NCBI GenBank assembly: GCA_963839395.1
Contig: CAWIUW010000015.1
Location: 333,104-397,103 of the forward strand
Direction of reading: 5' to 3'
DNA from: an uncultured Actinomycetota bacterium
GTDB taxonomy: Bacteria; Actinomycetota; UBA4738; HRBIN12
DNA length: 64,000 nucleotides
Part shown: piece by piece, positions 1 to 64,000 of the stretch
Layout of the letters: every line of letters begins with the position of its first letter
How positions within the stretch are numbered: position 1 is the stretch's first letter
The notes under the pieces: model-generated
Seen by the model: only the letters and a program-made list of their open reading frames with translations
Database searches by the model: none
What the model was told of the DNA's origin: nothing
Translations under genes and position numbers: made by a program

Positions 1-529
1 GGCCGCCATCGACGTCGCCGACGAGGATCAGGAGGATCCCTTGGGTATGGATCGCCATCGCTATCAGGTCCGGGTCGCGGAAACGCCGGCTCAACTCCAC
101 CGCTCGCTCGACGAGGTCTTGCGCCCGGGCCAGGTCGCCGCTGTAGCGGGCGACGGTCGCCTCCACGATCAACAGGAACCCATGACCAGCGCCCTCGGGC
201 ACGTCCTCGGCGTGCCGCCGGGCCTTCATCAACCAGCCGGCTCCCACCGCGGGGTCGCCTCGGGTGAAGTGATCGATGCTCAGGCGTGCTGCCATCGTGG
301 CCGCGTGCTCGGCATCGCCGCCCGCGACGGAAGCGGCGTAGGCGCGCTGCCGCGCCGCGGTCGATTCGTCTGTCTTCGAGAGCCACCACGCCGCATCGGC
401 GAAGGCTTCCAGGTCGTGGGGCGATAGTTCGGATGGATCCACCGCGGCGAGCTCATCGTAGGCCTCGGCCCACGACTCCCGCGCGACGGCATCTCGGCCC
501 CGTTCGATGTCAGCCGTGCGCTCTGCCAC
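1..529 (-). CDS. hypothetical helical-repeat (TPR-like) protein, N-terminal part; gene runs off the window start
   Basis: The minus-strand frame is open from 559 down to position 1, with diverse composition (..DLEAFADAAWWLSKTDEST..GWLMKARRHAEDV..LIAMAIHTQGILL). The first GTG is at 529. The overlapping plus ORF 41..427 has R/G/P-rich antisense-type composition. Confidence 0.4.
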   Translation of the reverse strand, partial: MAERTADIERGRDAVARESWAEAYDELAAVDPSELSPHDLEAFADAAWWLSKTDESTAARQRAYAASVAGGDAEHAATMAARLSIDHFTRGDPAVGAGWLMKARRHAEDVPEGAGHGFLLIVEATVARYSGDLARAQDLVERAVELSRRFRDPDLIAMAIHTQGILLILVGDVDGG

Positions 530-761
530 GCGCCATTCCCCCTCGATGGTGTTGCGGCTCTAGCTTAGGCGGAGCCAGCGGGCGGTTCCGAGACCGTCGA
601 GCGATGCCCCGTGGAGCGCAGGATCCGAGCGTCGCAGCCTCCGCCCGGCCGGAGGTACGCTTCTCGCTCCGTCAGGGAGCGCGTCCGCGTCCTGGACCTC
701 CGGCTCTCGCCAGGAAGAGGTGCTGGGGTTGGAGCCTCGCAGGAGCCGATGGACTACAAGG

Positions 762-3185
762 ATGAGTGAGGCTCCGCGACTCCGGAACTGGCGAACCGAC
801 CTGGTCATGTCGATCGCCCTGGGGGTCGCGTACTACCTAGCTGCCCAACTCAGCCTCCGACTCGCCCTCGTGGGGGAGAACATCACTCCGCTCTGGCCTC
901 CCACGGGGATCGCGCTGGTGGGGTTCCTCCTCCGCGGCCGGCGCCTGTGGCCGGGTGTGGCGATCGCTGCGTTCGCCGTCAACCTTCCGATCAGCACCTC
1001 GGGGGTGGCGGCCGCCGTGACGGCGGTCGGGAACACGCTCGCCCCGCTGGCGGCCGCCACCCTGCTGTTGCGCGTGGGATTCCGCCCCCAGCTGGACCGT
1101 CTCCGTGACGCGCTCGCGATCGTGTTCCTCGCCGCGTTGGGAGCCACCATCATCAGCGCCACGGTCGGCGCCACGACGCTGCTGGTCTCGGATGCCATCG
1201 AAGCGAGGGAGTTCTGGGGGGCCTGGTCGGTCTGGTGGGCGGGAGACGCGATGGGGATCCTCGTGGTGGCGCCGTTCCTCCTGACGCTGACGATGATCCG
1301 CTCGCATCCGGTCCCACGAGGGTGGAAGGCCGTGGAAGCGATCGCGCTCGTCGCTCGTGCTGGTCGGGATCTCGACCCTCATCGTCGTGACGGAGCTCCC
1401 GATCCCGTTCCTGCTCTTCCCGGTGCTGGGGTGGGCAGCGTGGCGTTTCCAGCAGCCCGGCGCGGCCCCCGCCGCCCTCGTCGTCTCGCTGTTCGCGACC
1501 TGGGCGGCCGTGGAGAAACGGGGGATCTTCGCCGGCCAGACGCTCTGGGAGCAGATGTTCACGCTCCAGGCGTTCAACGCCACGGTCGCGTTCATGTCCT
1601 TCTTCTTCGCGGCGGTCGTGGGCGAACGCCTCCGATCCCGGCGGGCGCTCGAGGAAGCGGCGGCAGACCTCGAGGAGCGCGTCGAGGTGCGCACGACAGA
1701 ACTCATGATCGCGAACGAGCGTCTGGCGGAGTCGCAGGAGCTCTCGCATCTCGGTTCGTGGGATTGGGACGTGGCGACGGGCGACGTGAACTGGTCCCAA
1801 CGAGATGTACCGGATCCACGGTCTGCGACCCGATTCCCCGATCACGTTCGAGCGCGTCGTCGAGTTCGCGGTGCCCGAGGATCGAGCCCGTATCCAGGCG
1901 AACGTGACGCATGCGATCGAGGAGCGGAGGGAGGTCATCCCGGACATCGAGTATCGGATCGTCCGTGAAGACGGCAGTCACGCGCGTCCTCTACGGGAAG
2001 GGGCGCGCCATCCGATCCACCGACGGTGCCGTGACACGGATGGTCGGGACGGTCCAAGACGTCACCGAGCGACGTGAGTTGGAGCGAGAGCATCGGATCG
2101 CCGACACGCTCCAGCAGGCGTTGCTTCCCGAGCGGCTCCCGCAGCTCGTCGGGATCGGTCTCGCCGCCCGGTACGTGCCCGCCGAAGAGGGCGCGGCTGC
2201 CGGCGGAGACTGGTACGACGTGATCGAGCTCCCCGACGGCCGCGTCGCCCTCGTGATCGGCGACGTCGCAGGCCACGGCACGGAGGCGGCGAGCGTCATG
2301 GGGCAGGTGCGGATGGCCGTGCGCGCCTTCAGCCTCGAGGGGCATCCCCCGAGGTTCGTGGTCGAGCGCGTGCACGACCTCCTGCGGTCCCTCTACGAAG
2401 GCGAGCAGATGGTGACGATGCTGTACCTCGTCGTGGACCCCACGACGTGGGAGGCCACGATGGTGAACGCCGGGCATCCGCCGCCTCTGTTGCTCGATGC
2501 GGCCGGCGGTGCGACCTATCTCGCGGGTCCGACCGGGTTGCCCGTCGGCCTGAACTGGAGCCTTCCGTACGAGGAATCCACGGCCCTGCTCCGGCCCGGA
2601 GCGACGCTCGTGTTGTTCACCGACGGCCTCGTCGACCGCCGAGACGTCGCCGTCGAGCAGGGCCTGGAACGACTCCTCGAGGCCGCAACGAACGGGGCCG
2701 GTGCAGACATCGATGACCTCTGCGGAGGGTTGCTCGAGACCTTGGTCCCCGCCGACGCCTCCGATGACGTCGCGATCCTCGCCGCTCGGTTCGATGCCGT
2801 TCAGGAGCGGCTCGTCCTGCACATCCCGGCGGACCCCGCGAAGCTCCGAGCCGTCCGTCGCAACATCGGCAGGTGGCTCTCCGGCCATGACGTGCCGCAG
2901 CAGGATGCGGACGACATCCTGCTTGCCAGCTCGGAAGCATGTGCGAACTCGATCGAGCACGCCTACGGTCCGGGTGAAGGATCCGTGGACATCGAGGCGA
3001 TCGCCCAGAACGGTGAGATCACGATCATCGTCCGTGACACGGGTCGATGGAGAGCGGCGCGCAACGGAGACCGGGGCCGAGGGTTGCCGCTCATCGAAGC
3101 GTGCATGGATTCATGCGACTTCACCCGCGGTCACGAAGGGACCGAGCTGCGCATGCGACGACGGGTCCCCAGGGCCACCGGATGA
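762..3185 (+). pseudogene. MASE1-PAS-PP2C (SpoIIE/RsbU-type) phosphatase-HATPase (RsbW-like) sensor, broken by three +1 frame shifts (near 1350, 1800 and 1972); may be assembly indels
   Basis: Four consecutive ORFs in frames 0/1/2/0 translate to a contiguous MASE1 membrane domain (ITPLWPPTGIALVGFLL..), a PAS domain (LGSWDWDVATGDVNWSQ / MYRIHGL..PEDRARI), a PP2C domain (GGDWYDVIELPDGRVALVIGDVAGHG) and a HATPase_c domain (GRGLPLIEACMDS). An AAGGA sits upstream of the ATG at 762. Confidence 0.7.
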
Positions 3186-3550
3186 GCGATCTCGCCACGA
3201 TCGTCTTCGATCGACACGACGACATCGTGGTCGGCGCCCTGTCGGGCGAGATCGACCTGTCCAACGCGATGGAGCTCGAAGGCGTGATCTCCGATGCCGT
3301 GCCCAACACCGTGCGGGGTCTGGTACTGGACCTTTCAGGACTCACCTACCTCGACAGCGCGGGGGTTCGATCGTTGATCTCGCTGGCCGGAAGGCTGCGG
3401 TGGCGAGGCCAGGAGCTCGTGCTCGCCGCGCCACCGGACGCTCGGTGCCGGCGCGTGCTGTCGCTGGCTGGGGTCGGCACCACGATCCCGATCGAAGCCA
3501 CCTTGCCTGAAGCGCGGTCCCAACTCCGCGATCGCGAGCCTCCCACGTAG
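3182..3550 (+). CDS. STAS-domain anti-sigma factor antagonist (SpoIIAA/RsbV-like)
   Basis: MSDLATIVFDRHDDIVVGALSGEIDLSNAMELE..LDLSGLTYLDSAGVRSLI. The start ATG overlaps the upstream stop (ATGA). Confidence 0.8.
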   Translation: MSDLATIVFDRHDDIVVGALSGEIDLSNAMELEGVISDAVPNTVRGLVLDLSGLTYLDSAGVRSLISLAGRLRWRGQELVLAAPPDARCRRVLSLAGVGTTIPIEATLPEARSQLRDREPPT

Positions 3551-3623
3551 GTCGGCGAGGGGCGCGACACGAGCCCTTCTCGGAACGATGCGATGATGCC
3601 CCCTCGAACCATGGGAGGTCACC

Positions 3624-4427
3624 GTGCCCTTCGCGCGGAACGATCTGGACGCTGCTCGCGTGTACTTCGAGGACGATGGCGGAGATGGCGTCCCCGTCGC
3701 GATCCTGGGCGGCTTCCTCGACCCGGTCGACCTCGTCCGAGGCGCTCCGATCGCCAGGTCGTTGCAGGAGCTCCCCGATGAATTCCGCCTGATCTACATC
3801 GATCATCGAGGGCACGGTCGAAGCGACAAGCCCCACGCGGATCGGGCTTACGTGATGCCCATACGGGTAGGAGATGTGGTGGCCGTCCTCGACGACCTCG
3901 GCATCGAGCGATCGCACTTCATCGGCATCTCCTGGGGCGCGAGACTTTGCTTCGGGATCGCGGAACATGCGCCCGAGCGGATCCACTCCCTGGTGACGAT
4001 CGGGCAGCAGCCCTACGCGATCGACCCGGACGGCCCGCTCGCCAGCATCGTCTCGGAGGCGTTTGCCGCCTCGAGGGAGCAGGGGATCGGAGCGCTCGTC
4101 GAGGCGTTCGAGGCGATCGCCGGACGGTATCCGGACGCCGTCCGGGAGACCTACCTCGCGTGCGACGCGGCTGCGATGCGGGCCGCGTGGCGCTCCGCGA
4201 TGGATGAGGGAGCGGTGAGCGAAGACCTCGGTTCATGGGACGTCCGCTGTCTGATCTGCGTCGGCCAGGACGACCGTGACTTCTTCGAGCAGGCGAAGCG
4301 GGCGGCGGAGGAGATCCGGAACGCGGAGTTCCTTCCGATCGGAGACACCGACCATCTGGGTGTGGACACGGCTGCGATCGATCCCGTGCTCCCCGCGGTC
4401 CTTCGCACCCTGCGCGAGACGAACTGA
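3624..4427 (+). CDS. alpha/beta-hydrolase fold protein
   Basis: 267-aa ORF with a GISWGA nucleophile-elbow-like motif and hydrolase-fold composition. Confidence 0.75.
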   Translation: MPFARNDLDAARVYFEDDGGDGVPVAILGGFLDPVDLVRGAPIARSLQELPDEFRLIYIDHRGHGRSDKPHADRAYVMPIRVGDVVAVLDDLGIERSHFIGISWGARLCFGIAEHAPERIHSLVTIGQQPYAIDPDGPLASIVSEAFAASREQGIGALVEAFEAIAGRYPDAVRETYLACDAAAMRAAWRSAMDEGAVSEDLGSWDVRCLICVGQDDRDFFEQAKRAAEEIRNAEFLPIGDTDHLGVDTAAIDPVLPAVLRTLRETN

Positions 4428-4431
4428 CTCG

Positions 4432-4516
4432 TGCGAGAGGGGGGATTCGAACCCCCACGCCCTTTCGGGCACCGGCTCCTAAGGCCGGCGCGTCTGCCGG
4501 GTTCCGCCACTCTCGC
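4432..4516 (-). tRNA. tRNA-Leu (anticodon UAG), type II with long variable arm
   Basis: Cloverleaf folded by hand. Acceptor GCGAGAG/CTCTCGC, anticodon loop CTTAGGA, 15-nt variable arm, T-arm GGGGGTTCGAATCCCCC. No encoded CCA. Confidence 0.85.
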
Positions 4517-4566
4517 GCCAACCAAGGGTAGACCCTCGTGGACGGCGAAGCCCGCCGCGCGACATC

Positions 4567-5352
4567 ATGAACGCGATGCCACGCCGCCTCCTGCTCTTCG
4601 CCGTGACGGCCACCCTGGCCGCATGTGGGGGAGGAGCGACGGCGCCGGCGGACGTGACCCCACCGGCGGTCGCGACACCACGCTCCCGGCCGAGGCCGCC
4701 CGCCGATTTCCAGGCGTCCAGGCTGCTCGCGCGCGGCGGGACGCTCGTCGCCCTCGCGCGCGAGTCGGTACTCGGGATCCATGCGGCGCCGGGGACGGAA
4801 CGTCCGTACATGGGCCTCGACGCCGCGAATCCATGGGGGCAGCCCCTCCGGCTCCTCGTGGTCCGCGGCGCGAACGACGAGGACGGCGACGTTTGGCTCC
4901 GCATCCAGCTCCCGATCTGGCCGAACGGCCAGGCGGGCTGGGTCGCCGCCTCCGACGTGCGACTCGCCGAGGCCGACGAACGCGTCGTCGTCGATCTCTC
5001 CGAGCGGAGGCTCGTGAGGCTCCGCGAGGGCAAACCGGTCGCCCGCGTCGAGGTCGCCATCGGTTCGGCCGCGACGCCCACTCCGCCCGGGCGCTACTTC
5101 GTATGGGCGAAGGTCCGGACCGACCGCCCCTCCGGACCGTACGGGAGCTTCATCCTCGGGCTCTCCGGGTTCTCCGAAGAGATCGAGCCGTGGACGGAGT
5201 GGCCAGGTCAGCCGCGACTCGCGATCCACGGGACCGACGACCCGGCCGATGCGGGACACGCCGTGAGCAAAGGGTGCGTGCGTGTCCTGAACTCACTGCT
5301 CGGAGGGCTTCGCGACGTGCCGATGGGGACTCCCGTCCTCATCCAGCCGTAG
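4567..5352 (+). CDS. L,D-transpeptidase (YkuD domain) lipoprotein
   Basis: Signal peptide with lipobox (TLAACGGG). C-terminal HGT..S.GCVR catalytic motif. Confidence 0.8.
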   Translation: MNAMPRRLLLFAVTATLAACGGGATAPADVTPPAVATPRSRPRPPADFQASRLLARGGTLVALARESVLGIHAAPGTERPYMGLDAANPWGQPLRLLVVRGANDEDGDVWLRIQLPIWPNGQAGWVAASDVRLAEADERVVVDLSERRLVRLREGKPVARVEVAIGSAATPTPPGRYFVWAKVRTDRPSGPYGSFILGLSGFSEEIEPWTEWPGQPRLAIHGTDDPADAGHAVSKGCVRVLNSLLGGLRDVPMGTPVLIQP

Positions 5353-5399
5353 ACGCCAGCCTCCCGACGCAACTCCTCCGAGGGTCGTCCCTCCTCCAC

Positions 5400-5449
5400 T
5401 TGACACCTGATTCGAGGCACGGTAGTTTACCGTCTAGTTATTTAACTAG
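5400..5449 (+). promoter_or_regulatory. putative sigma-70-type promoter (TTGACA-17-TAGTTT) followed by a 16-bp perfect palindrome CTAGTTATTTAACTAG, a likely ArsR-family operator
   Basis: AT-rich island in a GC-rich background, immediately upstream of the AGGAGG RBS of the ArsR gene. ArsR/SmtB repressors bind inverted repeats that overlap their own promoters. Confidence 0.45.
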
Positions 5450-5457
5450 GAGGTTGA

Positions 5458-5859
5458 GTGGTCACACAGTCGGATCGGCTCGATCGCACGTTCGCCGCAC
5501 TTTCGGATCCCACGCGGCGAGCGATCCTCGGCCGTCTCGCCACAGGTGAGGCCTCCGTCACCGAGCTGGCGGAGCCGTTCGACATGAGCATGCCGGCGGT
5601 CTCGAAGCACTTCAAGGTGCTCGAGCGGGCCGGGCTCATCGTGCGCGGGCGGCAGCGGCAGTGGCGGCCCGCCCGACTCGAAGCCGAGCCGCTCAAAGAG
5701 GTCGCCGACTGGACCGAGCGGTACCGGCGCTTCTGGGAGGAGCGCTACGACCGGTTGGACGACTACCTGGAAGAGCTCCAGGGACGAGGAAAGGGCCCAA
5801 CGGCCCAAGGAAAGGCCAAAGGAAAGGGAAAGGGGAAGAACGATGAGCGCAAGCGATAG
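5458..5859 (+). CDS. ArsR/SmtB-family transcriptional regulator
   Basis: Winged-helix motif LSDPTRRAILGRLATGEASVTELAEPFDMSMPAVSKHFKVLERAGLI. AGGAGG RBS. Confidence 0.85.
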   Translation: MVTQSDRLDRTFAALSDPTRRAILGRLATGEASVTELAEPFDMSMPAVSKHFKVLERAGLIVRGRQRQWRPARLEAEPLKEVADWTERYRRFWEERYDRLDDYLEELQGRGKGPTAQGKAKGKGKGKNDERKR

Positions 5860-6337
5860 GAACCAGCTCGTGACGACGACTCCGTCGGATCGGGAGATCG
5901 TGATGACCCGGGTCTTCGACGCACCGCGCGACCTCGTGTTCGAGGCGCACACCTCGTGCGAACACATGTCGAAGTGGTGGGGCCCGAGGAAGTACGAGGT
6001 CGTGGACTGCGACATCGACTTCCGCCCGGGAGGCGCGTGGCGGGTCGTGCACCGGGGTCCCGACGGCGGAGAGATCACGTTCTTCGGTGAGTACCTCGAG
6101 ATCGTCCGGCCAGAACGCATCGTCTGGACGTTCGGGTTCGACGACAACCCCGGCGGTCCGGAGACCTACACGTTCGAGGAGCATGACGGCAAGACCACGG
6201 TGACGAGTAGCGCGGTCTTCCCTTCGAAGGAGATGCGAGACGAGGTGCTCGGGTCCGGGATGGAGTCCGGAGCCATCGAGACGTACGAGCGGCTGGATGA
6301 GTACCTCGAGGTCCTCCGGGGGCGCCCGACGAGCTGA
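5843..6337 (+). CDS. SRPBCC / AHSA1 (activator of Hsp90 ATPase homolog)-domain protein
   Basis: 164 aa. ArsR-AHSA1 gene pairs are common. The start overlaps the ArsR stop. Confidence 0.75.
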   Translation: MSASDRNQLVTTTPSDREIVMTRVFDAPRDLVFEAHTSCEHMSKWWGPRKYEVVDCDIDFRPGGAWRVVHRGPDGGEITFFGEYLEIVRPERIVWTFGFDDNPGGPETYTFEEHDGKTTVTSSAVFPSKEMRDEVLGSGMESGAIETYERLDEYLEVLRGRPTS

Positions 6338-6427
6338 CGAGAGGCTCGGGAGAACGCGCCACTGCCTAGCGCGGCATGGCACGGAGGAGTCCGGGCCGGC
6401 CATCCCCGGACGGTTATCGTTCGCACC

Positions 6428-9400
6428 ATGACGCGCTGCGCCGCCTGCGGGGCGGGCAACCCCGAGGGCGCGAGGTTCTGCAATGCCTGCGGAGAGCGCT
6501 TGGATGCGCCCCCCGCGTCCGGAACGCAGTCCGGCGAACGACGCGTGGTCACGATGCTCTTCTGCGACGTACGCGGATCGACCGCGATGGCTGAGGAGCT
6601 CGACCCCGAGGAGTGGACCGACGTCATGAACGAGGCGTTCGCCCACCTCATCGCGCCGGTCGTTCGACACGAGGGCACGGTGGCCCGTCTCATGGGCGAC
6701 GCGATCCTCGCCTTCTTCGGTGCGCCCACCGCCCACGAGGACGACCCGCAGCGCGCGGTGATGGCAGGGCTCGAGATCGTCGCCTCGATCGCCGCGCTCC
6801 GCGAGAAGGTCGCCCGGGAGCGAGGGCTCGACCTGAACGTCCGCGTCGGTATCAACACCGGCCCTGTCGTCGTGGGCGACGTGGGCTCGGAGCTGAAACA
6901 GGAGTACTCGGCGATGGGTGACGCCGTGAACGTCGCCGCCCGCATGGAGCAGACCGCGGAGCCCGGCTCCGTGCAGATCACGGAGGACACCTACCGGCTC
7001 ATCGCCGACCTCTTCGAGGTGGAGGCGCTGGGCGGCGTCGAGCTCAAGGGGAAACGCCGTCCCGTGGAGTCCTATCGGGTGCTCGGTCGCCTGGACGCTC
7101 CGTGGACCGTTCGCGCTGCTCGGCGCCTTGACGCGCCGCTCGTGGGACGTGAAGACGAGATGCGCGTGATCCGCGCCGCCCTCGAGGGCGCTCGCGAGGA
7201 TCGCGGACGCGTGCTGCTCCTGTGCGGCGACCCCGGTCTGGGCAAGAGCCGGTTGATCGAAGAGGCCAACGCGATCTGGTCGGAGCTGGAGCCCGGCGAC
7301 GATCGCCGCTGGGATTTCTGGCGGTGCGTCCCCTACGACTCGATGCAGCCGTACGCGCAATACCGCCGACTGATCAGCGAGCGCGCCGGCGTCAGGGAGA
7401 CGGACGCGGCCGAGACGGTGCGGATGAAGATCGCGGACCTGATGCGGGCGATCGCTCTCCCGGGTTGGGAAGAGACGAGCACACGGGTCGCGCGGGCGCT
7501 CCTCGGTGTGGAGCTGCCGGACGAGCCGCCGCTGGAAGGCGAGGAGTTCCAGCGAAAGGCCACGGAGCTCGTCGTCGGCTCGACGGTCGCCCAGGGGGGA
7601 CGACGCCTGATCGTCTTCGAGGACCTGCACTGGTGCGACCATGCCTCGCTCGACCTGGTCCGGGCGACGACCGAGCTGGTCGTGGACGCGCCGATCGTCG
7701 TCCTGATCTCGTTCCGTCCCGACCGCGAGGCCGTCTCGTGGGGGTTGCGCGAGTGGGTCGAAACCGATCTGGCGGAGCACGCGATCGTGCTCGACCTGGA
7801 GCCGCTCACGGCGGGGGAGAGCGACGAGCTCATCGGCGCCTTCCTCCCGGTCCCGGGGATGACCGAGGAAGACCGCCGCCGGATCCTCGGCAAGACGGAG
7901 GGCAACCCCCTTTTCCTCCAGGAGGTGGCGCGGGCGCTGATCGACGGCGGCCTCGTCGAGCGCGCGAACGGCGGGTGGCGGATGACCGGGGACGCGGCGG
8001 AGATCGCGATCCCCGACACGATCCAGAGCCTGATCACGGTCGGTCTGGACCGGCTGCCCGGGACGGCTCGCGGGACCGTGCAGACGGCCGCCGTGATCGG
8101 TCGGACCTTCGCCGAGGAGCTGCTGGTCGCCGTGGTCGGCCGGCCGGAGGTCCGCGAGGATCTGGACGAGCTGGTGCGCCGCGACCTGATCCGGGTGTCG
8201 GAGGACGGCGTGCAGGGCGAGTTCACGTTCCGGCACGCACTCACGCAGGAAGCCGCGTACGGCACGCTCCTGGCGAAGCATCGGAAGGCCACGCACCGCC
8301 GGGTCGCGGAGGTGCTCGAAGAGACCGCCCGAGAGCGCCTCGAGGAGGTCGCGCCGCTGCTCGTCCGGCACTTCTCCGAGGCCGGCGAGGACGAGCCGAC
8401 CCTCACCTACTCGGCGATGGCCGGAGACGCCGCGGCGCGCCTCCACGCGAACGCCGAAGCCGAGGCCCACTACCGAACGGGGATCGACGTGGCGCGCCGG
8501 ATCGAAGCGCCGCCGTCGCTCCTCCGGACGATGTACGAGCGGCGGGGCAGCGCGCTGGAGCTGCTCGGGCGCTACGACGACGCGATCGCGAACTACGAGG
8601 AGATGCAGGCCGAGGCCGTGACGCGAGGTGACGAGGCGATGGAGCTGGCCGCCAGCTCGATGATCGCGCTCCTGTACTCGACGGCGACGCCGAAGTTCGA
8701 TCCGCCGCTGGGACGTCGACTGTCGGAAGAGGCGGTCGTGATGGCGCGCCGGATCGGGGACCGTGCAGCCGAGGCGCGTGCCCTCTGGAACATCGTGGTG
8801 GCGAACGTCTACGGCGGAGGAGACGCTTCCCGAGCTGTGGAGGCGGGCGAGGCCTCCCTGGCGATCGCGCGCGAGCTGGGCGAGCGCGAACAGGTCGCGT
8901 TCACCCTGAACGATGTGACCCGTGCGTACATGTCGCGCGGCGACTTCACGACGGCTGCCGAACGCCTGGCCGAGGCACGTGAACTCTGGGAAGAGCTCGA
9001 TAACCGCCCGATGCTCGGCGAGAATCTCACGGTCGGCAGCGCGATGCACATGCTCCACGGCGACTTCGAGGCCGCGCTCGCCGACGCGGGACACGCCGCC
9101 GAGATCTCCGCCTCGATCGACAACGCGTGGGGTGAGTCGCACGCCCTGATCACGGTCTACCGCGTCGAGCTCGAGCTCGGGCGTCTCGGAGCGGCGATGG
9201 ACACGATCGAACGAAGCATGGAGCTCGGAGAGCGGGGTGGCTTCGCCTACGCGGGGATCGCCACGCGAGCCGATCTGGGGCGGCTGATCGCCTATCTCGG
9301 AGACGGTGAACGGGGCCTCGCCCTGGCCGACGAGTCGATCGAGGTCGCGCTCGAGCGCGTTCCTCCGGCTGCTTCCATCTCGCACGTTGCGCGCGCGAAC

Positions 9401-9934
9401 GCGTTGATCGCGCTCGGCAGGCTCGGGGAGGCGCACCCGCCTCTGGACCAGGTGGACCTGATGATGCTCCCCGAGCCCGATCGGACGTTCCTGATGGTCG
9501 CGTGGCACACGACGCGTTCGCGCCTCGCGCTGGAGGAGGGCGACGTCGACGAGTCGGAGGCGATCGCTCGGGGGCTCCTCGTCGATCTCAGGAAGAACGG
9601 AGTTCGGGTCCTCCAGTCCGAGGCGCTCGTCGCTCTCGCGCGCGCCCATATGGCGGCGGGACGGGACGAGGAGGCTGGCGCCGAGCTCGCTGAGGCGATC
9701 GAGCTCGCGGAGGAGCTGGGCGAACGCCGCGTGCTCTGGGAGGCACTCGCATGCTCCGCCGATCTTCACACCCGGAGAGGAGCCGAGCCGGAGGCGGCCG
9801 ATCTCCGTCGCCGAGCGCGCGCGATCGTCGGGGAGATCGCGGCAGGGGTGTCCGACCCGGAGCTCCGCCGACGATTCCTCGCTCGAGACGACGTCCGCGA
9901 CCTGGAAGACCGCTCCAGATTCGAGGAGCGCTAG
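6428..9934 (+). CDS. multidomain regulator: N-terminal zinc ribbon + class III adenylate/guanylate cyclase + AAA/STAND NTPase + TPR repeats
   Basis: [19 protein letters not shown] zinc ribbon. Cyclase motifs [43 protein letters not shown]-loop [10 protein letters not shown]. Long TPR-like C-terminus. 1168 aa. Confidence 0.85.
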
Positions 9935-10791
9935 ACGAAGAGCGGCGTCAGGGAGCGGCGCCGCACCAGTTGCTCCATGCGCTCGTCGCTCGGGCGCTCG
10001 CCGGCGGACCGCTCGGCTGCCGCCAGCACGTGCGGCAGGAGCTGCACGTCGCCGACCGTGTTGAGGAACACGCCCTCACGGCTGAGCACCCAGTGGACCG
10101 CCAGGTCGATATCTGCCGGATCGGTCAGCGGCTCGTACCACGTGGACGCGGTCTGCGGACGACCGTCCCAGGGCGCGAGCGCGATCGACTTGATCGTCTG
10201 TACGGCGACCCCGCGCTCCGCGCACATCGTGGCCAGGGCCTCGAACTCCGCCGCGTAGCGTCCGTCCTGCAGCTGGCGGAAGTTGTAGGGGAGCAGCACC
10301 GAGTCGAACGCGAACCGCTCGAGTGCGCGGCGGTGCATGGCCGCGATCGAGAGCCCATGCCCGGTGACGCCGATGAAGCGAACGATCCCCTCTTGTCGGG
10401 CTTCGACGGCTGCCTCCAGCGCGCCACCCTCGCGCAATGCGAACTCCCACTCGATGACGTCGACGAGGTTGTGCAGCTGAAGCAGATCGATGTGATCGAC
10501 ACCCAACCGCTCGAGTGACCGGTGGAGGTCCTCTTTCGCGCTCTTGTAGTCCCGTCCATCCGTCTTTGTGGCGAGGAAGAACTCGTTCGGGTGCCTCTTG
10601 AGCCACGACGCGATCCGCAGCTCGGAATCGCCGTAGGAAGCGGCGGTGTCGATGTGATTCACGCCGTGCTCGAGGAGGAGATCGAGCGTCTGCTCGGCGT
10701 CCGCGTGCGAAACGTCGCTCAGCGCCGCTGCACCGAAGATCGTACGGGTGCTCTCGTGGCCGGTGCCACCGAACGGCGCTTTCGCGATCAC
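9931..10791 (-). CDS. aldo/keto reductase family oxidoreductase
   Basis: 286 aa, typical AKR composition ([25 protein letters not shown]). Confidence 0.8.
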
Positions 10792-10807
10792 ATCGTGAGC
10801 CTATCCG

Positions 10808-11488
10808 TCACCTCACGGTGGGTGCTCGTTGGGTCAGGTATGCCTCGAGACGATCCGCCAGCTCCTTCGGACGGCTGAGAGCGGGGGTGTGTCCGCCGTC
10901 GATCTCGTCCGGCGTGATGCCCAAGCGCTCCTGGGCGACACGGCGGAGGAAGGAGGCCGGGAACACGCGGTCGTCTCGACAGAGCAGGACCCGTACGGGC
11001 ACCTCAGGCCACGCCTCGAGCGGGAGTGGCTCGTGCATGCGAGCCTCGGACTGCGCCCGTCCCCTCCTCAGCGCCTCGGACGCCAATCCCGGCGGCACAT
11101 CCTGATAGAACCACGCGATCTCGTCGTCGTAGCGATCGTGGACTTCCTCTTCGTACCTCGTGTTCCTCCAGTAGTCCGCGGGTGCCTCTCCGGGAGCGGG
11201 GATCATCGGTGCGACCAAGACGAGCAGGTCCACCGCGACGCGATCGCAGACGAGCGGAGCGGTGAAGCCACCCATCGACTGCGCGACCACGACCAGATCC
11301 GTCCGGATGCCGATCGAGTCGATCACGGCGTCGGCATACTCGGGCATCCCGGCCGCGTCGTCTTCACACGGAAGATCTGGGGCGACGGTGTCGTGGCCTC
11401 GCGCGCGCAGCTCGGCCTCCACCAGGTGCCAATACCAACCGACATCGCCGGCGCCGTGTATCAGGACGAACGTGGCCATCGTCGTCAT
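10808..11488 (-). CDS. alpha/beta-hydrolase fold protein
   Basis: MATFVLIHGAGDVGWYW..VVVAQSMGG nucleophile elbow. Confidence 0.75.
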   Translation of the reverse strand: MTTMATFVLIHGAGDVGWYWHLVEAELRARGHDTVAPDLPCEDDAAGMPEYADAVIDSIGIRTDLVVVAQSMGGFTAPLVCDRVAVDLLVLVAPMIPAPGEAPADYWRNTRYEEEVHDRYDDEIAWFYQDVPPGLASEALRRGRAQSEARMHEPLPLEAWPEVPVRVLLCRDDRVFPASFLRRVAQERLGITPDEIDGGHTPALSRPKELADRLEAYLTQRAPTVR

Positions 11489-11501
11489 GCGACCTCTCGA
11501 G

Positions 11502-11546
11502 TGGGCCCTCGGGGGACTCGAACCCCGAACCTCCGGATCAAGAGTC
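11502..11546 (-). repeat. degenerate copy of the 3' half of tRNA-Lys (anticodon arm through acceptor end), about 41/45 identity to the intact gene 650 bp away
   Basis: gtgggccctcgggggactcgaaccccgaacctccggatcaagagtcc versus tgggcccccggggactcgaaccccgaacctgcggattaagagtcc at 12159-12203. Confidence 0.6.
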
Positions 11547-11712
11547 CCAGAAACGGCGTTCGGAACAGTCCTGGTCTATCTGGGTCTCTTCCATTCCAGT
11601 AGGTCAGGATGTCCGTCGGCCGACCACCAACCCGGAACGTCCGGGAGCGGTTGTACCTTCACCGATGGACGGGCCGCTGCCGGTCTGGTGACGCCGAGTC
11701 TCGGAGGACGCG

Positions 11713-12126
11713 ATGAAGATGAAGGGACAACTGAACGTGAAGACCCCGGCCGAATACATCGCCGCCGTGGACGACAAGCGCCGGTCCGACATAGCGGCCC
11801 TCGATGCGCTGATCCGCAAGCACGCGCCGAAGCTCGAGCCGGTCATCATGGGCGGCATGCTCGGCTACGGGCCATTCCACTACCGCTACGCGAGCGGCCG
11901 CGAGGGCGACGCCTGCAAGCTCGCGATCGCCAGCAACGCCTCGTACATCTCGCTGTACTGCTTCGCCTCCGACGCGAAGGGCTACGTCGCCGAGCGGTAC
12001 GTCGATCGGCTCCCGAAGGCCGGCATCGGCAAGACCTGCGTGATGATCAAGAAGCTCGCGGACCTCGACGAGAAGGCGCTCGTGGCGCTCATCAAGGAGA
12101 CCGCGAAGATGGGCCTCGTCGCCTGA
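11713..12126 (+). CDS. DUF1801 (YdhG-like) domain protein
   Basis: 137 aa with good codon bias. N-terminal KTPAEYIAAVDDKRRSDIAALDALIRKHAPK is typical of the family. Confidence 0.65.
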   Translation: MKMKGQLNVKTPAEYIAAVDDKRRSDIAALDALIRKHAPKLEPVIMGGMLGYGPFHYRYASGREGDACKLAIASNASYISLYCFASDAKGYVAERYVDRLPKAGIGKTCVMIKKLADLDEKALVALIKETAKMGLVA

Positions 12127-12155
12127 GCCCGAGCGACGTCGGAGCGGCGGTCATG

Positions 12156-12232
12156 TGGTGGGCCCCCGGGGACTCGAACCCCGAACCTGCGGATTAAGAG
12201 TCCGTTGCTCTGCCGGATTGAGCTAGAGGCCC
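12156..12232 (-). tRNA. tRNA-Lys (anticodon CUU), with encoded CCA
   Basis: GGGCCTCTAGCTCAATCCGGCAGAGCAACGGACTCTTAATCCGCAGGTTCGGGGTTCGAGTCCCCGGGGGCCCACCA folded by hand. Confidence 0.9.
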
Positions 12233-12368
12233 GCGGCAGTCTAGCAACCGTCGGGCGTCACCGGGCTCGCGAGGCCATGTTTGCTCGCATCCCAGAATGG
12301 GGATATCTGGCGCGACGGAACGCTGATGCCGCCATGGAGGCGGCCGCATAGCGAAGGAGGCGTTCACC

Positions 12369-12542
12369 GTGAGCATGACGCCAGAGCATCACCACCACGA
12401 TGAGGCAACCCCGGTCCGCGACCCCGAGGGCGGAAGCGGCCTCGTGGGATACGCGGCGATCAAGTACATCGCGATCGTCGCGATCGTGATCGCGATCCTG
12501 GTCTTCCTGGGGTGGTACCTGATCCCCGCGTTGACCGACTGA
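12369..12542 (+). CDS. small (57 aa) His-rich single-pass membrane protein, hypothetical
   Basis: GAAGGAGG RBS 7 nt upstream of GTG. VSMTPEHHHHDEATPVRDPEGGSGLVGYAAIKYIAIVAIVIAILVFLGWYLIPALTD. Followed by a strong hairpin. Below the 60-aa ORF-track cutoff. Confidence 0.4.
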   Translation: MSMTPEHHHHDEATPVRDPEGGSGLVGYAAIKYIAIVAIVIAILVFLGWYLIPALTD

Positions 12543-12576
12543 CCGAAGCCGGCCGACCGGAACGACGAGAACGTGA

Positions 12577-12613
12577 GAGGCGGCCGCGGCCCCGAAGGGG
12601 CCGCGGCCGCCTC
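12577..12613. terminator. perfect 17-bp GC-rich stem with GAA loop; candidate intrinsic terminator (possibly bidirectional)
   Basis: GAGGCGGCCGCGGCCCC-GAA-GGGGCCGCGGCCGCCTC, followed by GTCTCTC. Lies between the small ORF (+) and tRNA-His (-). Confidence 0.5.
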
Positions 12614-12622
12614 GTCTCTCAG

Positions 12623-12697
12623 GGTGACCGAGGGGACTTGAACCCCCAGCCTCCAGGACCACAACCTGGCGCTCTAACCAGTTGAGCTACGGCCACC
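12623..12697 (-). tRNA. tRNA-His (anticodon GUG) with extra 5' G(-1)
   Basis: GGTGGCCGTAGCTCAACTGGTTAGAGCGCCAGGTTGTGGTCCTGGAGGCTGGGGGTTCAAGTCCCCTCGGTCACC. Confidence 0.9.
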
Positions 12698-12763
12698 ACG
12701 TGCTGCACCAAGCGTACCGGATGCGACCCGGCGGGTTGCCTCGGAAAGCCTGGTCGGGCATCA

Positions 12764-12779
12764 TTGAACGGCCGTTCAA
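12764..12779. promoter_or_regulatory. 16-bp perfect palindrome TTGAACGGCCGTTCAA 20 bp upstream of the aminotransferase start; candidate operator shared with 62158-62173
   Basis: The identical 14-bp core TGAACGGCCGTTCA recurs upstream of the saccharopine dehydrogenase-like gene at 62158. Confidence 0.4.
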
Positions 12780-12799
12780 ACAAGCGAGCCATCCCGGGG

Positions 12800-14185
12800 G
12801 TGGACGACCTGGCAACCAAGGAGACGATCGACTTCGACCTCGAGCTGGTCGACCGCTTGATCGCCGAGGAAGAAGCGTCGCTCGAGCCGAAGCACCGGGC
12901 CTCGATCGAGTACCGCGACGTGGCCGCGCGACATGTCGCCGGCGGGGTCGCGTCCTCGTGGCAGGCCTCGCCCCCACATGCGGTCTTCATCGACAGGGGA
13001 GCGGGCAGTCACATCTGGGACCTCGACGGGAACGAATACGTCGACTATCACCTCGGGTACGGCGCCATGATCGTCGGACACGCGCACCCCAAGGTCGTCG
13101 AGGCGATCGAGAAACGGGCCCGCCTCGGGACGCACTTCGCCCAGCCGACCGCTCAACTCCACGAGATCGGCGAGAACGTCGCGGAACGGTTCGGTCTGCC
13201 GCTCTGGCGGTTCTGCAACTCCGGCACGGAGGCGACACTCGAGGCGGTCCGGTTGATGCGGGCGAACACCGGCAGGGACATGATCGTGAAGATCGAAGGG
13301 ACCTACCACGGTCACCATGACTCGCTGATGTTCTCCGTCGCGCCGGACCCGGAGCTGATCGGCCCGCGCGAGCATCCCGTCACGGTGCCGCAGGCGATGG
13401 GGATCCCGCAGGCTTTCGCCGATCTGGTGCGTGTCGTGCCGTTCAACGACCTGGCCGAGGCCGAGCGGGCGTTCGCGGAGAACGACGGTCGTGTCGCCGG
13501 GATGATCGTGGAGCCGGCGATGATGAACTGCGGCGTCGTGCTGCCGCAGCCCGGCTACCTGGAGGGACTGCGCGAGCTCTGTCACCGACACGGGGCCTAC
13601 CTCGCCTTCGATGAGGTGAAGACCGGGGGGACGATCGCGTGGGGTGGCGCCGTGGAGGCGTTCGGCGTCCAGCCCGACATCGTCACGCTCGCGAAGGCGT
13701 TCGGCGGCGGTGTCCCGTGCGGGGCGATCGGCGCGACCGAGGAGCTCTTCGGGCCGGTCCTTCGAGGCGACCACGACATCGCCGGGACGTTCAACGGGAA
13801 CCCGCTCACGATGGCCGCGGCGAAGGCGACCTTGCTCGAGGTCCTCACACCCGATGCCTACGCGCGTCTGCACGAGGTCGACCGGGCGCTGAAGGACGGC
13901 CTCCGACCGATCATCGACCGGTATCGGCTCCCCGCGTACGTGACGGGGATCGGCGCGAAGGGCTCGGTCACGTACTCCCCGACGGAGGTCCGCGAATACC
14001 GGGACACGATCGGGATCGACGAGCGGATCAGCTACCTGGCGTGGCTGATCCAGCAGAACCGAGGCGTGTTCAAGGCGCCGTGGGCGAAGCAGGAGACCTG
14101 GACGCTCTCGGTCGCCCACTCCGACGACGATGCCCAGCGCTACGTCGACAACTTCGAGGAGTTCGCGGCCGCCGTCGCGAGCTGA
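12800..14185 (+). CDS. class III (PLP-dependent) aminotransferase, GSA-aminomutase/omega-aminotransferase-like, paralog 1
   Basis: HLGYGAMIVGHAHPKVVEAI, NSGTEATLEAVRLMR, DEVKTGG..(PLP lysine region), FNGNPLTMAAA. The start could be GTG 12800 or TTG 12764. Confidence 0.85.
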   Translation: MDDLATKETIDFDLELVDRLIAEEEASLEPKHRASIEYRDVAARHVAGGVASSWQASPPHAVFIDRGAGSHIWDLDGNEYVDYHLGYGAMIVGHAHPKVVEAIEKRARLGTHFAQPTAQLHEIGENVAERFGLPLWRFCNSGTEATLEAVRLMRANTGRDMIVKIEGTYHGHHDSLMFSVAPDPELIGPREHPVTVPQAMGIPQAFADLVRVVPFNDLAEAERAFAENDGRVAGMIVEPAMMNCGVVLPQPGYLEGLRELCHRHGAYLAFDEVKTGGTIAWGGAVEAFGVQPDIVTLAKAFGGGVPCGAIGATEELFGPVLRGDHDIAGTFNGNPLTMAAAKATLLEVLTPDAYARLHEVDRALKDGLRPIIDRYRLPAYVTGIGAKGSVTYSPTEVREYRDTIGIDERISYLAWLIQQNRGVFKAPWAKQETWTLSVAHSDDDAQRYVDNFEEFAAAVAS

Positions 14186-14198
14186 GAAGCTTCGCTCC

Positions 14199-15101
14199 GT
14201 GGGCGAGCGCTGGCTGCAGGTCGAACTGGAGGACGGCCGCTCGCTCGAGGCCGTGGTCCAGGGCGCCTCTGAGGGGACGCTCCTCATCTTCCATCACGGG
14301 AGTCCCGGCTCCGCTCAGCCGTTCGCTCCTTTCGACGAGGCGGCCGCCGAACGGGGTATCACGATCGCGTTCCCGTCTCGCGCCGGCTTCGGCGGATCGA
14401 GCAGGCAGGAGGGAAGGACGGTGGCGAGCGCGGCGGCGGACGCCGCCGCGCTCGCCGACCACCTCGGCCACGAGCGGTTCCTCACGGCCGGTTGGTCGGG
14501 CGGCGGCCCGCACGCTCTCGCTTGCGCGGCACTGCTCCCGGACCGCGTGCAGGCCGCCGCGACCATCGCCGGCGTCGCTCCGTACGACGCCGAGGGGCTG
14601 GACTGGACCGCCGGGATGGGCGAGGACAACCAGGTCGAGTACCCGACCGCGGCCCGTGACCCCGACGAGCTGCTCCGGTGGATGGAACCGCACGTAGAGG
14701 CGATGGCGACGATCGAGGCGGGGCAGATCGTCGCCGAGTGGCGGTCGCTGTTGTCGGGCGTCGATGTCGAACAGGTGACCGGCCAGTTCGGCGACAACTT
14801 CGCCGCCTCTTTGCGCTCGGCTTTCCGCAACGGGCCGTGGGGCTGGTACGACGACGACCTGGCATTCGTCCGCGATTGGGGCTTCGATGTGTCGAAGATC
14901 GGGATTCCCGTCTCGATCTGGCAGGGACGGCAGGACCTCATGGTGCCGATCACCCACGGCGAATGGCTGGCCGCGCATATCCCGGGTGCACGAGCCCACC
15001 TCCGTCCCGAGCACGGCCACCTGTCGCTCGGCATCGGCGCGTTCGGGGAGGTCCTCGACGAGCTCCTCCTCGCCGCAGGTCCGTCTACCATCGGGGCGTG
15101 A
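14199..15101 (+). CDS. alpha/beta-hydrolase fold protein
   Basis: GWSGGG nucleophile elbow. The GTG start at 14199 is preferred over the overlapping 14130. Confidence 0.7.
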   Translation: MGERWLQVELEDGRSLEAVVQGASEGTLLIFHHGSPGSAQPFAPFDEAAAERGITIAFPSRAGFGGSSRQEGRTVASAAADAAALADHLGHERFLTAGWSGGGPHALACAALLPDRVQAAATIAGVAPYDAEGLDWTAGMGEDNQVEYPTAARDPDELLRWMEPHVEAMATIEAGQIVAEWRSLLSGVDVEQVTGQFGDNFAASLRSAFRNGPWGWYDDDLAFVRDWGFDVSKIGIPVSIWQGRQDLMVPITHGEWLAAHIPGARAHLRPEHGHLSLGIGAFGEVLDELLLAAGPSTIGA

Positions 15102-15577
15102 GTCCGTCGCAGCCCGAGGTCCGCAAGAAGGCCGAGCACCTCGACGCACGGCTCCGGCCGTTCCTCTCCCGCATCGGCGTGCCGGCACTCAGGATCTCCA
15201 TCGGGATCGTGTTCCTCTGGTTCGGGCTCCTGAAGATCTTCGACGTCTCGCCCGTCTCGGAGCTCGTCGCGAAGACGATCTACTGGTTCGACCCGGACGT
15301 CGTCGTCCCGGCGCTAGGCGTGTTCGAGGTCTTCGTCGGCGTCTGCCTGATCGCGGGCCGGCTGATGCGGATCGTGCTGCCCCTCCTCGTCCTGCAGATG
15401 GCGGGCACGTTCCTCGTGCTGGTGATGCACCCGGACGTCGCGTTCCGCGACGGCAACCCGTTGCTGCTCACGGTCGAGGGCGAGTTCGTGATCAAGAACC
15501 TCGTGCTGCTCTCCGCCGCCCTCGTGATCGGCTCACGTCTCGCGCCGATCGGTGAGGGCGGCACGGGCAGCGCCTGA
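15098..15577 (+). CDS. DUF417 (YkgB/RclC-like) membrane protein
   Basis: ALRISIGIVFLWFGLLKIF..TVEGEFVIKNLVLLSAALVIG is typical of DUF417. The GTG overlaps the upstream stop (GTGA). Confidence 0.7.
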   Translation: MSPSQPEVRKKAEHLDARLRPFLSRIGVPALRISIGIVFLWFGLLKIFDVSPVSELVAKTIYWFDPDVVVPALGVFEVFVGVCLIAGRLMRIVLPLLVLQMAGTFLVLVMHPDVAFRDGNPLLLTVEGEFVIKNLVLLSAALVIGSRLAPIGEGGTGSA

Positions 15578-15605
15578 GTCGGCGGACGTCGTAGGCTCCA
15601 CATCC

Positions 15606-16988
15606 ATGGATACCGCCAGGACCGTCGACGTCGACCTCGACTGGGTCGAGGAGCTGACGAAGCGGGAGACCGAGGCGCTCGATCGCAAGCACGCCAGGTC
15701 GCTCTCGTACCGAGAGGAAGCGAAGCGGTTCCTTCCCGGCGGCGTGTCCTCCTCGTGGCAGTCGTGGCCGCCGCATCCGATCTACGTGCGGCGCGGTGAG
15801 GGTTCGCACGTGTGGGACATCGACGGCAACGAGTACGTCGACCTCCACAACGGCTACGGCGTGATGGTCATGGGGCACGCGCATCCCAAGGTGGTCGAGG
15901 CCGTCCAGCGGCGCGTCGCGGAAGGAACGCACTTCGCGCAGCCGACGGAGGAGGCGCTCCCGGTCGCGGAGAACCTCGCCGAGCGGTATCGCCTCCCGCA
16001 ATGGCGCTTCGGCAACTCCGGCACCGAGGCGACGCTCGATGCCTGCCGGATCTCCCGCGCGCTGACCGGTCGGTCGAGGATCCTGAAGATCGAGGGCACC
16101 TACCACGGTCATCACGACTCGCTGATGGTGAGCGTGTTCCCGTCGGAGGAGAAGGCCGGCCCGCGCGAGCACCCCGTCGCCGTTCCCCAGACGCTGGGCC
16201 TCCCGAAGGAGTTCGTCGATCTCGTGGTCAACGTGCCGTTCAACGATCTCGAGGCGGCGAAGGAGGCGTTCGCCGAGCACGCGGGGGAGTTCGCCTGCAT
16301 GATCGTGGAGCCCGCGATGACCAACTGCGGGCTGGTGCTACCGGATCCCGGCTACCTCGCCGGACTGAAGGACCTCTGTCGGACCGACGGGGCCCTGTTC
16401 GTGTTCGATGAGGTGAAGACGGGGTTCACGCTCGCGTGGGGCGGCGCCGTCGAGGCGTTCGGCGTCGTGCCAGACCTGATCTGCTTGGCGAAGGCGCTCG
16501 GGGCCGGTCTTCCCTGTGGGGCGATCGGTGGCACCGACGAGGCGATGGGCATGGTGATCAGCGGCGAGCTCGATCAGCAGGGAACGTTCAACGGCAACCC
16601 GCTCACGATGGCCGCCGCGAGGGCAAACCTTCTCGAGGTGCTCACGCCGGAGGCGTACGCGCGGTTCGACGAGCTGAACGCGATCCTCGCGCGCTCCGAG
16701 CAGGTCTGCCGTGACCAGGGACTCCCGGCGAACGCGAAGGTGCTCGGCGCGAAGGGCTCGGTCGAGTTCCGGCGCGAGCCGATCCACGAGTACCGGGACC
16801 TCTGGGACATCGACGACCGGGTGCCGCAGCTCGCGTGGCTCTGGCAGCTGAACCGTGGTGTGTTCAAGTCCCCCGGCTCGAAGTGGGAGAGCTGGACGAC
16901 GTCGATCGTCCATTCCGACGACGACGTGCAGCGCTACGTCGACAACCTCGAGGAGTTCGCCGCCACGGTCACCAACCCGGCTGCCTGA
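15606..16988 (+). CDS. class III aminotransferase, paralog 2 (about 65% identical to the 12800 gene by eye)
   Basis: The same motif set as paralog 1 (GHAHPKVVEAV, NSGTEATLDA, DEVKTGF, FNGNPLTMAAA). Confidence 0.85.
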   Translation: MDTARTVDVDLDWVEELTKRETEALDRKHARSLSYREEAKRFLPGGVSSSWQSWPPHPIYVRRGEGSHVWDIDGNEYVDLHNGYGVMVMGHAHPKVVEAVQRRVAEGTHFAQPTEEALPVAENLAERYRLPQWRFGNSGTEATLDACRISRALTGRSRILKIEGTYHGHHDSLMVSVFPSEEKAGPREHPVAVPQTLGLPKEFVDLVVNVPFNDLEAAKEAFAEHAGEFACMIVEPAMTNCGLVLPDPGYLAGLKDLCRTDGALFVFDEVKTGFTLAWGGAVEAFGVVPDLICLAKALGAGLPCGAIGGTDEAMGMVISGELDQQGTFNGNPLTMAAARANLLEVLTPEAYARFDELNAILARSEQVCRDQGLPANAKVLGAKGSVEFRREPIHEYRDLWDIDDRVPQLAWLWQLNRGVFKSPGSKWESWTTSIVHSDDDVQRYVDNLEEFAATVTNPAA

Positions 16989-17076
16989 TCCGACCGAGTC
17001 GAAACGATCGAAGGTCCGTGACGCTCGAGGGGCGGCCCTTCTGGGCCGCCCCTCGTGTCCGTTCGATGCCGCCGAT

Positions 17077-19918
17077 CTAGGGGAGGGCCACCGACCAGGC
17101 ACCCCGGCCGTGCGTGGCCGCGTAGAGCACCCGGCCCGCGTCCGACGTGTCGATCGTGAGGCCGTATGTGGCGACCGGCGGAAGCCCGGCGGCTGCCTCG
17201 ACCCACACGTTGCTGCCGTCCTCGAGTCGCAGGACGCTGAAGTCCGTCGACACGTAGACGTCACCCGTCTGGTCGTCGAACGCCACGTCGGTGATCGGCT
17301 GGTCGCCGATGTTGGCACTGATGTCCGTCCAGGTCGCGTTGCCCGTGCCCGGATGGAACGTCACCTCGAACACATGACCCGGCTGGCCGGGTGTGTACGC
17401 CTCGTACCCGGAGAACGAGATGAACGCGTGGTTCGAGTTCGTCGGGTCGATGGAGATCCCGCTCACGAACCGCTCGGGCTGTGCGGCCGAATCGATCCTC
17501 CGGTAGCTCACCTGCTGCCGGGGCGCGTTCGCGTTCTTCGAGACGAACACGCGACCGACCCGGGTCCCGGCCCAGAGCGTGCCGGTGTCGCCGCCGGACC
17601 GCTCGACCGCCACGACGTAGTTCCCGAGCTTGTCGCGGCCGTAGAACGTCGACGTCAGGTTCCCGCTCGTGCCCGAACCGATCGGCTTCCAGTTCCCGCA
17701 GGCGTGCTGGAAGGTGCCCGTGTACTCGTTGCAGGTCTCCTCGAGGAAGGCCTGCTCGCCACCGTTGTTCGAGGTGCGCCAGACGCTCTCCATCCCGGTG
17801 AACATCGCACCGCCCACGACCGGATCGGTGATGAGAGGCACGTAGAACGATCGCTGCTCGTTGCTCTTCTGGAGCGGGTCCCCGATCCAGTTCCAGCTGC
17901 CGGGAGCCCCGTCGTCGAAGCTCACGTCGGGGGTCGCGTCGAAGTAGGTGTGGACGCGGATCGAGGTGTCCTCGGCTCCGTAGCCCGACTGGCCGCCGTC
18001 TCCGTCGATCGTCTCCAACCATTCGGGGCTGCCGGAGAAGAGCCAGGTGCCGTTGTCCTGCGTGCCACCCATCAGGTCGTTGGTGGGGTCCTCCGGGTTC
18101 ACGGACAGGCTCTGGAACTGGATCGTGGCGAGCCCGTCGTTCAGCGTGGTCAGCAGCTGGGGCACCGCGCTGAGCCAGTTCTCGCAGTCCGTCAGGTCCG
18201 CACCCTCGATCGGCCTCGAGGCGCACTCGCCAGTGTCGTCCACGTAGGTCCCGTTCGTGCGGATCACGCCGCCGTCTGACCCGACGATCGCGATGTTGGG
18301 GTTGGACGCGAAGACGATCGCGTGCTGGTCGGGGTGCATGCCGAGCGGCGGGTTCTGCGCGTCGTTCGTCATGTCGGTGAACGAGACGCCCGCATCGGTC
18401 GAGCGCATCACCGCGCGCCCGTTCGACCGGCCGTTGCCACCGAACACCGGCAGCTCGTCGTAGTTCATCGCGCCGCCGATCCAGACCGTGTTGGGTTGCC
18501 CCGGCGGCGACTCCACGAACATGTCGTACCCGCACTGGAAATGGCAGAAGAAGTACGAGCCGAAGCCGTCGGTGCCGTTCGCCGGGTTGGACAGCAGCGT
18601 CCAGCCACCGTTCGTGCCCCCCGTGAGCAGGTCACCGGCGGGCACGTTGGCGTCGTCGGTGCGCCAGAGGACCGAGTAGCCCAGGTCGTCCGACGAGTCG
18701 CCCAAGTAGATGCGCGTGTCGGACCCCAGGTCGACCAGGTCGAACTCCGTCCGGTCACCGAACGTGTCGGCCGGGTGGAACGTCTGGAAGACCTGGCGGA
18801 ATTGCGTCGTCCCTTCGTTCGCGGGTGACCGACGCCACAGCCCGTAGCCGAACAACGCGACGTAGACCGTCTCCGGGTCGTTCGGGTCGAGCAGGATCCT
18901 GTTCACGCCACCCTGGAACCAGTCCACGCCTCCGGAAGCGGGTGCCGGGTTCGGGTCACGCGAGAAGACGAGGTCGAACGTCGCGCCGCCGTCGGTCGTC
19001 TCGTACAGACCGAGGGTGGGCGCGTCCGGCGGGGTCCTCCGACCGCCGTTGGCCGAGGAGGAGCCGTGACGCGCCACGGCAGTGCCGATGAAGTAGTGGT
19101 CGGGGTCGGTCGGGTCGATCGCGATCGAACCGATCGAGCGGTCCCTCGCGATCGGCACGCTCGCCGGCACCAGGGTCCACGGGCCCCCGTCGGTCGACGT
19201 GAAGAGGCCGACACCGGCCTCCGAGTCGCCCGAGCCGTTGGGTTCGCCCGTTCCCGCGAAGATCCTGTTCGGGTCGTTCGGGTCGACCGCGAGGGAGCCG
19301 ATCGAGTTCGACGTGATCCCCGCGTCGAGCGGTTGCCAGGCGGGCTCGGCTGCGAGCGCGTCCGGCGCGTGCCACACGCCTCCGCCCGCCGCACCGACCC
19401 AGATCTCGCAGTCGCCCGGCACGCACGTCGGTGAGATCGCCATCGATGTCACGCGACCGGAGTTCTGTGTCGCTCGATCCGTGTAGGTCGCGATCGCAGG
19501 AACCGTCGGCGTCACGGGGCCGAGCTCTTGCCATCCGGCAACGAGCGGGGCGCTCAGACCGGTGCGTGCCGACGGGATCGCCGCGGCGGCGGCGATGGCC
19601 TTCTTGACTTGCTTGAAGCGGATCGTTGCCCGGGGGATCGCGCGGTTCTCGTAGGCCTCAGCGGCCGGACCCCCGAAGCGCTCGGCCTCGCCGCTCTCGC
19701 CGATCTTCTCGCGGACCACGAGGATCGGAAGTTGCCGGTCGCCGCGCAGCGCGATCTCGCGGAGACTCGCCTCCTCCTCGCCCTCGCCTCTCGCGCTCAC
19801 CCGCTCGGTTCTGGAACTGGCTGGGTGTGCTCGTGCTCCATATCACCACGGCGAGCAGCGTGAGCGCGGCGAGAACGGTGATGGCGGTCCGGACGTGGGT
19901 GCGGAGGCGCTTCGACAT
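17077..19918 (-). CDS. secreted BNR/Asp-box repeat protein (sialidase/glycosyl-hydrolase-like beta-propeller); signal peptide in a different frame from the body (apparent indel near 19810-19830)
   Basis: Repeated S-x-D-x-G-x-(T/S)-(W/F) motifs (FTSTDGGPWT, YETTDGGATF, MRSTDAGVSF). The N-terminal MSKRLRTHVRTAITVLAALTLLAVVIW signal peptide ORF (19918 downward) joins the 907-aa body only after a 1-nt shift. Confidence 0.7.
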
Positions 19919-20050
19919 GGGGGGTCCTCCCGAGGTCGTCTGGGGGTCTCACGCTAATGACGTGTCGGCGACCCCGCAACCCAGTCGGCGGACGCGGTCG
20001 GCGGCGACCGCGGGAGCTCTCGTCGCGACCTGCGTCGGTAGACTCGGGTT

Positions 20051-20545
20051 GTGGAGAGGCCGCAGGTCGGCGTGATCATGGGCTCCCGCTCCGACTGGGA
20101 GACGATGAAGCACTGCTGCGACACCCTCGAGGACCTCGGGGTGCGCTTCGAGACGAAGGTCGTGTCGGCTCACCGCACGCCCGAGCTCATGGTCGAGTAC
20201 GCGACGTCGGCCGCGGACCGCGGCTTGCGCGTGATCGTCGCGGGGGCGGGTGGCGCAGCGCACCTCCCCGGGATGACCGCGGCGAACACCCACCTTCCCG
20301 TCCTCGGCGTCCCGATCGAGTCGAAGGCGCTGAAGGGGATGGACTCGCTCCTGTCGATCGTGCAGATGCCGGCGGGCGTGCCGGTCGGCACGCTCGCGAT
20401 CGGCGTGAGCGGGGCGGTGAACGCGGGACTGCTCGCCGCCGAGATCGTCGCGCTCGCGGACGAGCACGTCCGCGAGCAGCTCCTGAAGTTCCGTGAGGTC
20501 CAGACGGAGAGCGTGGTAGCCCATCCCGATCCCGACGAGCGGTGA
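20051..20545 (+). CDS. purE: N5-carboxyaminoimidazole ribonucleotide mutase
   Basis: [25 protein letters not shown], a canonical PurE. Confidence 0.9.
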
Positions 20546-21642
20546 CGCTCGTCGGGATCGTTGGCGGCGGCCAGCTCGGCATGATGCTGGCCGAGGCGGG
20601 AGCCCGCATCGGGATCGAGTGCCTCACGTTGGATCCCGCGCCGGACTCGCCGGCGTCCCGCGTCGCTCCGGCGATCGTGGGTACCTACGACGACGAGGGC
20701 GCTCTGGCCGAGCTTGCCGCCGCCGCAGACGTCGTCACCTACGAGTTCGAGAACGTCCCGGTCGCGTCGGCGCGATTCCTCGCGGAGCGAGTCGACGTGT
20801 TCCCGCCGCCCGAGTCATTGGAGTTCGCCCAGGACCGGGTGCTCGAGAAGACCTTGTTCGAAGCGGTCGGCCTGGCCGTGGCCCCGTTCTCGGCCGTGTC
20901 CTCCCGCGATGAACTGGCCGAAGCGCTCGAGGTGATCGGCGTGCCGAGCGTGCTGAAGACCCGGCGACTCGGCTACGACGGGAAGGGGCAGGCCCGCTTG
21001 GCGAGCGTGGACGTGGCGGATGATGCATGGCTCGCCGTCGGGGAGGTGCCCTCGATCCTCGAGTCGTTCGTGCCCTTCGAACGCGAACTGTCGATCCTCG
21101 GGGTGCGCGGCCGCGACGGTCGTGCGGCGTTCTATCCACTCGTTGAGAACGTCCATCGCGATGGGATCCTCCGCGTCTCCACCGCGCCGGCCCTCGGGGT
21201 GACCGCGGAGCTCCAGGCCACGGCGGAGCGCTACGCGCTCGCGGTGATGGAGCGGCTCGGCCACGTCGGCGTCCTCGCGATCGAGCTGTTCCAGGTGGGG
21301 GAGGACCTCTTCGGCAACGAGATGGCCCCCCGCGTCCACAACTCCGGTCACTGGACGATCGAGGGCGCGGCGACGTCCCAGTTCGAGAACCATCTGCGGG
21401 CGATCTGCGGGATCGAGCTCGGTCCGACGTCCCTTTCGGCCTACAGCGGCATGGTGAACATCATCGGCTGGGTCCCGCCGGAGAGCTCGTTCGAGCTCGG
21501 ACCCCAGGTTCACCTTCACCTGTACGGCAAGGAATCTCGCCCGGGACGCAAGCTGGGACACGTTACCGTCATCGGACCCGACGCGGATACCCGTGATCGG
21601 GTATTAGGGAGGGTCACCCGAACGGCCGACAACCATTCATAG
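20542..21642 (+). CDS. purK: N5-carboxyaminoimidazole ribonucleotide synthase
   Basis: ATP-grasp fold. The GTGA overlap with purE is typical of the purEK operon. Confidence 0.9.
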
Positions 21643-21912
21643 ATGGCATACCTCACCTGCCCCGACTGCCGGATGCCCTCCCCAGTGGAGGACAGCGCGA
21701 TCTCCTACCGCTGCTTCTCGTGTGCGGCGGACATCAGGTTCGAGGCGTGCCACAAGTGCGAGTACCCACAGGCGATCCCCTCGCGCTGGTTCGGCGCCTT
21801 CACGTGCGGCAAGTGCGAGACGAAGGTGGACATCCCACGGCAGCGTCTCTACAGCACCTCGGTCAAGGCTCGCTTCGTGAAGGGCTACGGCCACACGTAT
21901 CCGCGCTTCTAG
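21643..21912 (+). CDS. small double zinc-ribbon protein (four CxxC pairs), hypothetical
   Basis: 89 aa. CPDC..CFSC..CHKC..CGKC. Good GC3 codon bias. The ATG lies directly after the purK stop. Confidence 0.55.
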   Translation: MAYLTCPDCRMPSPVEDSAISYRCFSCAADIRFEACHKCEYPQAIPSRWFGAFTCGKCETKVDIPRQRLYSTSVKARFVKGYGHTYPRF

Positions 21913-21924
21913 TGCGCCGACGCC

Positions 21925-22107
21925 TCAGCTCTTGGCGGGCTTGCCGGCTCGCTCGCCGTCGCTTCCGCCGGGCGCGGGCTTCGGGCAGACCTGATGTTTC
22001 GCCCTCTGGTCCGCACTGGACCAGAGGATGCGATCGCCCGGCCTGATGTCCCCGCCACACCGCAAGCACTTGGTCGCGTAGCTCGCCGTGCGTTGAAAGA
22101 CCGCCAC
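21925..22107 (-). CDS. small Cys-containing protein (CLRCGG..HQVC), hypothetical
   Basis: 60 aa. A GTG start sits 5 nt downstream of AAGGGGGA. In tandem downstream of the Lys-rich gene. Confidence 0.35.
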   Translation of the reverse strand: MAVFQRTASYATKCLRCGGDIRPGDRILWSSADQRAKHQVCPKPAPGGSDGERAGKPAKS

Positions 22108-22187
22108 CGGTTCCCCCTTCGCGCTCAGCCTATCGTCATCGGGTCGCCGACGGGTGAGCGTCCTGCGGATCGAAGGAGCGGCACGGG

Positions 22188-22493
22188 CTACTTGCCGTTC
22201 GCCTTCCCGGTCCTCTCGGAGACGGCCTTCACTGCCTCCTTGGAGACGGTCTTCACCGCCGCGGTCACGGCCTTCGCGGCTGTCTTCGTCGCCGTCTTCG
22301 TCTCTCCCTCTTTCTCCACGACGTCGAGGATCTTCTTCAGCTTGCTGTGCGCCTTCTTCCCGGTCTGCCCGGTCTTCGCGCTGACGACGATCGGCGGGAG
22401 ATCGGCACCGTCGAAGACGAGCGTGATGTCGTTGGAGTTCTCGACGATCTGGACCTGGAAGCGCGCGGTCCGTTTACCTGCCTTCTTCTTCAT
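22188..22493 (-). CDS. small basic protein with Lys/Ala-rich (histone H1/Hlp-like) C-terminal tail, hypothetical nucleoid-associated protein
   Basis: AGGAGG RBS 6 nt upstream of ATG. Excellent codon bias. The tail is TKTATKTAAKAVTAAVKTVSKEAVKAVSERTGKANGK. Confidence 0.7.
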   Translation of the reverse strand: MKKKAGKRTARFQVQIVENSNDITLVFDGADLPPIVVSAKTGQTGKKAHSKLKKILDVVEKEGETKTATKTAAKAVTAAVKTVSKEAVKAVSERTGKANGK

Positions 22494-22582
22494 CTGCAGC
22501 CTCCTCTGATCCTCAACCTAGTCACTTGAGCGCCGCTCGTCAGAGATCTCGCTCGGTCAGCTACTTCAGGGCGCTCGTCACG

Positions 22583-22655
22583 CGCGCCGGGCAGGATTCG
22601 AACCTGCGACCTGAGGATTAGAAGTCCCCTGCTCTATCCCCTGAGCTACCGGCGC
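22583..22655 (-). tRNA. tRNA-Arg (anticodon UCU)
   Basis: GCGCCGGTAGCTCAGGGGATAGAGCAGGGGACTTCTAATCCTCAGGTCGCAGGTTCGAATCCTGCCCGGCGCG. Confidence 0.9.
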
Positions 22656-22709
22656 CGACGTCAAGCGTACGCGGAGCGAGCGGGTCTGGGTTAGATGAGC
22701 TGGGAGAAC

Positions 22710-23024
22710 CTAGGAGGCGTAGCCCGCCTTCTGTCGCACGAGCTCCTGGAGTCCGATCACGCTCGGAGACTCGATCCTCTCGGCATCCCGAAGGAGTGCC
22801 CGAAGGGACCCGAACCGTGTCCTCGCCCCGACCCTCGCCGAGTTGGTCAATTGTCTGACCTGGTCGAGTCGAACGACGGCCATGTCACCTCGCTGTTCGA
22901 TCTCGATCGAGCCAACGTCCGACCAATGTTCGATCGTCGCGACATCCACGTCGACCAATCGAGCAGCTGCCTCGACCGTCACCGACGCGTACTTGCCCAA
23001 GGTTCGTTCGAATCCATCCGTCAT
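22710..23024 (-). CDS. excisionase/MerR-superfamily helix-turn-helix DNA-binding protein
   Basis: VTVEAAARLVDVDVATIEHWSDVGSIEIEQRGDMAVVRLDQV fits the excisionase-family HTH pattern. Codon usage is slightly less GC3-biased than its neighbours. Confidence 0.5.
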   Translation of the reverse strand: MTDGFERTLGKYASVTVEAAARLVDVDVATIEHWSDVGSIEIEQRGDMAVVRLDQVRQLTNSARVGARTRFGSLRALLRDAERIESPSVIGLQELVRQKAGYAS

Positions 23025-23325
23025 GGCCGAACCATAGGGCAGGGGCGACCGGCACCACATCGGCCTTCGGGTCATCCTTCCCACCCGCCGGATGCCAGCG
23101 CGGGTAGCTCAACGTGGCCATGCCCGGACGGGGAAACGCAGCGCGTCGTGCGATGACGGGGTCGAAAAGCGGGTGACGGGGATCGGAATCCGCATCACCA
23201 GTTTGGACGGTGAGCCCATGCGACATCCTCGGCTGACCGCTCGGACGATGGCTCATCAGCGAGGTGTACAGTCCCGGCCGTGCGCGAGAGCTACGGCACG
23301 AAGTTGGACCGGCGGGGTCGTTGCC

Positions 23326-23961
23326 GTGAGCGATGAGCAGTTCCTCAACAGCTATCACAACGCGAGTACGCCTCCATCACCGGACGTGCCCGCCGACCTG
23401 GCGAACTTCATGCTCGCCGCGGATCCGGTCCTCGCGCAGGCGGCCGAACTTGCGAGGGTGATCACCCGTTCGCATCAGGGCGCCGCGACACACCTGATCG
23501 GCGAAGGGTGGGCGCACGCTCGGAAGTACTTCTCGCTCTCGGAGAAGTACGCCTCGTGGGCCGACTATCACTCGCCTGCGAAAGGTGTCGGGATCCACGC
23601 ATACGCCCACAAGGTGGACCGGCCGCTGCGACTGACGGATGAAGAGCTGCGGGCGCATCCCGAGTGGCGAAACTTCGGCGACGAGGTCGACGATCATCCC
23701 CCGATGCGGGGCTGGTTGGCGGTCCCGCTGATCGGAGCCGACGGCGAGAACTACGGCTTCATCCAGGCATCCGACCGGCTGGATGGGGACTTCACCGAAC
23801 AAGACGAAGCCAACCTCGCGAGGCTGGCGACCCTCACTGCAACCGCGCTCGACGCGTTGGCCCAGGTCCACCTACCGGAGTACCGGGCGAAGATCGCTTC
23901 TGCGCCTCCGAACGATCCGAACCTCGGCAAGGGGGAGCGAGGCCGCATCCGGGCTGGATGA
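23326..23961 (+). CDS. GAF-domain protein
   Basis: GWLAVPLIGADGENYGFIQASDRLDGDFTEQDEANLARLA. GTG start at 23326. Confidence 0.6.
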   Translation: MSDEQFLNSYHNASTPPSPDVPADLANFMLAADPVLAQAAELARVITRSHQGAATHLIGEGWAHARKYFSLSEKYASWADYHSPAKGVGIHAYAHKVDRPLRLTDEELRAHPEWRNFGDEVDDHPPMRGWLAVPLIGADGENYGFIQASDRLDGDFTEQDEANLARLATLTATALDALAQVHLPEYRAKIASAPPNDPNLGKGERGRIRAG

Positions 23962-24054
23962 GACTGGGAAACGGGGCGGATCGACGGGAACCGATGGCAA
24001 TGGTGAGCCCAGCCAAAGGGAGCCGTGACCCGCGGAGATGGCGCTGACGTGAAG

Positions 24055-24128
<74 letters not shown>

Positions 24129-24172
24129 CATCGCAGCCTAGCAAGGCTCCCGTCGCAGTTCGGGCCGGCAGG

Positions 24173-24601
24173 TCAGGGAGCCAGCCACGAGAAGGGCTCG
24201 CCGGGCACGTTCCGCAGGACCCAGAACAGTCCGAACGCGACCCCGATCGCCCAGCTAGCCCACCGAGGGGCGCTCCGGACATGGGGAGGATGCCGCCCAC
24301 CGATCCCCGCGAGGCCCACCGACAGCCACGCGGCGACCAGCATCGGGACGAAGAGCACCGTCATCAGGTTGAAGTCGATGGCGGATCGAAGGTCGGCGTG
24401 CAGCAAGGCATGGAGACACCTCAGCGTGCCGCACCCGGGGCAGTACAGGCCGGTCGCCGCGTAGAAAGGACAGACGGGGAAGGCCGTCGCTTCGCTGGGA
24501 TCGACCACGTGGAGCACGACGGCGAACGCGAGGCCGCCGACGAAGAGCGTCGCGTCTCGAACACGAGAGGGTGCGAGCGCGGATAGACCTCCGGGATCCA
24601 T
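24173..24601 (-). CDS. DUF2752-family membrane protein
   Basis: CPFYAATGLYCPGCGTLRC motif plus hydrophobic helices. AGGAG RBS 7 nt upstream. Confidence 0.7.
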   Translation of the reverse strand: MDPGGLSALAPSRVRDATLFVGGLAFAVVLHVVDPSEATAFPVCPFYAATGLYCPGCGTLRCLHALLHADLRSAIDFNLMTVLFVPMLVAAWLSVGLAGIGGRHPPHVRSAPRWASWAIGVAFGLFWVLRNVPGEPFSWLAP

Positions 24602-24609
24602 GCCGGCTC

Positions 24610-25062
24610 CTACGTGAACGTTGGGGAGCTGTTCGTCCCGACGGATCCAGCGACCACGGCGATCCCGACGAGGATCCCGCCCACCGCGCTGATGATGCAC
24701 CACATCTTGGCCTTGCCGGAGGAATCCATCGCGCCGGCGACGTCGCCCACCGCGAGCTTGTTGCTGACCTGCGTCGCGTAGACGATCGCGACGATGCCCG
24801 TCGGGAGGAAACAGAGGAGCGTCACGAGGATCGCCCACACGAGGTAGGTCGGAACGGAAGCAGCAGGGGTCGCCGGCGTCCGTGGGAAGGGAGTGGCGAG
24901 TCCCTGACCGGGCATCGGAGGAGCGGGAGGGAGCCCGGACTCATCGGCCGGTGGTGGGTTCTGCGATCGCTCCCAGGTCTGACCGATGTCGTTCCAACGG
25001 AGCCACGTCCCATCGGGCTGTTGCTGCCACCAGAGGCCGTTCCTGAAGACCGGTTCGCTCAC
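24610..25062 (-). CDS. CD225/dispanin (IFITM-like) family membrane protein with Pro-rich N-terminus
   Basis: LVWAILVTLLCFLPTGIVAIVYATQVSNKLAVGDVAGAMDSSGKAKMWCIISAVGGIL. GGAGGAAGGAG RBS upstream of the GTG at 25062. Confidence 0.7.
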   Translation of the reverse strand: MSEPVFRNGLWWQQQPDGTWLRWNDIGQTWERSQNPPPADESGLPPAPPMPGQGLATPFPRTPATPAASVPTYLVWAILVTLLCFLPTGIVAIVYATQVSNKLAVGDVAGAMDSSGKAKMWCIISAVGGILVGIAVVAGSVGTNSSPTFT

Positions 25063-25167
25063 GAAGCGCTCCTTCCTCCCTTCATGCGTGGGATGCGGAC
25101 TGGCTGACCGTACACCCCGGGTGGAGCTCATCCGCGAGCTCGAGGACGAGACTGCGATACTCCGCCG

Positions 25168-26040
25168 ATGGAGGTCGGGTTCCGGCTCGTCGACGCGTTC
25201 ACGGAGACACCGTTCCAGGGCAATCGGTTGTGCGTGGTGCCGGAGACGCCTGATGGATTCTCCACCGAGCAGATGCGGATGCTCGCCCTCGAGACGAACT
25301 TCTCCGAGACCACATTCGTGACCGAAGCGCGTCCCGACGGGTACCGGATGCGGATCTTCACGCCGGACGCCGAGCTTCCGTTCGCCGGGCATCCGACGAT
25401 CGGGACCGCGTTCACGCTCGCGAGCGAGGGGAGAACGTCGCCGGACACCGTGCAGACGACCGCGCTCGGCGAGGTGCCGGTGGAAGTGGACCTTCAGCGG
25501 AGCTTCGCGTGGATGACGCAGCAGCGCCCCGTCCTCGGGCCTGAGTTCGCCGACCGCCGCGTGGTGGCGGACGCGGCGGGGCTCGAGGCGGACGACCTCG
25601 ATCCCGAATTGCCGATGCAGGTCATCACGACCGGACTCGCGCCGTTGCTCGTGCCGATCCGAGATGAGGAGACGCTTCGGCGAGCCGAGCGATACGAGCC
25701 CGCGTGCCGGCGGGCGACCGCCGCATCCGGAGGAGAATGTCTCTACCTGTTCACCGTTCGGAGCGATGGCGACGTCATGGCCAGGATGTTCGATGCGAGT
25801 TTCGGCGTCGGCGAGGATCCCGCCACCGGCTCCGCCGCGGGTCCGCTCGGCGTCTACCTCGCATCCCGCGGCCTCGCCGGCATGCCGGGGGACGCGATCG
25901 TCGCCCAAGGGGAGATGGTGGGCCGGCCGAGCTTCCTGCACCTGGACGTCAGGCCCGACGGCGACTCGTGGAGCGTTCGCGTCGGCGGGGGCGTGCAGAT
26001 CGTGGGCGAAGGCGTGTTCCGCGTCGCCGACGAGACCTAG
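25168..26040 (+). CDS. PhzF-family phenazine-biosynthesis-like isomerase
   Basis: 290 aa, typical PhzF/DAP-epimerase-like fold signatures (FTETPFQGNRLCVV, FAGHPTIGTA). Confidence 0.8.
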   Translation: MEVGFRLVDAFTETPFQGNRLCVVPETPDGFSTEQMRMLALETNFSETTFVTEARPDGYRMRIFTPDAELPFAGHPTIGTAFTLASEGRTSPDTVQTTALGEVPVEVDLQRSFAWMTQQRPVLGPEFADRRVVADAAGLEADDLDPELPMQVITTGLAPLLVPIRDEETLRRAERYEPACRRATAASGGECLYLFTVRSDGDVMARMFDASFGVGEDPATGSAAGPLGVYLASRGLAGMPGDAIVAQGEMVGRPSFLHLDVRPDGDSWSVRVGGGVQIVGEGVFRVADET

Positions 26041-26435
26041 ACCGCCATGCACATCAGGATCGGCTCGGTCACCGTGTCCGTGTCGCCCTGGTCGACCTTG
26101 ACGGTGAGCTGTTCGGCGATCCCGGGCTCGAAGGGAGCCGAGCTCGCGTAGACCGGCGTTTCATTGAGGAAGGTCGCGCGCCCGGCGCCCGCCGTCACGT
26201 TGCACTCCACGAGCGAAGGCTGGTTGCCGAGGTTCGTGACCGTGAAGGTGAAGCACGCGGGGGTCCCCTCACCGACCGGGCAATCGATCCCCTCGGCCTC
26301 GCCTACGTCGAAGCGGGGTGGCGTGTCGCCCCGGAGCTGCAGGGCGACCAGGATCGCGAACGCCGCGAGGGCGAGGAGGAGGAGGAGGGACAGGACGTAG
26401 CTCGAAAGGTTCCGCGTCCCCGGCCGCGCGCCCAT
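26037..26435 (-). CDS. secreted/membrane-anchored hypothetical protein
   Basis: N-terminal signal/anchor LSSYVLSLLLLLALAAFAILVAL. Good codon bias. Confidence 0.5.
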   Translation of the reverse strand: MGARPGTRNLSSYVLSLLLLLALAAFAILVALQLRGDTPPRFDVGEAEGIDCPVGEGTPACFTFTVTNLGNQPSLVECNVTAGAGRATFLNETPVYASSAPFEPGIAEQLTVKVDQGDTDTVTEPILMCMAV

Positions 26436-26472
26436 GGGACCACGGTACCCGGACGTAGAATCCCGTTACAAG

Positions 26473-26546
26473 CGGGGCGTAGCGCAGCCTGGCAGCGCAC
26501 GTGCTTTGGGAGCACGAGGTCGCGGGTTCGAATCCCGCCGCCCCGA
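26473..26546 (+). tRNA. tRNA-Pro (anticodon UGG)
   Basis: CGGGGCGTAGCGCAGCCTGGCAGCGCACGTGCTTTGGGAGCACGAGGTCGCGGGTTCGAATCCCGCCGCCCCGA. Confidence 0.9.
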
Positions 26547-26549
26547 CCG

Positions 26550-27680
26550 CTATCGGTTCGGTCCTCGCCCGTACTTCGTCATGATCTCCAGTAGCCGGTC
26601 ATGGGGGAGCGCGTGGGCGGTGATGCCGTCGCGGCCGACCATCGTGTCGGCCGCGACGAGCGCGTTCAGGATCGCCTCCTCGGTGGATTCGATCGCGCCC
26701 CAGAACAGGGGCGTGATCGATGCGTCCGGGACCATGTCGACCGCGAGCGGTCCCTCCGGGTTCGCCGTCTTGTCGCTCTTCATCCGACCGGCGTTCGCCG
26801 TGGAGAACGAAAGGAAGATGTCCCCGCTCGAGTTGCCACCTCCGCCGCCGACCCGAGCGATGCCGAGGGCGACGCGCTGTGCCATGCGATCGAGCTGATG
26901 CGGGAGGAGCGGCGCGTCGGTGGCCAGGATCACGATGATGGATCCCTCGGCCGCCTTGCCGAGCTCCTCCTCCTGGTCCCACGCCGAGGGCAACTCGTCG
27001 GTCGGGATCTCCTCGCCGACGTGGACGCCGTCCACCATGAGCCGCGCCCGGTCGCCGTGGTTGGCCTGCACGAGGACCCCGACGGTCCAACTGCGTTCCC
27101 GGCCCTCGATCACACGGGATGCGGTTCCGGTGCCTCCTTTGAAGTCGTGGCAGATCATGCCCGTGCCGCCGCCGACGCCGCCTTCGGCTACCGGTCCGCT
27201 CCTCGCCGCTTCGATCGCCTCGAAGAGATGCTCGGCGCGGACGTGCATCCCGTTGATGTCGTTGAGGGCGCCGTCGTAGGTCTCGCCCACCACCGGCAGG
27301 CTCCAGAACGCACCTGGGTGTGGCGTGTGCTCGACCTCGTACGTGACGATGGCGTCCCGCACCACCCCGACGCTGTGCGTGTTCGTGATCGCGATCGGCG
27401 TGGTGAGGCAGCCCGACTCGCGGACCCACTCCAGCCCGGTCATCTCCCCGTTGCCGTTCAGGGTGTGGGTGCCGGCGAAGAGGGGCTCGGCGCCGATCCC
27501 GGGATGCGGAACGATCGCGGTCACGCCGGTGCGGATCGGACCGGTGCCGACCTGCAGTGGTCCGTCTCCCTCGATCAGCGTCGTCATCCCGACGGTCACA
27601 CCGTCGACGTCGGTGATCGCGTTCAGCGGCCCCGGCGGCAGGAGCCCGACGCGGAGTCCCAGGTCGCGGAAACGCGTCAT
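26550..27680 (-). CDS. peptidase S58 (DmpA/L-aminopeptidase D-Ala-esterase/amidase) family
   Basis: 376 aa with Gly-rich Ntn-hydrolase composition typical of the family. Confidence 0.75.
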   Translation of the reverse strand: MTRFRDLGLRVGLLPPGPLNAITDVDGVTVGMTTLIEGDGPLQVGTGPIRTGVTAIVPHPGIGAEPLFAGTHTLNGNGEMTGLEWVRESGCLTTPIAITNTHSVGVVRDAIVTYEVEHTPHPGAFWSLPVVGETYDGALNDINGMHVRAEHLFEAIEAARSGPVAEGGVGGGTGMICHDFKGGTGTASRVIEGRERSWTVGVLVQANHGDRARLMVDGVHVGEEIPTDELPSAWDQEEELGKAAEGSIIVILATDAPLLPHQLDRMAQRVALGIARVGGGGGNSSGDIFLSFSTANAGRMKSDKTANPEGPLAVDMVPDASITPLFWGAIESTEEAILNALVAADTMVGRDGITAHALPHDRLLEIMTKYGRGPNR

Positions 27681-27690
27681 CGCGCGAACC

Positions 27691-27999
27691 CTACAGGAGG
27701 GCTCGCGCGACGGCGGTGACCGTCGCGGCGACGACCACGACGACGAGTGGCGGAGCCTTGAAGCCGACGGCGACGCCTCCGGCCGCCACCCCCAGCGCGC
27801 GCTCGTCGAGGACGAGCGCGCGCCCGTCGGCGAACGTGCTGGTCGCCACCAGGGCGGCGAGCAGCGCCGGTGCGAGGAGGACGATCACCCTGTCGAGCTT
27901 CGGAGGTAGCGGTCGACCTCCCAGCAGCACCGGCCCCGCGCCCTTGATCGCGATCGTCGCCGTTCCGACGAGCACCACGACCCACCACGCTTCGCTCAT
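27691..27999 (-). CDS. azlD: branched-chain amino acid transport protein AzlD
   Basis: 102-aa hydrophobic protein. 4-bp overlap with upstream azlC. Confidence 0.75.
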   Translation of the reverse strand: MSEAWWVVVLVGTATIAIKGAGPVLLGGRPLPPKLDRVIVLLAPALLAALVATSTFADGRALVLDERALGVAAGGVAVGFKAPPLVVVVVAATVTAVARALL

Positions 28000-28715
28000 G
28001 CTCGCCGCCACCCGATCAGGCACGCGAGTCCTGCCGCGATGATCGGCACGCCCGCCGGCGCGACCGGCGTGAGCGCCAGCGCGATGGCGGCGCCGAGCAA
28101 CGCCGCGGTCTTCGCACGTGGGCGATCCAGGTTGGGCCACAGGAGCGCCAGGAACAGCGCCGGGAAGGCCGCGTCCAGTCCGAGCCTGGTGGGGTCCCCG
28201 ATCAGGTCGCCGAAGAGCACGCCGACCGCGGTGCCGCCGACCCATGCCGCGTAGAGCACGAGTCCGCCACCGACGATGATCTTGGGGTCGTGGCCCCCGC
28301 GACCGTCTGCCGAGAGTGCCCACGTCTCGTCGACGACGAGCTGGGCGCGGAGGAACCGTGACCACCATGGTCCGGTGAGGGACGGCGCCACGCTCAGGCC
28401 GATCGGGGCGTAGCGCGCGTTCAGCAGGACGGCGGCGACCACGGCGGCCGCCAGCGTGCCGCCGGTGCTGAGGATCGAGGCGGAGGCGAACTGCGCCGAG
28501 CCCGCGAACGTCGTCGCGGACATCACGATCGGCGCGATCGCCCCCATCGTCGGGCGGGCGAGGACCCCGAAGGAGATCCCGAAGCCCAGGACCGCGATCG
28601 AGAAGGGCGCAACCTTCCGGGCACCGTGGGCGAAGCTGTAGGAGCCGCCGGGCTCGTCCATGGGTTGGCGGACCCTAACAGCGACCCGACCGTAGGCTGC
28701 GTCCTTGATGGACAT
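27996..28715 (-). CDS. azlC: branched-chain amino acid permease AzlC
   Basis: Multi-TM AzlC-type sequence. GAGGAGGA RBS upstream of the ATG at 28715. Confidence 0.8.
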   Translation of the reverse strand: MSIKDAAYGRVAVRVRQPMDEPGGSYSFAHGARKVAPFSIAVLGFGISFGVLARPTMGAIAPIVMSATTFAGSAQFASASILSTGGTLAAAVVAAVLLNARYAPIGLSVAPSLTGPWWSRFLRAQLVVDETWALSADGRGGHDPKIIVGGGLVLYAAWVGGTAVGVLFGDLIGDPTRLGLDAAFPALFLALLWPNLDRPRAKTAALLGAAIALALTPVAPAGVPIIAAGLACLIGWRRA

Positions 28716-29172
28716 CTCCTCCTCGGTGCCGGATCTGCCCGGCGACGTCGCGGCGCGCATGCTCGATGGCCTGCCGGAGCCGGGCGACTACTCGGTCCAC
28801 GTCAAGCCGCTCCGGTATCGCGATCGTCCACATCTGGCGGCGTGGACGGACTTCCAGGACCGTTCGATCACCCTTCAGTTGCCGCAGCCCTTCTATCCGT
28901 TCGGAGAGATCGTTCCCTACGGCGCGAAGCGGAGGAGCAGCGGGAAGGGGACACGACCCCGCTTCATCTGGCTGACCGAGGGCATCACGTTCCGCACGCA
29001 CGAGGAGGTGCTGCGGTTCTCGTATTGCCACGAATGGATGCACTGGTGGCTCAAGGAAGTGCGAGGAACCGCGTCGGCGGCCGAGACCACGTGCGACCGC
29101 TTCGCCTTGCTCAACTACCGGCGTCAGATGGTGACAGAGGCGGACGCCGTCGCGGCGCTGAGGAGAACGTAG
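28705..29172 (+). CDS. small putative zinc metallohydrolase (HEWMH = HExxH motif), family uncertain (DUF45/SprT-like?)
   Basis: 155 aa with good codon bias. YCHEWMHWWL motif. The 5' end overlaps the azlC start head-to-head. Confidence 0.5.
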   Translation: MMDISSSVPDLPGDVAARMLDGLPEPGDYSVHVKPLRYRDRPHLAAWTDFQDRSITLQLPQPFYPFGEIVPYGAKRRSSGKGTRPRFIWLTEGITFRTHEEVLRFSYCHEWMHWWLKEVRGTASAAETTCDRFALLNYRRQMVTEADAVAALRRT

Positions 29173-29233
29173 GTACACGAACGCCTCGATGCGGCCTCCG
29201 ACGCTCGTTCTCCGCTCGCCGGCGGAGGGGACT

Positions 29234-29968
29234 TCAGGTGGACACCGAACGGCTGGCGACGGGTTCTTCGAGGACGCGGCAGGGGATGTCCTCCTCGACG
29301 ATCTTGCCGTCGAGCGCATAGACCTTGAGCGCGCGACCTCCCGGCTCCGATGTGACCGCTTCGACGACCTCGCCCTGAGGCGTGAACCGGATGGCGACAC
29401 GGTTCCAGGAGGCGTAGCCCATCTCGAGAGAACCTTCCAGGAGCGCCGCGTGGAAGATCGGGCGACGCTGGTCCTCGGCGTCGTAGTGCGGGCAGTAGCT
29501 GCCCTTGATCATCCCGAGCCCCTCGTGGAGCAGCTGAAGGGTGGGGCCGTAGGAGTCGGTGGTGCCGCCCTCGAACCAACACAGCCCCCCCGCGCTGCCT
29601 CCGGTGAGCACGGCGCCACGGTCGAGCGCTTGGAACAGAAGCCGATCGACGCCCTGCCGTTTCCACACGTCGAGCATGTTCGCGGTGTTGCCACCGCCGA
29701 CGTGGATGACGTCCGCGCCGAGCACGATGTCGGTGAGATCGTCCTCGTTGCGGTGGAACAGCCTGAGGTGGCGGGGGCGACACCGTCCGGAGTGGAAGGC
29801 CTCGTAGAACGAGACGATGTAGCTCGCGTCGTCTCCCGTCGCGGTGGGCAGGAAGAGCACCACGGGATCGTCCTTGCCGGTGAGCTCCAGGACGTAGTCG
29901 TGGAGCGGGTCGTTGCGCCGGTCCATCACGGCCTTCCCCGCGCCCATCGGAACGATGTGTCCGGTCAT
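29234..29968 (-). CDS. peptidase S51 (dipeptidase E / cyanophycinase-like)
   Basis: LTGGSAGGLCWFEGGTTDS nucleophile region. 244 aa. Confidence 0.8.
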   Translation of the reverse strand: MTGHIVPMGAGKAVMDRRNDPLHDYVLELTGKDDPVVLFLPTATGDDASYIVSFYEAFHSGRCRPRHLRLFHRNEDDLTDIVLGADVIHVGGGNTANMLDVWKRQGVDRLLFQALDRGAVLTGGSAGGLCWFEGGTTDSYGPTLQLLHEGLGMIKGSYCPHYDAEDQRRPIFHAALLEGSLEMGYASWNRVAIRFTPQGEVVEAVTSEPGGRALKVYALDGKIVEEDIPCRVLEEPVASRSVST

Positions 29969-30031
29969 CGTGCCTGACCTCCTTCGGTCCAGTCCTGTTC
30001 CACACCGATCGGGTATCGACCGATCATCTCT

Positions 30032-30649
30032 TCACGAGTCGATCCCTTCATCTTGGTCCGACGGGTGCAGTGAGTCGGCGGATGCGCCCGCGAGCTCCGC
30101 CCAGCGATAGCAGCGTGTCACGTGGTCCAGCACCAGACCGCAGGCTTGCATGAACGCGTAGCACACGGTCGGTCCGACGAACTTGAACCCGCGACGCTTG
30201 AGGTCCTTCGACATCGCCTTCGACTCCGGCGTCTCGGCGGGGATCTCGCCCAGCCTCCGGAACCGGTTCACCTTCGGGATGCCGCCGACGAACGACCAGA
30301 GGTAGGAGTCCAGGGAACCGTCCTCTTCCTGGACCCGAAGCACGGCTCGCGCGTTGTTGAGCGTCGACTCGATCTTCATCCGGTTCCGAACGATCGAGGG
30401 GTCCGACAGCAGCCGATCCACCCTCCTCGAGTCGAATCGCGCGACCTTCCCGGGATCGAAGCCGGAGAACGCGCGCCGGTAGCCCTCGCGCTTGTTGAGG
30501 ATCGTGGACCACGATAGTCCCGCCTGCGCGCCCTCGAGGGTGAGCATCTCGAACAGGTGACCGTCGTCGTGCACGGGCACGCCCCACTCCTCGTCGTGGT
30601 ACGCGAGGTAGACGGGGCTGTCGACGGGCGCCCACTCGCAGCGGTTCAC
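30032..30649 (-). CDS. tag: DNA-3-methyladenine glycosylase I
   Basis: RCEWAPVDSPVYLAYHDEEWGVPVHDD..GLSWSTIL, canonical Tag. Confidence 0.85.
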   Translation of the reverse strand: MNRCEWAPVDSPVYLAYHDEEWGVPVHDDGHLFEMLTLEGAQAGLSWSTILNKREGYRRAFSGFDPGKVARFDSRRVDRLLSDPSIVRNRMKIESTLNNARAVLRVQEEDGSLDSYLWSFVGGIPKVNRFRRLGEIPAETPESKAMSKDLKRRGFKFVGPTVCYAFMQACGLVLDHVTRCYRWAELAGASADSLHPSDQDEGIDS

Positions 30650-31401
30650 AGGCCCGAGAGGCGCCGCACCGCTTCCTCGTGCACGATCGGGTTGGACGTG
30701 AGGATGCTGGAGCCATCCGAGGGTTCCTCGCCGTCGAACGTGGTGACCCGGCCACCCGCCTCCTCGACGATCACGGTGATGCAGGCCCAATCCCAGATCC
30801 GAAGCGCCGGCTCCATCATCAGGTCGGCCGCCCCGCGCGCGATGAGCATGTGCCCCCAGAAGTCCCCGAACCCGCGGCTCCGGCGCGTGTCTCGCAAGAG
30901 GTCGAGGAACGTCTGTTCCCGCGGGCCACCGAGCCAGTCGTCGACGCTCGAGAAGAGCAGGAACGCGTCGTCCAGCTTCCGCTCGCTCGCATGGAGCTCT
31001 CGACCGTTCCATCGCGCTCCGCCTCCTCGGACCGCCTCGTACCGCTCGGCCAGTGCCGGCGCGCTCGCCATCCCGAGCACCGACCTGCCCTCGACCTGCA
31101 GAGCGAGCAATGTGGCCCAGATCGGCACGCCATCAGCGAAGTTCCTCGTGCCGTCGATCGGGTCCACGATCCAGACCCTTTCCCCGGCTCCTTCTCCATG
31201 CTCCTCGCCGGTTACGGCGTCGGTGGGGAAGCGGTCGGCGATCATCTCGCGGATCGCCGTCTCGACCTCGAGGTCGGCCTGGGTCACGGGTGTCAGGTCG
31301 ACCTTCTGCTTCACCTCGAACTCGCCGAGGAAATACGACATCGAGATCTCCGCGGCGCGATCGGCGAGCTCGTGCGCGAAGGACAGCTCCTGTTCGAACA
31401 C
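30646..31401 (-). CDS. inositol monophosphatase family protein (possibly histidinol-phosphatase HisN-type)
   Basis: WIVDPIDGT motif. Confidence 0.8.
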   Translation of the reverse strand: MFEQELSFAHELADRAAEISMSYFLGEFEVKQKVDLTPVTQADLEVETAIREMIADRFPTDAVTGEEHGEGAGERVWIVDPIDGTRNFADGVPIWATLLALQVEGRSVLGMASAPALAERYEAVRGGGARWNGRELHASERKLDDAFLLFSSVDDWLGGPREQTFLDLLRDTRRSRGFGDFWGHMLIARGAADLMMEPALRIWDWACITVIVEEAGGRVTTFDGEEPSDGSSILTSNPIVHEEAVRRLSGL

Positions 31402-31485
31402 GGCCCGACGCTACCAGCCGGGACGGGGCCGACCAGGTGCGTGCGGGCCGACGAAGACCCCACGTCGAGTAGCCTGGGTGTTCCC

Positions 31486-32814
31486 ATGGAAACGACCGTC
31501 GAGAACACCGAGCCGCACACCGTGAAGCTCACGATCGAGGTGCCCGAAGAGGAGTTCGACAAGGATCTCGATCGCACGTACCGGACGATCGCGAACCAGA
31601 TCAAGATCCCCGGTTTCCGCAAGGGGAAGGTGCCGAAGCAGATCATCGACACCCAGATCGGGAAAGACGCGATCCTGGAGGAGTTCGTGACATCGTCGGT
31701 ACCGACCTATTTCCGGAAGGCCGTCGCCGAGGAAGACCTGGCGCCGATCACCGATCCCGACATCGACGTGCAGCAGCTCGAGCCGGGGAAGCCGTTCGTC
31801 TTCTCCGCCACGGTCGAGGTTCGTCCCCGGCTGTCCTTCGAGGAATCGGATTACACCGGCGTCAGCGTCACGAAGCCGTCGGTCGATGTGTCGGATGAGG
31901 AGATCGACGATTGGCTCGAGCGACTGCGGGAGCGTTTCGCGGAGCTGGAACCCGTCGGTCGGCCCGTGCAGCAGGGCGACTTCGTGACCGTGGACCTCAC
32001 CGTGACCAAAGCCGGCGAGAAGGTCGAGCAAGCGTCCCGGGAGGACTACCTGTATCTCGTCGGTTCGGGCGAGGTGGGGGAGAAGCTCGACGTGGAGCTC
32101 GTCGGTGCCAAGCCCGGGGCGATCCTGAAGGTCTCAGACGCCCTCCCCGAGCGCTTCGGCGAGGAGCTCGGCGGTGCGGCGGTCGACATCACCGTGCTGG
32201 TCAAGGACGTGAAGGCCCGCAAGCTGCCCGAGGTCGACGACGAGCTCGCCAAGACGGCGTCGGAGTTCGACACCATCCAGCAGCTCCGCGACGATCTCCG
32301 TGAGCGGCTCACGCAGGTCAAGGAACGCGAGGCCGACGCGGCCCTCCGCGACCTGGTGCTCCAGGCGATGATCGACAAGGTCGACGTGGATCTCCCCGAA
32401 AGCCTGGTGAACGAAGAGACGGACCACCGGATCCATCACGCGCGGGAACAGGCCGAGCGCATGGGCGTGGGTCTGGAGAAGATGTTGGAGCTCCAGGGTT
32501 GGGATGAGGCGCGTCTGCGCGAGGATTCGCGCGAGCACGCGATCCGCGCGATCAAGAGCGACCTGGTCCTCGAAGGTATCGCCCGCAACGCTTCCCTGGA
32601 GGTCACGGCCGAGGAGATCGGCGCCGAGATCGCCGTCCTGGCACAGGCATACGAGCGGGAGCCGAAGGCGGTCGCGAAGGATCTCGAGCGCAGCGGTCAG
32701 GTCGTAACCCTGGCCGGGGATATCATCAGGACCAAGGCCCTCGACCTCCTGGTCGAACGTGCCGATGTCGATACGGAACAGCCAGAAGGAGCGCCAGAGG
32801 AGGCGAACCCATGA
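31486..32814 (+). CDS. tig: trigger factor
   Basis: N-terminal ribosome-binding domain GFRKGKVP signature. Precedes clpP-clpX. Confidence 0.9.
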
Positions 32815-33455
32815 TGGACGATCCCCAGAGCTATCTCGTGCCGGTCGTGGTCGAACAGACCAGCCGCGGCGAGCGTTCGTTCGATATCTACTCGCGCCTG
32901 CTGAAGGAACGGATCATCTTCCTGGGCACGCCGATCGACGATGCGGTCGCGAACCTCGTGATGGCGCAGATGCTGCACCTCGAGTCCGAGGATCCCGACA
33001 AGGACATCAACCTCTACATCAACTCACCGGGCGGCGACGTCGCTTCGGGGTTCGCGGTCTACGACACGATGCAGTACATCAAGCCGGACGTGACGACGAT
33101 CTGCATGGGTCAAGCCGCGTCGTTCGCAGCGTTCCTCTTGCTCGCAGGCGCGAAGGGCAAGCGCTTCATGCTCCCGCACGCGCGGGTCCTCCTGCACCAG
33201 CCACACGGAGGTACGCAGGGCCAGGCGGTGGACATCGAGATCCAGGCTCGCGAGATCCTGCGGTACCGCCAGCTGCTCGACGAGCTGATCGCGATGCACA
33301 CGGGGCAGGACGTCGAGAAGATCACGAAGGACACGGACCGTGACTTCATCCTCACGCCGGACCAGGCGAAGGACTACGGGATCATCGACGAGGTGCTCAG
33401 CAGCCGTCGTCAAATGCCCGCGGAGTTGACAGCGGCCGCCGCCGCGGGGGCGTAA
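32811..33455 (+). CDS. clpP: ATP-dependent Clp protease proteolytic subunit
   Basis: [11 protein letters not shown] (Ser), LLHQPHGG (His). Confidence 0.95.
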
Positions 33456-33585
33456 TATCTGAACCACGACCGGGCGATGCCCGGTCGTGGCGTTTGTAGG
33501 GAACAGCAGGAGTGGGCCCACCAGGGACGGGCTCACCAAAGGGACAGACCCACCGAGAGCGAAGAGAGAGGAAGGGCTCGGGCGG

Positions 33586-34869
33586 ATGGCGAAGTTCGGC
33601 GAGTCGGATCTGCTGAAGTGCTCCTTCTGCGGGAAGAGCCAGAAGCAGGTCAAGAAGCTGATCGCGGGTCCGGGCGTCTACATCTGTGACGAGTGCATCG
33701 ACCTCTGCAACGAGATCATCGAGGAGGAGCTCTCCGACACCGCCGAGCTGAAGCTCGACGAGCTCCCGAAGCCGGCCGAGATCTACGCGTTCCTCGACGA
33801 GTACGTCGTCGGACAGGACCAGGCCAAGAAGGTCATGTCCGTCGCCGTCTACAACCACTACAAGCGGATCCAGGTGGGGGCGAAGGATCAGGAGGTCGAG
33901 CTCCAGAAGTCGAACATCCTGATCCTCGGCCCGACGGGCTGTGGCAAGACCTACCTGGCCCAGACCCTGGCGCGGATGCTGAACGTCCCGTTCGCCATCG
34001 CCGACGCCACGGCCCTCACGGAGGCCGGCTACGTGGGCGAGGACGTCGAGAACATCCTGCTGAAGCTGATCCAGGCGGCCGACTACGACGTGAAGAAGGC
34101 CGAGACCGGGATCATCTACATCGACGAGATCGACAAGATCGCGCGGAAATCGGAGAACCCTTCGATCACGCGGGACGTGTCAGGTGAGGGCGTGCAGCAG
34201 GCGCTGCTGAAGATCCTCGAGGGGACGACGGCGTCCGTGCCGCCGCAGGGTGGCCGCAAGCACCCGCATCAGGAGTTCATCCAGATCGACACGACCAACG
34301 TGCTCTTCATCTGCGGTGGGGCGTTCGCCGGCCTGGACACGATCATCGAGAGCCGCATCGGTCGCAAGGGCGTGGGATTCGGTGCCGAGGTCATGAGCCA
34401 CCAGGACAAGGACCTCGGTGCGATCTTCGCTCAGGTGCTGCCGGAAGACCTGTTGAAGTACGGGCTGATCCCGGAGTTCGTCGGCCGGCTCCCGGTCCTC
34501 ACCAGCGTCAACAGCCTGGACGAATCGGCTCTCGTCGACATCCTCACCCAGCCGAAGAACGCGCTCGTGAAGCAGTACATGAAGTTCTTCGAGTTCGACG
34601 GGGTGGAGCTCGAGTTCACCGACGACGCGATGAAGGCGATCTCCGAGCAGGCGATCAAGCGGGGGACCGGCGCCCGAGGTCTGCGGGCGATCATGGAGGA
34701 GGTCCTGCTCAACGTGATGTACGAGCTCCCATCGCGTCAGGACGTCACGAAGTGCCTGGTCGACCGCGACGTGGTGTTGACCGGGGTGAACCCCACACTC
34801 GTGCCGCGAGCGAAGCAGGCGTCGAAGAAGCGCAGCGGCGGCGGCGAGCGCCAGGAGAAGACCGCCTAG
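33586..34869 (+). CDS. clpX: ATP-dependent Clp protease ATP-binding subunit ClpX
   Basis: CSFCGKS..CDEC zinc finger. Walker A GPTGCGKT. Confidence 0.95.
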
Positions 34870-34876
34870 CGCGGAC

Positions 34877-35296
34877 TCACTGCACCGGGTCGTGCTCGAC
34901 CCGACGGAGGCGCCCGCAGAGCTCCACGAGCAACGCTCGGCTGATCGACGGATATTCGTCCAGGAGTGGCAGGAACTGCCAGGACGTGAGTGCGAAGGTC
35001 GTGGTCGGCTCCTCCGCTTTCACGGTCGCGGACCTGGGTCGTCCGTCCAGCAGGGACATCTCGCCGAAGTAGGTGCCGGGCCCGAGCCGAGCGCGTTCAT
35101 GACCGTCGACGACCACCGAGACCTGGCCGTCCATGACGAGGTGGAATCCGGCCGCGCCGCCGTCCTGCTCGGCGACCACCTTCCCGGAGTCGAAGTGGAC
35201 CTCCTTGCCAACGGCGACGATCCGCTGGAGCTCCTTCTCGTCGAGACCGCGGAAGATGGCCACGGTGCGCAGCTTGTCGATCACGTCCTCGGCCAT
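34877..35296 (-). CDS. stand-alone cyclic-nucleotide-binding (cNMP/Crp-like) domain protein, no HTH
   Basis: FRGLDEKELQRI..GTYFGEMSLLDGRPRSATVKA. AGGAGGGG RBS. Confidence 0.75.
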   Translation of the reverse strand: MAEDVIDKLRTVAIFRGLDEKELQRIVAVGKEVHFDSGKVVAEQDGGAAGFHLVMDGQVSVVVDGHERARLGPGTYFGEMSLLDGRPRSATVKAEEPTTTFALTSWQFLPLLDEYPSISRALLVELCGRLRRVEHDPVQ

Positions 35297-35432
35297 GGCT
35301 TCCCCTCCTAGACGTGCTTGGCGAACGGTCGCCGGAGTATAGACATGCGATTCCGCTCGAGGGACCGCGCCGCTCGGTGCGGCCTGCATCCGCTCCCCGA
35401 GCGCCGGAAGTCGGGTCGATACACTCGAACGC

Positions 35433-38094
35433 ATGACCGCGTCCGACACGGAGATGGCCTCCCGCTACGACGCCGCCGCGGTCGAACCCCGGTGGGCGGA
35501 GACGTGGATCGAGCGCGGGTACTTCCACGCGCAGGTCCCCGAGGACCCTGCCGACGCGTACTGCATCGTCATCCCGCCTCCGAACGTGACCGGACGTCTC
35601 CACGTCGGTCACGCGCTGGGGCGCACGCTCGAGGATGTGTTGATCCGCCGAGCGCGGATGCGAGGGCTGCAGTCGCTCTGGGTCCCCGGGATGGATCACG
35701 CAGGCATCGCCACGCAGGTGGTGGTCGAACGCGAGCTTCGGAAAGAGGGGATCGAGCGGCGCGATCTCGGCCGTGAGGCGTTCGTCGAGCGGGTGTGGGC
35801 GTGGAAGGAACGGTACGGGGGCGAGATCATCGGCCAGCTCAAGCGGATGGGCGCGTCGCTCGACTGGGATCGCGAGCGGTTCACGATGGACGAGGGGCTC
35901 GTGCGGGCGGTCCGGGTCGCCTTCGTCCGATGGTACGAGCAAGGACTGATCTACCGCGGCGAGCGACTCGTCAACTGGTGTCCCACCGATCAGACCGGAC
36001 TGTCGGACTCCGAGATCGAGCACGAGGAGGTCGACGGAGAGCTCCTGACGTTCCGATATCCACTCTCGGACGGCACCGGCTACGTCGAGGTCGCGACGAC
36101 GCGGGTCGAGACGATGCTGGGCGACACCGGGATCGCGGTGCATCCCGACGACGCGCGGTATCGAGACCTCGTCGGGAAGACGGTGCGGCATCCGTTCGAC
36201 GGACGCGACCTGCCGATCGTCGCCGACGGTGCGGTCGATCCGGCCTTCGGCACCGGCGCCGTGAAGGTCACCCCCGCGCACGACCCCACCGACTTCGAGA
36301 TCGCGCAGCGCGCCGGGCTCCCGCTGCTGAACATCCTCGACGCGGAGGCGCGCATCAACGAGAACGCGGCCGAGGAGTTCTACGGGCTCGGTCGGTACGA
36401 CGCGCGGCAGGCGGTGCACGAGGAGCTCGAGAAGCTGGATCTCCTCGTGGCGGTGGAGCACCCCTACCGCCACTCGGTCGGCCATTGCTACCGATGCCAC
36501 AGCGAGATCGAGCCGTGGATGTCGGGACTCCAGTGGTTCGTCGCGGTGGACGGGCTGAAGGGCCCGGCGACCGAGGCGGCCGTGGACGGGCGGATCACCT
36601 TCTGGCCCGAGCGCTGGCGGAAGGCCTACGTGAGCTGGCTGGACGGTCTGCGCGACTGGAACATCTCGCGACAGCTCTGGTGGGGACACCGGATCCCCGC
36701 GTGGTACTGCCCGGACGGACATGTCACGGTGGCGCTCGAGGACCCGGACGCGTGTGCCACCTGCGGCGTCGCCGAGATCGAGCAGGACCCCGACGTCCTC
36801 GACACGTGGTTCTCTTCGCAGCTCTGGCCGTTCTCGACGCTCGGCTGGCCCGACGAGACGACGGAGCTCGAGGTCTTCTATCCGAACGCGGTGCTCGTGA
36901 CCGGCTACGAGATCCTCTACCTGTGGGTCGCGCGGATGATCATGTCGGGGATGTCGCTCGCCGGCGACATCCCGTTCCGCGACGTGGTGATCCACGGGCT
37001 GGTTCGTGACGCGCACGGGCGGAAGATGTCCAAGTCGCTGGGCAACGTGATCGACCCCGTCGAGATCCTCGATCTCTACGGGGCCGACGCCCTTCGGTTC
37101 TCGCTGGCGCGGCTCGCGACCGGCGGGCAGCAGGACATCCCGCTCTCGGTGGACTCGATCCAAGGCGGCCGCAACTTCGCGAACAAGATCTGGAACGCGG
37201 CGCGGCTCGTCCTCGAGGCGTTCCCGCGCGGTCGACCCGCAGCTGCCGCCGGAGGAACGGTTGACGGCGCCGCAGCGATGGCTCCTCGCGCGGCATCAGC
37301 GCTGCGTGGCCGAGGTGAACGCGTCGCTCGATCGATACGACTTCGCGGCGGCCGCGCAGGCCACGTATCGGTTCTTCTGGTCGGAGTACTGCGACTGGGG
37401 TCTCGAGATGGAGAAGGAGCGGCTCCGGTCGGAGGATGCGGTCGTCGCCGAGGATGCCGCGAACGTCCTCGCCTGGATCCTCGAGCGGACGCTGCGCCTC
37501 CTGCATCCGGTGATGCCGTTCGTGACCGAGGAGATCTGGCAGCGGTTCGGGATCGGCGAGACGATCGTCCGTGCGGCGTGGCCCGAAGCGGAGGAGCACG
37601 CCGGGCACGAAACCCTCGGGTCCGACCCGGAAGCGGCCTGGCCGTTCGTCGAAGAGCTGGTGACGACGGTCCGCCGATTCCGGAGCGAGCACGGGATCCC
37701 CTCCAAGACCCGGGTCGAGCTCCGGCTCGTCGGACGGGAGAGTGGGGCCGTTCGGTTCGCAGGCTTCGAGAGCGAGGTCAAGCGTCTGGCGGGCGTGTCC
37801 GAGATCTCGGTCGTCGGCGCGGGCGAGACGACAGGGGCGGCCCGACTGCTGGTGCAAGGGGAGACCGTGCTCGTGCCCGTCGGTGACCTGATCGACCTCG
37901 ACGCGGAGCGGGAGCGGCTCCGGAAGCGTCTCGAGGAAGCCGACTCGGGACGGGGACGGGCGGAGGCCAAGCTCGCCAACCCCGGCTTCCGCGACAAGGC
38001 GCCGGAGGACGTGGTGCTCGGTGAGAAGTTGAAGGTCGAGCGTTTCGAGCGCGAGGCGGAGTCGCTCCGCGAACAGCTTGCCGAGCTCGGGTGA
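35433..38094 (+). CDS. valS: valyl-tRNA synthetase; reading frame interrupted by an apparent single-base insertion near 37225-37235 (likely a sequencing artefact)
   Basis: HIGH ([11 protein letters not shown]) and KMSKS motifs. The C-terminal anticodon-binding and coiled-coil part continues in frame +1 from 37261. Confidence 0.85.
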
Positions 38095-39380
38095 TGCGGT
38101 TCGAGGAAGCCGTCGCGCGGCTGGACCGGCGTCAGCCCGAGCACATGCCCGAGCCGAGCCTCGACAGGATCCGCGCGGTCTCGGGGCTGCTCGACGATCC
38201 GCAGCTCACCTATCCGACGATCCACGTCACCGGGACGAACGGGAAGACGACGATCGCACGAGCGGCGGCGGACATCGCCTGTGCGCACGGCGTGAAGGCC
38301 GGCCTCTTCACGTCCCCGCACCTTCGCACGGTGCGCGAGCGCTTGTCCGTGTGCGGCGTCGAGATCTCGGAGGTGGACTTCGCGGAGGAATGGGAGCACC
38401 TGGAGCCGTTCCTCGAGGTCGTCGACGGCCAAGAGCATGGGGAATCGACCTACTTCGAGGCCATCACCGCGCTCGCCTTCCTGTGGTTCGCTGACAAGCC
38501 CGTGGGCCTCGCCGTCGTCGAGGTGGGGATGGGCGGGGCCTGGGACGCGACGAACCTCGTCGCGGGTGACGTCGCCGTGATCGGCGAGATCGGCCTCGAC
38601 CATCCGGAACTGGGCTCGACGGTGCACGAGGTGGCGACGGAGAAAGCGGGGATCATCAAGGCCGGCAGGACGGTCGTCGTGCGGGAGCAACCCGACGATG
38701 CCCTCAAGGTGATCGAGGCTCGGGCGAGCGAGGTGGGCGCCACGGTCCTGCTGGAAGAGCGCGACTGGGAGGTGGAGGTTCGCCTGCCCGCCGTGGGCGG
38801 GCAGCAGTTCCGCGTTCGAGGCGTGGACGAGACCTACGACGACCTCTTCCTGCCGATGTTCGGTGAGCACGCCGTCCGGAACGTCGCCGCGGCGATCGTC
38901 GCCGTCGAGTCCGTATTGGGGCACGCGCTCGACCCGGACGTCACCAGGCCCGCGATCGATGCGCTCCGGATCCCCGGACGCCTCGAGGTGATCACGCGCG
39001 CGCCGCTGATCGTGCTGGACGGGGCTCACAATCCGGCGGGCGCCGAGGCGCTCGGGCGCACGCTCGCCGAGGCGTTCACCTGGTCGCGTATGCACGTCGT
39101 CCTCGCCGTGTCATCGAACAAGGACATCGACGGCGTGATCGCAGCGCTCGCGCCGATCGCCGACCTCTGGTACCCGGCGCGGAACGAGAGCGCCCGCAGC
39201 TTCCCGCCGGAGCATGTCGCCGAGCGCGTCGCCGCCGCCGACGGCCGCGTCGCGGATCTCGGGACGGTGGAGGAGGCGCTGGCGGCGGCCCGCGACGCGG
39301 CCGCCCCGGACGACCTCATCCTCGTCACGGGCTCTCTATACACTGTGGCCGACGCCCGACGGGCGCTGGGAGGATCCTGA
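38091..39380 (+). CDS. folC: bifunctional folylpolyglutamate synthase/dihydrofolate synthase
   Basis: HVTGTNGKTT P-loop. Overlaps the valS stop. Confidence 0.9.
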   Translation: MMRFEEAVARLDRRQPEHMPEPSLDRIRAVSGLLDDPQLTYPTIHVTGTNGKTTIARAAADIACAHGVKAGLFTSPHLRTVRERLSVCGVEISEVDFAEEWEHLEPFLEVVDGQEHGESTYFEAITALAFLWFADKPVGLAVVEVGMGGAWDATNLVAGDVAVIGEIGLDHPELGSTVHEVATEKAGIIKAGRTVVVREQPDDALKVIEARASEVGATVLLEERDWEVEVRLPAVGGQQFRVRGVDETYDDLFLPMFGEHAVRNVAAAIVAVESVLGHALDPDVTRPAIDALRIPGRLEVITRAPLIVLDGAHNPAGAEALGRTLAEAFTWSRMHVVLAVSSNKDIDGVIAALAPIADLWYPARNESARSFPPEHVAERVAAADGRVADLGTVEEALAAARDAAAPDDLILVTGSLYTVADARRALGGS

Positions 39381-39384
39381 GCAG

Positions 39385-39792
39385 GTGGCTACGGAATCGA
39401 CGCTGCTCATCGTCAAGCCGGACGGCGTTCGCCGTCGGCTGATCGGCGAGGTCCTTCGCCGTGTGGAGGAAGCGGGTCTCACGATCGAGGGCCTCCGGAT
39501 GGAGACGATCGATCTGGGGACGGCCGAGGAGCACTACGGCGAGCATCGCGACAAGCCGTTCTTCGGCGAGCTCGTCGCCTTCATCACCGGCGGACCGGTC
39601 GTGGTGGCGAAGGTTACGGGCGACAACGCCATCGCCGCCTGGCGAGACCTGATGGGCCCCACGGACCCCGCGGACGCGCCACCCGGCACGATCCGCGGTG
39701 ACTTCGCGGAGATCATCAGCGAGAACGTCGTGCACGGCAGCGACTCTCCGGAGTCGGCCGCCCGAGAGCTGAAGCTCTTCTTCGCCGAGTAG
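39385..39792 (+). CDS. ndk: nucleoside diphosphate kinase
   Basis: TLLIVKPDGV..NVVHGSDS active-site His region. Confidence 0.9.
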   Translation: MATESTLLIVKPDGVRRRLIGEVLRRVEEAGLTIEGLRMETIDLGTAEEHYGEHRDKPFFGELVAFITGGPVVVAKVTGDNAIAAWRDLMGPTDPADAPPGTIRGDFAEIISENVVHGSDSPESAARELKLFFAE

Positions 39793-39797
39793 GCGCG

Positions 39798-41447
39798 GTG
39801 GCCGGGCTCCAGGAGGCCTTCGAGGGCGTCGGCGCGAGTCTCGAGCATCACCTGACGGCATCGCACGCCGCAGGGGCTGCACTGGCGGTCACCGATCGCG
39901 AGGAGATCCTGGGCGTCGTCGTGCGCGGGATGGCCGACGTCGCGTCGGCCGCTCCCGTCCGGCCGGAGACACGCTTCCAGATCGGCTCGATCTCGAAGTC
40001 GTTCGCCGCGATCGTCGCCATGCAGGAGGTCGACGCCGGGCGGCTCGACCTCCACGCCTCGGTGAACGAGGTCCTTCCGTGGTTGCATCTCCCGGAACCT
40101 TTCGGTCCGATCACGATGCATCACCTCCTGACGCACACCTCCGGTCTCCAGGCCGGGATGGAGGATGCACCGGGATTCGCGGGCGCGTTGCAGATCCTCC
40201 GCACCCAACCGGCAACGGCGCCACCCGGCGCGCGGTTCTACTACTCGAACGACGGGTACAAGATCGTCGGGGCGATGCTCGAGGACCTCACCGGTCAACC
40301 GATCCACGAGCTCATCCGTGACCGGCTCCTCGAACCGCTCGGCATGACGGCGTCGGTGGCAGCGATCACCGACGACATCTGGACCGATCACGCCACCGGC
40401 TACGAGCCGATGCTCACCGACCGCCCTGCACAGCTCCGGCACCCGCTCGTTCCCGCTCCGCGGATCGTCTCCAACACGGCCGACGGATCGATCGTGTCCA
40501 ACGTGGTCGACATGAGCGCGTACGCCCGGTTCCTCCTCGCGAGAGGCGACCGGCCCGATGGGCGCGGCGGGCGGATCCTCTCGGAAGACGGCTTCGCGCG
40601 GCTGATGGGGAGCGCAGTGGATGACGGTGAGCACGGCCGATACGGATACGGGCTCTGGGAAGAGGAGGTTGACGGGCATACGTGGTTCGGTCACACCGGC
40701 GGCATGGTCGGCTACACGGCGACGACGATCGTGATCGAGAACGAGGGCCTGGGCTGCGTGTTGCTCCAGAACGGCGGGGGCGGCCGTCAGCTCGTCGTCG
40801 CCGCGGCGTTGGCGGCCGTGCGGGCGGTCCTGGCGGGTGAGGCTCTGCCGGCGCCGTGGGCGCCACCCGCCGCCACGACGATCCCGGCAGCGGAACACTT
40901 CGTCGGCACGTATGTCGGTGACGACGGCCGGTCGCTCGAGGTGAAGGAGGAGGAGGGCGGCCTCGCGATCACGATCGGGTCGGTCACCGCCCGTCTCGAG
41001 CGGGATCCGCTGCTCCGGGACCCAGGAGCCACGTTCCTCGTCGTCCATCCGGCGCTCGAGCGGTTCCCGCTCGAGTTCGAGCGTGACGAGGCGGGCCGGG
41101 TCGTCGGCGTGTTCCACGGCGGTACGTGGTTCCGCGGCGAGAGGTACGACGGAGGGGAAGCCGAGCCGCTGCACGATGCGTTACGCCCACATGTGGGGTT
41201 CTATCGGACCGACGATCCGTGGTACCCCGTGCTCCGGATCGTCGAGCGCCGGGGGCGGTTGACCATCATCTGGCCGCACGATCCGACCGGTGAGGACGGC
41301 GGCGAGCTCGTCCCGCTGGACGACGGCTCCTTCGCGATCGGCGACCCTGCGCTCCCGAGGCGTGTGCGATTCGAGGGAGACGTCCGGGGGCAGACGGCGG
41401 TGACCGTGGTCAACGGCGGCCGTTGGTATCGATCGTTCGAGCCGTGA
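39798..41447 (+). CDS. serine hydrolase, beta-lactamase/transpeptidase-like (class C/esterase family)
   Basis: SISKSF (SxxK) motif. 549 aa. Confidence 0.8.
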   Translation: MAGLQEAFEGVGASLEHHLTASHAAGAALAVTDREEILGVVVRGMADVASAAPVRPETRFQIGSISKSFAAIVAMQEVDAGRLDLHASVNEVLPWLHLPEPFGPITMHHLLTHTSGLQAGMEDAPGFAGALQILRTQPATAPPGARFYYSNDGYKIVGAMLEDLTGQPIHELIRDRLLEPLGMTASVAAITDDIWTDHATGYEPMLTDRPAQLRHPLVPAPRIVSNTADGSIVSNVVDMSAYARFLLARGDRPDGRGGRILSEDGFARLMGSAVDDGEHGRYGYGLWEEEVDGHTWFGHTGGMVGYTATTIVIENEGLGCVLLQNGGGGRQLVVAAALAAVRAVLAGEALPAPWAPPAATTIPAAEHFVGTYVGDDGRSLEVKEEEGGLAITIGSVTARLERDPLLRDPGATFLVVHPALERFPLEFERDEAGRVVGVFHGGTWFRGERYDGGEAEPLHDALRPHVGFYRTDDPWYPVLRIVERRGRLTIIWPHDPTGEDGGELVPLDDGSFAIGDPALPRRVRFEGDVRGQTAVTVVNGGRWYRSFEP

Positions 41448-41463
41448 TCGAGCGAGCGTTCTT

Positions 41464-42741
41464 TCAGGCGACCCGGCGGAAGGCCACGCACGCGTTCTGC
41501 CCACCGAACCCGAAGGAATTGGACAGCGCCAGCGTGACGTCGAGCGTCCGCGCCTCGTTCGGGACGTAGTCGAGGTCGCAGTCGGGGTCGGGCGTCTCGT
41601 AATGGATCGTCGGTGGCACCACGCCGCGGTCGATCGCGAGCGCGCACACTGCCCCCTCCACGGCTCCGGCGGCGCCGAGCATGTGGCCGGTCATCGACTT
41701 CGTCGACGAGATCGCGATGCGATGCGCGATCTCGTCGCCGAGCACGGTCTTGATCGCGACCGTTTCGCTCGCGTCGTTCAACGGCGTGGAGGTGCCGTGC
41801 GCGTTCACGTACTGGACGGCGCCCGGCTCCTCGCCGGCGTCTTCGAGCGCCCATCTCATCGCGAGCGCGGCGCCCGAGCCCTTCGGGTCCGGCGCGGTGA
41901 TGTGGTGGGCGTCGTCGGACATGCCGTAGCCGGCCACCTCACAGTAGATCCGCGCGCCCCGGGCCTTCGCGTGCTCCTCCGACTCGAGGATCAGCGCCGC
42001 CGCGCCCTCCGACAGCACGAACCCGTTGCGCTTCGCGTCGAACGGCCGTGAGGCGGTCTCGGGGTCGGGGTTCTTCGTGAGCGCGGTCATCTGTGCGAAG
42101 GCCGCGACGGTCAGCGGGAGCGTGGCCGACTCCGACCCGCCCGAGATGCAGACGTCCAGGTAGCCGTCCCGGATCAGCCGCATCCCCTCGCCGATCGCAT
42201 GGTTCGAGGAGGCGCAGGCAGACACCGTGCAGTAGTTCGGCCCCGTGAACCCGAACTTCATGGCGAGGTGTCCCGCGGCCGCGTTGGCCATGAGCGCCGG
42301 CACCATGAACGGCGAGACCCGGCCAGGGCCCTTCTCGAGAAGGACGGTGTGCTGGACCAGCAACGTCTCGATCCCGCCGATGCCGGTCCCGAACACGATG
42401 CCGCCCCGCTCCGACGGGACCTCAGGAGTCCCGGCGTCCTCCCAGGCGAGCTTCCCGGCAGCGATCGCGTAGTGCGAGAAGCGGTCGGTGCGCCGGATCT
42501 CCTTCGGGTCGAGCCATCTGGCGGGATCGAAGTCGTGCACGTCGCCGGCGACCTTCACGGGGAGGTCATCCGTGGGGAATCGGGCGATCTCGCGGACCCC
42601 ATTGCGACCGGTGATCAGGCCGGTCCAGAACTCCTCGACACCGGTTCCGACCGGCGTGACAGGCCCGATCCCGGTGATGACGACCTTCCGGCGTTCGGGG
42701 TCGCGCTGCTGTCGCCCCGCCTTCTGACCCGAGGCCATCAC
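41464..42741 (-). CDS. fabF: 3-oxoacyl-ACP synthase II
   Basis: KAS II Cys-His-His active-site context (SACASS, HGTSTP, GHMLGAAG). Confidence 0.9.
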   Translation of the reverse strand: MMASGQKAGRQQRDPERRKVVITGIGPVTPVGTGVEEFWTGLITGRNGVREIARFPTDDLPVKVAGDVHDFDPARWLDPKEIRRTDRFSHYAIAAGKLAWEDAGTPEVPSERGGIVFGTGIGGIETLLVQHTVLLEKGPGRVSPFMVPALMANAAAGHLAMKFGFTGPNYCTVSACASSNHAIGEGMRLIRDGYLDVCISGGSESATLPLTVAAFAQMTALTKNPDPETASRPFDAKRNGFVLSEGAAALILESEEHAKARGARIYCEVAGYGMSDDAHHITAPDPKGSGAALAMRWALEDAGEEPGAVQYVNAHGTSTPLNDASETVAIKTVLGDEIAHRIAISSTKSMTGHMLGAAGAVEGAVCALAIDRGVVPPTIHYETPDPDCDLDYVPNEARTLDVTLALSNSFGFGGQNACVAFRRVA

Positions 42742-42744
42742 GGG

Positions 42745-42993
42745 TTACGACACGCCGAGCTTCGTGGCGACGAGATCCACTGCCTGACCGACGGTCTTCA
42801 CGGACTCCATCTCGTCCTCGGGGATCTCGATGCTCCATTCCTCCTCGAGGGCAAGGACTGCCTCGACGAGGTCGAGTGAGTCGGCGTTCAGATCCTCGGC
42901 GAAACGTGCGTCCGGGACGACCTGTTGCTCGTCCACGGCGAGCTGTTCGGCGAGCACCTTCTTCACCCTCGTCTCGATCTCGGGTCGATCCAT
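42745..42993 (-). CDS. acpP: acyl carrier protein
   Basis: DLNADSLDLVE phosphopantetheine-attachment Ser motif. Confidence 0.9.
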   Translation of the reverse strand: MDRPEIETRVKKVLAEQLAVDEQQVVPDARFAEDLNADSLDLVEAVLALEEEWSIEIPEDEMESVKTVGQAVDLVATKLGVS

Positions 42994-43047
42994 ACCGTTC
43001 TCTCCTTCTCTCGTCCGCCGAGCCTATCGGCGGATGCCTGTGTGCGA

Positions 43048-43785
43048 CTAGGCGGTCAGTCCTCCGTCCACTGGGATCACCGCGCCGTTCATGTAGGACG
43101 CTTCTTCCGACATCAGGAAGCGGACGACAGCGGCCACCTCGTGCAGGGAGGCGGGGCGGCGCATCGGTGTCTGATCGATGTAGAACGCGCGCGCCTCGTC
43201 GGTCAGGTGCGCGGTCATCTCGGTCTCGAGCAGGCCCGGACAGAGCGCGTTCACCGTGATGCCCTTGGCGGCCACCTCGCGCGCGAGCGACTTCGTGAGA
43301 CCGAGCAGGCCTGCCTTCGTCGCCGCGTATACGGTCTGGCCGGCGTTGCCGTGGATCGCGACGGCGCTCGACATGTTCACGATCCGCCCCCAACGCTCGC
43401 GCAGCATGCTGCGGAGGGCGGCTCGCGAACACAGGAACGAGCCGCGGAGATTCGTTGTCATCGTGCGCTCGTACTCCTCCATGGAGTACTTGATCAAGAG
43501 TCCGTCGCGCGAGTAACCCGCGTTGTTCAGAAGTCCCGTGACGGGACCGACCTCGTCCGCCACGCGGCGGAACGCCTCTTGCACGCTCGACTCGTCCGTG
43601 ACGTCGAGGTACACGGCGAGGCCGGGCGTCCCCGCGGAGGCGAGGGACTCGACCGTTTCCTTCGCGTCCGCCTCGCGGGTGCGATAGCCGACGGCCACGG
43701 TCCACCCGGCGGCGGCGAGGCCCTCCGCGCACGCTCGGCCGATCCCGCGCGATCCGCCCGAGACGACTGCGACCTTCGAGGTCAC
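43048..43785 (-). CDS. fabG: 3-oxoacyl-ACP reductase
   Basis: SDR motifs VSGGSRGIG and YAATKAG. GTG start at 43785. Confidence 0.9.
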   Translation of the reverse strand: MTSKVAVVSGGSRGIGRACAEGLAAAGWTVAVGYRTREADAKETVESLASAGTPGLAVYLDVTDESSVQEAFRRVADEVGPVTGLLNNAGYSRDGLLIKYSMEEYERTMTTNLRGSFLCSRAALRSMLRERWGRIVNMSSAVAIHGNAGQTVYAATKAGLLGLTKSLAREVAAKGITVNALCPGLLETEMTAHLTDEARAFYIDQTPMRRPASLHEVAAVVRFLMSEEASYMNGAVIPVDGGLTA

Positions 43786-44783
43786 GCGGGCGGCCCCTGC
43801 ATCGTCCAGCGGATCAAGCTGGCACCCCAGGTGAGCCCGGCGCCGAACGACGTGAGCAGCACCAGGTCCCCCTCCTCGATCCGGCCCGCGTTCCACGCGC
43901 GCGAGAGCGCGATCGGGATCGAGGCGGCGCTGGTGTTGCCCACCTCGGCCACGTCCAGCACCGAGCGTTCGGCCGGCACCCCGAGACGGTCGGCGACCGC
44001 GATCATGATGCGGGCGTTCGCCTGGTGGGGGATCAAGAGGTCGACGTCCTCGGGCGTGTGTCCGGACTTCTCGAGGAGCTCGCGGCACGCGGCGGCCATC
44101 TCTGTGACGGCACGCTTGAAGACCTCGCGGCCTTTCGGCATGCGGATCGAGTGATCCCTCGCGTCGACGGTCTCGCGCGAGGCGGGCGTCCTGGTCCCGC
44201 CTGCGGGCATCATCAAGATGTCGGCCGCCGACCCGTCCGCGCCGAGGACGGTGCCTTCGATCCCGGGCCGGTCCGAAGCCTGCACGATCACCGCGCCCGC
44301 TCCGTCGCCGAACAGGATCGAGGTCGTCCTGTCCGTGAAGTCGAGGATCCTGCTGAAGATCTCCGCGCCGACCAGCAGGATCGTGTCTGCCATCCCAGCC
44401 TGCACGAACGCGGTGGCGCTCGCCATGCCATAGCTGAAGCCGGCGCAGGCGGCGTTCACGTCGAAGGCGGGGCACCGGATCCCCAGCTTCTCCTGCGCCC
44501 ACACGGCGGTGGCCGGGAACGGCGTGTCTCCGGTGACGGTTGCGACGACGATCAGGTCGAGCTGGTCCGGGGTGATGGCGGCCGTCTCCATCGCACCCCG
44601 AGCGGCTTCCACCACGAGATCGGAGGTGTCGACGTCGTCCTCCACGAAGTGGCGGGCCTCGATGCCGGTTCGGTCCCGGATCCACTCGTCGCTGGTCTCG
44701 ATCTTGTCCTCGAACCACGTGTTCGGAACCAGCCGAGGTGGGAGGGAGGACCCGACGCCTGAGATGGTGGCGCTCCTGGTCAC
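43782..44783 (-). CDS. fabH: 3-oxoacyl-ACP synthase III
   Basis: NAACAGF active-site Cys; C-terminal GAGLTWGA. Confidence 0.9.
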   Translation of the reverse strand: MTRSATISGVGSSLPPRLVPNTWFEDKIETSDEWIRDRTGIEARHFVEDDVDTSDLVVEAARGAMETAAITPDQLDLIVVATVTGDTPFPATAVWAQEKLGIRCPAFDVNAACAGFSYGMASATAFVQAGMADTILLVGAEIFSRILDFTDRTTSILFGDGAGAVIVQASDRPGIEGTVLGADGSAADILMMPAGGTRTPASRETVDARDHSIRMPKGREVFKRAVTEMAAACRELLEKSGHTPEDVDLLIPHQANARIMIAVADRLGVPAERSVLDVAEVGNTSAASIPIALSRAWNAGRIEEGDLVLLTSFGAGLTWGASLIRWTMQGPPA

Positions 44784-44824
44784 GGGCGCGAGTGTAGTCG
44801 GTCGAAGGCTCGCAGTCGGTCGCC

Positions 44825-45781
44825 TTAGGGCGTGCCCGACGCGGCGGCACGGGCGTCTTCCGGGGAGCCGATCGCGCGCGCCGCCGCGTCGGGCACGATC
44901 CGCTTCATCAGCTTGGTCAAGACGTCGCCGGGGCCGGCCTCGAGGAAGGACGTCGCCCCGGCGTCGGCGAGCGCTCGCACCGACGAGGCCCACCTCACCG
45001 GAGAGACCACGTGGCGCTTCAACAGCGACCGGAGCTCCTCGGGCTCAGATACGAGCGCGCCGGCGACGTTCTCGGCGATCGGGAACCGGGGCGGCGAGAA
45101 CGCGATCGCATCGATCCGTTCGTCGATCGCTGCACGCGCCGGCTCCATCAGCGGCGAGTGGAACGCGCCGGCGACATGCAACCGGACGGCGCGGACCTTG
45201 CGCTCCTTCGCGAGCACCTCGGCTCGCTCGATCGCGGGAACGGATCCCGAGATCACCGATTGCGCGGGGGAGTTCTCGTTCGCGACGACGAGCACGTCAT
45301 CACCGCGAACGTCGTCGCACAGCGTGGCCGCGTCCTCGGGACCCACGCCGAGGAGCGCCGTCATCGTTCCCGGTCGCTCCTCGCCGGCGCGCTGCATCGC
45401 GGCGCCGCGCACGACCACGAGGTCGAGCGCGTCGCTCAGCGAAACGACGTCGGCCGCCACGAGCGCGGCGAACTCACCGAGCGAATGTCCCGCGACACCC
45501 ACGAGCGGAAGGCCCTCGGCCTCCAGCACCCGGAACGCGGCGACGTCGCAGGCGAGCAGCGCCGGTTGCACGAACTCCGTGGTCTCGAGGGCGGATGCCT
45601 CATGGGCGCCGGCGACGACGTCTCGGCCCAGCGCCCCCGACGCTTCGTCCAGGATCGCCTTCGCGGCGGGGTGCGGCGTCCAGGGGTCCGCCATGCCTTT
45701 GAACTGCGATCCCTGTCCCGGGAACAGGGCCGAATGTCGCGTTCCTGTCCCACCGATCGCCGTTTCCCTCTCCGCCCGCAT
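44825..45781 (-). CDS. fabD: malonyl CoA-ACP transacylase
   Basis: FPGQGSQ, GHSLGE motifs. Confidence 0.9.
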
Positions 45782-45896
45782 CCCCTCAGGTTGCCACGAA
45801 GGAGCGAACGCTGTTCAATCAGGGCCGAACCGCATGGCCGAGAGGGTTCAAAGATCTTCTTCCCCCACGCCCCGACCACAGGGGACGGAGGGGGTA

Positions 45897-46919
45897 TTGG
45901 GGTTCCTTGGTCGCGACATGGCCGTTGACCTCGGGACGGCGAACACGCTGGTCTACGTGCGTGGGCGCGGAGTCGTCCTGAACGAGCCGTCAGTCGTCGC
46001 GATCAACACCCTTACCGGAGCCATCCTTGCCGTGGGAGCCGAGGCGAAGCGGATGATCGGCCGGACCCCCTCGCACATCCAGGCCGTTCGGCCGCTCAAG
46101 GACGGTGTGATCGCCGATTTCGACGTGACGGAGAAGATGTTGCGGTACTTCATCCAACGGGTCCACAAGCGCCGGCTCCTGGCGAAGCCTCGCGTGGTCG
46201 TCTGCGTTCCCTCGGGGATCACCGGCGTCGAGCAGCGTGCCGTCGAGGAGGCGACCATCGCCGCCGGAGCTCGTCGCGCCTACATCATCGAGGAGCCGAT
46301 GGCGGCTGCGATCGGCGCGGGACTTCCGATCCACGAGCCGACCGGGAACATGGTCGTCGACATCGGAGGCGGCACGACCGAGGTCGCCGTCATCTCGCTC
46401 GGCGGCATCGTCACGTCGACATCGATCCGCATCGGCGGCGACGAGTTGGACGAAGCGATCATCCAACACGTCAAGAAGGAGTACTCGCTCCTGCTCGGCG
46501 AACGGACCTCGGAGGCGATCAAGCTCGCGATCGCGTCGGTGTATCCGATGCCGGAGGAGCTCGTCGCCGAGATCAAGGGCCGAGACCTGGTCTCCGGCCT
46601 GCCCAAGACCATCACGATCGCCGCGGAGGAGATCCGCCGAGCGATCGAGGAGCCCGTGAACGCGATCATCGACGCCATCAAGACCACCTTGGACAGGACC
46701 CCGCCCGAGCTCGCGGCCGACATCATGGATCGCGGGATGGTGCTGACCGGAGGTGGAGCCCTGCTGCGCGGCTTGGACAAGCGCCTCCGCCACGAGACTG
46801 GGATGCCCGTGCATATCGCCGACAGGCCGCTCCAGGCGGTCGTGCTCGGGTCGGGCAAGTGCCTCGAGGAGTTCGAGGTTCTCCAGCGGGTGCTTGTGAC
46901 GTCGACCAATCGGCGGTAG
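45897..46919 (+). CDS. mreB: rod shape-determining protein MreB
   Basis: [11 protein letters not shown], actin-fold motifs. The start could be TTG 45897 or ATG 45918. Confidence 0.9.
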
Positions 46920-46928
46920 CTCGCCGTC

Positions 46929-47801
46929 GTGGCTATCCGGCAACGCACACGCTCCGCCCGGCTCCTCGTCGTCACCCTGGTGGCCGTCTCGCTGGCGATC
47001 ATCACGGTCGACTACCGAGCCGGCGAGGAAGGCCCGCTCGCCGCGGCCGGACGCTTCGCGACCAGCACCATCGCCCCGATGCAACGAGCGGTGTCCAACG
47101 TCGTGCAGCCGGTCAGCAACTTCTTCGGCAGCCTCGCGGAGCTCCCGTCGCTCTCTCGCAAGAACGGTGAGCTCCAGGCCCAGGTGGACGACCTGAAGAC
47201 GGTGCAGCAGCTGAACCAGGAGCTCACGCAGCGTATCGAGACCCTCGAACGACTCCTCGGCCTGCAGACGGTCACGTCACACGTGATCGCCGCACGGGTG
47301 ATCGGAAGCGGCGTCTCCAACTTCGAATGGGATGTCACGATCGACCGCGGTTCAGACGACGGGATCCAGCTGGACATGCCGGTCGTGACGGGCGCGTCCG
47401 ACGGCCCCCGCCTCGTGGGTCGGATCATCCGTGTGACGCCGATCTCCTCGGTCGTGCAGCTCATGATCGACCCGGACTTCGCCGTCGCGGGACGGCTGTC
47501 CACGTCGAAGGAATCGGGGCTCGTGACCGGCCGCGGCGAGGACGACATGCGCATGGCCCACTTGCGTCCGGGGATCGAAGTCAGCGAGACCGAGCCCGAG
47601 TCCGTCTTCACCGTCGGCTACGAGGTGAACGGCCAGCCCGGCCTGTATCCCGCCGGCATCCTCATCGGCACGGTCTCCCGCGCGTTCAGCGAGCCCGACG
47701 CCGTCGAGTCGGCCGTGACGATCCGCCCGGCCGTGGATTTCTCGACGCTCGAGTACGTGCTGGTGATGGCCCGTGACCGTGCGCAGGAGGGGTCTGCGTG
47801 A
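46929..47801 (+). CDS. mreC: rod shape-determining protein MreC
   Basis: N-terminal TM, coiled coil, beta domain. Sits in mreBCD order. Confidence 0.85.
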   Translation: MAIRQRTRSARLLVVTLVAVSLAIITVDYRAGEEGPLAAAGRFATSTIAPMQRAVSNVVQPVSNFFGSLAELPSLSRKNGELQAQVDDLKTVQQLNQELTQRIETLERLLGLQTVTSHVIAARVIGSGVSNFEWDVTIDRGSDDGIQLDMPVVTGASDGPRLVGRIIRVTPISSVVQLMIDPDFAVAGRLSTSKESGLVTGRGEDDMRMAHLRPGIEVSETEPESVFTVGYEVNGQPGLYPAGILIGTVSRAFSEPDAVESAVTIRPAVDFSTLEYVLVMARDRAQEGSA

Positions 47802-48304
47802 GGAGAGCCCTGGTTCTCTTCGTGGTCGTCGTGACCGCGCTGTTGCTGCAGACGACGGTCTTCCCGGAGCTCACCCTGCTGAACGTGAAGCCGGAACTGC
47901 TGTACATGGTCACGGTGATCTTCGCGCTGCTCCAGGGGCCGGCGGAGGGCGCGGTCGTCGGATTCGTCGGCGGACTCGCGCAGGACTTCATGCTCAACAT
48001 GCCGAAAGGGATCACGGCGCTCACGCTCACGATCCTCGGCTACACCGTCGGACTGGCTCGGCAATACATCGCGTCGCCGTCGCCTCTATTGCCCGCTTTC
48101 ATGGTCTTCATCGGGACGGCAGCCGGCGTCGCCTTCCATCAGGCGGTGGCCTTCCTCCTCGGAGAGCACGAAGGTCCCTTCAGCTACGTGGTGAAGGTCG
48201 TCCTCGTCACGGCCCTCTACGGTGCCGTGCTCACGCCGATCTTCTTCCCGATCCTCCGCCGCGCGGCGGCCGCGTCCCACGCCGGAAGGGTGGTGCGCTT
48301 CTAG
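47798..48304 (+). CDS. mreD: rod shape-determining protein MreD
   Basis: 168-aa polytopic membrane protein. 4-bp overlap with mreC. Confidence 0.8.
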   Translation: MRRALVLFVVVVTALLLQTTVFPELTLLNVKPELLYMVTVIFALLQGPAEGAVVGFVGGLAQDFMLNMPKGITALTLTILGYTVGLARQYIASPSPLLPAFMVFIGTAAGVAFHQAVAFLLGEHEGPFSYVVKVVLVTALYGAVLTPIFFPILRRAAAASHAGRVVRF

Positions 48305-50176
48305 ATGGAGCGTTCGGGTTCGAGGCTGAAGATCCTCGCGTTCGTCGTCGCGTTCATGTTCGTGGCGCTCTCGACGCGTCTGTGGTTCCTGCAGGTCCTC
48401 GCCGGGCCGCAACACGACCGCGACGCGCGCGACAACTCGCTCCGAACGGTCGCGACCGACGCGCTCCGCGGCGACATCGTGGACCGGCGAGGGAGGCGCC
48501 TCGTGCACAACAAGATCAGCCTCGAGGTTCGCATCAAACGCGACGAGCTCGGGGACGAGGCGGAGGCGACGCTCGCTCACCTCTCCGAGATCCTGGGCAT
48601 CCCTGCTCAAGATCTCGGCGAGGAGCTCGAGACCAAGCTCTACTACAGCTACCAGCCCGTCCCGGTCGCGGAGTTCGTCCCGGAGCAGGTCTTCTTCAAG
48701 GTCCGGGAGGAGCCGGAGAAGTTCCAAGGCGTCGAGGTCGTCGAGCAGAGCGTCCGCAGCTATCCGCAGGATTCCCTCGCGGCGCACCTCGTCGGATGGG
48801 TCGGCCAGATCAATGCCGAGGAGATCGACGATCCGAGGTTCGAGGGGTACGGGCCGTCGGACCTGGTCGGCAAGGCAGGGATCGAGGCCACCTACGAGCG
48901 GTGGCTCAGGGGCACGCCCGGGGAGGAGCGGTTCCTCGTCAACTCGGACGGAGAGGTCCTCCGCGAGTTCGATCCGAAGCCGGCCGAGCCGGGGCACGAC
49001 CTGCGGCTGTCGCTCGACCTCGACGTCCAACGGATCGTCGAGGACGAGCTCGACGCCGGGATCCAGCGAGCGCGGACCGTCTTCGACCAGAGCAGCGGAC
49101 AGAACCTGGCGGCGAATGCGGGAGCCGTCGTGGTGCTCGATCCGAACACGGGCGGGATCGTGGCCATGGCGTCCTGGCCCACCTTCCGCCCGTCCTGGTT
49201 CGTGAAGGGCCTGACGGAGGCGCAGCGCTTCCATCTGTTCGAGAGCCGACTCGCGCCGATGCTCAGCCGCGCGACGCAGATCACCTACGGCCCCGGGTCG
49301 ACGTTCAAACCCTTCGTCGCGCTCGCGGCGATGAAGGAAGGGCTCGCGACGGTGGATCGGTACTACGACTGTCCCGCCGAGTACGTCCATCCGGGAGACG
49401 AGTCGGGCACCGTGTTCACCAACTGGGACGGCACGGCCGGCGGTTCTCTGTCGATCGCCCAGGGCCTCAAGGTTTCGTGCGACACGCAGTACTACAAGTG
49501 GGGGAGCGACTTCTACTTCCGTGACGCGCAGACGAACAAGCAGGAGCTCCAGCGGCGAATGAAGCAGTGGGGCTTCGGGCGGACGACCGAGGTCGATCTG
49601 CCGGCGGAGGCAGCCGGGACCGTTCCGGACCTGAAGTACGTGACCGAGCATCGCGCTCGCTACCCGGACGGCTGGATCCCGGGTATCGACATCCTGCTCG
49701 CGATCGGCTCGGGGGAGATGAAGGCGACGCCGCTGCAGGTGGCACAGGCGTACGCGGCGATCGCGAGTGGCAAGCTGTGCCAACCGCACCTGGTCTCGAG
49801 GATCGAGGACGGCGAGGGAGGCGTGGCGAGGAAGATCGGGGGCCACTGCCGGCGCGTCCCCTACACGGACGCGGAGCTCAACTACATCCGTGAGGCGCTC
49901 AGGAGCGTTACGACGGGCGGGACCGCGTCAGCGGTGTTCGCCGCCTGCCCCCTCGACGTCGCCGGGAAGACCGGGACCGCCGAGCGACCACCGTTCCAGG
50001 ATACGTCGTGGTTCGCCGGCATCGTGCCCGCGCAGGATCCGAAGTACGTGGTGGTCGCCACCGTGGAGCAGGGAGGCTTCGGCGCGGAGACGGCGGCACC
50101 GATCGTCCGCAACATCATGAGCAGGATCTACCGAACGCCATGCGAGGGGCCGGCGCTCGGGGAGGCCGAGGACTGA
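48305..50176 (+). CDS. mrdA: penicillin-binding protein 2 (elongasome transpeptidase)
   Basis: Transpeptidase domain STFK (SxxK), SxN, KTG. 623 aa. Confidence 0.9.
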   Translation: MERSGSRLKILAFVVAFMFVALSTRLWFLQVLAGPQHDRDARDNSLRTVATDALRGDIVDRRGRRLVHNKISLEVRIKRDELGDEAEATLAHLSEILGIPAQDLGEELETKLYYSYQPVPVAEFVPEQVFFKVREEPEKFQGVEVVEQSVRSYPQDSLAAHLVGWVGQINAEEIDDPRFEGYGPSDLVGKAGIEATYERWLRGTPGEERFLVNSDGEVLREFDPKPAEPGHDLRLSLDLDVQRIVEDELDAGIQRARTVFDQSSGQNLAANAGAVVVLDPNTGGIVAMASWPTFRPSWFVKGLTEAQRFHLFESRLAPMLSRATQITYGPGSTFKPFVALAAMKEGLATVDRYYDCPAEYVHPGDESGTVFTNWDGTAGGSLSIAQGLKVSCDTQYYKWGSDFYFRDAQTNKQELQRRMKQWGFGRTTEVDLPAEAAGTVPDLKYVTEHRARYPDGWIPGIDILLAIGSGEMKATPLQVAQAYAAIASGKLCQPHLVSRIEDGEGGVARKIGGHCRRVPYTDAELNYIREALRSVTTGGTASAVFAACPLDVAGKTGTAERPPFQDTSWFAGIVPAQDPKYVVVATVEQGGFGAETAAPIVRNIMSRIYRTPCEGPALGEAED

Positions 50177-51318
50177 TGGACCTCGTTGCCGGGCGTGTGT
50201 ATGCCGACGAGCGCCGGCCGATCCGCCATATCGACGGTTTCCTCCTCCTGGTGACGGCGATCCTGCTCTTCCTCGGATTCTTCCTCCTGTACTCCGCGAC
50301 GAACCAGACGCTCCGTCAGGATCGGTTGGATCCGTTCCTTCGCGTCAACAAGCAGATGGTGACGGCCGCGATCGGGGTCGTGTTCATCCTCGTGACGGCG
50401 ACTTTCGACTACCGCTTCCTGAAGGTCTACGCCGGGTTCATCTACGCCGGCATCGTGGTGGCGCTGCTCCTGGTTCGCGTCCCGTTCCTGGGCTCGTCGC
50501 AGGCCGGCGCCCAGCGCTGGTTCGAGGTGGCAGGTTTCCAGATCACGCCGTCGGAGTTCGCCAAGATCGGCTTGATCATCATGCTCGCGGCGAGCCTCGC
50601 GGAGATGAGGCATGCCCTGCCCACGATCCAGGACGTGATCCGGCTGTGCGGCCTCGTGCTCCTTCCGCTCCTGCTTGTGTTCACGCAGCCCGACATCGGC
50701 ACGTCGATCGTCATGATCACGATCGCCGCCGGGATGTTCCTGGTCGCGGGCGTGAGCGGCCGGCATCTCGCGGCACTGGTCGTCATCTGTCTGATACTCA
50801 TCGCGGCCGCGTTCCAGCTGGGTGTGATCAAGGAGTACCAGCTGGACCGTCTCCGGGCCTTCCTGGATCGAGAGAACACGCCCGCGGATGTTCGGTACAA
50901 CCTCGACCAGGCGGAGATCGCCGTCGGCAGCGGTGGGTTGTTCGGCCAGGGGTTCCTCCACGGGCGCCAGACGACGCTCGACTACGTGCCCGAACAGCAC
51001 ACCGACTTCATCTTCACGGTTGCCGGGGAGGAGTTCGGGTTCGTCGGCGCCGTGTTCGTCCTCACGCTCTACGCCCTGCTGCTCTGGAGATCGATCCGGA
51101 TCGCGTTCCTGTCGAAGGATCCGTTCGGGACCTATCTCGCCACCGGTGTCGCCATCATGTTCGCGGTGCAGATGTTCGTGAACATCGGCATGGTGATCGG
51201 GATCATGCCGATCACGGGGATCCCACTGCCTTTCCTGTCCTACGGCGGGAGCTCGATGCTGGCGAGCTGTCTCGGGGTGGGGATCCTGCTCAACGTGCAC
51301 ATGCGGCGCTTCAAGTAG
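50176..51318 (+). CDS. rodA: peptidoglycan glycosyltransferase RodA (SEDS family)
   Basis: SEDS signature. ATG overlaps the mrdA stop (TGATG). Confidence 0.9.
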   Translation: MDLVAGRVYADERRPIRHIDGFLLLVTAILLFLGFFLLYSATNQTLRQDRLDPFLRVNKQMVTAAIGVVFILVTATFDYRFLKVYAGFIYAGIVVALLLVRVPFLGSSQAGAQRWFEVAGFQITPSEFAKIGLIIMLAASLAEMRHALPTIQDVIRLCGLVLLPLLLVFTQPDIGTSIVMITIAAGMFLVAGVSGRHLAALVVICLILIAAAFQLGVIKEYQLDRLRAFLDRENTPADVRYNLDQAEIAVGSGGLFGQGFLHGRQTTLDYVPEQHTDFIFTVAGEEFGFVGAVFVLTLYALLLWRSIRIAFLSKDPFGTYLATGVAIMFAVQMFVNIGMVIGIMPITGIPLPFLSYGGSSMLASCLGVGILLNVHMRRFK

Positions 51319-51354
51319 GCCGTCGTCCCCAGGTGAGCCGAAGCCCCGTCGAAG

Positions 51355-52554
51355 TTACGAGAACTCGGCGGCGAAGGGACTCATCGAGACCCGCCAGAGG
51401 AAGACCGAGCCGTGCGGGCCGGTATGTTCGAGCGTGACATCTCCATCCATCGCACGCGCGGACATCCGAGCCACCGTCAGCCCCAGACCGACGCCCTGGT
51501 GCGTTCGGGTGTGGAGCTCCTCGGCCTGCTCAAGCGGCTCGAAGATCCGCTCGAGCGCGTCGTCCGCGACACCGGGTCCCTGGTCGATGACCCGTACCTC
51601 GATCCCGGTCGGCGATTCGGTGATCCGAACGATGACCTCCACCATCTCGTCCGAGAACTCGAGGCCGTTCTCGACGAGTTCCTCGAGGATCCGAAGAGCC
51701 GCCACCCGGTTGAGGGTCGCGAGCATCGGCCGGCCGGGAGTCTCGATCCGCACGCGGGGCGAGAGCCTCGCGATCTCCTCCGCGACGTCGATCACGTCCG
51801 TGTATTCCGTGAGCCCCGCCTCCACCACCCCTTCGAGGCGCGAGACCAGACGGGCGAGTCCCTGCGCACGCATCACGAGCGCACTCAGCATCTCGACCTG
51901 TTGGTCGGGCGTGCCGGTCCCTTTGGACAGCGTCTGGGCCATGCCGAGGATCACGGTCACCGGCGTCCGGAGCTCGTGGCCCAGCCGGCTCACGAGCTCG
52001 TGACGCCGGGCGGCACGCTCAAGCAGCGCCTCCTGCGCGAGCTCGAGCTGGCGAGCGCGGCGCCGCTCTCGCTCGAGGGCCTCGGTGAGCTCGCCGATCA
52101 CACGCGGCGTGACCTCGGGGGAGATCACGCCGCCGCCGGCAGCCGCCTGCCTGATCGCATGGAAGATCTCGTCGCTGTCGGAGTCCTTCAGCACGTAGCA
52201 GGAGGCGCCGGCGACGAGCATCTCCCGGACGGCGTCCTGATCGTCCACCCCCGTCAGCGCCACGATGCCCACCTCGGGGAACGTGGACTTGAGCTGGCGG
52301 GTGGCCTCGATCCCGTTCATCTCCGGCATGCGGACATCCATCAGAACCACATCTGGGTCCGTTGATCGGACGAGATCGACGGCATCGGCCCCGCTCGCTG
52401 CGGTCCCCACGACGAGAAGCTCCTCTGTGCCCAGGAGCGAAGTGAGTGTCTCCCTGAACCCGGGATTGTCATCCACGACGGCAACTCGGATCTGGGGACG
52501 GGTGGTAGGAGCGACCGGGAGAGTCTCGAGCGCCATCACACGTAGTGTCGGCAC
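51355..52554 (-). CDS. hybrid response regulator-histidine kinase (N-terminal REC, then HisKA, then HATPase)
   Basis: REC D-box VVLMDVRMPEMNG. H-box LGHELRTPV. HATPase G-boxes. Confidence 0.8.
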   Translation of the reverse strand: MPTLRVMALETLPVAPTTRPQIRVAVVDDNPGFRETLTSLLGTEELLVVGTAASGADAVDLVRSTDPDVVLMDVRMPEMNGIEATRQLKSTFPEVGIVALTGVDDQDAVREMLVAGASCYVLKDSDSDEIFHAIRQAAAGGGVISPEVTPRVIGELTEALERERRRARQLELAQEALLERAARRHELVSRLGHELRTPVTVILGMAQTLSKGTGTPDQQVEMLSALVMRAQGLARLVSRLEGVVEAGLTEYTDVIDVAEEIARLSPRVRIETPGRPMLATLNRVAALRILEELVENGLEFSDEMVEVIVRITESPTGIEVRVIDQGPGVADDALERIFEPLEQAEELHTRTHQGVGLGLTVARMSARAMDGDVTLEHTGPHGSVFLWRVSMSPFAAEFS

Positions 52555-53039
52555 CCAGGTCTCCCTCCCGGTATCCCACGCCTGCCGGGTTCCCTCGGGG
52601 GGACGCGGAACGTGTTCTCCTAGCTAAGAAGGACTAGCTCACAACGAGCATGCCTCTTGGATGGGGGGACGCCGATAGGTACATCCCCCAGCTCGATCCC
52701 GATGGTCCGGACCTCGGCTCCCTTCTGAGACCCCGGGGACTGTTATCCTTGTCACACAGACGTGCCCCACCCGGGCCGGCAGCCGACTCGCGCCGCCCGA
52801 GATGGGGGAAGAAGCGAGTTGAGGTGGCGCGCGACGCCGCGGGCGGTCCGAAAGAGAGGATCGCCAGGCAGGCGGCGCGGCCCGGACAGGAACGAACGGT
52901 TGTACGAGCAGGTCTTCAGCCCGGCAGACGGCGGATGCCGCTGCGCGGGTGACGGAACGTTCATCGCAAGAGACCGCGCACCCGCAGCCGGCCGTGCTGT
53001 ATCCGGATCGCCCCCTCGCTCCGAGCGAAGGGAGTAACG
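52555..53039 (+). promoter_or_regulatory. long (about 480 nt) non-coding leader upstream of rne; candidate autoregulatory 5' UTR
   Basis: No convincing ORF. RNase E genes typically carry long structured leaders. Confidence 0.35.
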
Positions 53040-55103
53040 ATGGATCGAGAGACCGAGGCCGCTGCGCCGCAGGCGCCGGCAGGGAACGGACTCCCCCCGA
53101 TCTTCCAACGGCCGACCTACCCCTCGGGTGAACCGGCAACGCGCGCCCCAGAGCGCGCGCCGGAACCTGAGAGGGCGCCGCAACCTGAGAGGCCGCCGCA
53201 AAGGGAGAAAGCACTCGAAAGGGACAGGGCGCCGAGGCGCAAGCCCACGGCGCCGGATCGGCCGAGCGACGGCATCGCCGACGGCCGATCCGACGAAAGC
53301 GCGAAAGAGGATGGCGGCGAGCCCACGGGCTCGTCGACGTCCCGCAGACGCAGTCGTGGCGGGCGCGGCCGAGGAGGCCGCGGCCGAGGTGGCGGCTCCG
53401 GATCGGGTTCGTCCGGCACCGCGTCGTCCCAGGTGGACGCCCCCGAACGAACCACTCGCGGACGTTCGTCCGAACCGGACACAGAGGACGGGCTCGACGC
53501 CGAGCAGCGGCGCCGCCAAGGAGGACGTGGCAGAGGGAGCCGGAGCAGCGCCGCCCCAAAGGAGCCCGCGCAGACCGCCGCCGGTCAGCGCGACGACGCC
53601 CAGCCCGATGAGGCCGACGGTGCCGGGACCGGCACCGGGACCTCGAAGAGGCGAGGTCGTCGTGGCGGTCGCGGCCGCAAGAAGTCCGGCGATACCGTCG
53701 GCACGGAGACGCCGGCGCAGCCGGAGCGCTCGCGCGGCCCCAAGACCCTCGAGGAGCAGGTGGCCTCCGGCGGACCGACCCGCGGACTCCGTTCTCGCAC
53801 GCTCCGAGGCCGCGGGCGGCGTCAGCGGGAACCACAGATCACGCCGCCTCGGATCACCGACAAGCTCATGGTCATCACCGAGCACGGAGATCGGGACCAG
53901 ATCGCCGTGCTCGAAGAGAACGTGCTCGTGCAGCACTACGTCACGCGACGCGGTGCGCATTCGATGGTGGGCAACGTCTACCTCGGCCGGATCCAGAACG
54001 TGTTGCCGGGGATGGAAGCCGCGTTCGTCGACATCGGCCGCGGACGCAACGGCGTGCTCTACGCCGGTGAGGTCAACTACTCGCCTGAAGACCTGGACGG
54101 CGGGCGGCCGCCGAGGATCGAGCAGGTGCTGAAGTCCGGCCAGGCCGTCATGGTGCAGGTCACGAAGGACCCCATGGGAGGCAAAGGAGCCCGACTCACG
54201 GCACAGATCTCCCTCCCGGGTCGCTTCCTCGTCCTCGCGCCCGACCAGGACGTCTCGGGGATCTCGCGACGGCTCTCGGACGAGGCCCGCAAGCGGCTGA
54301 AGGCGATCCTGAACAAGGTGAAGCCAAAGGAGCACGGGGTGATCGTCCGCACGGCCGCCGAGGGTGCCTCCGAGGAAGAGATCACCCAGGACCTGCAACG
54401 ACTCATCGCGCTGTGGGAGCAGATCCAGAAGTCCTCGAAGCGCGCCAAGGCGCCCGCGGAGCTCTACGAGGAGCCGGAGCTCACCGTCCGTGTAGTGCGC
54501 GACCTGTTCACCGACGAGGAGTTCCGAGGTCTCGTGACCGACTCCGAGCGGATCTACGACAAGGTGATGGAGTACGTGCGCGACGTCGCGCCGGATCTCG
54601 AGTCGAAGGTCACGCTCCATCGCGGACCTCTGTCCGCCTTCGAGGAGCACCGGATCGTCGAGCAGATCCACAAGGCGCTCGACCGGAAGGTGTGGCTGCC
54701 CTCCGGGGGCTACCTGATCATCGAGCAGACCGAGGCGATGACGATCGTCGACGTGAACACCGGCAAGGCCGTCGGGAAGACGAACCTCGAGGAGACGGTG
54801 CTCACGACGAACCTGGAGGCCGCCCGTGAGGTCGCCCGCCAGCTTCGTCTGCGGGACATCGGCGGCATCATCGTGATCGACTTCATCGACCTGCTGCTGG
54901 AACAGAACAAGCGGAAGGTCGAGGACACGATGCGCGAGGCCCTCGCGATCGACAAGACGAGGTCGCAGGTCTTCGAGATCGGCCCGCTGGGGATCATGCA
55001 GATCACCCGCAAGCGGGTCTCCGGCGGCCTGGTCGACTCGTTCTCGGAGACCTGCCCCACGTGCGAGGGGCGGGGCATCATCGTCAACTACGACGCGAGC
55101 TGA
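53040..55103 (+). CDS. rne: ribonuclease E/G, actinobacterial type with Arg/Gly-rich N-terminal low-complexity region
   Basis: S1 domain and catalytic core (DVNTGK, FIDLL). C-terminal Zn-link CPTCEGRG. Confidence 0.9.
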   Translation: MDRETEAAAPQAPAGNGLPPIFQRPTYPSGEPATRAPERAPEPERAPQPERPPQREKALERDRAPRRKPTAPDRPSDGIADGRSDESAKEDGGEPTGSSTSRRRSRGGRGRGGRGRGGGSGSGSSGTASSQVDAPERTTRGRSSEPDTEDGLDAEQRRRQGGRGRGSRSSAAPKEPAQTAAGQRDDAQPDEADGAGTGTGTSKRRGRRGGRGRKKSGDTVGTETPAQPERSRGPKTLEEQVASGGPTRGLRSRTLRGRGRRQREPQITPPRITDKLMVITEHGDRDQIAVLEENVLVQHYVTRRGAHSMVGNVYLGRIQNVLPGMEAAFVDIGRGRNGVLYAGEVNYSPEDLDGGRPPRIEQVLKSGQAVMVQVTKDPMGGKGARLTAQISLPGRFLVLAPDQDVSGISRRLSDEARKRLKAILNKVKPKEHGVIVRTAAEGASEEEITQDLQRLIALWEQIQKSSKRAKAPAELYEEPELTVRVVRDLFTDEEFRGLVTDSERIYDKVMEYVRDVAPDLESKVTLHRGPLSAFEEHRIVEQIHKALDRKVWLPSGGYLIIEQTEAMTIVDVNTGKAVGKTNLEETVLTTNLEAAREVARQLRLRDIGGIIVIDFIDLLLEQNKRKVEDTMREALAIDKTRSQVFEIGPLGIMQITRKRVSGGLVDSFSETCPTCEGRGIIVNYDAS

Positions 55104-55137
55104 TCGGGAATCCCGAGGGACGAGAGAGGAACCAACC

Positions 55138-55515
55138 ATGTACGCGGTGATCAAGACGGGCGGCAAGCAGCACAAGGTGCAGGCCGGCGACGTGATCGAG
55201 GTGGAGAAGCTGGTCGCCGACGGCGAGACGGTGGAGTTCCACCCGCTGCTCGTCGTCGACGACGACGGCAAGACCATCGTCGGTGCCGAGGCGGCCAAGG
55301 CGGTCGTGATCGCGAAGCCCTTGGGCGAGAAGAAGGGCGAGAAGGTCAAGGTCTTCAAGTACCGGCCCAAGTCGGGATACGCGAGGAAAGCGGGACACCG
55401 TCAGCTCGTCACGATGCTCGAGATCACCGAGGTGAAGCTCCCGGCCCGCCGCGCGAGCTCACAGAAGAAGGACGCACAGAAGGATGACGCCGATGCCGCA
55501 GCGTCGTCCGACTAG
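55138..55515 (+). CDS. rplU: 50S ribosomal protein L21
   Basis: MYAVIKTGGKQHKV. Confidence 0.95.
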   Translation: MYAVIKTGGKQHKVQAGDVIEVEKLVADGETVEFHPLLVVDDDGKTIVGAEAAKAVVIAKPLGEKKGEKVKVFKYRPKSGYARKAGHRQLVTMLEITEVKLPARRASSQKKDAQKDDADAAASSD

Positions 55516-55534
55516 CTGGTAGCCTCGAGCGACC

Positions 55535-55789
55535 ATGGCACACAAGAAGGGTGGCGGCTCGTCCCGGAACGGTCGGGACTCGACCTCGAAGCGATTGGGG
55601 GTCAAGGCGTTCGGCGGGGAGTCGGTCTCCGCCGGCTCGGTCATCGTGCGCCAACGCGGGACCAGGATCCACCCCGGTGAGGGTGTCGGCAAGGGTGGGG
55701 ACGACACGCTGTTCGCCTTGCGCGCCGGCACGATCGAGTTCCACGAGTCGCGGGGCCGCAAGTACGCGTCGGTCCTCGCCGACGGCTAG
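55535..55789 (+). CDS. rpmA: 50S ribosomal protein L27
   Basis: [16 protein letters not shown]. Confidence 0.95.
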
Positions 55790-56262
55790 GGCCGTCCGGC
55801 TCGCTCCGTCACCGCATCCGCCCACGCACGAACCACGTGTTTCGACGTCGCGCTCGTCGATCTCAGATAGCCGAGGTTCATCCGCGCGATCTGCCGTTTC
55901 GACGGTGTGGCGCGCGTGAACTGCCCGAGAGGTCCGCGCGGTTCGATCGTCGCCGACCTGGGCACAGCTTCCAGTGGCGGGGGTTGTGAGAAGTAGAAGG
56001 CGGTCTTCCGATCCTCCTCGTCCTTGCGCCAGTCGACGATCAGGACGGGTGACCCCCTGATCCTCTTCGCGCGGCGGATCGAGCCGTAGTCGAACCGTAC
56101 GTCCACCCCGCTCTTCCGTTCGACGAACTCCAGGCCGCTTCCTCCCAAGGTGAGGGTCCCTCGCACCTCGTGCGCCTTCGTTCCGGCGCCGAGGTGCACC
56201 ATCCAGACCTCCACCGGTTTGACCACGTGCCAATCTTCGTCCCTCGCACCGCTGTCGACCAC
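55786..56262 (-). CDS. hypothetical protein (possible PH/GRAM-like fold)
   Basis: 158-aa ORF with acceptable codon bias, on the strand opposite the rplU-rpmA-obg cluster. Confidence 0.4.
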
Positions 56263-56276
56263 CTAGGCTGTTCGGG

Positions 56277-57536
56277 ATGACGTTCGTGGACGAGGTCGAT
56301 GTGGAGGTGCGCGCCGGTCGCGGCGGCGACGGCTCCGCCGCCATGGGCAGCGAGCCTTACAAGCCGAAAGGAGGCCCGGACGGCGGGGACGGCGGCCGAG
56401 GCGGCGACGTCGTGTTCCGGGCATCCCGCAACCTCCACGATCTGGCGTGGTTCGCGGACCACCCGCACCTCCGGGCCGAGCCCGGGACCCCGGGCGGCCG
56501 GGCCCGCCGCGACGGAGCGAAGGGGAAAGACCTCGTGATCACGGTCCCGAACGGCACGGTGGTGTTCGACGAGCAAGGGCTCCTGGCCGACCTGGTGGGC
56601 GAGGGGGCGGAGGCCGTCGTCGCCCGCGGAGGCCGCGGCGGGCGTGGCAACGTGCGGTTCGCGGGCCCCAAGAATCGGATGCCCAAGACCGCCGAAGCCG
56701 GGGAGGAGGGTGAGGATCGCCGGCTGCAGCTGGAGCTCCGGACGGTCGCCGACGTCGGCCTCGTCGGGCTGCCGAACGCGGGGAAGTCCACGCTCCTTTC
56801 CCGGCTGACGGCGGCGAGGCCCAAGATCGCCGACTACCCGTTCACGACGCTCACACCCAACCTGGGCGTCGCGGAGGCGGGCGGTGAGCGGTTCGTGGTC
56901 GCCGACATCCCCGGGCTGGTCGAGGGCGCGCACCGAGGGAAGGGGCTCGGCCATCGGTTCCTGCGACACATCACGCGCTGCCGAGCGCTCGTCCTGGTCG
57001 TCGATCTCTCTTCCGCGGATCCGTCCCACGATCTGGACACGCTTCGCCAGGAGCTCGGCGCCTACGACGCCGACCTCGCCGACCGACGTTCGCTCGTCGT
57101 CGGGACCAAAGCGGACCTGGTCGAGGATCCGCAGGCGGCAGCGGACACGATCCGGTCGCTGCCGGTGTCGGCCGTGACGGGAGAGGGGCTCGATCTCCTC
57201 GCCGCGCAGCTCGACACGATGTCTCGTCAGGTGGCCGCCGAGCAGCCTCCTCGGACCCCATACGTCGTGCTCCGCCCGGGGAGGCCGCGATTCACCGTGG
57301 CGCGGGAGAACGGCGGCTGGCGCGTGGCCGGACGCAACGTCGAACGGTGGGTTCGGGAGGCGGATCTCGACGACGAACGGCAGCTCACGCGCCTCCAGCG
57401 CCGACTGATCAAGGAGGGAGTCGAGCGGCAGTTGACCAAGGCGGGTGCGCGCCGCGGCGACGAGATCCGCATCTCCGACCGCGCCTTCGAGTTCCTCCCG
57501 GGAGACGACCTTCCGGCGGAGCATGGGGAAGCGTGA
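56277..57536 (+). CDS. obg: GTPase Obg/CgtA
   Basis: Obg fold Gly-rich N-terminus. G1 GLPNAGKST. G3 DIPGL. Confidence 0.95.
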   Translation: MTFVDEVDVEVRAGRGGDGSAAMGSEPYKPKGGPDGGDGGRGGDVVFRASRNLHDLAWFADHPHLRAEPGTPGGRARRDGAKGKDLVITVPNGTVVFDEQGLLADLVGEGAEAVVARGGRGGRGNVRFAGPKNRMPKTAEAGEEGEDRRLQLELRTVADVGLVGLPNAGKSTLLSRLTAARPKIADYPFTTLTPNLGVAEAGGERFVVADIPGLVEGAHRGKGLGHRFLRHITRCRALVLVVDLSSADPSHDLDTLRQELGAYDADLADRRSLVVGTKADLVEDPQAAADTIRSLPVSAVTGEGLDLLAAQLDTMSRQVAAEQPPRTPYVVLRPGRPRFTVARENGGWRVAGRNVERWVREADLDDERQLTRLQRRLIKEGVERQLTKAGARRGDEIRISDRAFEFLPGDDLPAEHGEA

Positions 57537-57571
57537 CCCCAGGATCATGAGCCCAAGATGAGCCCAAGATC

Positions 57572-58024
57572 ATGAGCATGGACACCGACGGCCTGCTCGC
57601 CGACGAGGAGCGGGGCTGGCTCGAGCTCACCGAGGTCTTCGGCGACGTGCCGCCCGACCGGTTCGATGAGCCGTCCGTCACGAAGGAAGGGTGGTCGCCG
57701 AAGGACGTCATGTACCACGTGGCCGCGTGGGCCGATGAAGCTGCCAAGGTCCTCGGGCGGATCGCCGCCGGCACGCATCGGGAGAGCGATCCCGACACGC
57801 AGGCCCTGAACGATGAGTGGTTCGAGGCGGGGCGGGGGCTCGAGGACGACATCGTCCGGATGCGTTTCGCGAAAGGCCGTGTGGCGATGCGCCAGGCCTT
57901 CTCCAAGCTCGCCGAGGTCGATGCGAACGCCTGGGAATGGTTCGAGGAATCGGGTCCCAGGCACTATGAGGAACATCTGCCCGATCTGCGCGCCTTCCTG
58001 GAGCGGAGCACCGACCGGCCGTAG
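57572..58024 (+). CDS. DinB/ClbS-like four-helix-bundle family protein (hypothetical)
   Basis: 150 aa. WSPKDVMYHVAAW motif context. Confidence 0.55.
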   Translation: MSMDTDGLLADEERGWLELTEVFGDVPPDRFDEPSVTKEGWSPKDVMYHVAAWADEAAKVLGRIAAGTHRESDPDTQALNDEWFEAGRGLEDDIVRMRFAKGRVAMRQAFSKLAEVDANAWEWFEESGPRHYEEHLPDLRAFLERSTDRP

Positions 58025-58033
58025 GATTCGCAT

Positions 58034-58621
58034 GTGGGACGACGCCTGGGGGTGATGGGCGGGACGTTCGATCCGATCCATTACGGCCACCTCGTGACGG
58101 CAGAGGAAGCGCTCGAGCAGTTCGAGCTCGAGGGCGTGCTCTTCGTTCCGACCGGCCGGCCCTGGATGAAGGAGCACGAGGTCGTGTCTCCCGCCGAGGA
58201 CCGCTACCTGATGACGGTCATCGCGACGGCGAGCAACCCCTTGTTCTCCGTGTCGCGGATCGAGGTGGACGGTGACGGACCCACGTACACCGTGGAGACG
58301 CTCCGCTCGTTGAAGGGAGAGCTCGACGCCGAGCTGTTCTTCATCACGGGCGCCGACGCGATCCTCGAGATGATCCAGTGGAAGCAGGCGGGTGAGCTGT
58401 TCGAGCTCGCTCGGTTCATCGCGGCGACACGGCCGGGATACGACATGGCCGGCTTCGAGGTGCCCGGCGCGGCGAAGGACGCGGTCACGGTGATGAACAT
58501 CCCGGCGCTCGCGATCTCCTCCACCGACATCCGGGCCCGCGTGAAGGCCGGCGGCCCCATCCGATACCTCGTGCCCGAGGGCGTGAAGAGCTACATCGAG
58601 AAGGCCGGGTTGTACCGGTGA
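58034..58621 (+). CDS. nadD: nicotinate-nucleotide adenylyltransferase
   Basis: GGTFDPIHYGH (HxGH). Confidence 0.9.
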   Translation: MGRRLGVMGGTFDPIHYGHLVTAEEALEQFELEGVLFVPTGRPWMKEHEVVSPAEDRYLMTVIATASNPLFSVSRIEVDGDGPTYTVETLRSLKGELDAELFFITGADAILEMIQWKQAGELFELARFIAATRPGYDMAGFEVPGAAKDAVTVMNIPALAISSTDIRARVKAGGPIRYLVPEGVKSYIEKAGLYR

Positions 58622-59688
58622 CGGCCGCGACCCGGGTCTCTCGGGGCGCGACCGTGCGGCGTCGCCGAGCCGCGGCGGTCGTCGCGGGCGTGGTCCTCGT
58701 GGCCGCCGGCGCGTACGGCGTCTCGCGGCTCGGCGACGCCGCGGGCGGGGGACCCACCGACCCGAACGACGACGTGCGCCCGGCGAGCGCCTCCGAGCTC
58801 CTCGTCCTGCAAGTGACTGGCACGGACGACCCGCTGCTCGCGGTGATCGGAGCCGCTCAGGACGGGAGGCGGCCCGCGTTCTTCAGCGTGCCGTTCGATC
58901 TGACGCTCACGGTGCCGGGGCAGGGAGAGGCGATGGCGGCGGAGGTTGCCGGTCTGGACGCCGAAACGGTTCGCGTCGCGGTCTCCAACACGTTCGGAGC
59001 CTGGGCGAAGCATGTCGCGGTGATGGACCTGGACGGGCTCGCCGCCGTGATCGATCGAAGCGGGGGCATCCGCGTGCGGGTGCCCGGGTTCTACGTCACC
59101 GACGCCGGGAACCTGGGTCCGGGCCCCGACCGGTTGAGCGGAGAGCAGGTCGGGGCGCTGCTCCGCCTCGAGGAGGAAGGGGGCGAGGCACGCTGGGCCT
59201 CGGTCGTGCAGGCGCTCCTCCGCGGGCGGATCCGTCTCGGCCAGGACGACCTGGCCGAGACGGACGGGGTCGGGGGGGTACGCCGCGTGCTGAGGGGCGC
59301 ACGCGGCGCCGCCATCGCCTCGTTCCCCACCCTGTCGGTGGCGGGAAGCCTCACCGTGCCCATGCAGCCCGATCTCGATCGGCAGGTCGCTCGGCTGTTC
59401 GGGGTGGCGAGCCCCGTTCCGGTGATCGTGGAGAACGGGGTCGGCGCGCCCGGTCTCGGGCAAGATGTCGCTGCGGTGCTGCTTCCCCTCGGGTTCCGCG
59501 TGGTCCTGTCGCAGAACGCCGACCTGTTCGGGTATGCGCGAACGCGCGTGGTCGCGAACAGCGACCAGGCCATCGCGGATGCCCGGCGGATCCAGGATGC
59601 GCTCGGGGTCGGGCGTGTCCGCGTCTCGCAGGTACCATCGGGTATCGGAGACATCACGATCATCGTGGGGGAGGACTTCGCCGGGTGA
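58618..59688 (+). CDS. LytR-CpsA-Psr (LCP) family protein with LytR_C domain
   Basis: N-terminal TM anchor. Located between nadD and rsfS, as in many actinobacteria. Confidence 0.75.
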   Translation: MTAATRVSRGATVRRRRAAAVVAGVVLVAAGAYGVSRLGDAAGGGPTDPNDDVRPASASELLVLQVTGTDDPLLAVIGAAQDGRRPAFFSVPFDLTLTVPGQGEAMAAEVAGLDAETVRVAVSNTFGAWAKHVAVMDLDGLAAVIDRSGGIRVRVPGFYVTDAGNLGPGPDRLSGEQVGALLRLEEEGGEARWASVVQALLRGRIRLGQDDLAETDGVGGVRRVLRGARGAAIASFPTLSVAGSLTVPMQPDLDRQVARLFGVASPVPVIVENGVGAPGLGQDVAAVLLPLGFRVVLSQNADLFGYARTRVVANSDQAIADARRIQDALGVGRVRVSQVPSGIGDITIIVGEDFAG

Positions 59689-60095
59689 GGGGTACGGACC
59701 AGCAGCGGGGAGGCGGGCGGATCCCGCCGAGCCGCGACACGGCCGCCGCCGCCGCCCGAGCCGCCTCGTCGAAGCAAGCCCAAGATGTCGTCGTCCTCGA
59801 CGTGAGCACGCTCATCGTGATCACGGACCATTTCGTGATCTGCACGGCCACGTCCACGCGCCAGATCAAGTCGGTCGTGGACGAGATCGAGCGCGCCCTC
59901 CGCGAGCACCTCGACGTCCGCCCTGCACGGCGGGAGGGCGAAGGGGACGCCGGCTGGTGGCTACTCGACTACATCGACGTGGTGGTCCACGTGTTCGGGC
60001 CCGAGGAGCGCGCCTTCTACGACCTCGAACGGCTCTGGCGCGACGCTCCCCGGCTCGACTGGGAGGAGCCTGACGCGGTTTCCTCCGCGCGCTGA
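59685..60095 (+). CDS. rsfS: ribosome silencing factor RsfS (Iojap)
   Basis: VVLDVSTLIVITDHFVICTATSTRQ..DVVVHVF. Confidence 0.85.
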   Translation: MRGTDQQRGGGRIPPSRDTAAAAARAASSKQAQDVVVLDVSTLIVITDHFVICTATSTRQIKSVVDEIERALREHLDVRPARREGEGDAGWWLLDYIDVVVHVFGPEERAFYDLERLWRDAPRLDWEEPDAVSSAR

Positions 60096-60102
60096 GCGAG
60101 TC

Positions 60103-60588
60103 TCAGAACGGCTTCAGAACCATCAGCGCGACGACGATCCCCACCACCACGACCTCGTAGGTCCGGGCGAACGCGACCCATGGATCGCGGAACGCGGCCG
60201 TCAGCTCCGGTGTGACCGTCCCGCGTGCGCGCGAGTCGGCGAGTGCGGCCTCGAACACACGACCGCGCGGGAGGAAGATCAGCGGGACGAGGGCGATGAT
60301 CGACACGTAGAGCACCAAAGACACGAGGAGCCAGTACGCACCGTCTGCGAACAGCGGTCGGTCCTGCGCCCACATCGCGAGCAGACCGAGCACGAGGACA
60401 GCCGCGGAGCCCGGGATCACGATCTTCTCGAATCGGTCGGCCGCAGGAAGGAGCGTGTCGATCTCGGCGATGTCATCAGTGCGACGCGCGAGACCCAGAA
60501 CGATCCACCGGCCTAGCAAGCCGCCGACGAACAGGAACGCGGTCGCGACGTGAAGGAAGACGACGAAAGTGGCAAGCGATACGTCCAT
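60103..60588 (-). CDS. hypothetical integral membrane protein (4-5 TM)
   Basis: 161-aa hydrophobic ORF with good codon bias. Confidence 0.55.
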   Translation of the reverse strand: MDVSLATFVVFLHVATAFLFVGGLLGRWIVLGLARRTDDIAEIDTLLPAADRFEKIVIPGSAAVLVLGLLAMWAQDRPLFADGAYWLLVSLVLYVSIIALVPLIFLPRGRVFEAALADSRARGTVTPELTAAFRDPWVAFARTYEVVVVGIVVALMVLKPF

Positions 60589-60615
60589 CCCGGGTCCCGT
60601 AGACTAGCCCCCTCG

Positions 60616-60688
60616 GGGCCCATAGCTCAGCTGGTAGAGCGCTTGGCTGGCAGCCAAGAGGTCAGGGGTTCGAATCCCCTTGGGTCCA
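60616..60688 (+). tRNA. tRNA-Ala (anticodon GGC) with G3:U70
   Basis: GGGCCCATAGCTCAGCTGGTAGAGCGCTTGGCTGGCAGCCAAGAGGTCAGGGGTTCGAATCCCCTTGGGTCCA. Confidence 0.9.
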
Positions 60689-61239
60689 CATCCGCAGGTC
60701 AGGGGTGGTATCGGCATGCGCGGGGCGGGAAGCGAACTACATCGCGCATCGTCGCCGGCGGGCCGCGTGCCGTGGCGACAGTCGGGGCGATCCAACGGCT
60801 CGGCTACCGAGATGGGCGCTGCCTGCCCGCTCGAGAGTCGTCGTCAAGTTCTACTCGAGCGTGCCGCCCCTGTTCACGCGTCGGGCGAGATGGTTCATCG
60901 CCCGCTCGTCGCGGTCCCCGTCAGCCCAGAACAGCCAGCGTTGGCACCCATCCGTATAGTCCGGAAGCGCCCGGATCGCGAGAGCTGTGTTCGTTGGTAC
61001 TCCGTCGATCGATCGCGCGACGTACTCGGCGTTGCGCGCCACAACAGGACCGAGGAGGGCGCGTCGGACTGGTGCCTCGCAGCATGGGGCGTCCGGTTTG
61101 ACAGGCAAGACCTCGGGGGGCTAGCTTCGGCGATGAGAAGTCGCTGGGGCCTTCGGGTTCCGGCGGCTTCTCACTTTCTCCGGTCGCTTCGGCGGCGGTG
61201 CCTGGTTGCTCGACGGTTCACGTCTAGCGAGCCCCGCTC

Positions 61240-61824
61240 CTAACCGGCAGTGGACCGTTTCCAGTCCTGATACCCGATCCAGACGAAGAAGGGCAGCACG
61301 GAGATCAACATGACCACCAGGAGGCCTATGAACCCGCCTGGCTCGGGGGTCGGCTGGTATCGAACGGGACTTCTCATCACGGTGGTCGGAGCGGGCGCTA
61401 CCGAGGGCGTCACCGGATCGGATGACCCAGGGGATACTGTTGGCTGACCGGGGAGCTCCGCCGATGGTTGATGGTTCGTCGCAGATGCTCCCTCCTCGTT
61501 CTCCTCGATCAGCGAGAGCCGGCTCCGCACCGTCGCTCGATCCGACGTCCGCGGGTCCGACGCGGTCGATCCCGACCCGGACCCCGCAGCCGTGGCTGGT
61601 GTCGGCGAGGGCAGCGGCGTCACCGTTCGTACTGGGGATGGCGACGGCGTCCCCGAGGGGGATGGCTGCGGCGTCTCCGACGGACTGGGATCTGGACTCG
61701 GCGACGGCGTCTCCGATGGCGAGGGGGACGGCTTGGCGAGCTCGCTTCCGTCGGCGGCAAGAGCTGGAGCCGCTACCGCGAGCAGCAAAGACGCAACGGC
61801 CGTGATGAACTGCTTCTTCACCAA
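61240..61824 (-). CDS. secreted Pro/Ser-rich surface protein with signal peptide and C-terminal hydrophobic anchor
   Basis: MVKKQFITAVASLLLAVAAPALA signal. PSPSETPSPSPDPSPSETPQPSPSGTPSPSP repeats. C-terminal TPEPGGFIGLLVVMLISVLPFFVWIGYQDWKRS. Confidence 0.6.
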   Translation of the reverse strand: MVKKQFITAVASLLLAVAAPALAADGSELAKPSPSPSETPSPSPDPSPSETPQPSPSGTPSPSPVRTVTPLPSPTPATAAGSGSGSTASDPRTSDRATVRSRLSLIEENEEGASATNHQPSAELPGQPTVSPGSSDPVTPSVAPAPTTVMRSPVRYQPTPEPGGFIGLLVVMLISVLPFFVWIGYQDWKRSTAG

Positions 61825-62157
61825 ACCTCCAGACCGGCTGCCCGCGCCAGGACCACCCTACCCTCTTGTTTCCTGACCGCCCCCAACTGAAACGTGGCTC
61901 GCCACGAAGGCTCGGGAGGGACAGGCGCTCGCATCCGGCGGAGTCGTCTACCACGCACTGAATCCTGATCCTTGATGGCCGGGATGATGAGGGTGGGATC
62001 GGCGCAGATGACAGCGGATCGCTGCGCAGCGGTCCTCGTCACGTCGACGCGCGGCGGCCGGAAGTGAGGCGCAGGCGACACGATCGTCTTCGTCCTGGAT
62101 GAGGAACGAGACCCGGACGCGATCGCTCGCCTCGCCGATGCCGTGAGCTGAACGCCT

Positions 62158-62173
62158 CCTGAACGGCCGTTCA
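62158..62173. promoter_or_regulatory. 16-bp perfect palindrome CTGAACGGCCGTTCAG 22 bp upstream of the start codon; second copy of the 12764 motif
   Basis: Identical 14-bp core TGAACGGCCGTTCA. An extra half-site CTGAACG lies 10 bp upstream. Confidence 0.4.
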
Positions 62174-62195
62174 GGGCGTCGGTACACTCGGCGAC

Positions 62196-63413
62196 ATGAG
62201 GATCCTGGTCGTGGGCTCGGGTGGGGTGGGATCGGCGTTCGCGCCGATCGCGGCTCGACGTGAGTTCTACGAGCACATCGTCTTCGCCGACTACGACGAA
62301 GGCCGTGCCCATCGCGTCGTCGACCGCTACGGCGACGGCCGCTTCTCGGCCGCGCGCGTGGACGCGAGCGATGCCGCCGCCGTCGCCGAGCTGGCTCGCT
62401 CCACCGGGTCCGACACGATCGTGAACGCCGTCGACCCGCGTTTCGTGATGCCGATCTTCGAGGGAGCGTTCGATGCCGGCGCCACCTATCTCGACATGGC
62501 GATGTCGCTCTCGAAGCCGCATCCCGAGAAGCCGGAAGAACTGCCCGGGGTCAAGCTGGGTGACGAGCAGTTCGCCGCGGCCGGTCGATGGGAGGAGCGG
62601 GGTCTCCTTGCCCTGGTCGGTGTCGGGGTCGAGCCAGGCATGTCGGACGTGTTCGCGCGATACGCCGCCGACGAGCTGTTCGACACGATCGACGAGATCG
62701 GTGTCCGAGACGGAGCGAACCTCGAGGTGGAGGGGTACGAGTTCGCGCCGAGCTTCTCGATCTGGACCACGATCGAGGAGTGCCTGAACCCCCCGGTGAT
62801 CTGGGAGAAGGACCGGGGCTGGTTCACGACCCCGTCCTTCAGCGAGCCCGAGGTCTTCACGTTCCCCGAGGGGATCGGTCCGATCGAATGCGTGAACGTC
62901 GAGCACGAGGAGGTGTTGCTCGTCCCTCGCTGGATCGATTGTCGTCGCGTGACCTTCAAGTACGGGCTGGGCGACGAGTTCATCGACGTGCTGAAGACCC
63001 TCCGCAAGCTCGGGCTGGACCGCACCGAGAGGCTGCGCGTGGACGGGGTGGAAGTGTCGCCCCGGGACGTCGTCGCAGCCGCTCTGCCCGACCCGATGAC
63101 CCTGGGGGACAAGATGACCGGCAGGACCTGCGCGGGGACGTGGGTGACCGGGACGGGCGCGGACGGCGGGCAGCGGGAGGTCTACCTCTACCACGTGGTC
63201 GACAACGAAGAGACCTGGTCGCGGGACGGCGCGCAGGCGGTGGTCTGGCAGACCGCCCTCAACCCGCTGATCGCGCTGGAGCTGCTCGCGACCGGCGTCT
63301 GGTCGGGCGCGGGCGTCCTGGGCCCGGAGGCCTTCGAGGCTCGCCCCTTCCTGGACCTGCTCGGTGACTACGGGTCACCCTGGGGCATCGAGGAGCGTTC
63401 GGTGAGCCGATAG
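62196..63413 (+). CDS. saccharopine dehydrogenase-like NAD(P)-binding oxidoreductase
   Basis: MRILVVGSGGVGSAF Rossmann motif. 405 aa. Confidence 0.8.
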   Translation: MRILVVGSGGVGSAFAPIAARREFYEHIVFADYDEGRAHRVVDRYGDGRFSAARVDASDAAAVAELARSTGSDTIVNAVDPRFVMPIFEGAFDAGATYLDMAMSLSKPHPEKPEELPGVKLGDEQFAAAGRWEERGLLALVGVGVEPGMSDVFARYAADELFDTIDEIGVRDGANLEVEGYEFAPSFSIWTTIEECLNPPVIWEKDRGWFTTPSFSEPEVFTFPEGIGPIECVNVEHEEVLLVPRWIDCRRVTFKYGLGDEFIDVLKTLRKLGLDRTERLRVDGVEVSPRDVVAAALPDPMTLGDKMTGRTCAGTWVTGTGADGGQREVYLYHVVDNEETWSRDGAQAVVWQTALNPLIALELLATGVWSGAGVLGPEAFEARPFLDLLGDYGSPWGIEERSVSR

Positions 63414-63452
63414 GGACCGAAGAAGGATCCGGCCGCCCCCTGCGCTCTCCTC

Positions 63453-64000
63453 ATGTCAGCCGGCACTCCGACCGATGACCTGAGCATGACTTCTGTCCCG
63501 GTCGCGACCCTCTTCGAAGCCGCCCTCGGCCGGCTCTCGGACGTGCTCACGCCCGGTTCGTTCCTGGAGGCGACCCCCGAGTCGCTCGTGGTCGCCGAGA
63601 CGGACGGCGAGATCATCTACGCGAACGCTGCGTGCGAGCGGCTCACCGGCTTCGATCGAGGGCGAGCTCCTCGGGCGGCAGGTGGCGGCGCTTCTCGCAA
63701 CCGATCTCGCCGCTCATCCGACGGGCTCGTCGTTCGAGTCCACGTGTACGCGCCGTGACGGCGATGAGCTCCCCGTGGAGGTCCACGTGGGGAGGATCGA
63801 GGCCGCCACGCCTCTCCTGGTGGTCACCCTCCGCGACCGCACCGAGCTCGAGGCGGGCCGGACGGCGCGCTTCGAAGCCGAGGCCAAATACCGGGCGCTG
63901 GTCGAGCACATCCCGGCGGTCGTCTACCTCGACCCCGTGGATGAAGACTCCGAGTCGATCTACGTGAGCCCCCAGGTCGTGGAGCTGCTCGGGATCAGCC
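63453..64000 (+). CDS. PAS-domain sensor protein (partial, continues past window end); frame slips near 63655-63665
   Basis: ..ESLVVAETDGEIIYANAACERLTGFDRG then frame +2: ELLGRQVAALLATDLAAHPTGSSFESTCTRRDGDELPVEVHVGRIEA. A second PAS-like segment starts near 63900. Confidence 0.6.

Follow-up and report, generated by a model that had tools for sequence, protein, structure and literature searches.

Three single-base insertions, most likely consensus errors, in the MASE1-PAS-phosphatase-kinase gene of a predicted actinobacterial partner-switching operon

The window analysed here, a stretch of 64,000 nucleotides from an uncultured member of the Actinomycetota, contains on its forward strand (762-3185) a gene that codes for a MASE1 domain, a PAS domain, a SpoIIE-type PP2C phosphatase and an RsbW-type HATPase_c_2 kinase in a single chain, followed by a gene for a STAS protein. 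The frame of the first gene is broken at three sites, which raises the question of whether this is a sensor gene in the process of being lost, a gene that has been split or recoded, or an intact gene that was read incorrectly. The first-pass annotation left the choice between local consensus error and pseudogenisation of the sensor portion, and considered the architecture to be unusual. We think it quite probable that the locus is a partner-switching operon with a mechanism that can be predicted by homology, that the breaks are most likely consensus insertion errors, and that the gene in the living organism is probably intact.

The domains proposed in the first-pass annotation (MASE1, PAS, PP2C/SpoIIE, RsbW-like HATPase and STAS) were all matched in a search against the Pfam HMMs. 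With the three extra bases deleted, the sensor gene forms an open reading frame of 806 codons with zero internal stops, and the repaired product of 806 aa is 97% identical to an intact protein of 806 aa (P0001) encoded by contig L001, in which the gene start at 10001 matches the start at 762. The MASE1 membrane sensor domain (PF05231; 807-1629, forward strand) is interrupted by the insertion at 1354, and before repair the profile is matched in two pieces, positions 1-179 in frame 0 and positions 208-298 in frame 1. Repair yields a full-length match of 156.6 bits to profile positions 1-298 of 299. The PAS domain (PAS_3, PF08447; 1786-2054, forward strand) contains the insertions at 1799 and 1976, which break it; in the sequence as given it is matched in frame 2, and after repair the match covers profile positions 2-89 of 89 with 52.8 bits. 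In the 806-aa product, a coiled-coil linker is located between MASE1 and PAS.

The two catalytic domains are located downstream of the breaks, both in frame 0 on the forward strand. The phosphatase domain (PF07228, SpoIIE; 2232-2792) was matched over profile positions 1-191 of 192 with 174-175 bits, where the cut-off is 25, and its metal-binding aspartate motifs, GGDWYD, GDVAGHG, TDGL and DDVA, line up position by position with those of Rv1364c from Mycobacterium tuberculosis (PDB 3KE6). By profile and conserved motifs it is a phosphatase of the RsbU/SpoIIE-type PP2C/PPM family, with predicted activity on the phosphorylated STAS protein. The RsbW/SpoIIAB-type GHKL serine kinase domain of the anti-sigma type (PF13581, HATPase_c_2; 2823-3158) obtained 88-90 bits against a cut-off of 27.4. 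In the alignment to Rv1364c, both its N-box, EACANSIEHAY, and its motif RGRGLPL have counterparts, and the G1 box, DTGRW, is degenerate. No Pfam match to a HisKA domain was obtained in the sensor protein.

The STAS gene (3182-3550, forward strand) is intact and encodes an anti-sigma-factor antagonist of 122 aa, with 58 bits to Pfam STAS and 59 bits to STAS_2. As the first-pass annotation had stated, its ATG overlaps the TGA stop of the sensor gene in the sequence ATGA (3182-3185), an overlap that is kept in contigs L001 and L002. The protein in the same position is 122 aa long in L001 and 120 aa long in L002 and L003. Matches in PDB include 4QTP, SpoIIAA (1TH8_B) and RsfB (8IH8). The predicted phospho-acceptor is Ser59 (codon 3356-3358) in the sequence LDSAG, and the serine of this DSAG motif aligns with the DSSG serine of SpoIIAA in 1TH8_B, which is phosphorylated in SpoIIAA. 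The product fits a single-domain antagonist of the RsbV/SpoIIAA type with a DSxG serine, predicted to be encoded beside its kinase. An exact look-up of the STAS protein identified no identical copy in the indexed assemblies.

The description of the locus as an unusual compact architecture did not hold. A protein search gave 2,441 matches at E<=1e-10, and the best 120 of these share the four-domain set, most of them with a length of about 806 aa. Among species-representative genomes, at least 578 stretches contain a relative; the best is 85% identical, and the species of the window is thus apparently absent from that collection. The window protein has the same four-domain architecture as the database family annotated as "MASE1 domain-containing protein" or [quoted passage not shown], whose members are mostly about 805-830 aa long with 51-97% identity over their full length, and the sole difference of the window copy is the three extra bases. 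Nor is it unusual that a fused phosphatase and kinase are encoded next to a STAS gene, as had also been suggested, since the STAS gene is located directly downstream of the sensor gene in 72 of the 79 related species loci, and the fused core is already known from Rv1364c, as described in PMC7693655. The closest relatives have a syntenic neighbourhood, with genes for the sensor, STAS, in some cases an abhydrolase, YkuD, an ArsR-type HTH protein and AHSA1. By its sequence, the locus is an ordinary putative two-gene partner-switching operon of uncultured soil Actinomycetota, with a widespread architecture.

The ORF listing and the three-frame translation show that the coding frame of the sensor gene runs 0 -> 1 -> 2 -> 0. 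The breaks were placed exactly by blastn against L001, the 97%-identical syntenic contig with the intact gene, and each of them is one extra base in the window: a C at 1354, an A at 1799 and an A at 1976. The first-pass annotation had located three +1 shifts at about 1350, 1800 and 1972 and had noted that the net shift is zero, so that the MASE1 and PP2C-HATPase parts share a frame; both observations agree with the exact placement. The same three switch points were recovered by a GC3-periodicity HMM with no prior knowledge. In the sequence as given, the translation ends after 381 aa at a TGA stop in frame 0 (1905-1907, forward strand), and an ORF of 424 aa in the original frame (1911-3185) contains the whole PP2C and kinase domains and retains the ATGA coupling to the STAS gene.

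All three insertions are specific to the window and are missing from 18-20 independent relatives, among them the intact gene in L001, which provides the uninterrupted frame that the first-pass annotation had proposed to look for in orthologs. The first, an extra C in codon 198 (GTCG[C]TCG, forward strand, frame 0 -> 1), is missing from L001, L002, L003 and 16 further relatives. Among 60 homologues, for which we computed the variability of each codon column, it falls in the 87th percentile. The second, an extra A in codon 346 (TCCC[A]ACGAG, forward strand, frame 1 -> 2), is missing from 20 of the 20 relatives aligned and is placed in a column in the 97th percentile, between the invariant S345 and E347. 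The third, an extra A in codon 405 (GGC[A]GTCAC, forward strand, frame 2 -> 0), is missing from all relatives aligned, in a column in the 95th percentile just after the near-invariant G404. At two of these sites the window sequence resembles two alleles merged into one: GCTC at the first reads as GCC, the majority allele in the relatives, together with GTC, the allele of the closest relative, and AGTC at the third reads as AGC, the majority allele, together with GTC, the allele in L001. At the second site, a CAC allele occurs in L090 and L095, and the window reads as CAC with a doubled A. A pattern scan of JGI metagenome contigs across this site, in which one or two bases were allowed, identified seven contigs, and all seven have the one-base, uninserted state but are at most 85% identical and say nothing about the window's own population.

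These patterns bear on whether the bases were added by the assembly or by mutation. Consensus error is favoured by the relatives that lack the extra bases, by the placement of the insertions in the most variable codons next to invariant residues, and by the presence of both the closest-relative allele and the majority allele at sites 1 and 3; differences between co-assembled strains are the probable source of the errors. The closest relatives come from soil metagenomes assembled from Nanopore reads alone, in which many genes are split, and this points in the same direction; by their MFD isolate names, some of these relatives are part of MAGs from the Microflora Danica project. Homopolymers are the classic context of Nanopore errors, and it speaks against the error reading that insertions 1 and 3 fall outside them.

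The main rival is a genuine and very recent pseudogenisation, in which the three insertions are real, the sensor gene is dead and the STAS gene has been orphaned. We consider this unlikely. The breaks are present in the sequence as given, as three +1 insertions and the frame-0 stop at 1905-1907; two of the insertions lie outside homopolymers, and all three cluster in one non-essential signalling gene. However, the repaired reading frame is clean and has a dN/dS of 0.18 relative to L001, and of the 21 changes specific to the window lineage, 14 are synonymous and 7 are nonsynonymous, which gives no indication of relaxed selection, so that three independent indels would have to have preceded any other decay. 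The catalytic motifs are all intact, and the sensor gene contains no deletions. Bacterial pseudogenes are generally deletion-biased, whereas all three events here are insertions, and neither the coincidence with hypervariable codons nor the pattern of merged alleles is expected for random mutation. Of the two causes named in the first-pass annotation, consensus error thus fits much better, and the dN/dS and intact motifs argue against a long-standing pseudogenisation; a very recent real inactivation keeps a small probability.

The remainder of the window provides a further comparison. It contains two more frame breaks, both single-base insertions, one in valS (37236-38, CC->CCC), where repair gives a protein of 886 aa as in the intact orthologues, and one in a PAS gene (63660-62, GG->GGG). 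All five frame breaks in the window are accordingly insertions, with no deletions. Since valS is an essential gene, its disruption by the same kind of event supports consensus error and argues against pseudogenisation. The sensor gene nevertheless has three breaks in 622 bp, compared to about two in the other 61 kb, and this much higher density requires a local cause; such clustering would be expected from a real dying gene, a coverage dip or a strain mixture alike. No shared motif, such as a methylation motif, was apparent by eye at the five insertion sites. Rfam and ARAGORN searches of the whole window identified seven tRNAs only, and nothing that bears on the sensor/STAS locus.

The other same-strand switches flagged by the periodicity HMM are boundaries between separate genes, and none is a frameshift. 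They correspond to the abhydrolase, membrane protein and aminotransferase genes (14183/15073/15572), DmpA, AzlD and AzlC (26567-28724), Tag and inositol monophosphatase (30119/30649), tig and clpP (31385/32810), ndk and a beta-lactamase (39354/39790), fabG, fabH and fabD (43065-45707), RNase E/G and rplU (53852/55101), and nadD, a LytR-family gene and rsfS (58044-60079).

Two further explanations take the zero net shift as their starting point. The gene could have been functionally split into a truncated MASE1 fragment (762-1907) and a soluble, sensor-less PP2C-kinase that starts internally, for instance at the ATG at 1911, and acts constitutively on the STAS protein. The ORF at 1911-3185 is complete for both catalytic domains and ATGA-coupled, and many of the species-representative relatives match the PP2C-kinase part only (residues about 435-801), which suggests that the core also occurs in soluble form or with other sensors. 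Yet no relative has such a split, a ribosome-binding site upstream of 1911 was not obvious on inspection of the sequence, the start of the ORF would fall within the disrupted PAS domain, and the arguments for consensus error all apply equally, which makes a split very improbable. Three shifts that are all +1 and sum to the original frame would also be accounted for by recoding at the three sites, through programmed +1 ribosomal frameshifting or otherwise. However, none of the 18-20 orthologues is shifted at any of the sites, so there is no conserved signal, and the sites have no common motif and fall in the least conserved codons; we know of no precedent for three programmed shifts in one gene. 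Because the shifts are common to no orthologue, we reject programmed frameshifting and give recoding in general a negligible probability.

From the comparison of sequences, we infer that consensus error is most likely. Should the insertions be real, which we regard as decidedly improbable, the strain would very recently have disabled or split its MASE1-PAS input, with a sensor-less PP2C-kinase (1911-3185) still coupled to the STAS gene, and would offer a natural experiment on the contribution of the membrane sensor to a partner-switching module. The biological weight of the locus is otherwise small, as it is a further example of a very common actinobacterial signalling module, the core of which has been solved in Rv1364c. 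It also serves as a warning against taking frame breaks in this assembly for pseudogenes or recoding before the reads have been checked. In soil Actinomycetota, members of the MASE1-PAS-PP2C-kinase family are abundant, and no characterised MASE1-PP2C protein, nor any experimental characterisation of the family, was found in the literature searched, a modest question that does not depend on the locus described here.

The signalling mechanism and its target can be predicted by homology with Rv1364c, RsbU/V/W and SpoIIE/AA/AB. The MASE1 transmembrane sensor and the PAS domain would receive signals and set the balance between kinase and phosphatase, with the kinase domain phosphorylating the STAS protein on Ser59 and the PP2C domain removing the phosphate. 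The unphosphorylated STAS protein, whose gene is translationally coupled to the sensor gene via the ATGA overlap, would bind to the kinase (anti-sigma) domain or to another RsbW-type protein, and thereby free a target encoded elsewhere, either a sigma factor of the SigF/SigB type or a different one. Among the genes examined in the window and in L001-L003, none for a sigma factor was identified.

The RsbU/RsbV/RsbW and SpoIIE/SpoIIAA/SpoIIAB systems of Bacillus consist of the same parts, namely a PP2C phosphatase, an HATPase_c_2 serine kinase that acts as anti-sigma factor, and a STAS antagonist with a conserved phospho-serine. In Bacillus, however, the phosphatase and the kinase are two distinct proteins, and the sigma factor gene belongs to the same operon, whereas in the window the two are fused and there is no adjacent sigma factor gene. 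OsaC of Streptomyces coelicolor, a multidomain regulator which presumably also bears an RsbW-like kinase domain, differs by its description from the window protein in domain order and sensor set and lacks MASE1. In OsaC, GAF and PAS sensors are linked to a PP2C phosphatase that sets off a SigB-type response (PMC12143880). Rv1364c, a multidomain regulator of the SigF pathway, likewise combines PAS, PP2C and a kinase of the GHKL (RsbW) type within a single chain; the PP2C-kinase core aligns contiguously with 3KE6 (E=1.4e-45), with residues 458-803 of P0001 rather than the window protein as the query. PMC7693655 states, citing Greenstein 2009, that the kinase and phosphatase of Rv1364c act on a STAS domain, and of the titles cited there, one reports that the kinase activity has been lost and another that the kinase is active. 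Unlike Rv1364c, which is soluble and has the STAS domain fused at its C-terminus, the window protein has an N-terminal MASE1 membrane domain before PAS and a separate, translationally coupled STAS gene. The locus would work like Rv1364c with an architecture that is not exactly alike, as the STAS protein is placed outside the chain both in the window and in its orthologues.

In translation, the coding sequence of the sensor gene (762-3185, forward strand) starts in frame 0, enters frame 1 near position 1350 and frame 2 near 1800, and returns to frame 0 near 1975; frame 0 contains a stop codon at 1905-1907. A periodicity HMM, which had only codon-position G+C and stop codons to work from and no prior information, switched frame at these three points too (G+C content of the window, 68%), and a DNA alignment against contig_5242, a related assembly, located each break at a single extra base in the window: a C at 1354 (site 1), an A at 1799 (site 2) and an A at 1976 (site 3). 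Translation, HMM and alignment thus bear out the +1 frame changes that the first-pass annotation had placed at about 1350, 1800 and 1972. In the unrepaired sequence, Pfam matched positions 1-179 of the MASE1 profile in frame 0 and positions 208-298 in frame 1, PAS_3 in frame 2, and SpoIIE (PP2C, 175 bits) and HATPase_c_2 (90 bits) in frame 0. The adjoining STAS gene (3182-3550, forward strand) is intact and matched STAS and STAS_2, and its ATG overlaps the TGA of the sensor gene in an ATGA sequence. The MASE1, PAS, PP2C, RsbW-like HATPase and STAS domains and the intact, overlapping STAS gene were all found as first described. Deletion of the three bases gives an 806-codon open reading frame without internal stops, the product of which contains a full-length MASE1 domain (1-298 of 299 profile positions) and PAS_3 (2-89 of 89).

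A search with the hand-repaired sensor protein gave 2,441 matches (E<=1e-10). The top match is an intact orthologue of 806 amino acids with 97% identity (P0001), so that the proposed comparison with related genomes did yield an uninterrupted frame. P0001 is encoded on contig_5242 (ENA ERZ25039547; loci L001 and L007), which is syntenic with the window, with 96.9% identity over 15-13195 and 98.8% over 32718-52995. All 22 remaining indel events in the 13.2-kb alignment with this contig are intergenic or no more than 20 nt from the start of a gene. The extra base is present at sites 1, 2 and 3 in 0 of 18-20 independent relatives; programmed frameshifting at the three sites is effectively excluded. 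The insertions fall in codons 198, 346 and 405, which are at the 87th, 97th and 95th percentiles of column variability among 60 homologues, and they directly adjoin conserved residues, invariant S345 and E347 on either side of codon 346 and near-invariant G404 before codon 405. The window has GCTC at site 1, against GTC in the closest relative and GCC in most others, and AGTC at site 3, against GTC in the closest relative and AGC in most others. Since GCTC and AGTC combine the alleles of relatives, sites 1 and 3 resemble polymorphic positions at which the consensus kept both alleles. A mixed-strain pile-up could, we infer, give such an output, which random mutation does not predict. The CAAC of the window at site 2 has a counterpart in the CAC allele of two related loci (L090 and L095).

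Two other genes in the window are broken in a like manner. The valS gene (35433-38094, forward strand) has a window-specific +1 insertion (CC to CCC) at 37236-37238, which places tRNA-synt_1 in frame 0 and Anticodon_1 and Val_tRNA-synt_C in frame 1; without one C it encodes 886 amino acids, the length of the intact orthologues in L005, L006 and L009. As valS is essential, its disruption indicates an assembly error. A PAS gene that runs past the window end (63453-64000, forward strand) has an extra G in GGG at 63660-63662, the removal of which brings back the canonical GFDRGELLG and full PAS profile matches (PAS_9, PAS and PAS_4). The periodicity HMM revealed no further frame breaks in the 64 kb, and therefore all five frame-breaking events are single-base insertions. 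The remaining same-strand frame switches that it flagged are boundaries of separate genes.

The first-pass annotation had left open consensus error or active pseudogenisation. The former is favoured by the allele pattern, valS and the lack of decay, and we consider it probable, from sequence comparisons, that the three breaks are consensus artefacts. The alternative is a real, very recent inactivation, including the case that the ORF at 1911-3185 still yields a PP2C-kinase that lacks the sensor. It gains from the clustering of three events in 622 bp, against about two in the other 61 kb, which requires a local cause such as a dying gene would supply, and from the position of two of the three insertions outside homopolymers. 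However, the repaired gene has a dN/dS of 0.18 against L001, only 7 of 21 changes on the window lineage are nonsynonymous (outgroup L002 and L003), and the catalytic motifs are intact, so that the gene, if dead, died very recently. The absence of the extra bases from relatives, their location in highly variable codons with merged alleles at sites 1 and 3, and the like insertion in valS in the same window also speak against inactivation, which we regard as unlikely.

The nearest relatives are "contig_NNNN" assemblies with many split genes, and in L004 and L008 most genes are fragmented. Contig_5242 is itself not free of indel errors: two extra bases split clpX, the break in valS is at another place (window-equivalent 36698), tig is fused to clpP, and ndk is cut short. 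Among the related species-representative genomes, several are MAGs of the Microflora Danica project, for which Flye and a single Medaka round were applied to Nanopore data alone (PMC12313526). The long-read assemblies behind contig_5242, L004 and L008 are unsafe as an uncritical reference for intactness.

The neighbours of the sensor operon encode a divergent TPR (and GerE) regulator, an abhydrolase, a YkuD transpeptidase, an ArsR-type regulator, an AHSA1 protein and a cyclase-AAA_16-TPR protein; no sigma factor gene was seen among the genes checked in the window and in the syntenic loci L001-L003. The TPR regulator is a conserved neighbour and could be functionally linked to the operon. Its N-terminal part lies at 2-559 (reverse strand), cut at the window start, and the L002 counterpart has 554 amino acids with TPR and GerE (LuxR-type) domains. 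The gene at 6338-9934 (forward strand) encodes a signalling protein of about 1,170-1,200 amino acids with a zinc ribbon, an adenylate/guanylate cyclase domain, AAA_16 and MalT-like TPR repeats; it has the same position in L001, and a second, similar gene adjoins valS in some relatives (L005 and L009).

Elsewhere, a 921-amino-acid open frame at 17077-19842 (reverse strand) has very strong coding periodicity and a GC3 of 0.91, and no Pfam match at E<=0.001. The window contains seven tRNA genes, five on the reverse strand (tRNA-Leu-TAG, 4431-4516; tRNA-Lys-CTT, 12156-12232; tRNA-His-GTG, 12622-12696; tRNA-Arg-TCT, 22582-22655; tRNA-Gly-TCC, 24054-24125) and two on the forward strand (tRNA-Pro-TGG, 26473-26548; tRNA-Ala-GGC, 60616-60689), and no other Rfam families scored above threshold in the 64 kb. 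Located 3' of tRNA-Ala, in the weakly periodic region 60567-62186, is a 194-amino-acid ORF (61240-61824, reverse strand) whose N-terminus resembles a signal peptide and which has Ser/Pro-rich repeats (SPSPSETPSPSPDPSPSETP...) and a hydrophobic anchor at the C-terminus; codon periodicity is low in the 1.5 kb around it.

The fusion of phosphatase and kinase beside a STAS gene, as first annotated, stands, but not its description as unusual. MASE1, PAS, SpoIIE and HATPase_c_2 are combined in all of the 120 best of the 2,441 matches, a scan in which each species was represented by one genome identified at least 578 stretches encoding relatives, and a STAS gene is immediately 3' of the kinase domain in 72 of 79 loci from that scan. 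The stretches listed are mostly from Actinomycetota and Solirubrobacterales MAGs, and also from cultured Kribbella, Micromonospora and Actinoplanes. Some sources already name such proteins "MASE1 domain-containing protein" or [quoted passage not shown]. The sensor operon is a further example of a known, abundant kind. In one homologue (P0070, 762 amino acids), MASE1, PAS, SpoIIE and STAS are recorded and HATPase_c_2 is absent; this may be a real fusion with STAS or another product of misassembly, joining the two genes.

Among solved structures, the STAS protein matches the anti-sigma-factor antagonists 4QTP, SpoIIAA (1TH8/1TID) and RsfB (8IH8), and its Ser59 (LDSAG) is aligned to the serine in the DSSG motif of SpoIIAA, the residue that is phosphorylated there. 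The PP2C and kinase core, queried with the 97%-identical P0001 rather than the window protein, matches the crystal structure of M. tuberculosis Rv1364c in one continuous alignment (3KE6, E=1.4e-45), with conservation of the metal-binding motifs GGDWYD, GDVAGHG, TDGL and DDVA and of the kinase N-box. Rv1364c combines a sensor, PP2C, a GHKL kinase and an anti-sigma-antagonist in one protein (PMC7693655; also PMC12143880). It is described as phosphorylating and dephosphorylating its own STAS domain and as binding SigF in vitro (PMC7693655). By analogy, the window operon would work in the same way. The two differ in that Rv1364c has its own STAS domain, whereas the STAS protein in the window is separate and translationally coupled, and in that the window sensor has a MASE1 membrane domain added N-terminally of PAS.

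Follow-up and report, generated by a model that had tools for sequence, protein, structure and literature searches.

A single tRNA-Lys(CTT) gene of an uncultured soil actinobacterium is followed, on its 3′ side, by a truncated direct copy of its own 3′ half, and the two sequences enclose an islet of 654 bp. This copy is probably an attR-type scar of integration, mediated by a tyrosine integrase, into tRNA-Lys(CTT), and the islet an integrase-less, CIME-like relic. The 3′ end of the gene is a recurrent insertion hotspot across an uncultured actinobacterial clade, common to dozens of MAG species. In what follows, the window is the whole stretch of 64 kb that was analysed.

A truncated tRNA-Lys copy delimits a small islet

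The features of the region are the following.

6428–9934, plus strand: adenylate cyclase/AAA/TPR regulator (Pfam; synteny)
9931–10791, minus strand: aldo/keto reductase, AKR (Pfam)
10808–11488, minus strand: alpha/beta hydrolase, Abhydrolase_6 (Pfam)
11501–11547, minus strand: partial direct copy of tRNA-Lys positions 29–74 (G29 to C74)
11548–11657, no strand: spacer on the insert side of the partial copy (sequence)
11658–12152, plus strand: DUF1801 cassette, i.e. the gene with a conserved stretch of about 55–100 nt upstream and about 26 nt downstream
11713–12126, plus strand: DUF1801-domain protein, 137 aa (Pfam PF08818, E 4.3e-10)
12156–12232, minus strand: intact tRNA-Lys(CTT) (ARAGORN; Rfam RF00005, 64.3 bits)
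12622–12696, minus strand: tRNA-His(GTG) (ARAGORN, Rfam)

Read in the sense of the tRNA genes, the order is aminotransferase, tRNA-His, a small ORF of 57 aa, tRNA-Lys, DUF1801 gene, the 110-nt spacer and the partial copy, beyond which follow the Abhydrolase_6 gene, the aldo/keto reductase gene and the 3′ end of the cyclase/AAA/TPR gene. The tRNA-His gene is the conserved upstream neighbour of tRNA-Lys and, with the aminotransferase gene (12764–14185), anchors the synteny; the cyclase/AAA/TPR gene is conserved and bounds the variable region. The window matches two contigs (L001 and L002) that come from ENA assemblies of soil metagenomes and belong to one organism.

The initial annotation had reported an intact tRNA-Lys(CUU) at 12156–12232 on the minus strand and a copy of it in the same orientation at 11502–11546, with about 41 of 45 positions identical. 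ARAGORN and Rfam both recovered the tRNA, and the copy was found at 11501–11547, within 1 nt of those coordinates. It starts in the 3′ part of the anticodon stem and continues through the anticodon loop, variable loop, T arm and 3′ acceptor strand to the discriminator and one C, while tRNA positions 1–28 are missing. The alignment with tRNA-Lys has 43 identical columns of 47 (91.5% over 47 by blastn); the other four comprise three substitutions (A37→G, C43→G and G66→A) and an additional C within the T arm. The copy lies on the same strand as tRNA-Lys and on its 3′ side, 656 nt away. Because its 5′ half is absent, it was not called as a tRNA by either ARAGORN or Rfam. Both sequences contain an exact common 19-mer, for which shuffles gave a chance expectation of 0.02, and an nhmmer profile of tRNA-Lys 3′ halves matched the copy with an E value of 2e-13 and found no further non-tRNA match in the 64-kb window. 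Chance similarity between the two sequences is excluded. The partial copy is best read as the displaced 3′ half, an attR-like scar, and the intact tRNA-Lys(CTT), at the attL end, as the target after its regeneration.

The DUF1801 gene, convergent with tRNA-Lys and with a GC3 of 0.94, is the sole credible gene between the repeats (Pfam), as had been annotated. The window has a GC content of 68%, and the composition profile showed no GC or compositional anomaly over the islet. The annotated lack of an integrase also held: none was present within 10 kb on either side of the islet in the precomputed Pfam tables for the same contig, and tblastn of the whole window with two tyrosine integrase queries gave no match.

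The start codon of the hydrolase gene comes 13 nt after the copy ends at its 3′ side, on the same strand, so that this is the gene that once followed a tRNA-Lys end. This close upstream position, together with a largely intact T-arm hairpin, would also suit a functional tRNA-like element kept by selection, for instance an RNase P/Z processing signal or a regulatory RNA in front of the hydrolase/AKR operon. We regard this as highly improbable. The copy carries the extra C in the T arm and the change in the acceptor strand, the corresponding copy in the sister assembly L002 differs from it at four positions, one of them a deleted base and the others substitutions, and related copies have indels in the acceptor part. 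Furthermore, the copy has no Rfam match, folding of the 224-nt intergenic region gave nothing unusual (z −1.43), and the related locus L008 has the same operon without the copy. Rfam searches of the region and of two further loci (L021, L054) returned only tRNAs, plus two sub-threshold matches caused by a hairpin. No promoter-like site appeared in a scan of the region, and two terminator-like sites were counted where shuffles average 0.6.

Empty and differently filled sites in relatives

A genome scan anchored on the aminotransferase yielded 80 loci from actinobacterial MAGs, in which the synteny of tRNA-His, tRNA-Lys and aminotransferase is widely conserved. Exactly one tRNA-Lys(CTT) gene was found in each of 64 related loci. 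This bears on another origin of the copy, namely a tandem duplication of tRNA-Lys whose distal member lost its 5′ half and decayed, with DUF1801 sitting or landing between the two. Two tRNA-Lys-derived sequences in the same orientation, 656 nt apart, and four differences consistent with decay are what such a history would leave. A conserved tandem pair with both genes intact, the arrangement that the initial annotation had proposed to look for in relatives, occurred in 0 of the 64 loci, and the copy in the window lacks positions 1–28. In addition, its boundary in the anticodon stem is also the boundary of independent copies in other genomes and of integrase-linked attP sites (see below), and G37 is common to the window copy and to copies elsewhere. 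Random truncation would not repeat the same boundary. A decayed tandem duplication is very unlikely.

Over the stretch compared, the tRNA-Lys 3′ half of the window is identical to that of L008, with one substitution in the 5′ half, and the tRNA-Lys region has 81–87% identity to close relatives over about 390 nt (blastn). The comparison of occupied with empty sites, which had been suggested at the outset, was made with the closest relatives, whose aminotransferase is 90–93% identical. In two of them (L005 and L006) the cyclase gene ends 72–85 nt from tRNA-Lys, and the site is unoccupied. Elsewhere the place beside tRNA-Lys is taken by a methyltransferase gene (L003), by a 152-aa ORF without family assignment (L007) or by a PNPOx-like gene (L009–L013). 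L008 has genes for PNPOx, AKR, hydrolase and a 386-aa protein at the site, and both the partial copy and DUF1801 are absent from it.

The hydrolase/AKR block (9911–11479) has 93.5% nucleotide identity to L008, against 78–81% in the flanking core (blastn), and the homology ends 22 nt short of the partial copy. The block is missing from L003, L005–L007, L009–L011 and L013. It is an older accessory block, and the excess of its identity over that of the core shows that it has itself been exchanged recently. The tRNA-Lys flank is hypervariable and layered, with the newest material adjoining the tRNA and the older accessory genes further out. The interpretation as a decayed islet stands, but in a refined form: variation extends over a larger, layered region, in which the AKR and hydrolase genes are accessory as well, and DUF1801 need not be cargo of the event that made the copy. 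In L003 the insertion begins 30 nt past the tRNA end, and therefore part of the variation at this site is not directed at the tRNA. The tRNA-Lys flank is a target of an IS481-like element, too.

The exchanged block raises the question of whether the copy was imported with foreign DNA, for instance as a pseudo-tRNA together with the hydrolase and AKR genes of a donor whose hydrolase gene follows a tRNA-Lys end, or was produced by a RecA-dependent single crossover of circular DNA within the short stretch of tRNA homology. Neither route needs a dedicated integrase, and no integrase was found at any occupied locus. The difference in identity between block and core would fit an import, as would a metagenome contig (L118) in which a 5′-truncated, tRNA-Lys-like sequence with G37 is followed by remnants of a hydrolase homolog. 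Conversely, in L008 the block comes without the copy, the homology to the window ending before the copy is reached; the shared boundary and the conserved att-arm motifs of related copies point to site-specific recombination. Homologous recombination works poorly on a stretch of 46 nt, which counts against the single crossover. We consider import or single crossover unlikely, with a small but real chance of being right.

Truncated copies with a common boundary recur in the clade

The search for other copies of the repeat, likewise proposed at the outset, gave, by nhmmer, significant partial copies of the tRNA-Lys 3′ half at six further loci of the related set: two in L021 and one each in L048, L054, L067, L075 and L077. 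All eight copies, that of the window included, lie on the tRNA strand and on the tRNA 3′ side, 0.65–6.5 kb away. Five of the partial copies start at about tRNA position 29–32, and the ends in L067 and L075 are too degraded to place. The same orientation and boundary recur in many metagenome contigs. The recurrence of partial copies downstream of tRNA-Lys in these six loci supports the early suggestion of a historical insertion hotspot.

The substitution A37→G is present in 5 of the 8 copies (window, L048, L054, L075 and L077) and in no functional tRNA-Lys seen, except for one doubtful 70-nt ARAGORN call in L118. Metagenomes scanned for the G37 variant gave 29 contigs, all of which have G37 by design of the search pattern; 20 of the 29 carry a conserved arm of 137 nt. 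The T-stem variant is exactly that of the local tRNA in four copies (L021b, L048, L075 and the window), the T stem is mutated in three, and L067 has an extra T at the stem-loop junction. The sharing of G37 and the matches of the T stem to the local tRNA fit copies made of an element-derived (attP) 5′ part and a native 3′ part.

L021a/b, L048, L054 and L077 all have this conserved 137-nt arm, which adjoins the copy on the element side. The arm was not found in the window, whose spacer is non-homologous to it. The spacer (11548–11657) was seen only in L001 and L002 and has no homology in any other fetched locus. It contains a 9-of-10 match, GTAGGTCAGG at about 11600–11609, to the GCAGGTCAGG motif of related att arms, which would be a weak, post hoc link to them.

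A flank of 100–135 nt follows tRNA-Lys in L046, L047, L048, L061, L068 and L078, and the same flank follows partial copies in L091, L093, L097, L101 and L102/L111, all within a sister clade. This native flank after partial copies is what a displaced native 3′ end predicts, the arrangement classically seen at tDNA islands (PMC4383910). In L091 the order is tRNA-Lys, 165 nt, partial copy and the native flank. The sequence downstream of the partial copies had also been considered as the P′ arm of the element; this reading was dropped because the same sequence follows tRNA-Lys at six loci, five of which have no partial copy (the sixth, L048, has one). Other small islets with a single gene have a parallel layout: in L054 the order is tRNA-Lys, a glyoxalase gene, arm and copy, and in L108 it is tRNA-Lys, one lipoprotein-like ORF and copy. 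A check for an intron or a split tRNA detected a tRNA 5′ half upstream of partial copies only where a normal tRNA-Lys is present.

Sites of the same type lie next to tyrosine integrase genes

Three contigs (L083, a 39-kb viral contig from IMG/VR, L128 and L129) carry a partial tRNA-Lys(CTT) copy that starts from the anticodon loop, and a full tRNA-Lys is absent from all three. In each of them this attP-like copy lies 340–490 nt upstream of a tyrosine integrase gene, and the encoded integrases (PF00589) are 66–100% identical to the L083 protein. In L115 an integrase C-terminus is 235 nt from a G37 copy. The initial annotation had expected other copies of the repeat next to integrase genes; this was the case on these four contigs and not at the occupied chromosomal loci.

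The attP-like sites share several motifs. A GCAGGTCAG-type motif is found about 50 nt upstream of the copy in L083 and L128, while L129 has only GCTGGTCAAGG; in all three, CACC is followed by TCTGACC(T/A)G. The L083 attP has a GCAGGTCAGAGG motif that reads GCAGGTCAGG in L128 and was not seen in L129. The same GCAGGTCAGAGG motif, with a spacing of 35–38 nt, occurs within the conserved 137-nt arm beside the chromosomal copies. The C43G change falls inside a CCGCAGGT motif that is repeated around related att sites, and this change in the window copy, together with the extra C, may have inactivated the site. These results tie the scar type to a family of tyrosine integrases, and do not link the spacer of the window itself to that family.

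In actinomycete integrative elements and mycobacteriophages that target tRNA genes, integration is carried out by tyrosine integrases, and the identity between attP and attB runs from the anticodon loop to the tRNA 3′ end. Reportedly, pSAM2 integrates in tRNA-Pro and phage L5 in tRNA-Gly. The attP-like sites of L083, L128 and L129 share the layout of the pSAM2 and L5 type; unlike those elements, the target here is tRNA-Lys(CTT), and no replication, transfer or phage genes remain in the window.

On this model, a circular element would have carried an attP that mimicked the part of tRNA-Lys between the anticodon stem-loop and the 3′ end. A tyrosine integrase would have recombined this attP with the chromosomal tRNA-Lys gene, with a crossover between the anticodon loop and the T arm, which the sequences of the copies would place between tRNA positions 38 and 48. 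The copy of the element would then have restored a complete tRNA, while the old 3′ half would have been pushed to the far end of the insert. Later deletions would have removed the integrase and nearly everything else, leaving the DUF1801 cassette as the only gene. The initial proposal of a relic of tRNA-targeted integration thus gains support from the single tRNA-Lys in the 64 loci, the empty sites, the recurring copies and the attP-like sites.

Several observations count against integration followed by decay. No functional integrative element is nearly as small as the islet, the spacer of the window shows no homology to the conserved arm beside the other copies, and L008 has the hydrolase/AKR block without any partial copy. 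Further points against it are the lack of a recombinase at the occupied loci, the presence of DUF1801 in unrelated contexts, the offset insertion in L003 and the IS481-like element.

The recombinase searches covered several sets of loci. In searches directed at tyrosine integrases, neither an integrase nor another recombinase turned up in the window or at any of the roughly 10 occupied loci. At the tRNA-Lys loci (n=64) and the long metagenome loci, tblastn for a tyrosine integrase was negative except in L115, and inspection by hand of the ORFs at eight long loci revealed no integrase either. Scans of viral contigs targeted the element-side junction and the G37 variant, and gave nothing useful: the L119 match is a chance 18-mer in coding DNA, and the L120–L123 matches are tRNA-Lys(TTT) clusters of phages.

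Comparison with known integrative elements

An intact tRNA with a same-strand 3′ fragment on its 3′ side is the signature that defines tDNA islands (PMC4383910); a 3′ fragment was present in 3760 of 3919 such islands, and the attP was anticodon-centred in 2083 (PMC4383910). As in these Islander islands, the two ends of the islet are marked by a regenerated tRNA and a displaced direct 3′ fragment, the block of identity extends from the anticodon region as far as the 3′ end, and the site is unoccupied in relatives. Tandem arrays, which are known for Islander-type islands, also exist among the relatives (e.g. L021 with its two copies). Unlike those islands, the window has an interval of only 654 bp with DUF1801 in it and no internal integrase (PF00589), so that it would fail the Islander integrase filter. 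Because an internal integrase is lacking, the islet is filed as a relic: it is a remnant of the tDNA island kind and not an island.

CIMEs are decayed remnants of ICEs or IMEs that have been described in Streptococcus, where new elements can be added beside the target gene by accretion; they are defined by retention of attL and attR and by the lack of integration and transfer genes (PMC5704250). The islet has kept both ends and lacks these genes, and its surroundings are layered with the newest insert adjoining the tRNA, as accretion produces. Unlike the streptococcal CIMEs, it belongs to an uncultured actinobacterium, and its attR-like copy has C43G and an extra C, which may have cost it the ability of a CIME to be excised or mobilised in cis by a related incoming element.

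The finding accounts for a small accessory islet and marks the boundary of the hypervariable region between the cyclase gene and tRNA-Lys in an uncultured soil actinobacterium. The signature of the scar (G37, the conserved 137-nt arm and the GCAGGTCAGAGG motif) can be used to delimit islands and to pair the integrase family with its attB, and would aid island annotation and the search for new integrases. The scar itself is of an ordinary, well-known kind and leaves the current understanding of integration unchanged.

Origin of the DUF1801 gene

The DUF1801 cassette has 89–95% nucleotide identity across at least seven genomic contexts. These are listed below.

Window: tRNA-Lys islet
L015: beside an HTH gene near tRNA-Arg(TCT)
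L084–L086: DUF1801 / RibD_C / tRNA-Ala(TGC) / integrase
L088: next to RibD_C
L089: between SDR and methyltransferase
L124: after an ABC-ATPase-like ORF
L125, L126: beside tRNA-Arg(CCT)

Four different tRNA genes adjoin the cassette in this set, and in the window its nucleotide homology ends 4 nt before the tRNA-Lys 3′ end. Because a cassette with sharp boundaries recurs in so many contexts, DUF1801 need not be the original cargo and may have entered an existing islet by another route. For the same reason, that the gene is itself a small cassette found in at least seven contexts, it is uncertain which insertion event made the partial copy.

A broader possibility is that the 3′ end of tRNA-Lys(CTT) serves as a platform for cassette capture, where mini-elements without an integrase would be moved in trans by integrases of the L083/L128/L129 family. 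Each mini-element would consist of one gene, a short arm and a tRNA-half att site, and would be inserted, stacked and exchanged. If true, this would explain the single-gene islets (DUF1801 here, the glyoxalase of L054 and the lipoprotein-like ORF of L108, with L091 nearly empty), the occupied loci without an integrase and the presence of the DUF1801 cassette beside four different tRNA genes. We give this proposal a slim chance.

Such an arrangement recalls integron cassettes, in that single small genes (DUF1801, the L054 glyoxalase and the L108 ORF) lie between a fixed point and a repeated site, with the newest insert nearest the insertion point. Unlike in integrons, no IntI-type integrase, attI or attC is evident: no tyrosine recombinase was found near the tRNA in any of the 64 loci, and what is repeated is a fragment of a tRNA with an arm beside it. 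The likeness to integrons is a resemblance only. Homologs of the DUF1801 protein number 1190 at E≤1e-10, and those with 82–96% identity are abundant in soil metagenomes.

Conserved arm beside the partial tRNA-Lys copies

At the positions listed below, partial tRNA-Lys copies are adjoined by an arm that is conserved over about 137 nt and contains the inverted repeat GCAGGTCAGAGG...CCTCTGACCTGC together with CCCGT repeats.

Occurrences of the 137-nt arm
L021 (related actinobacterial locus, also below): 3204-3340 and 6724-6860
L048 (related locus): 5968-6104
L054 (related locus): 8877-9013
L077 (related locus): 498-639
Metagenome loci: L093-L097, L100, L104-L106, L109, L110, L113 and L114

This arm is common in soil metagenomes. 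In the present sample, selected for the A37 to G change (G37), it adjoins G37 copies. The exception is L021, in which the arm lies beside A37 copies. No Rfam family was found for the arm, and we consider it probably to be the P arm of an attP.

IS481-like element downstream of tRNA-Lys

The same element terminus, TGTnTGGTTCCGCCTGACGCGTGAC, begins 6-12 nt beyond the tRNA-Lys CCA end, directly downstream of the gene, in ten or more related genomes (loci L021, L017, L018, L034, L038, L054, L060, L073, L077 and L080), and it is accompanied by three to four subterminal GGCTCCGsCTGA repeats. The element of L021 comprises the following features.

IS481-like element of L021
8250-9680: IS481-like element of about 1.4 kb with inverted subterminal repeats
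8396-9589, minus strand: transposase ORF with HTH and rve (IS481-like)

Elements of this type look like insertion sequences that specifically target the 3′ flank of tRNA-Lys. The window contains no such element.

Apparent mobility of the DUF1801 cassette and of the hydrolase block

A sharply bounded cassette, made up of the DUF1801 gene with some 55-100 nt of upstream and about 26 nt of downstream sequence, recurs in at least seven genomic contexts at 89-95% nucleotide identity. In four of them a tRNA gene lies no more than about 700 nt away: tRNA-Lys(CTT), tRNA-Arg(TCT), tRNA-Ala(TGC) or tRNA-Arg(CCT).

Occurrences of the DUF1801 cassette
Window: 11658-12152
L015 (close relative): 12753-12921
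Further loci: L084-L089 and L124-L126

The Arg-TCT context was compared between the window and L015.

tRNA-Arg(TCT) region
Window 22582-23961, with its counterpart at L015:12075-12921
Window 22710-23084, minus strand: small ORF whose sequence resembles a MerR/excisionase-type HTH

In the window, the small ORF, which gave no Pfam match, and a gene for a GAF-domain protein follow tRNA-Arg(TCT). The DUF1801 cassette takes the place of the GAF gene in L015. The flank of tRNA-Arg(TCT) looks like another tRNA-proximal variable spot.

The aldo/keto reductase (AKR) and hydrolase block of the window (9911-11479) is 93.5% identical in DNA to that of the close relative L008 (6182-7750), while the flanking core genes reach only 78-81%. 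The block is tight at both ends, and the stop codons of the AKR gene and the adjacent gene overlap. A recent exchange of this block seems likely. The adjacency of partial copy and hydrolase is repeated in a metagenome contig, L118 (Ga0209874_1013318), in which an ORF, PIN-domain-like on sequence alone, precedes the tRNA-Lys-like sequence.

Features of L118 (oriented coordinates)
574-643: 5′-truncated tRNA-Lys-like sequence with G37, called by ARAGORN as a 70-nt tRNA
700-1050: remnants of a homolog of the window hydrolase, downstream of the tRNA-Lys-like sequence

In sister contig L001 (4710-8219), the cyclase gene is split into several frames, in contrast to sister contig L002 and the window (6428-9934). 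Long-read assembly errors probably explain these breaks, and caution is therefore needed wherever L001 or L002 differs from the window, the differences in the L002 partial copy included.

Interval between tRNA-Lys and tRNA-His

Two features occupy this interval in the window.

12369-12542: 57-aa His-rich ORF with a hydrophobic C-terminal segment
12577-12613: perfect 17-nt inverted repeat, GAGGCGGCCGCGGCCCC gaa GGGGCCGCGGCCGCCTC, between the ORF and the 3′ end of tRNA-His

The inverted repeat, alignable in the close relatives L003, L005, L008 and L015, accounts for weak, sub-threshold Rfam matches to Pxr and sbcD and is probably a bidirectional terminator hairpin. The 57-aa ORF had no Pfam match. 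The nearest relatives conserve it at 81-91% identity, and most other relatives have just 22-59 nt between tRNA-Lys and tRNA-His.

Follow-up and report, generated by a model that had tools for sequence, protein, structure and literature searches.

The closest described counterpart of the palindrome discussed here is found in Escherichia coli. BetI is a choline-responsive repressor of the TetR family, and the intergenic region between betI and betT of E. coli K-12 carries the sequence TTGATTGGACGTTCAA (L223, positions 783-798), which has also been used in a BetI-repressed synthetic promoter (PMC7058928). Another counterpart comes from the actinobacteria. RolR, the TetR regulator of resorcinol catabolism in Corynebacterium glutamicum, is reported to bind TGAAC-N4-GTTCA within a larger operator (PMC9210681); this operator, rolO, is 29 bp long and holds two different palindromes bound by a pair of dimers.

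Our palindrome lies in a 64,000-nucleotide stretch of DNA from an uncultured Actinomycetota bacterium, referred to as a whole as the window. An earlier note on this DNA described the same palindrome upstream of two distant genes and proposed that it is the operator of an undescribed regulon for a dimeric helix-turn-helix regulator. The first copy, operator 1 (TTGAACGGCCGTTCAA), is identical to the E. coli site at 13 of 16 bases and has the same length and the same axis; it follows the BetI operator type TTGAxxGxxCGTTCAA, and, being a perfect palindrome where the E. coli site is an imperfect one, it reads like the perfect form of the latter. The likeness extends to the protein that we consider as the candidate regulator, a TetR-family protein of related genomes. 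It shares the BetI-type C-terminal domain, it is also linked to genes of methylated-amine metabolism, and the site is located in the regulator's own promoter region in both systems. There are, however, clear differences. The candidate falls below the TIGR03384 equivalog cutoff and is therefore not a BetI equivalog, and in place of betA, betB or betT its gene has a PotD-like transporter, a second TetR, a Rieske oxygenase and an FAD oxidoreductase beside it. Nor do the targets agree: in the window they are aminotransferases and a saccharopine-dehydrogenase-like enzyme, encoded far from any regulator. RolR controls adjacent genes of aromatic catabolism, whereas here the regulator is not adjacent and there is no second palindrome.

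A literature search for the motif brought up the mention of RolR only, and no paper on this regulon was found. The word "undescribed" is only partly right, since the motif is near to the perfect-palindrome form of the E. coli BetI-site sequence. As argued below, the palindrome is a genuine cis-regulatory element with strong conservation, and it defines a small regulon of uncultured Actinomycetota. This regulon is most likely a new one of a familiar type, built on an operator-repressor pair with a BetI-like TetR that is not a BetI equivalog.

The two palindromes and their promoters

The two sites are listed here together with the genes that follow them and the promoter elements that can be read around them.

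12736..12741, + strand: putative -35 element TTGCCT of the aminotransferase promoter, read from the sequence, with a 17-nt spacer to the -10 element
12759..12764, + strand: putative -10 element CATCAT of the aminotransferase promoter, its final T being the first base of the palindrome
12764..12779, unstranded: operator 1, 16-bp perfect palindrome TTGAACGGCCGTTCAA, with its 14-bp core at 12765-12778
12800..14185, + strand: AT1, class-III aminotransferase (Pfam PF00202), start codon GTG, first gene of the regulated operon
62077-62148: remnant of a luciferase-like gene (its last 24 codons), upstream of the dehydrogenase-like gene
62148-62154, + strand: extra half-site CTGAACG, overlapping the TGA stop codon of the luciferase-like remnant
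62159..62174, unstranded: operator 2, 16-bp perfect palindrome CTGAACGGCCGTTCAG, with its core at 62160-62173
62183..62188, + strand: putative -10 element TACACT of the dehydrogenase promoter, 9 nt past the palindrome core, with 7 nt between it and the ATG
62196..63413, + strand: saccharopine-dehydrogenase-like NAD(P) oxidoreductase (Pfam PF03435 and PF16653), the second regulated locus

The 14-mer core TGAACGGCCGTTCA is present in the window in exactly two exact copies (12765-12778 and 62160-62173), just as the earlier note had reported. Operator 1 ends 20 nt before the GTG at 12800 of the class-III aminotransferase gene, and operator 2 ends 21 nt before the ATG at 62196 of the gene with the Sacchrp_dh_NADP and Sacchrp_dh_C domains. 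It is worth asking how surprising such a repeat is in DNA with a G+C content of 68%. There are 13 perfect 14-bp palindromes in the window, and this is the only one that is repeated; matches to the 14-mer with three mismatches occur at the chance level. Among 300 Markov simulations, 15 produced a repeated palindromic 14-mer of some kind, mostly in simple sequence. Taken by itself, the repeat is thus of no more than moderate improbability (p of about 0.05 or below). The argument therefore rests on comparative evidence, and it is the conservation in relatives and the weight-matrix scans that refute chance. With a weight matrix derived from the orthologous AT1 sites, operator 1 scores 32.0 bits and operator 2 scores 20.9 bits, while no third site of 5 bits or more is found in the 64-kb window. 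For 40 simulated 64-kb sequences the maximum score had a mean of 3.9 bits and never exceeded 19.0.

The comparative evidence comes from a scan of species-representative genomes, which yielded 80 loci, all from metagenome-assembled genomes (MAGs) of uncultured Actinomycetota, with AT1 orthologs that are 72-93% identical to the AT1 of the window. The palindrome is found upstream of the AT1 ortholog in every one of the 79 loci that have upstream DNA, at a distance of 11-82 nt from the start of the protein match. Across the related loci the motif can be written as T-TGAAY-N4-RTTCA-A. All 75 distinct aminotransferase sites have TGAA and TTCA unchanged. Either C or T is found at position 5 and either G or A at position 10, and the flanking T and A are almost invariant; the variants TGAAT and ATTCA make up about 15% of sites. 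The center is mostly GGCC, with CGCC, GACC and CACC among the others. The half-sites of these orthologous promoters have thus stayed constant while the flanks and much of the center have drifted. In addition, nine loci carry a further palindrome before paralogous aminotransferase genes, and paralogs of the AT2 type in other genomes (AT2 being the second aminotransferase gene of the window) have their own copy, overlapping a TAGACT -10 element. The dehydrogenase-like gene has a less uniform record: of seven related loci, four (L084, L085, L087 and L088) have the palindrome at the matching place, one (L082) has a degenerate form, and two (L081 and L086) have lost it. The extra half-site CTGAACG, to which the earlier note had also pointed, is indeed present in the window but is absent from the related dehydrogenase loci that were compared; as it also coincides in part with the stop codon of the truncated gene that lies upstream, it is probably incidental.

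The earlier note had named two observations that would speak against an operator, namely a comparable frequency of the motif inside coding regions and its absence from the promoters of orthologs. In about 1 Mb of sequence from the related loci, no weight-matrix match of 14 bits or more lies outside the upstream regions of these genes, and no copy was found in coding or in unrelated intergenic DNA. The orthologous promoters have kept the motif at all 79 aminotransferase loci and at four of the seven dehydrogenase loci, besides the one degenerate copy. A dispersed repeat of the REP or MITE type was considered and rejected on the same data, with two copies in the 64 kb of the window and the copies in the 1 Mb all upstream of the same gene families. 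The proposal of an operator of a small regulon for a dimeric helix-turn-helix regulator came through both comparisons, and we regard a conserved operator of a dimeric repressor as very likely.

The alignment of the upstream regions shows conserved elements of the sigma-A type, and the promoters proposed here are deduced from this conservation. In 57 of the 79 distinct upstream regions, the first T of TTGAAC is also the last base of a hexamer of the form xAxxxT, 41 of these 57 have a TTG 16-19 nt farther upstream, and a G is conserved at -7 of the aminotransferase upstream regions. With a threshold of 9 of 12 positions, a scanner for consensus promoters made no call at the two window sites, the aminotransferase promoter matching at 8 of 12; the assignment therefore depends on cross-genome conservation alone. 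Transcription of the aminotransferase gene would start at about 12770-12772, that is, within operator 1. At the paralog sites the TAGACT hexamer overlaps the palindrome by one base more than in the majority class. Two lineages have long leaders, in which the -10 element (TATCAT or CACCAT) is found 12-13 nt upstream of the palindrome, placing the latter at a predicted +7 to +22 or thereabouts. At the dehydrogenase gene, TACACT follows the palindrome by 8-9 nt in the window and in all seven related loci, even where the palindrome has been lost. Because this hexamer comes after the palindrome and only 7 nt before the ATG, operator 2 would cover the -35 region, and a leaderless mRNA is probable. 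The dehydrogenase-like gene must have a promoter of its own, since in the window nothing but the last 24 codons of the luciferase-like gene upstream has survived. The two sites therefore share their position relative to the start codons, as had been claimed, but not relative to the promoters, where operator 1 appears to overlap the -10 element and the start site and operator 2 the -35 element. All three placements would be typical of repression by occlusion.

A BetI-like TetR as the candidate repressor

No regulator gene adjoins either site in the window, as had been noted before, and none was found to do so in 88 related loci. The suggestion to look for a TetR, GntR or IclR gene with the same site in its own promoter turned out to be a productive one. 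The gene was met in a metagenome scan for the exact 14-mer VTGAACGGCCGTTCA, with the T...A flanks typical of AT1 sites excluded, which returned 120 loci, mostly from unrelated organisms and only a handful of them informative; this agrees with a rough estimate by which thousands of chance matches to a 14-mer would be expected in the metagenomes. In locus L138 the 14-mer is followed after 15 nt by a TetR gene, and a TAACCT -10 element overlaps it, which is the same arrangement of operator and -10 as at the aminotransferase paralog sites. Homologs of this TetR, which combine PF00440 with the BetI-type C-terminal domain PF13977, come from Solirubrobacterales and Actinomycetota MAGs, lineage labels that overlap with those of the carriers of the aminotransferase sites. 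All the TetR orthologs that were fetched (64-97% identical to the L138 protein) have a site of the TGAAC-N4-GTTCA type at the matching place, and seven distinct operators were thus found directly upstream of TetR orthologs. They differ in their centers as follows.

L138: TetR promoter site with center GGCC
L209: TetR promoter site with center GAAG
L210: TetR promoter site with center CGCG
L211: TetR promoter site with center GGTT
L212: TetR promoter site with center GACT
L213: TetR promoter site of the variant form TGAAT-CTCC
L214-L221: TetR promoter sites with center CTCC

The center, for which GGCC is strongly conserved at the aminotransferase sites, is therefore free to vary in front of the TetR gene. 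Downstream of that gene there is always a PotD-like ABC transporter, and the usual cluster includes a second TetR, a GbcA-like Rieske oxygenase, an FAD enzyme of the CrtI or amine-oxidase type, and an acyl-CoA dehydrogenase. The exact 14-mer is also found before a Rieske-GcvT-MTHFR operon (L154) and before an FAD-oxidoreductase-GcvT operon (L115), so that it precedes homologs of two genes of the TetR cluster, one in each operon. The best NCBIfam match of the TetR is BetI, with a full-length alignment that scores 77-82 bits against a cutoff of 201.3; its identity to E. coli BetI is 24%.

Regulators of the TetR family are usually encoded adjacent to their targets, and TetR operators of this shape are common. 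No contig was found that carries both the BetI-like TetR and the aminotransferase or dehydrogenase sites. Since the gene came to light through exact matches to the 14-mer in a very large collection and its operator has a common shape, it is conceivable that the TetR is an unrelated one whose site agrees by coincidence. Coincidence is argued against by the identical arrangement of the promoter, the BetI type of the operator, and the functional coherence of the genes. Taking these together, we lean toward the BetI-like TetR as the repressor, with somewhat more confidence than doubt.

Several other regulator genes were considered and set aside. The only transcription factor that Pfam recognizes among about 45 scanned open reading frames of the window is an ArsR-family gene at 5458-5859, and its own promoter palindrome is a different, A+T-rich one. 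The candidates between or beside the aminotransferase genes in relatives code for a DJ-1-like protein or a membrane protein, or are spurious open reading frames. A PadR-like gene and a winged-helix gene of the YcaQ-like kind, identified by reading the sequence and not by a family scan, are frequent neighbors of the aminotransferase loci, and neither has the site upstream. A TetR paralog in L051, 43% identical to the L138 protein, was rejected because its palindrome (TCTAGAATGGCGTTCTAGA) is different.

The model that we favor, and consider likely as a whole, is that of a DNA operator bound by a homodimeric repressor, most likely the BetI-like TetR, which represses both promoters. The operator geometry, with two half-sites of 5-6 bp on a dyad of 14-16 bp, is that of TetR-type operators. 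A homodimeric helix-turn-helix protein, most likely this member of the TetR family, would bind T-TGAAC-N4-GTTCA-A at both window sites with one subunit on each half-site. We infer repression rather than activation: because the operator appears to overlap the -10 element and start site at one promoter and to cover the -35 element at the other, the bound protein would block RNA polymerase at both. A small molecule would act as inducer and release the protein; it is probably an amine that enters the cell through the PotD-like ABC transporter, and genes for uptake and catabolism would then be switched on together.

Other readings of the palindrome

The operator could also belong to a dimeric or hexameric regulator of another family, such as an arginine repressor of the ArgR type. 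The ARG box of ArgR and AhrC, TGAAT-W4-ATTCA, regulates aminotransferase-type genes in other bacteria, and examples of actinobacterial ARG boxes have TGCAT half-sites. Our motif has the half-site and the 4-bp spacing of the ARG box, to the point that the TGAAT and ATTCA variants are spelled out in some sites; it stands before genes for aminotransferases and a dehydrogenase, enzymes of amino-compound metabolism; and a regulator that acts globally on amino-acid genes would account for the lack of an adjoining regulator gene in the 88 loci. Yet the center of the motif is rich in G+C (GGCC, CGCC or GACC) where that of the ARG box is rich in A+T, the boxes are single and not in tandem as ARG boxes usually are, and the half-sites are not the TGCAT of those actinobacterial boxes. 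A search of all the related loci collected found no ArgR signature motif, these loci including no argR gene or arg operon. The TetR gene with the same motif in its own promoter is the more direct lead, and a regulator of another family, ArgR included, is in our judgment unlikely.

The palindrome might instead work in RNA. It could form a hairpin where the mRNA begins or belong to a structured leader or a riboswitch, alternating between the local hairpin and a long-range helix near the ribosome-binding site. This reading draws on the two long-leader lineages, in which the palindrome, with the -10 element 12-13 nt upstream of it, would be transcribed. There the left half and the center are complementary to a distal GGCGGTTC or GGCCGTTC located just before the Shine-Dalgarno sequence, and RNAalifold predicts a long-range helix (with the strands TGAACCGCC and GGCGGTTC) that has one compensatory column, CG in nine sequences and GC in six, and several G-U pairs. 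The helix is, however, confined to this minority of lineages. At most loci, the window included, the -10 element abuts the palindrome, so that transcription would start inside it and leave the left arm out of the RNA, and in the dehydrogenase promoter the whole palindrome precedes the -10 element. The local stem shows no covariation either. Positions 5 and 10 pair as C/A in nine loci, as T/G (U/G in RNA) in ten and as T/A in two, which makes C/A mismatches as frequent as U-G pairs, and the remaining stem positions of the palindrome never vary. Such independent variation of the two positions points to the contact of a protein with each half-site and not to a structural RNA stem. Rfam has no family at the window site or at 15 related loci, where it recognizes only tRNAs. 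Together with the overlap of the promoter, these observations fit a DNA operator for a dimeric repressor, and we regard an RNA element as quite improbable. The long-leader helix may be a real leader structure, a secondary feature of particular lineages, but it cannot account for the universal conservation of the palindrome.

The palindrome could be considered as a variant of the LexA SOS (Cheo) box, which is CGAAC-N4-GTTCG in Gram-positive bacteria and actinobacteria. The two have the core GAAC-N4-GTTC and its spacing in common, and one paralog site (L051) has a TCGAAC half. But the base before GAAC is a T in all 75 distinct aminotransferase sites where LexA boxes have a C, the targets are metabolic enzymes and not repair genes, and the gene that bears the motif codes for a TetR; a LexA box is hardly credible for these reasons. 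The operator of Rex (TGTGAA-N4-TTCACA) was dismissed on its spacing, which is GAA-N4-TTC there and GAA-N6-TTC here. As for a repeat that arose by chance or a dispersed element without any part in regulation, a repeated palindromic 14-mer does turn up in about 5% of simulated windows, mostly in simple sequence, but a position kept in 79 of 79 orthologous promoters behind such divergent AT1 proteins, with no copies in coding or unrelated intergenic DNA, has already refuted that reading and leaves it next to no probability.

The regulated genes and their possible role

The preferred reading, an operator for a BetI-like TetR repressor, places the following further genes in or near the regulon.

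14130..15101, + strand: alpha/beta hydrolase (Pfam Abhydrolase_1), start codon uncertain
15552..16988, + strand: AT2, second class-III aminotransferase, of the same family as AT1 by family profile matches

The hydrolase gene is probably co-transcribed with AT1, and the two are fused in some relatives (for example P0002, with PF00202 and PF00561). The earlier note had connected the two loci through lysine metabolism, and this connection found no support. AT1 and AT2 fall below the cutoffs of the HemL-type models of NCBIfam (AT1 at 325-343 bits) and are paralogs of glutamate-1-semialdehyde aminomutase. The dehydrogenase-like protein, which has homologs that are 79-93% identical, gives carboxynorspermidine synthase as its only NCBIfam match, with a score of 175 bits that is far below the cutoff of 800.

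Homocysteine S-methyltransferase-like (BHMT-type) and sarcosine-oxidase-like genes are neighbors of the aminotransferase genes at many loci, as called from representative sequences read by eye and not from a family scan. These neighbors, the PotD-like transporter, and the enzymes of demethylation and amine-oxidation types are the reasons to think that the regulon may serve the uptake and catabolism of an amine, a polyamine or a methylated amine. A secondary amine could be cleaved, or else formed, by the saccharopine-dehydrogenase-like enzyme, and the amino-aldehydes or diamines that result could be substrates of the aminotransferases. Two more speculative ideas are offered tentatively. In the long leaders, the same 16 bases might serve both as the operator and as one strand of the RNA helix, coupling transcription to translation or mRNA stability. 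Separately, the regulon might represent an uncharacterised catabolic route for amines or polyamines in abundant uncultured soil Actinomycetota, with uptake by the PotD-like transporter, cleavage by the saccharopine-dehydrogenase-like enzyme, and transamination by the aminomutase paralogs.

What the analysis offers is a concrete and testable regulon for widespread uncultured soil Actinomycetota: one 16-bp operator, a candidate BetI-like TetR, and at least three classes of targets, namely the aminotransferase-hydrolase operon, the dehydrogenase-like gene, and the PotD-like transporter. It reveals no new principle of regulation. Co-regulation does, however, join genes that had only a family name into one probable pathway of amine catabolism, which can guide enzyme assays and the discovery of the inducer, and the pair of operator and repressor could become a part for biosensors.

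There is one more observation on the surroundings of the aminotransferase promoter, which has a tRNA gene as its divergent neighbor in the window; it is given for context only.

12622..12696, - strand: tRNA-His, divergent neighbor of the AT1 promoter

The same layout is seen elsewhere: in all 12 of the small loci with a tRNA found by Rfam, the aminotransferase gene has one or two tRNA genes upstream of it, encoded on the other strand.

The aminotransferase gene and its neighbours

Functional linkage of the class-III aminotransferase and the alpha/beta hydrolase encoded downstream of it is supported by the finding that, in some relatives, the two are read as a single fused ORF of 726-761 aa (the relative's protein P0002, and loci L017, L065 and L076 of uncultured Actinomycetota), though such an ORF may also be an artefact of a frameshift or of gene calling. 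On the 5' side of the aminotransferase promoter, many distant relatives carry one or two tRNA genes directly adjacent and on the opposite strand, and this divergent arrangement is unusually stable. The features concerned are:

12622-12696, opposite strand: tRNA-His gene of the divergent pair in the window; such pairs also occur in L012, L020, L021, L023, L030, L032, L041, L045, L047, L050, L053 and L077
12570-12618: long, G+C-rich perfect hairpin, GAGAGGCGGCCGCGGCCCC GAAG GGGGCCGCGGCCGCCTC, just downstream of tRNA-His
12800-14185, forward strand: aminotransferase gene

The hairpin, for which Rfam returned weak, sub-threshold matches only, is probably a bidirectional terminator.

At many loci, the aminotransferase gene opens with the codons ATG GCG GTT CG, a sequence similar to the operator's right half, GGCCGTTCA (first codons of this kind are found in L021, L026, L028, L041, L047, L048, L062, L065 and L078). 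The likeness may be a coincidence, or it may mark a weak additional half-site some 20-35 nt downstream.

Some lineages have a long 5' leader before the aminotransferase gene, and the loci fall into two groups: L039, L055, L056, L070, L072, L073, L076, L079 and L080 in the first, and L018, L031, L032, L038, L050 and L058 in the second. In these leaders a distal GGCGGTTC or GGCCGTTC, lying immediately 5' of the Shine-Dalgarno sequence, is complementary to the left half and centre of the palindrome. The predicted helix between the palindrome and this distal element encloses a variable hairpin, and the Shine-Dalgarno sequence itself is predicted to lie within the loop of another small hairpin; RNAalifold found one compensatory column in the leader helix.

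The region upstream of the dehydrogenase gene

The saccharopine-dehydrogenase-like gene is preceded in most of the fetched relatives by a luciferase-like oxidoreductase gene, of which only the last 24 codons are left in the window:

60616-60689: tRNA-Ala gene
60690-62148: interval up to the dehydrogenase promoter, with no clear coding signal
62077-62148: remnant of the luciferase-like gene
62196-63413, forward strand: dehydrogenase gene

The interval and the remnant together suggest a deletion or rearrangement beside the tRNA-Ala gene.

The exact 14-mer before other genes

In several metagenome contigs the exact 14-mer stands before genes of other kinds:

L116:502, L136:4639, L202:1707 (high-G+C contigs): before a WhiB-like gene (~100 aa)
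L098:2044, L100:4430, L111:659 (63-66% G+C): flanked by two divergent genes, one encoding a 98-aa protein and the other a short-chain dehydrogenase

In the first set, where the WhiB-like assignment comes from sequence features rather than a family scan, the 14-mer is flanked by a TTGAC -35 and a CAYTAT -10 element; the gene may also belong to the palindrome regulon, or else be controlled by a similar regulator. In the second set, both proteins were identified by reading the sequence, and the 98-aa protein is one we take to be SCP2-like. There a second palindrome, ACGTTTACGTAAACGT, adjoins the 14-mer, and the arrangement looks like a separate regulon sharing the 14-mer core.

Regulators with different palindromes

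Two further regulator genes carry palindromes of their own:

Window 5434-5449: palindrome CTAGTTATTTAACTAG, rich in A+T, upstream of an ArsR-family gene (5458-5859) that is followed by an AHSA1/SRPBCC gene; the palindrome lies after a TTGACA-like -35 element and before the start codon of the ArsR-family gene
L051:6860-6880: palindrome TCTAGAATGGCGTTCTAGA, in the promoter of a TetR paralog gene 5 kb from the aminotransferase genes

The first is probably the autoregulatory operator of the ArsR-family gene, unrelated to the repeated 14-mer. The L051 TetR is 43% identical to that of L138, the BetI-like candidate repressor whose gene has the 14-mer 15 nt before it, and since its palindrome differs from the 14-mer, the comparison of L051 with L138 shows that half-site changes track the divergence of the TetR paralogs.

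Follow-up and report, generated by a model that had tools for sequence, protein, structure and literature searches.

The window, a stretch of 64,000 nt from contig CAWIUW010000015.1 (GCA_963839395.1) of an uncultured soil actinobacterium, contains between positions 12800 and 16988 four compactly arranged open reading frames, all on the + strand, which encode in order a class-III aminotransferase (AT1), a serine hydrolase, a DoxX/DUF417-type membrane protein and a second class-III aminotransferase (AT2) (Table 1). The ORF coordinates bear out the co-directional arrangement and the junctions described in the first-pass annotation. Between the AT1 stop codon (14183-14185) and the GTG start of the hydrolase at 14199 lie 13 nt. 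The hydrolase ends with a TGA at 15099-15101, which overlaps the DoxX GTG at 15098 in the four nucleotides GTGA, and a gap of 28 nt separates the DoxX stop at 15577 from the AT2 ATG at 15606. No internal terminator was found in the four-gene cluster. GC3 lies at 0.87-0.95 against a GC2 of 0.39-0.52 in the four genes, which is normal for genuine high-GC genes, and the Pfam scores for Aminotran_3, Abhydrolase_1, DoxX and DUF417 all exceed the gathering cut-offs. Judging from the N-termini of orthologs, AT1 most likely starts at the GTG already chosen at 12800 and not at the TTG at 12764. The four genes form a single compact transcription unit, with tRNA-His and a conserved palindrome upstream and a terminator hairpin downstream; the latter, at 17026..17055, is likely a bidirectional terminator that marks the end of the operon. 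The locus itself lies within a conserved syntenic backbone running from tRNA-Lys/His to purE-purK, and since this backbone is conserved, part of the conservation of the locus is plain synteny.

Table 1. Features of the aminotransferase locus and of the second palindrome site (positions in the window)
Feature	Position	Strand	Details
Larger hairpin, terminator	12577-12613		3' end of tRNA-His; distinct from the AT1 palindrome
Perfect 16-bp palindrome TTGAACGGCCGTTCAA, operator-like	12764..12779	.	20 nt 5' of the AT1 GTG
AT1, GSAM-like class-III PLP enzyme, 461 aa	12800..14185	+	Pfam Aminotran_3, 214 bits
Alpha/beta-fold serine hydrolase, 300 aa	14199..15101	+	Abhydrolase_1, 72 bits
DoxX/DUF417-clan membrane protein, 159 aa	15098..15577	+	Pfam DoxX 34.2 bits, DUF417 29.1 bits
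AT2, GSAM-like class-III PLP enzyme, 460 aa	15606..16988	+	Aminotran_3, 208 bits
GC-rich hairpin, 13-bp arms	17026..17055	.	AT2 and the 907-aa gene converge on it
Second palindrome copy CTGAACGGCCGTTCAG	62159..62174	.	21 nt 5' of the next ATG
Saccharopine-dehydrogenase-family gene	62196..63413	+	Pfam Sacchrp_dh_NADP and Sacchrp_dh_C

We compared the locus with 80 related loci, all from uncultured Actinomycetota MAGs, 54 of which could be evaluated for the aminotransferase pair. AT1 and AT2 are paralogs with 60% identity (277/458), somewhat less than the 65% estimated before, and the view that they are diverged class-III enzymes kept as separate genes holds. The pair is the conserved unit, occurring in 52/54 evaluable loci, with AT1 orthologs about 74% identical and AT2 orthologs 70-96% identical (78/80 loci), and the AT1 and AT2 clades are reciprocally monophyletic. 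Both clades have 177 invariant columns in common, and 19 columns discriminate between them, including GSAM positions 28, 37, 159 and 407. The duplication is ancient, and the two enzymes make up a discrete GSAM-like subfamily of fold-type I PLP enzymes, the next 50%-identity clusters being at most 48% identical. A locus holds between one and three copies: L081 and L082 have a single one, of the AT1 type, and three were found in five loci (four distinct contigs). In most relatives the two genes are direct neighbours without a hydrolase, and 24 loci have a spacer of 14-108 nt. Given this and the variable copy number, none of the analyses lends support to the earlier proposal of two successive transaminations with a hydrolytic step between them.

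The best family and PDB matches of both enzymes are GSAM (E down to 1.8e-86), with which they share the fold and class III at 38-40% identity (HemL; 2GSA, 3K28, 3BS8): AT1 is 38% identical to GSAM and AT2 40% to the B. anthracis enzyme 3K28. The nearest characterised enzymes stand at about 40% identity. The PLP motifs held to be common to the pair are indeed kept in both: the Schiff-base lysine (K273), the pyridine-nitrogen aspartate (Asp245), Ser29, SGTEA, YHGH, the phosphate-binding residues including Thr305, and the equivalent of GSAM Glu406. Other parts of the active site differ. Both enzymes have lost GSAM Pro30-Val31-Arg32, a substrate-binding segment in which Arg32 hydrogen-bonds the substrate (residue roles in GSAM from PMC7338781). 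Moreover, the active-site gating loop (GSAM 149-183) has a 7-residue insertion and an altered sequence, GSAM Met248 is replaced by Lys (DEVKTG), and the N-terminus, about 20 residues longer than that of GSAM, has an extra helix. AT1 and AT2 fall below the cut-off of every NCBIfam HemL model: with TIGR00713 (cut-off 527.3) they reach 324.6 and 350.2 bits, and with PRK00062 (cut-off 398) 343 and 364 bits.

Could the two enzymes nevertheless be the divergent HemL of this lineage, serving tetrapyrrole synthesis as the JGI annotation has it? Their top matches, the conserved Glu406, Ser29 and PLP residues and a slow, core-like conservation would fit, but every HemL cut-off is missed, the substrate-binding tripeptide is deleted and the gating loop changed, no hem genes occur across the 80 neighbourhoods, and the genes stand as tandem paralogs, unlike GSAM, in a putatively repressor-controlled operon with a dedicated putative operator and a hydrolase. 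There is also an earlier case of HemL-like misannotation: Kat, a 3-aminobutyryl-CoA aminotransferase annotated as HemL whose substrate has no free carboxylate, was identified through gene context in an uncultured organism (PMC3149608). Kat is a precedent by its published function only and not by sequence, and no lysine-fermentation genes lie at the present locus. We consider the HemL reading very improbable; on their sequences, AT1 and AT2 are not ordinary HemL, and the earlier view of the locus as dedicated but unassigned is backed, the module also being regulated.

The beta/omega-transaminases (StoTA 6K8H, beta-Phe 4AO9, 2YKU) belong to the same class-III subgroup and match at E 1e-46 to 1e-73. 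AT1 and AT2 might accordingly resemble the beta-Phe aminotransferases of Mesorhizobium and Variovorax or StoTA, and catabolise free beta- or gamma-amino acids which the hydrolase frees from beta-peptides or esters; in favour are the matches to 6K8H (7.6e-73), 4AO9 and 2YKU and a Peptidase_S58 (DmpA-type) gene seen in the wider syntenic region. Transaminases of the GSAM-like subgroup carry a switching Arg at one position, but this position is Glu in AT1 and AT2. What is more, the P-pocket carboxylate-binding arginine of the beta-transaminase StoTA, Arg36, the equivalent of GSAM Arg32 (PMC10589169), falls within the deleted tripeptide and is absent from both enzymes, and we regard a role of this kind as unlikely. 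A likeness in architecture is offered by 5YKR/5YKT, a 461-aa 'probable aminotransferase' of the PRK07046 type on which our literature search found no publication. It has an N-terminal helical extension as in AT1 and AT2 and likewise lacks the PVR tripeptide, the ...WMQQWPG... region aligning with ...SSWQSWPPH..., and its alignment is full-length from residue 4-6, as that of PRK07046 is end to end. The match (E about 1e-52 to 1e-55) is weaker than that to GSAM, and with PRK07046, whose cut-off is 425, the two enzymes reach 285 and 270 bits. GntE of guanitoxin biosynthesis is another HemL-like class-III enzyme, which transaminates a substrate that lacks a free carboxylate for anchoring. With its model NF041362 (cut-off 525) the two enzymes reach 333 and 315 bits, for AT1 about as much as with the HemL models; orthology is not backed by sequence, and guanitoxin genes do not occur at the locus.

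As the two genes are nearly always together and often almost abut, one may ask whether their products assemble obligatorily into one heterodimeric enzyme whose two active sites are not equivalent. Such an enzyme would hard-wire the subunit asymmetry of GSAM and convert a new amino-aldehyde substrate by aminomutase or transaminase chemistry. The two evolve at similar rates, both retain the full catalytic residue set with Glu406, and the discriminating positions GSAM 129 and 133 lie within the interface helix 122-139 (PMC7338781). However, one copy in L081 and L082 and three in five loci (four distinct contigs) are hard to reconcile with such an enzyme, opposite-strand genes split AT1 from AT2 in L007, L012 and L013, and the spacers seldom overlap, several holding -10-like hexamers. 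We know of no heteromeric class-III aminotransferase, and this arrangement has in our view a slim chance.

The hydrolase has the triad Ser100-Asp246-His274, invariant among 121 homologs, and the oxyanion motif HHGSPG. Its closest structure, PDB 9WLV, is 49.8% identical over 281 residues (E=1e-83) and has the same triad and the lid motif WGWxDDDxAF; it was deposited as 'pimeloyl-ACP methyl ester carboxylesterase', a generic COG0596 label, and the literature search found no publication on it. With the BioH model TIGR01738 the hydrolase reaches no more than 29 bits (cut-off 207). The first description of the membrane protein needs correcting: it belongs to the DoxX clan, passes the DUF417 cut-off narrowly and is not RclC/YkgB (NCBIfam 21.6 bits against 275). 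It has four hydrophobic segments by hydropathy, and the known DoxX/DUF417 (YkgB/RclC) proteins are likewise small four-helix membrane proteins. DoxX systems include SodA/SseA as partners in mycobacteria and DoxA in archaea, none of which accompanies the protein here.

Conservation of the neighbourhood, named at first reading as a check, is found in part. The pair is broadly kept and the four-gene order recurs, but the exact order is limited to three close relatives (L009-L011). A hydrolase of the same family stands between AT1 and AT2 in 17/54 evaluable loci (about 30%), 47-84% identical, in the clade of at least 90% identity and in several sub-clades of about 75% identity, and a homolog lies nearby in L002/L025; the insert recurs but is optional. 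DoxX occurs at this position only in the clade of at least 90% identity (L001, L005, L007-L013, L015). Such a pattern raises the question of whether there is a functional unit at all, or merely a two-gene aminotransferase module with hydrolase and DoxX as unrelated drift-ins at a permissive syntenic gap. DoxX is clade-specific, about 70% of loci have no hydrolase, and other unrelated insertions sit in this gap (a pair of minus-strand genes in L007/L013; 2.5-4.9 kb in L014, L017, L019 and L084), all of which would agree with this. Against it stand the presence of one hydrolase family exactly between AT1 and AT2 in the close clade and several sub-clades of about 75% identity, and the tight, terminator-free junctions of the present locus (13-nt gap, 4-nt overlap, 28-nt gap). 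Chance accretion seems to us rather unlikely, though worth keeping in mind.

The shared upstream palindrome noted at first reading is real: it lies immediately 3' of a -10-like CATCAT, and its 14-mer core TGAACGGCCGTTCA recurs at 62160-62173. The form (T/C)TGAA(C/T)-N4-GTTCAA precedes AT1 in 66/66 loci with upstream DNA, the flanks being unconserved, and in 1.27 Mb of lineage DNA, at no more than one mismatch, sites occur only 5' of AT1 and at one other gene. The product of the gene behind the second copy resembles carboxy(nor)spermidine dehydrogenase (PDB matches 4INA, 1e-53, and the carboxyspermidine dehydrogenase 8DEB, 5e-43; NF043000 175 bits, below the cut-off of 800), and the gene is putatively co-regulated with the operon. 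This second site is kept in the 92%-identical ortholog L088 and not in 71 more distant orthologs; in one relative a site lies at a GcvT-family aminomethyltransferase gene. A role of the palindrome at the RNA level may also be considered. GAAC-N4-GTTC with this spacing is also the core of the Cheo or SOS box that LexA recognises in Gram-positive bacteria and actinobacteria, which would favour a LexA-regulated, damage-inducible module for aldehyde or amine detoxification instead of a nutrient-responsive one. TCGAACCCCCGTTCGA between AT1 and AT2 in L047 fits this, as do the DinB and YcaQ-like repair genes found 3' of AT2 in some relatives; yet those genes have no box of their own, nearly all of the 66 sites have T/A as the flanking base where the canonical box has C/G, and the remaining targets are metabolic. 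SOS control is, in our judgement, a doubtful reading.

In the explanation we prefer, to which we give about an even chance, a repressor controls a module for amine/aldehyde transamination whose two aminotransferases have diverged in specificity. AT1 and AT2 would not be glutamate-1-semialdehyde aminomutases; each is predicted to be active as a homodimer with PLP/PMP and to transfer an amino group to or from a carbonyl, and the carboxylate bound by GSAM and the beta-transaminases probably plays no part in anchoring the substrate. Amino-aldehydes, diamines or polyamines, and amines attached to an ester, amide or thioester are the candidates for this substrate. Because several clade-discriminating residues sit in substrate-binding segments, the specificities of AT1 and AT2 presumably differ. 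The hydrolase, a recurrent accessory, would probably unmask or release the substrate through ester or amide cleavage, and DoxX appears to be a recent, clade-specific addition. A putative repressor would bind TTGAAC-N4-GTTCAA over the transcription start and control expression, and the same site would control the carboxyspermidine-dehydrogenase-like gene here and the GcvT-family gene in the relative; together these features point towards amine, polyamine or C1-amine metabolism.

Besides the syntenic setting of the locus and the narrow conservation of the second palindrome, several observations count against this module. In GSAM, Glu406 presumably repels alpha-keto acids, and its GSAM-like retention would fit an aminomutase acting intramolecularly better than a classical transaminase. 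With about 75% identity the aminotransferases have diverged at the slow pace of PurE, a pattern closer to that of a housekeeping gene than to that of a catabolic one. In L007, L012 and L013 minus-strand genes lie between AT1 and DoxX-AT2. At all events the genes are real and the aminotransferase pair is conserved, with a strikingly conserved palindrome in front of the operon.

The four co-directional genes of the AT operon, namely two paralogous class-III PLP enzymes (AT1 and AT2) flanking an alpha/beta hydrolase and a small membrane protein, are real genes, because their GC3 is 0.87-0.95 in a window of about 68% GC. Going from AT1 to AT2, the first two genes lie 13 nt apart, the hydrolase and membrane-protein genes overlap by 4 nt (GTGA), and a further 28 nt precede AT2. 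No terminator-like structure was found between the four genes; the single consensus match (12787-12809, minus strand) overlaps the start of AT1, and the scan with sigma-70 and terminator consensus sequences is uninformative in such high-GC DNA. A GC-rich hairpin (17026-17055) follows 3' of AT2. The operon-like cluster proposed by the first-pass annotation is present with minor corrections, as Pfam matches, junctions and GC3 agree, and its GTG start of AT1 is in accordance with the N-termini of the orthologs, which align from there and for this reason place the start at that codon. Its two aminotransferases are indeed paralogs, but their identity, taken by eye as about 65%, was measured as 60% over 458 residues.

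Features of the AT operon and its borders (window positions)
Feature	Position	Strand	Remark
tRNA-His	12622-12696	minus	upstream border of the four-gene stretch
AT1	12800-14185	plus	start GTG 12800
alpha/beta hydrolase	14199-15101	plus	start GTG
small membrane protein, DoxX clan	15098-15577	plus	start GTG
AT2	15606-16988	plus	start ATG
907-aa gene	17077-19800	minus	convergent to AT2, downstream border

Several minor elements were also seen in and around these genes. An Rfam scan of 11400-17400 gave just the two tRNAs, chance-level sRNA matches and no riboswitch. Inside an Ala-rich stretch of the hydrolase coding region, two perfect 16-nt inverted arms enclose a loop of 2 nt (14423-14456), a probable side effect of the GC-rich codons for Ala. 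The -10-like hexamer TAGGCT lies at 15588-15593, 12 nt upstream of the AT2 ATG, and comparable hexamers (TAGCCT, TATCCT, TAGACT) occur in the AT1-AT2 spacers of five related loci (L022, L040, L044, L047 and L070); they may represent an internal, near-leaderless promoter of AT2. Between tRNA-Lys and tRNA-His there is a 57-aa ORF (12369-12542) with a His-rich N-terminus, one hydrophobic helix and no Pfam match, which is found with 80-93% identity in the close clade only; no homolog was detected in more distant relatives, where the two tRNA genes are closer together. The 907-aa ORF, which again matches nothing in Pfam, separates AT2 from purE; orthologs of 90% identity take up this position in L007, L008 and L013 as well, and other relatives lack the gene and have purE within 27-60 nt of AT2.

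The window proteins were compared by tblastn with 80 related loci from uncultured Actinomycetota genomes. The presence of AT1 can be evaluated in the 54 loci whose DNA extends 3.3 kb or more upstream of AT2. Of these, 52 have an AT1 ortholog (about 74% identity) upstream of AT2 on the same strand, and in 24 of these 52 the spacer is just 14-108 nt, usually with a Shine-Dalgarno sequence. The exact four-gene order, on the other hand, is shared by L009-L011 alone, L015 having part of it; what is conserved of the four-gene module claimed earlier is therefore the AT1/AT2 pair and not the set. In fact, the whole region is a syntenic backbone running from YkuD through tRNA-Lys, tRNA-His, AT1, (hydrolase), AT2, (AI-2E/PerM-like permease), (YcaQ-like glycosylase), (BHMT-like methyltransferase and DAO oxidase), purE and purK to PhzF and an S58 peptidase, and the conservation of the aminotransferases is thus partly plain synteny. 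An accidental assembly of the four genes is given a lower probability. The evolutionary rate of the aminotransferases is as slow as that of PurE.

In the neighbor-joining tree, AT1 and AT2 orthologs form reciprocally monophyletic clades with third copies outside them, which dates the duplication to before the lineage radiated. The two clades have 177 invariant columns in common and 19 consistently different ones, including GSAM positions 28 and 37 (substrate loop), 65, 69, 159 (gating loop) and 407, as well as a Trp/Gly difference adjoining the Glu406 segment (GSAM, glutamate-1-semialdehyde 2,1-aminomutase or HemL; residue numbers refer to the Synechococcus enzyme, 2GSA). This suggests that AT1 and AT2 have diverged in substrate specificity and are not redundant. 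An obligate heterodimer of the two would fit their nearly constant company; the number of copies varies from one (L081, L082) to three (L003, L024, L032, L045, L048), and the heterodimer is the less probable arrangement. Moreover, the pair is not always one operon, since in L007 (7221-9285), L012 and L013 AT1 is parted from DoxX-AT2 by two minus-strand genes, one encoding a secreted repeat protein and the other a membrane-anchored one. In L001 (8065-9440), a 95%-identical relative where the hydrolase is absent, AT1 is split into two ORFs of 231 and 238 aa, reflecting either a pseudogene with a frameshift or an error of long-read assembly.

Beyond these loci, relatives of AT2 with 73-96% identity number in the thousands, and soil metagenomes and MAGs of Actinomycetota are the source of almost all of them. 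An exact look-up of the AT2 sequence matched no record. Clustering at 50% collapses the entire AT1/AT2 family to one representative, the next clusters being at 48%, 47% and then at most 44% identity, which makes the subfamily a discrete one; its neighbours carry no informative name. On a Nocardioides-like contig (L085, 2110-6267), a 42%-identical relative likewise takes the form of two nearby class-III aminotransferase genes, accompanied by a GntR/FCD regulator and a glyoxalase, so pairing of GSAM-like aminotransferases may be more general than this lineage. Transfer of function from the context of such relatives (about 42% identity) was rejected as too divergent, L085 having two aminotransferases with the GntR regulator and L086 a different setting.

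Both enzymes are class-III aminotransferases of fold-type I, with Aminotran_3 (PF00202) scores of 214 bits for AT1 and 208 bits for AT2 against a gathering score of 30.5, covering profile positions 8-350 and 9-358 of 403. That they are true HemL proteins could be argued from their best NCBIfam and PDB matches, which are glutamate-1-semialdehyde aminomutases (E down to 1.8e-86, identity 38-40%), and from the JGI label 'glutamate-1-semialdehyde 2,1-aminomutase' for proteins of this type. However, the HemL equivalog TIGR00713 gives 324.6 bits for AT1 and 350.2 bits for AT2 under a cut-off of 527.3, PRK00062 gives 343 and 364 bits under 398, and the scores with PRK12389, PRK00615 and PRK06209 are likewise under the cut-off. 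No hem genes occur in any of the 80 neighbourhoods; the absence of a canonical hemL from about 2 Mb of locus DNA is uninformative. Additional aminotransferases near the pair (about 30% identity) have no HemL sign and, by motifs only, look ornithine/acetylornithine-type.

The homology with GSAMs of solved structure is unambiguous, and residue-level alignment with Synechococcus GSAM and Bacillus enzymes shows which part of the active site is kept and which is lost. The Schiff-base Lys273, Asp245, Ser29, the phosphate-binding Thr305 and Glu406 are all retained, the last in K-x-E-(T/S)-W-T aligned to SQFEAGF of 2GSA and 3BS8, and the motifs LAKA (K273 equivalent), FDEV (D245), NSGTEA and GTFNGNP (T305) reach 90% conservation or more in the AT1 clade (n=61) and the AT2 clade (n=78). 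Pro30-Val31-Arg32, next to the retained Ser29, is missing as a 3-residue gap from all sequences of AT1, AT2 and the third copies. In addition, the gating loop 149-183 with its Gly162-Val165 lid helix is altered by a 7-residue insertion (KAGSGVATLG of GSAM becoming SV(F/A)P..(E)..GPREHP), Met248 is replaced by Lys (FDEVKTG), and the N-terminus is about 20 residues longer than in GSAM. The uncharacterised PDB entry 5YKR and the PRK07046 model have the N-terminal helix and the missing tripeptide in common with AT1/AT2; a guess that 5YKR is PA5523 was dropped, and no usable literature was found on 5YKR, on PA5523, on 9WLV (a PDB relative of the hydrolase) or on the GSAM-like subgroup.

The lost tripeptide is of consequence, for the conserved substrate-binding residues of GSAM are Ser29, Pro30, Val31, Arg32 and Glu406, and its intermediate makes hydrogen bonds with Ser29 and Arg32 (PMC7338781), while at the equivalent position Arg36 of the Sphaerobacter beta-transaminase StoTA binds the carboxylate (PMC10589169). 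From these roles it follows that the defining substrate anchor of GSAM and of beta-transaminases is absent from AT1/AT2. The label of JGI is thus probably an over-annotation, judged from the failed HemL cut-offs and the missing anchor, and a precedent is Kat, a 'HemL-like' protein which turned out to be a 3-aminobutyryl-CoA transaminase (PMC3149608). The first-pass annotation had left open that the paralogs fall into ordinary HemL clades; with all HemL models failed and Pro-Val-Arg deleted, neither is an ordinary HemL, and a true HemL function has the lower probability. So has a role as beta- or omega-amino-acid transaminases, since the equivalent of the StoTA P-pocket Arg36 falls inside the deleted tripeptide and the two proteins lack this hallmark of MesAT, VpAT and StoTA.

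The two genes between the aminotransferases differ in their spread. The hydrolase (Abhydrolase_1, 72.2 bits vs 25.8 in Pfam) has a triad of the GWS100GG nucleophile elbow, Asp246 and His274 that is invariant in 121 homologs, and the oxyanion motif HHG(S/T)PG. It is 49.8% identical to PDB 9WLV, whose deposited name, BioH-type pimeloyl-ACP methyl ester esterase, also used by JGI, is a generic COG label; the BioH model TIGR01738 gives the hydrolase only 29.1 bits under a cut-off of 206.95, and no biotin genes were found near it. Members of its family (47-84% identity) stand between AT1 and AT2 in 17 of 54 loci and anywhere in the locus in 24 of 80, both in the clade of at least 90% identity and in several sub-clades of about 75%. 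The membrane protein, with four hydrophobic segments, matches DoxX (34.2 bits vs 23.6) and, at profile positions 88-166 only, DUF417 (29.1 bits vs 27); as its score with the RclC/YkgB equivalog NF040476 is 21.6 bits over 26 residues against 275, it is by profile a member of the DoxX clan and not RclC. A DoxX gene at this place is confined to the clade of at least 90% identity.

Upstream of AT1 lies the perfect 16-bp palindrome TTGAACGGCCGTTCAA (12764-12779), 20 nt 5' of the start and directly after the -10-like CATCAT. The pattern (T/C)TGAA(C/T)-N4-GTTCAA precedes AT1 in all 66 loci with upstream DNA, 56 of them strict and 10 with one-base variants; it is usually preceded by TATCAT or CACCAT, and its flanks are unconserved. 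Invariant half-sites around a freely varying spacer are the signature of a protein-binding operator, and the position of the element over the transcription start points to a predicted repressor. Operators of the ArgR (ARG box), Rex and LacI types differ from the palindrome in spacing or core bases, and as candidates they are rejected or doubtful. Another candidate for the palindrome noted earlier, the hairpin 12577-12613 with perfect 17-nt arms, directly adjoins the tRNA-His 3' end, has the small ORF on its other side, and occurs in the close clade only; its stem sequence changes among close relatives with pairing preserved, and it is likely a bidirectional terminator and not an operator of the AT genes.

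If one mismatch is allowed, the only other occurrence of the palindrome in 1.27 Mb of DNA from the lineage is in L081, where a second perfect copy TTGAACGACGGTTCAA (3890-3905) precedes a GCV_T/GCV_T_C aminomethyltransferase gene (3917-5071). In this locus with a single AT copy, the GCV_T gene is directly upstream of an AT-BHMT-DAO array. The window has a second copy as well, CTGAACGGCCGTTCAG (62159-62174; identical 14-mer core 62160-62173), 21 nt 5' of the ATG of the gene 62196-63413, whose product has the saccharopine-dehydrogenase family domains of Pfam and can be aligned with carboxyspermidine dehydrogenases from end to end. With 174.9 bits over the full length against 800 for NF043000 (carboxy(nor)spermidine dehydrogenase), it is classed by profile as a member of the family and not as that equivalog. 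This site is kept only in a 92%-identical ortholog (L088) and is absent 5' of the 71 more distant among 72 orthologs; the co-regulation with the AT operon is putative.

Control by the SOS system is a rival for the same element, as the palindrome contains GAAC-N4-GTTC, the core of the LexA Cheo box. Its flanks are T/A, not the C/G of CGAAC...GTTCG, in nearly all sites, and the DinB and YcaQ-like repair genes of the loci are without the palindrome; SOS control has a lower probability. A search of all loci for lexA, recA and dinB gave only one truncated lexA on an unrelated contig and one dinB. A canonical-looking SOS-type palindrome, TCGAACCCCCGTTCGA, is seen in the AT1-AT2 spacer of L047 (1715-1730), 25 nt before AT2, and the site upstream of AT1 is degenerate in that locus.

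About half of the long AT1 leaders have a stretch of 8 nt that can pair with GAAC plus N4 and lies 5-8 nt upstream of the Shine-Dalgarno sequence, for example in L021 (8506-8583, distal element GGCGGTTC), L034 (8503-8569) and L052 (8518-8579), with matching changes of spacer and distal element (CGCC with GGCG, CACC with GGTG). This hints at an RNA-level layer or alternative RNA helix, for which our custom test is suggestive and not decisive; RNAalifold on 21 leaders gave the palindrome hairpin only, with no covariation, and did not recover the alternative helix.

Near the pair, a gene for a BHMT-like homocysteine S-methyltransferase often comes after AT2, together with one for a DAO-family oxidase or a dimethylglycine-dehydrogenase-like protein (L002/L025 11471-13633, L003 12166-21288, L081, L082, L078), a set that is a glycine-betaine demethylation module; in some cases PadR accompanies it with an ABC transporter and an amidase.

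In the best-supported reading, the operon would be under repressor control, and its core would be two diverged GSAM-like PLP enzymes, predicted to be catalytically competent, acting on amine/carbonyl substrates whose binding does not depend on the carboxylate anchor of GSAM or beta-transaminases; the serine hydrolase would be a recurrent accessory and DoxX a recent addition. The carboxyspermidine-dehydrogenase-like, apparently co-regulated gene, the GcvT-like site of L081 and the frequent BHMT-DAO neighbours are loose pointers, and the metabolism they suggest is that of polyamines, amino-aldehydes or C1-amines. A bolder version, which we consider unlikely, takes AT1 and AT2 as the halves of a new core pathway of this soil lineage, either a hard-wired asymmetric heterodimer or two sequential enzymes that carry out a 1,2-amino shift of the GSAM type or a transamination, the substrate being of amino-aldehyde or polyamine type and without the glutamate carboxylate, with a new regulator or leader-RNA switch whose TTGAAC-N4-GTTCAA also ties in the carboxyspermidine-dehydrogenase-like and GcvT-like genes.

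Judged from sequence comparison, AT1/AT2 is a new subfamily of class-III aminotransferases with distinctive active-site changes and a notably conserved putative operator; it is one more such subfamily known from sequence, and the first-pass annotation was right to leave its pathway unassigned. Its meaning is wider in annotation, as thousands of such proteins carry the name 'glutamate-1-semialdehyde aminomutase' in public pipelines, a label probably wrong for an entire and abundant soil-actinobacterial subfamily, which affects heme-pathway calls in metabolic reconstructions of MAGs. GSAM-like enzymes taking carboxylate-free substrates are wanted as biocatalysts for chiral amines, and the conserved palindrome gives a handle to define the regulon and hence to guess the substrate. 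Slow evolution, near-universal presence in the lineage and an upstream non-coding element that ranks among the best conserved of the region argue that the pair probably has an important and regulated role in amine or aldehyde metabolism of these bacteria.
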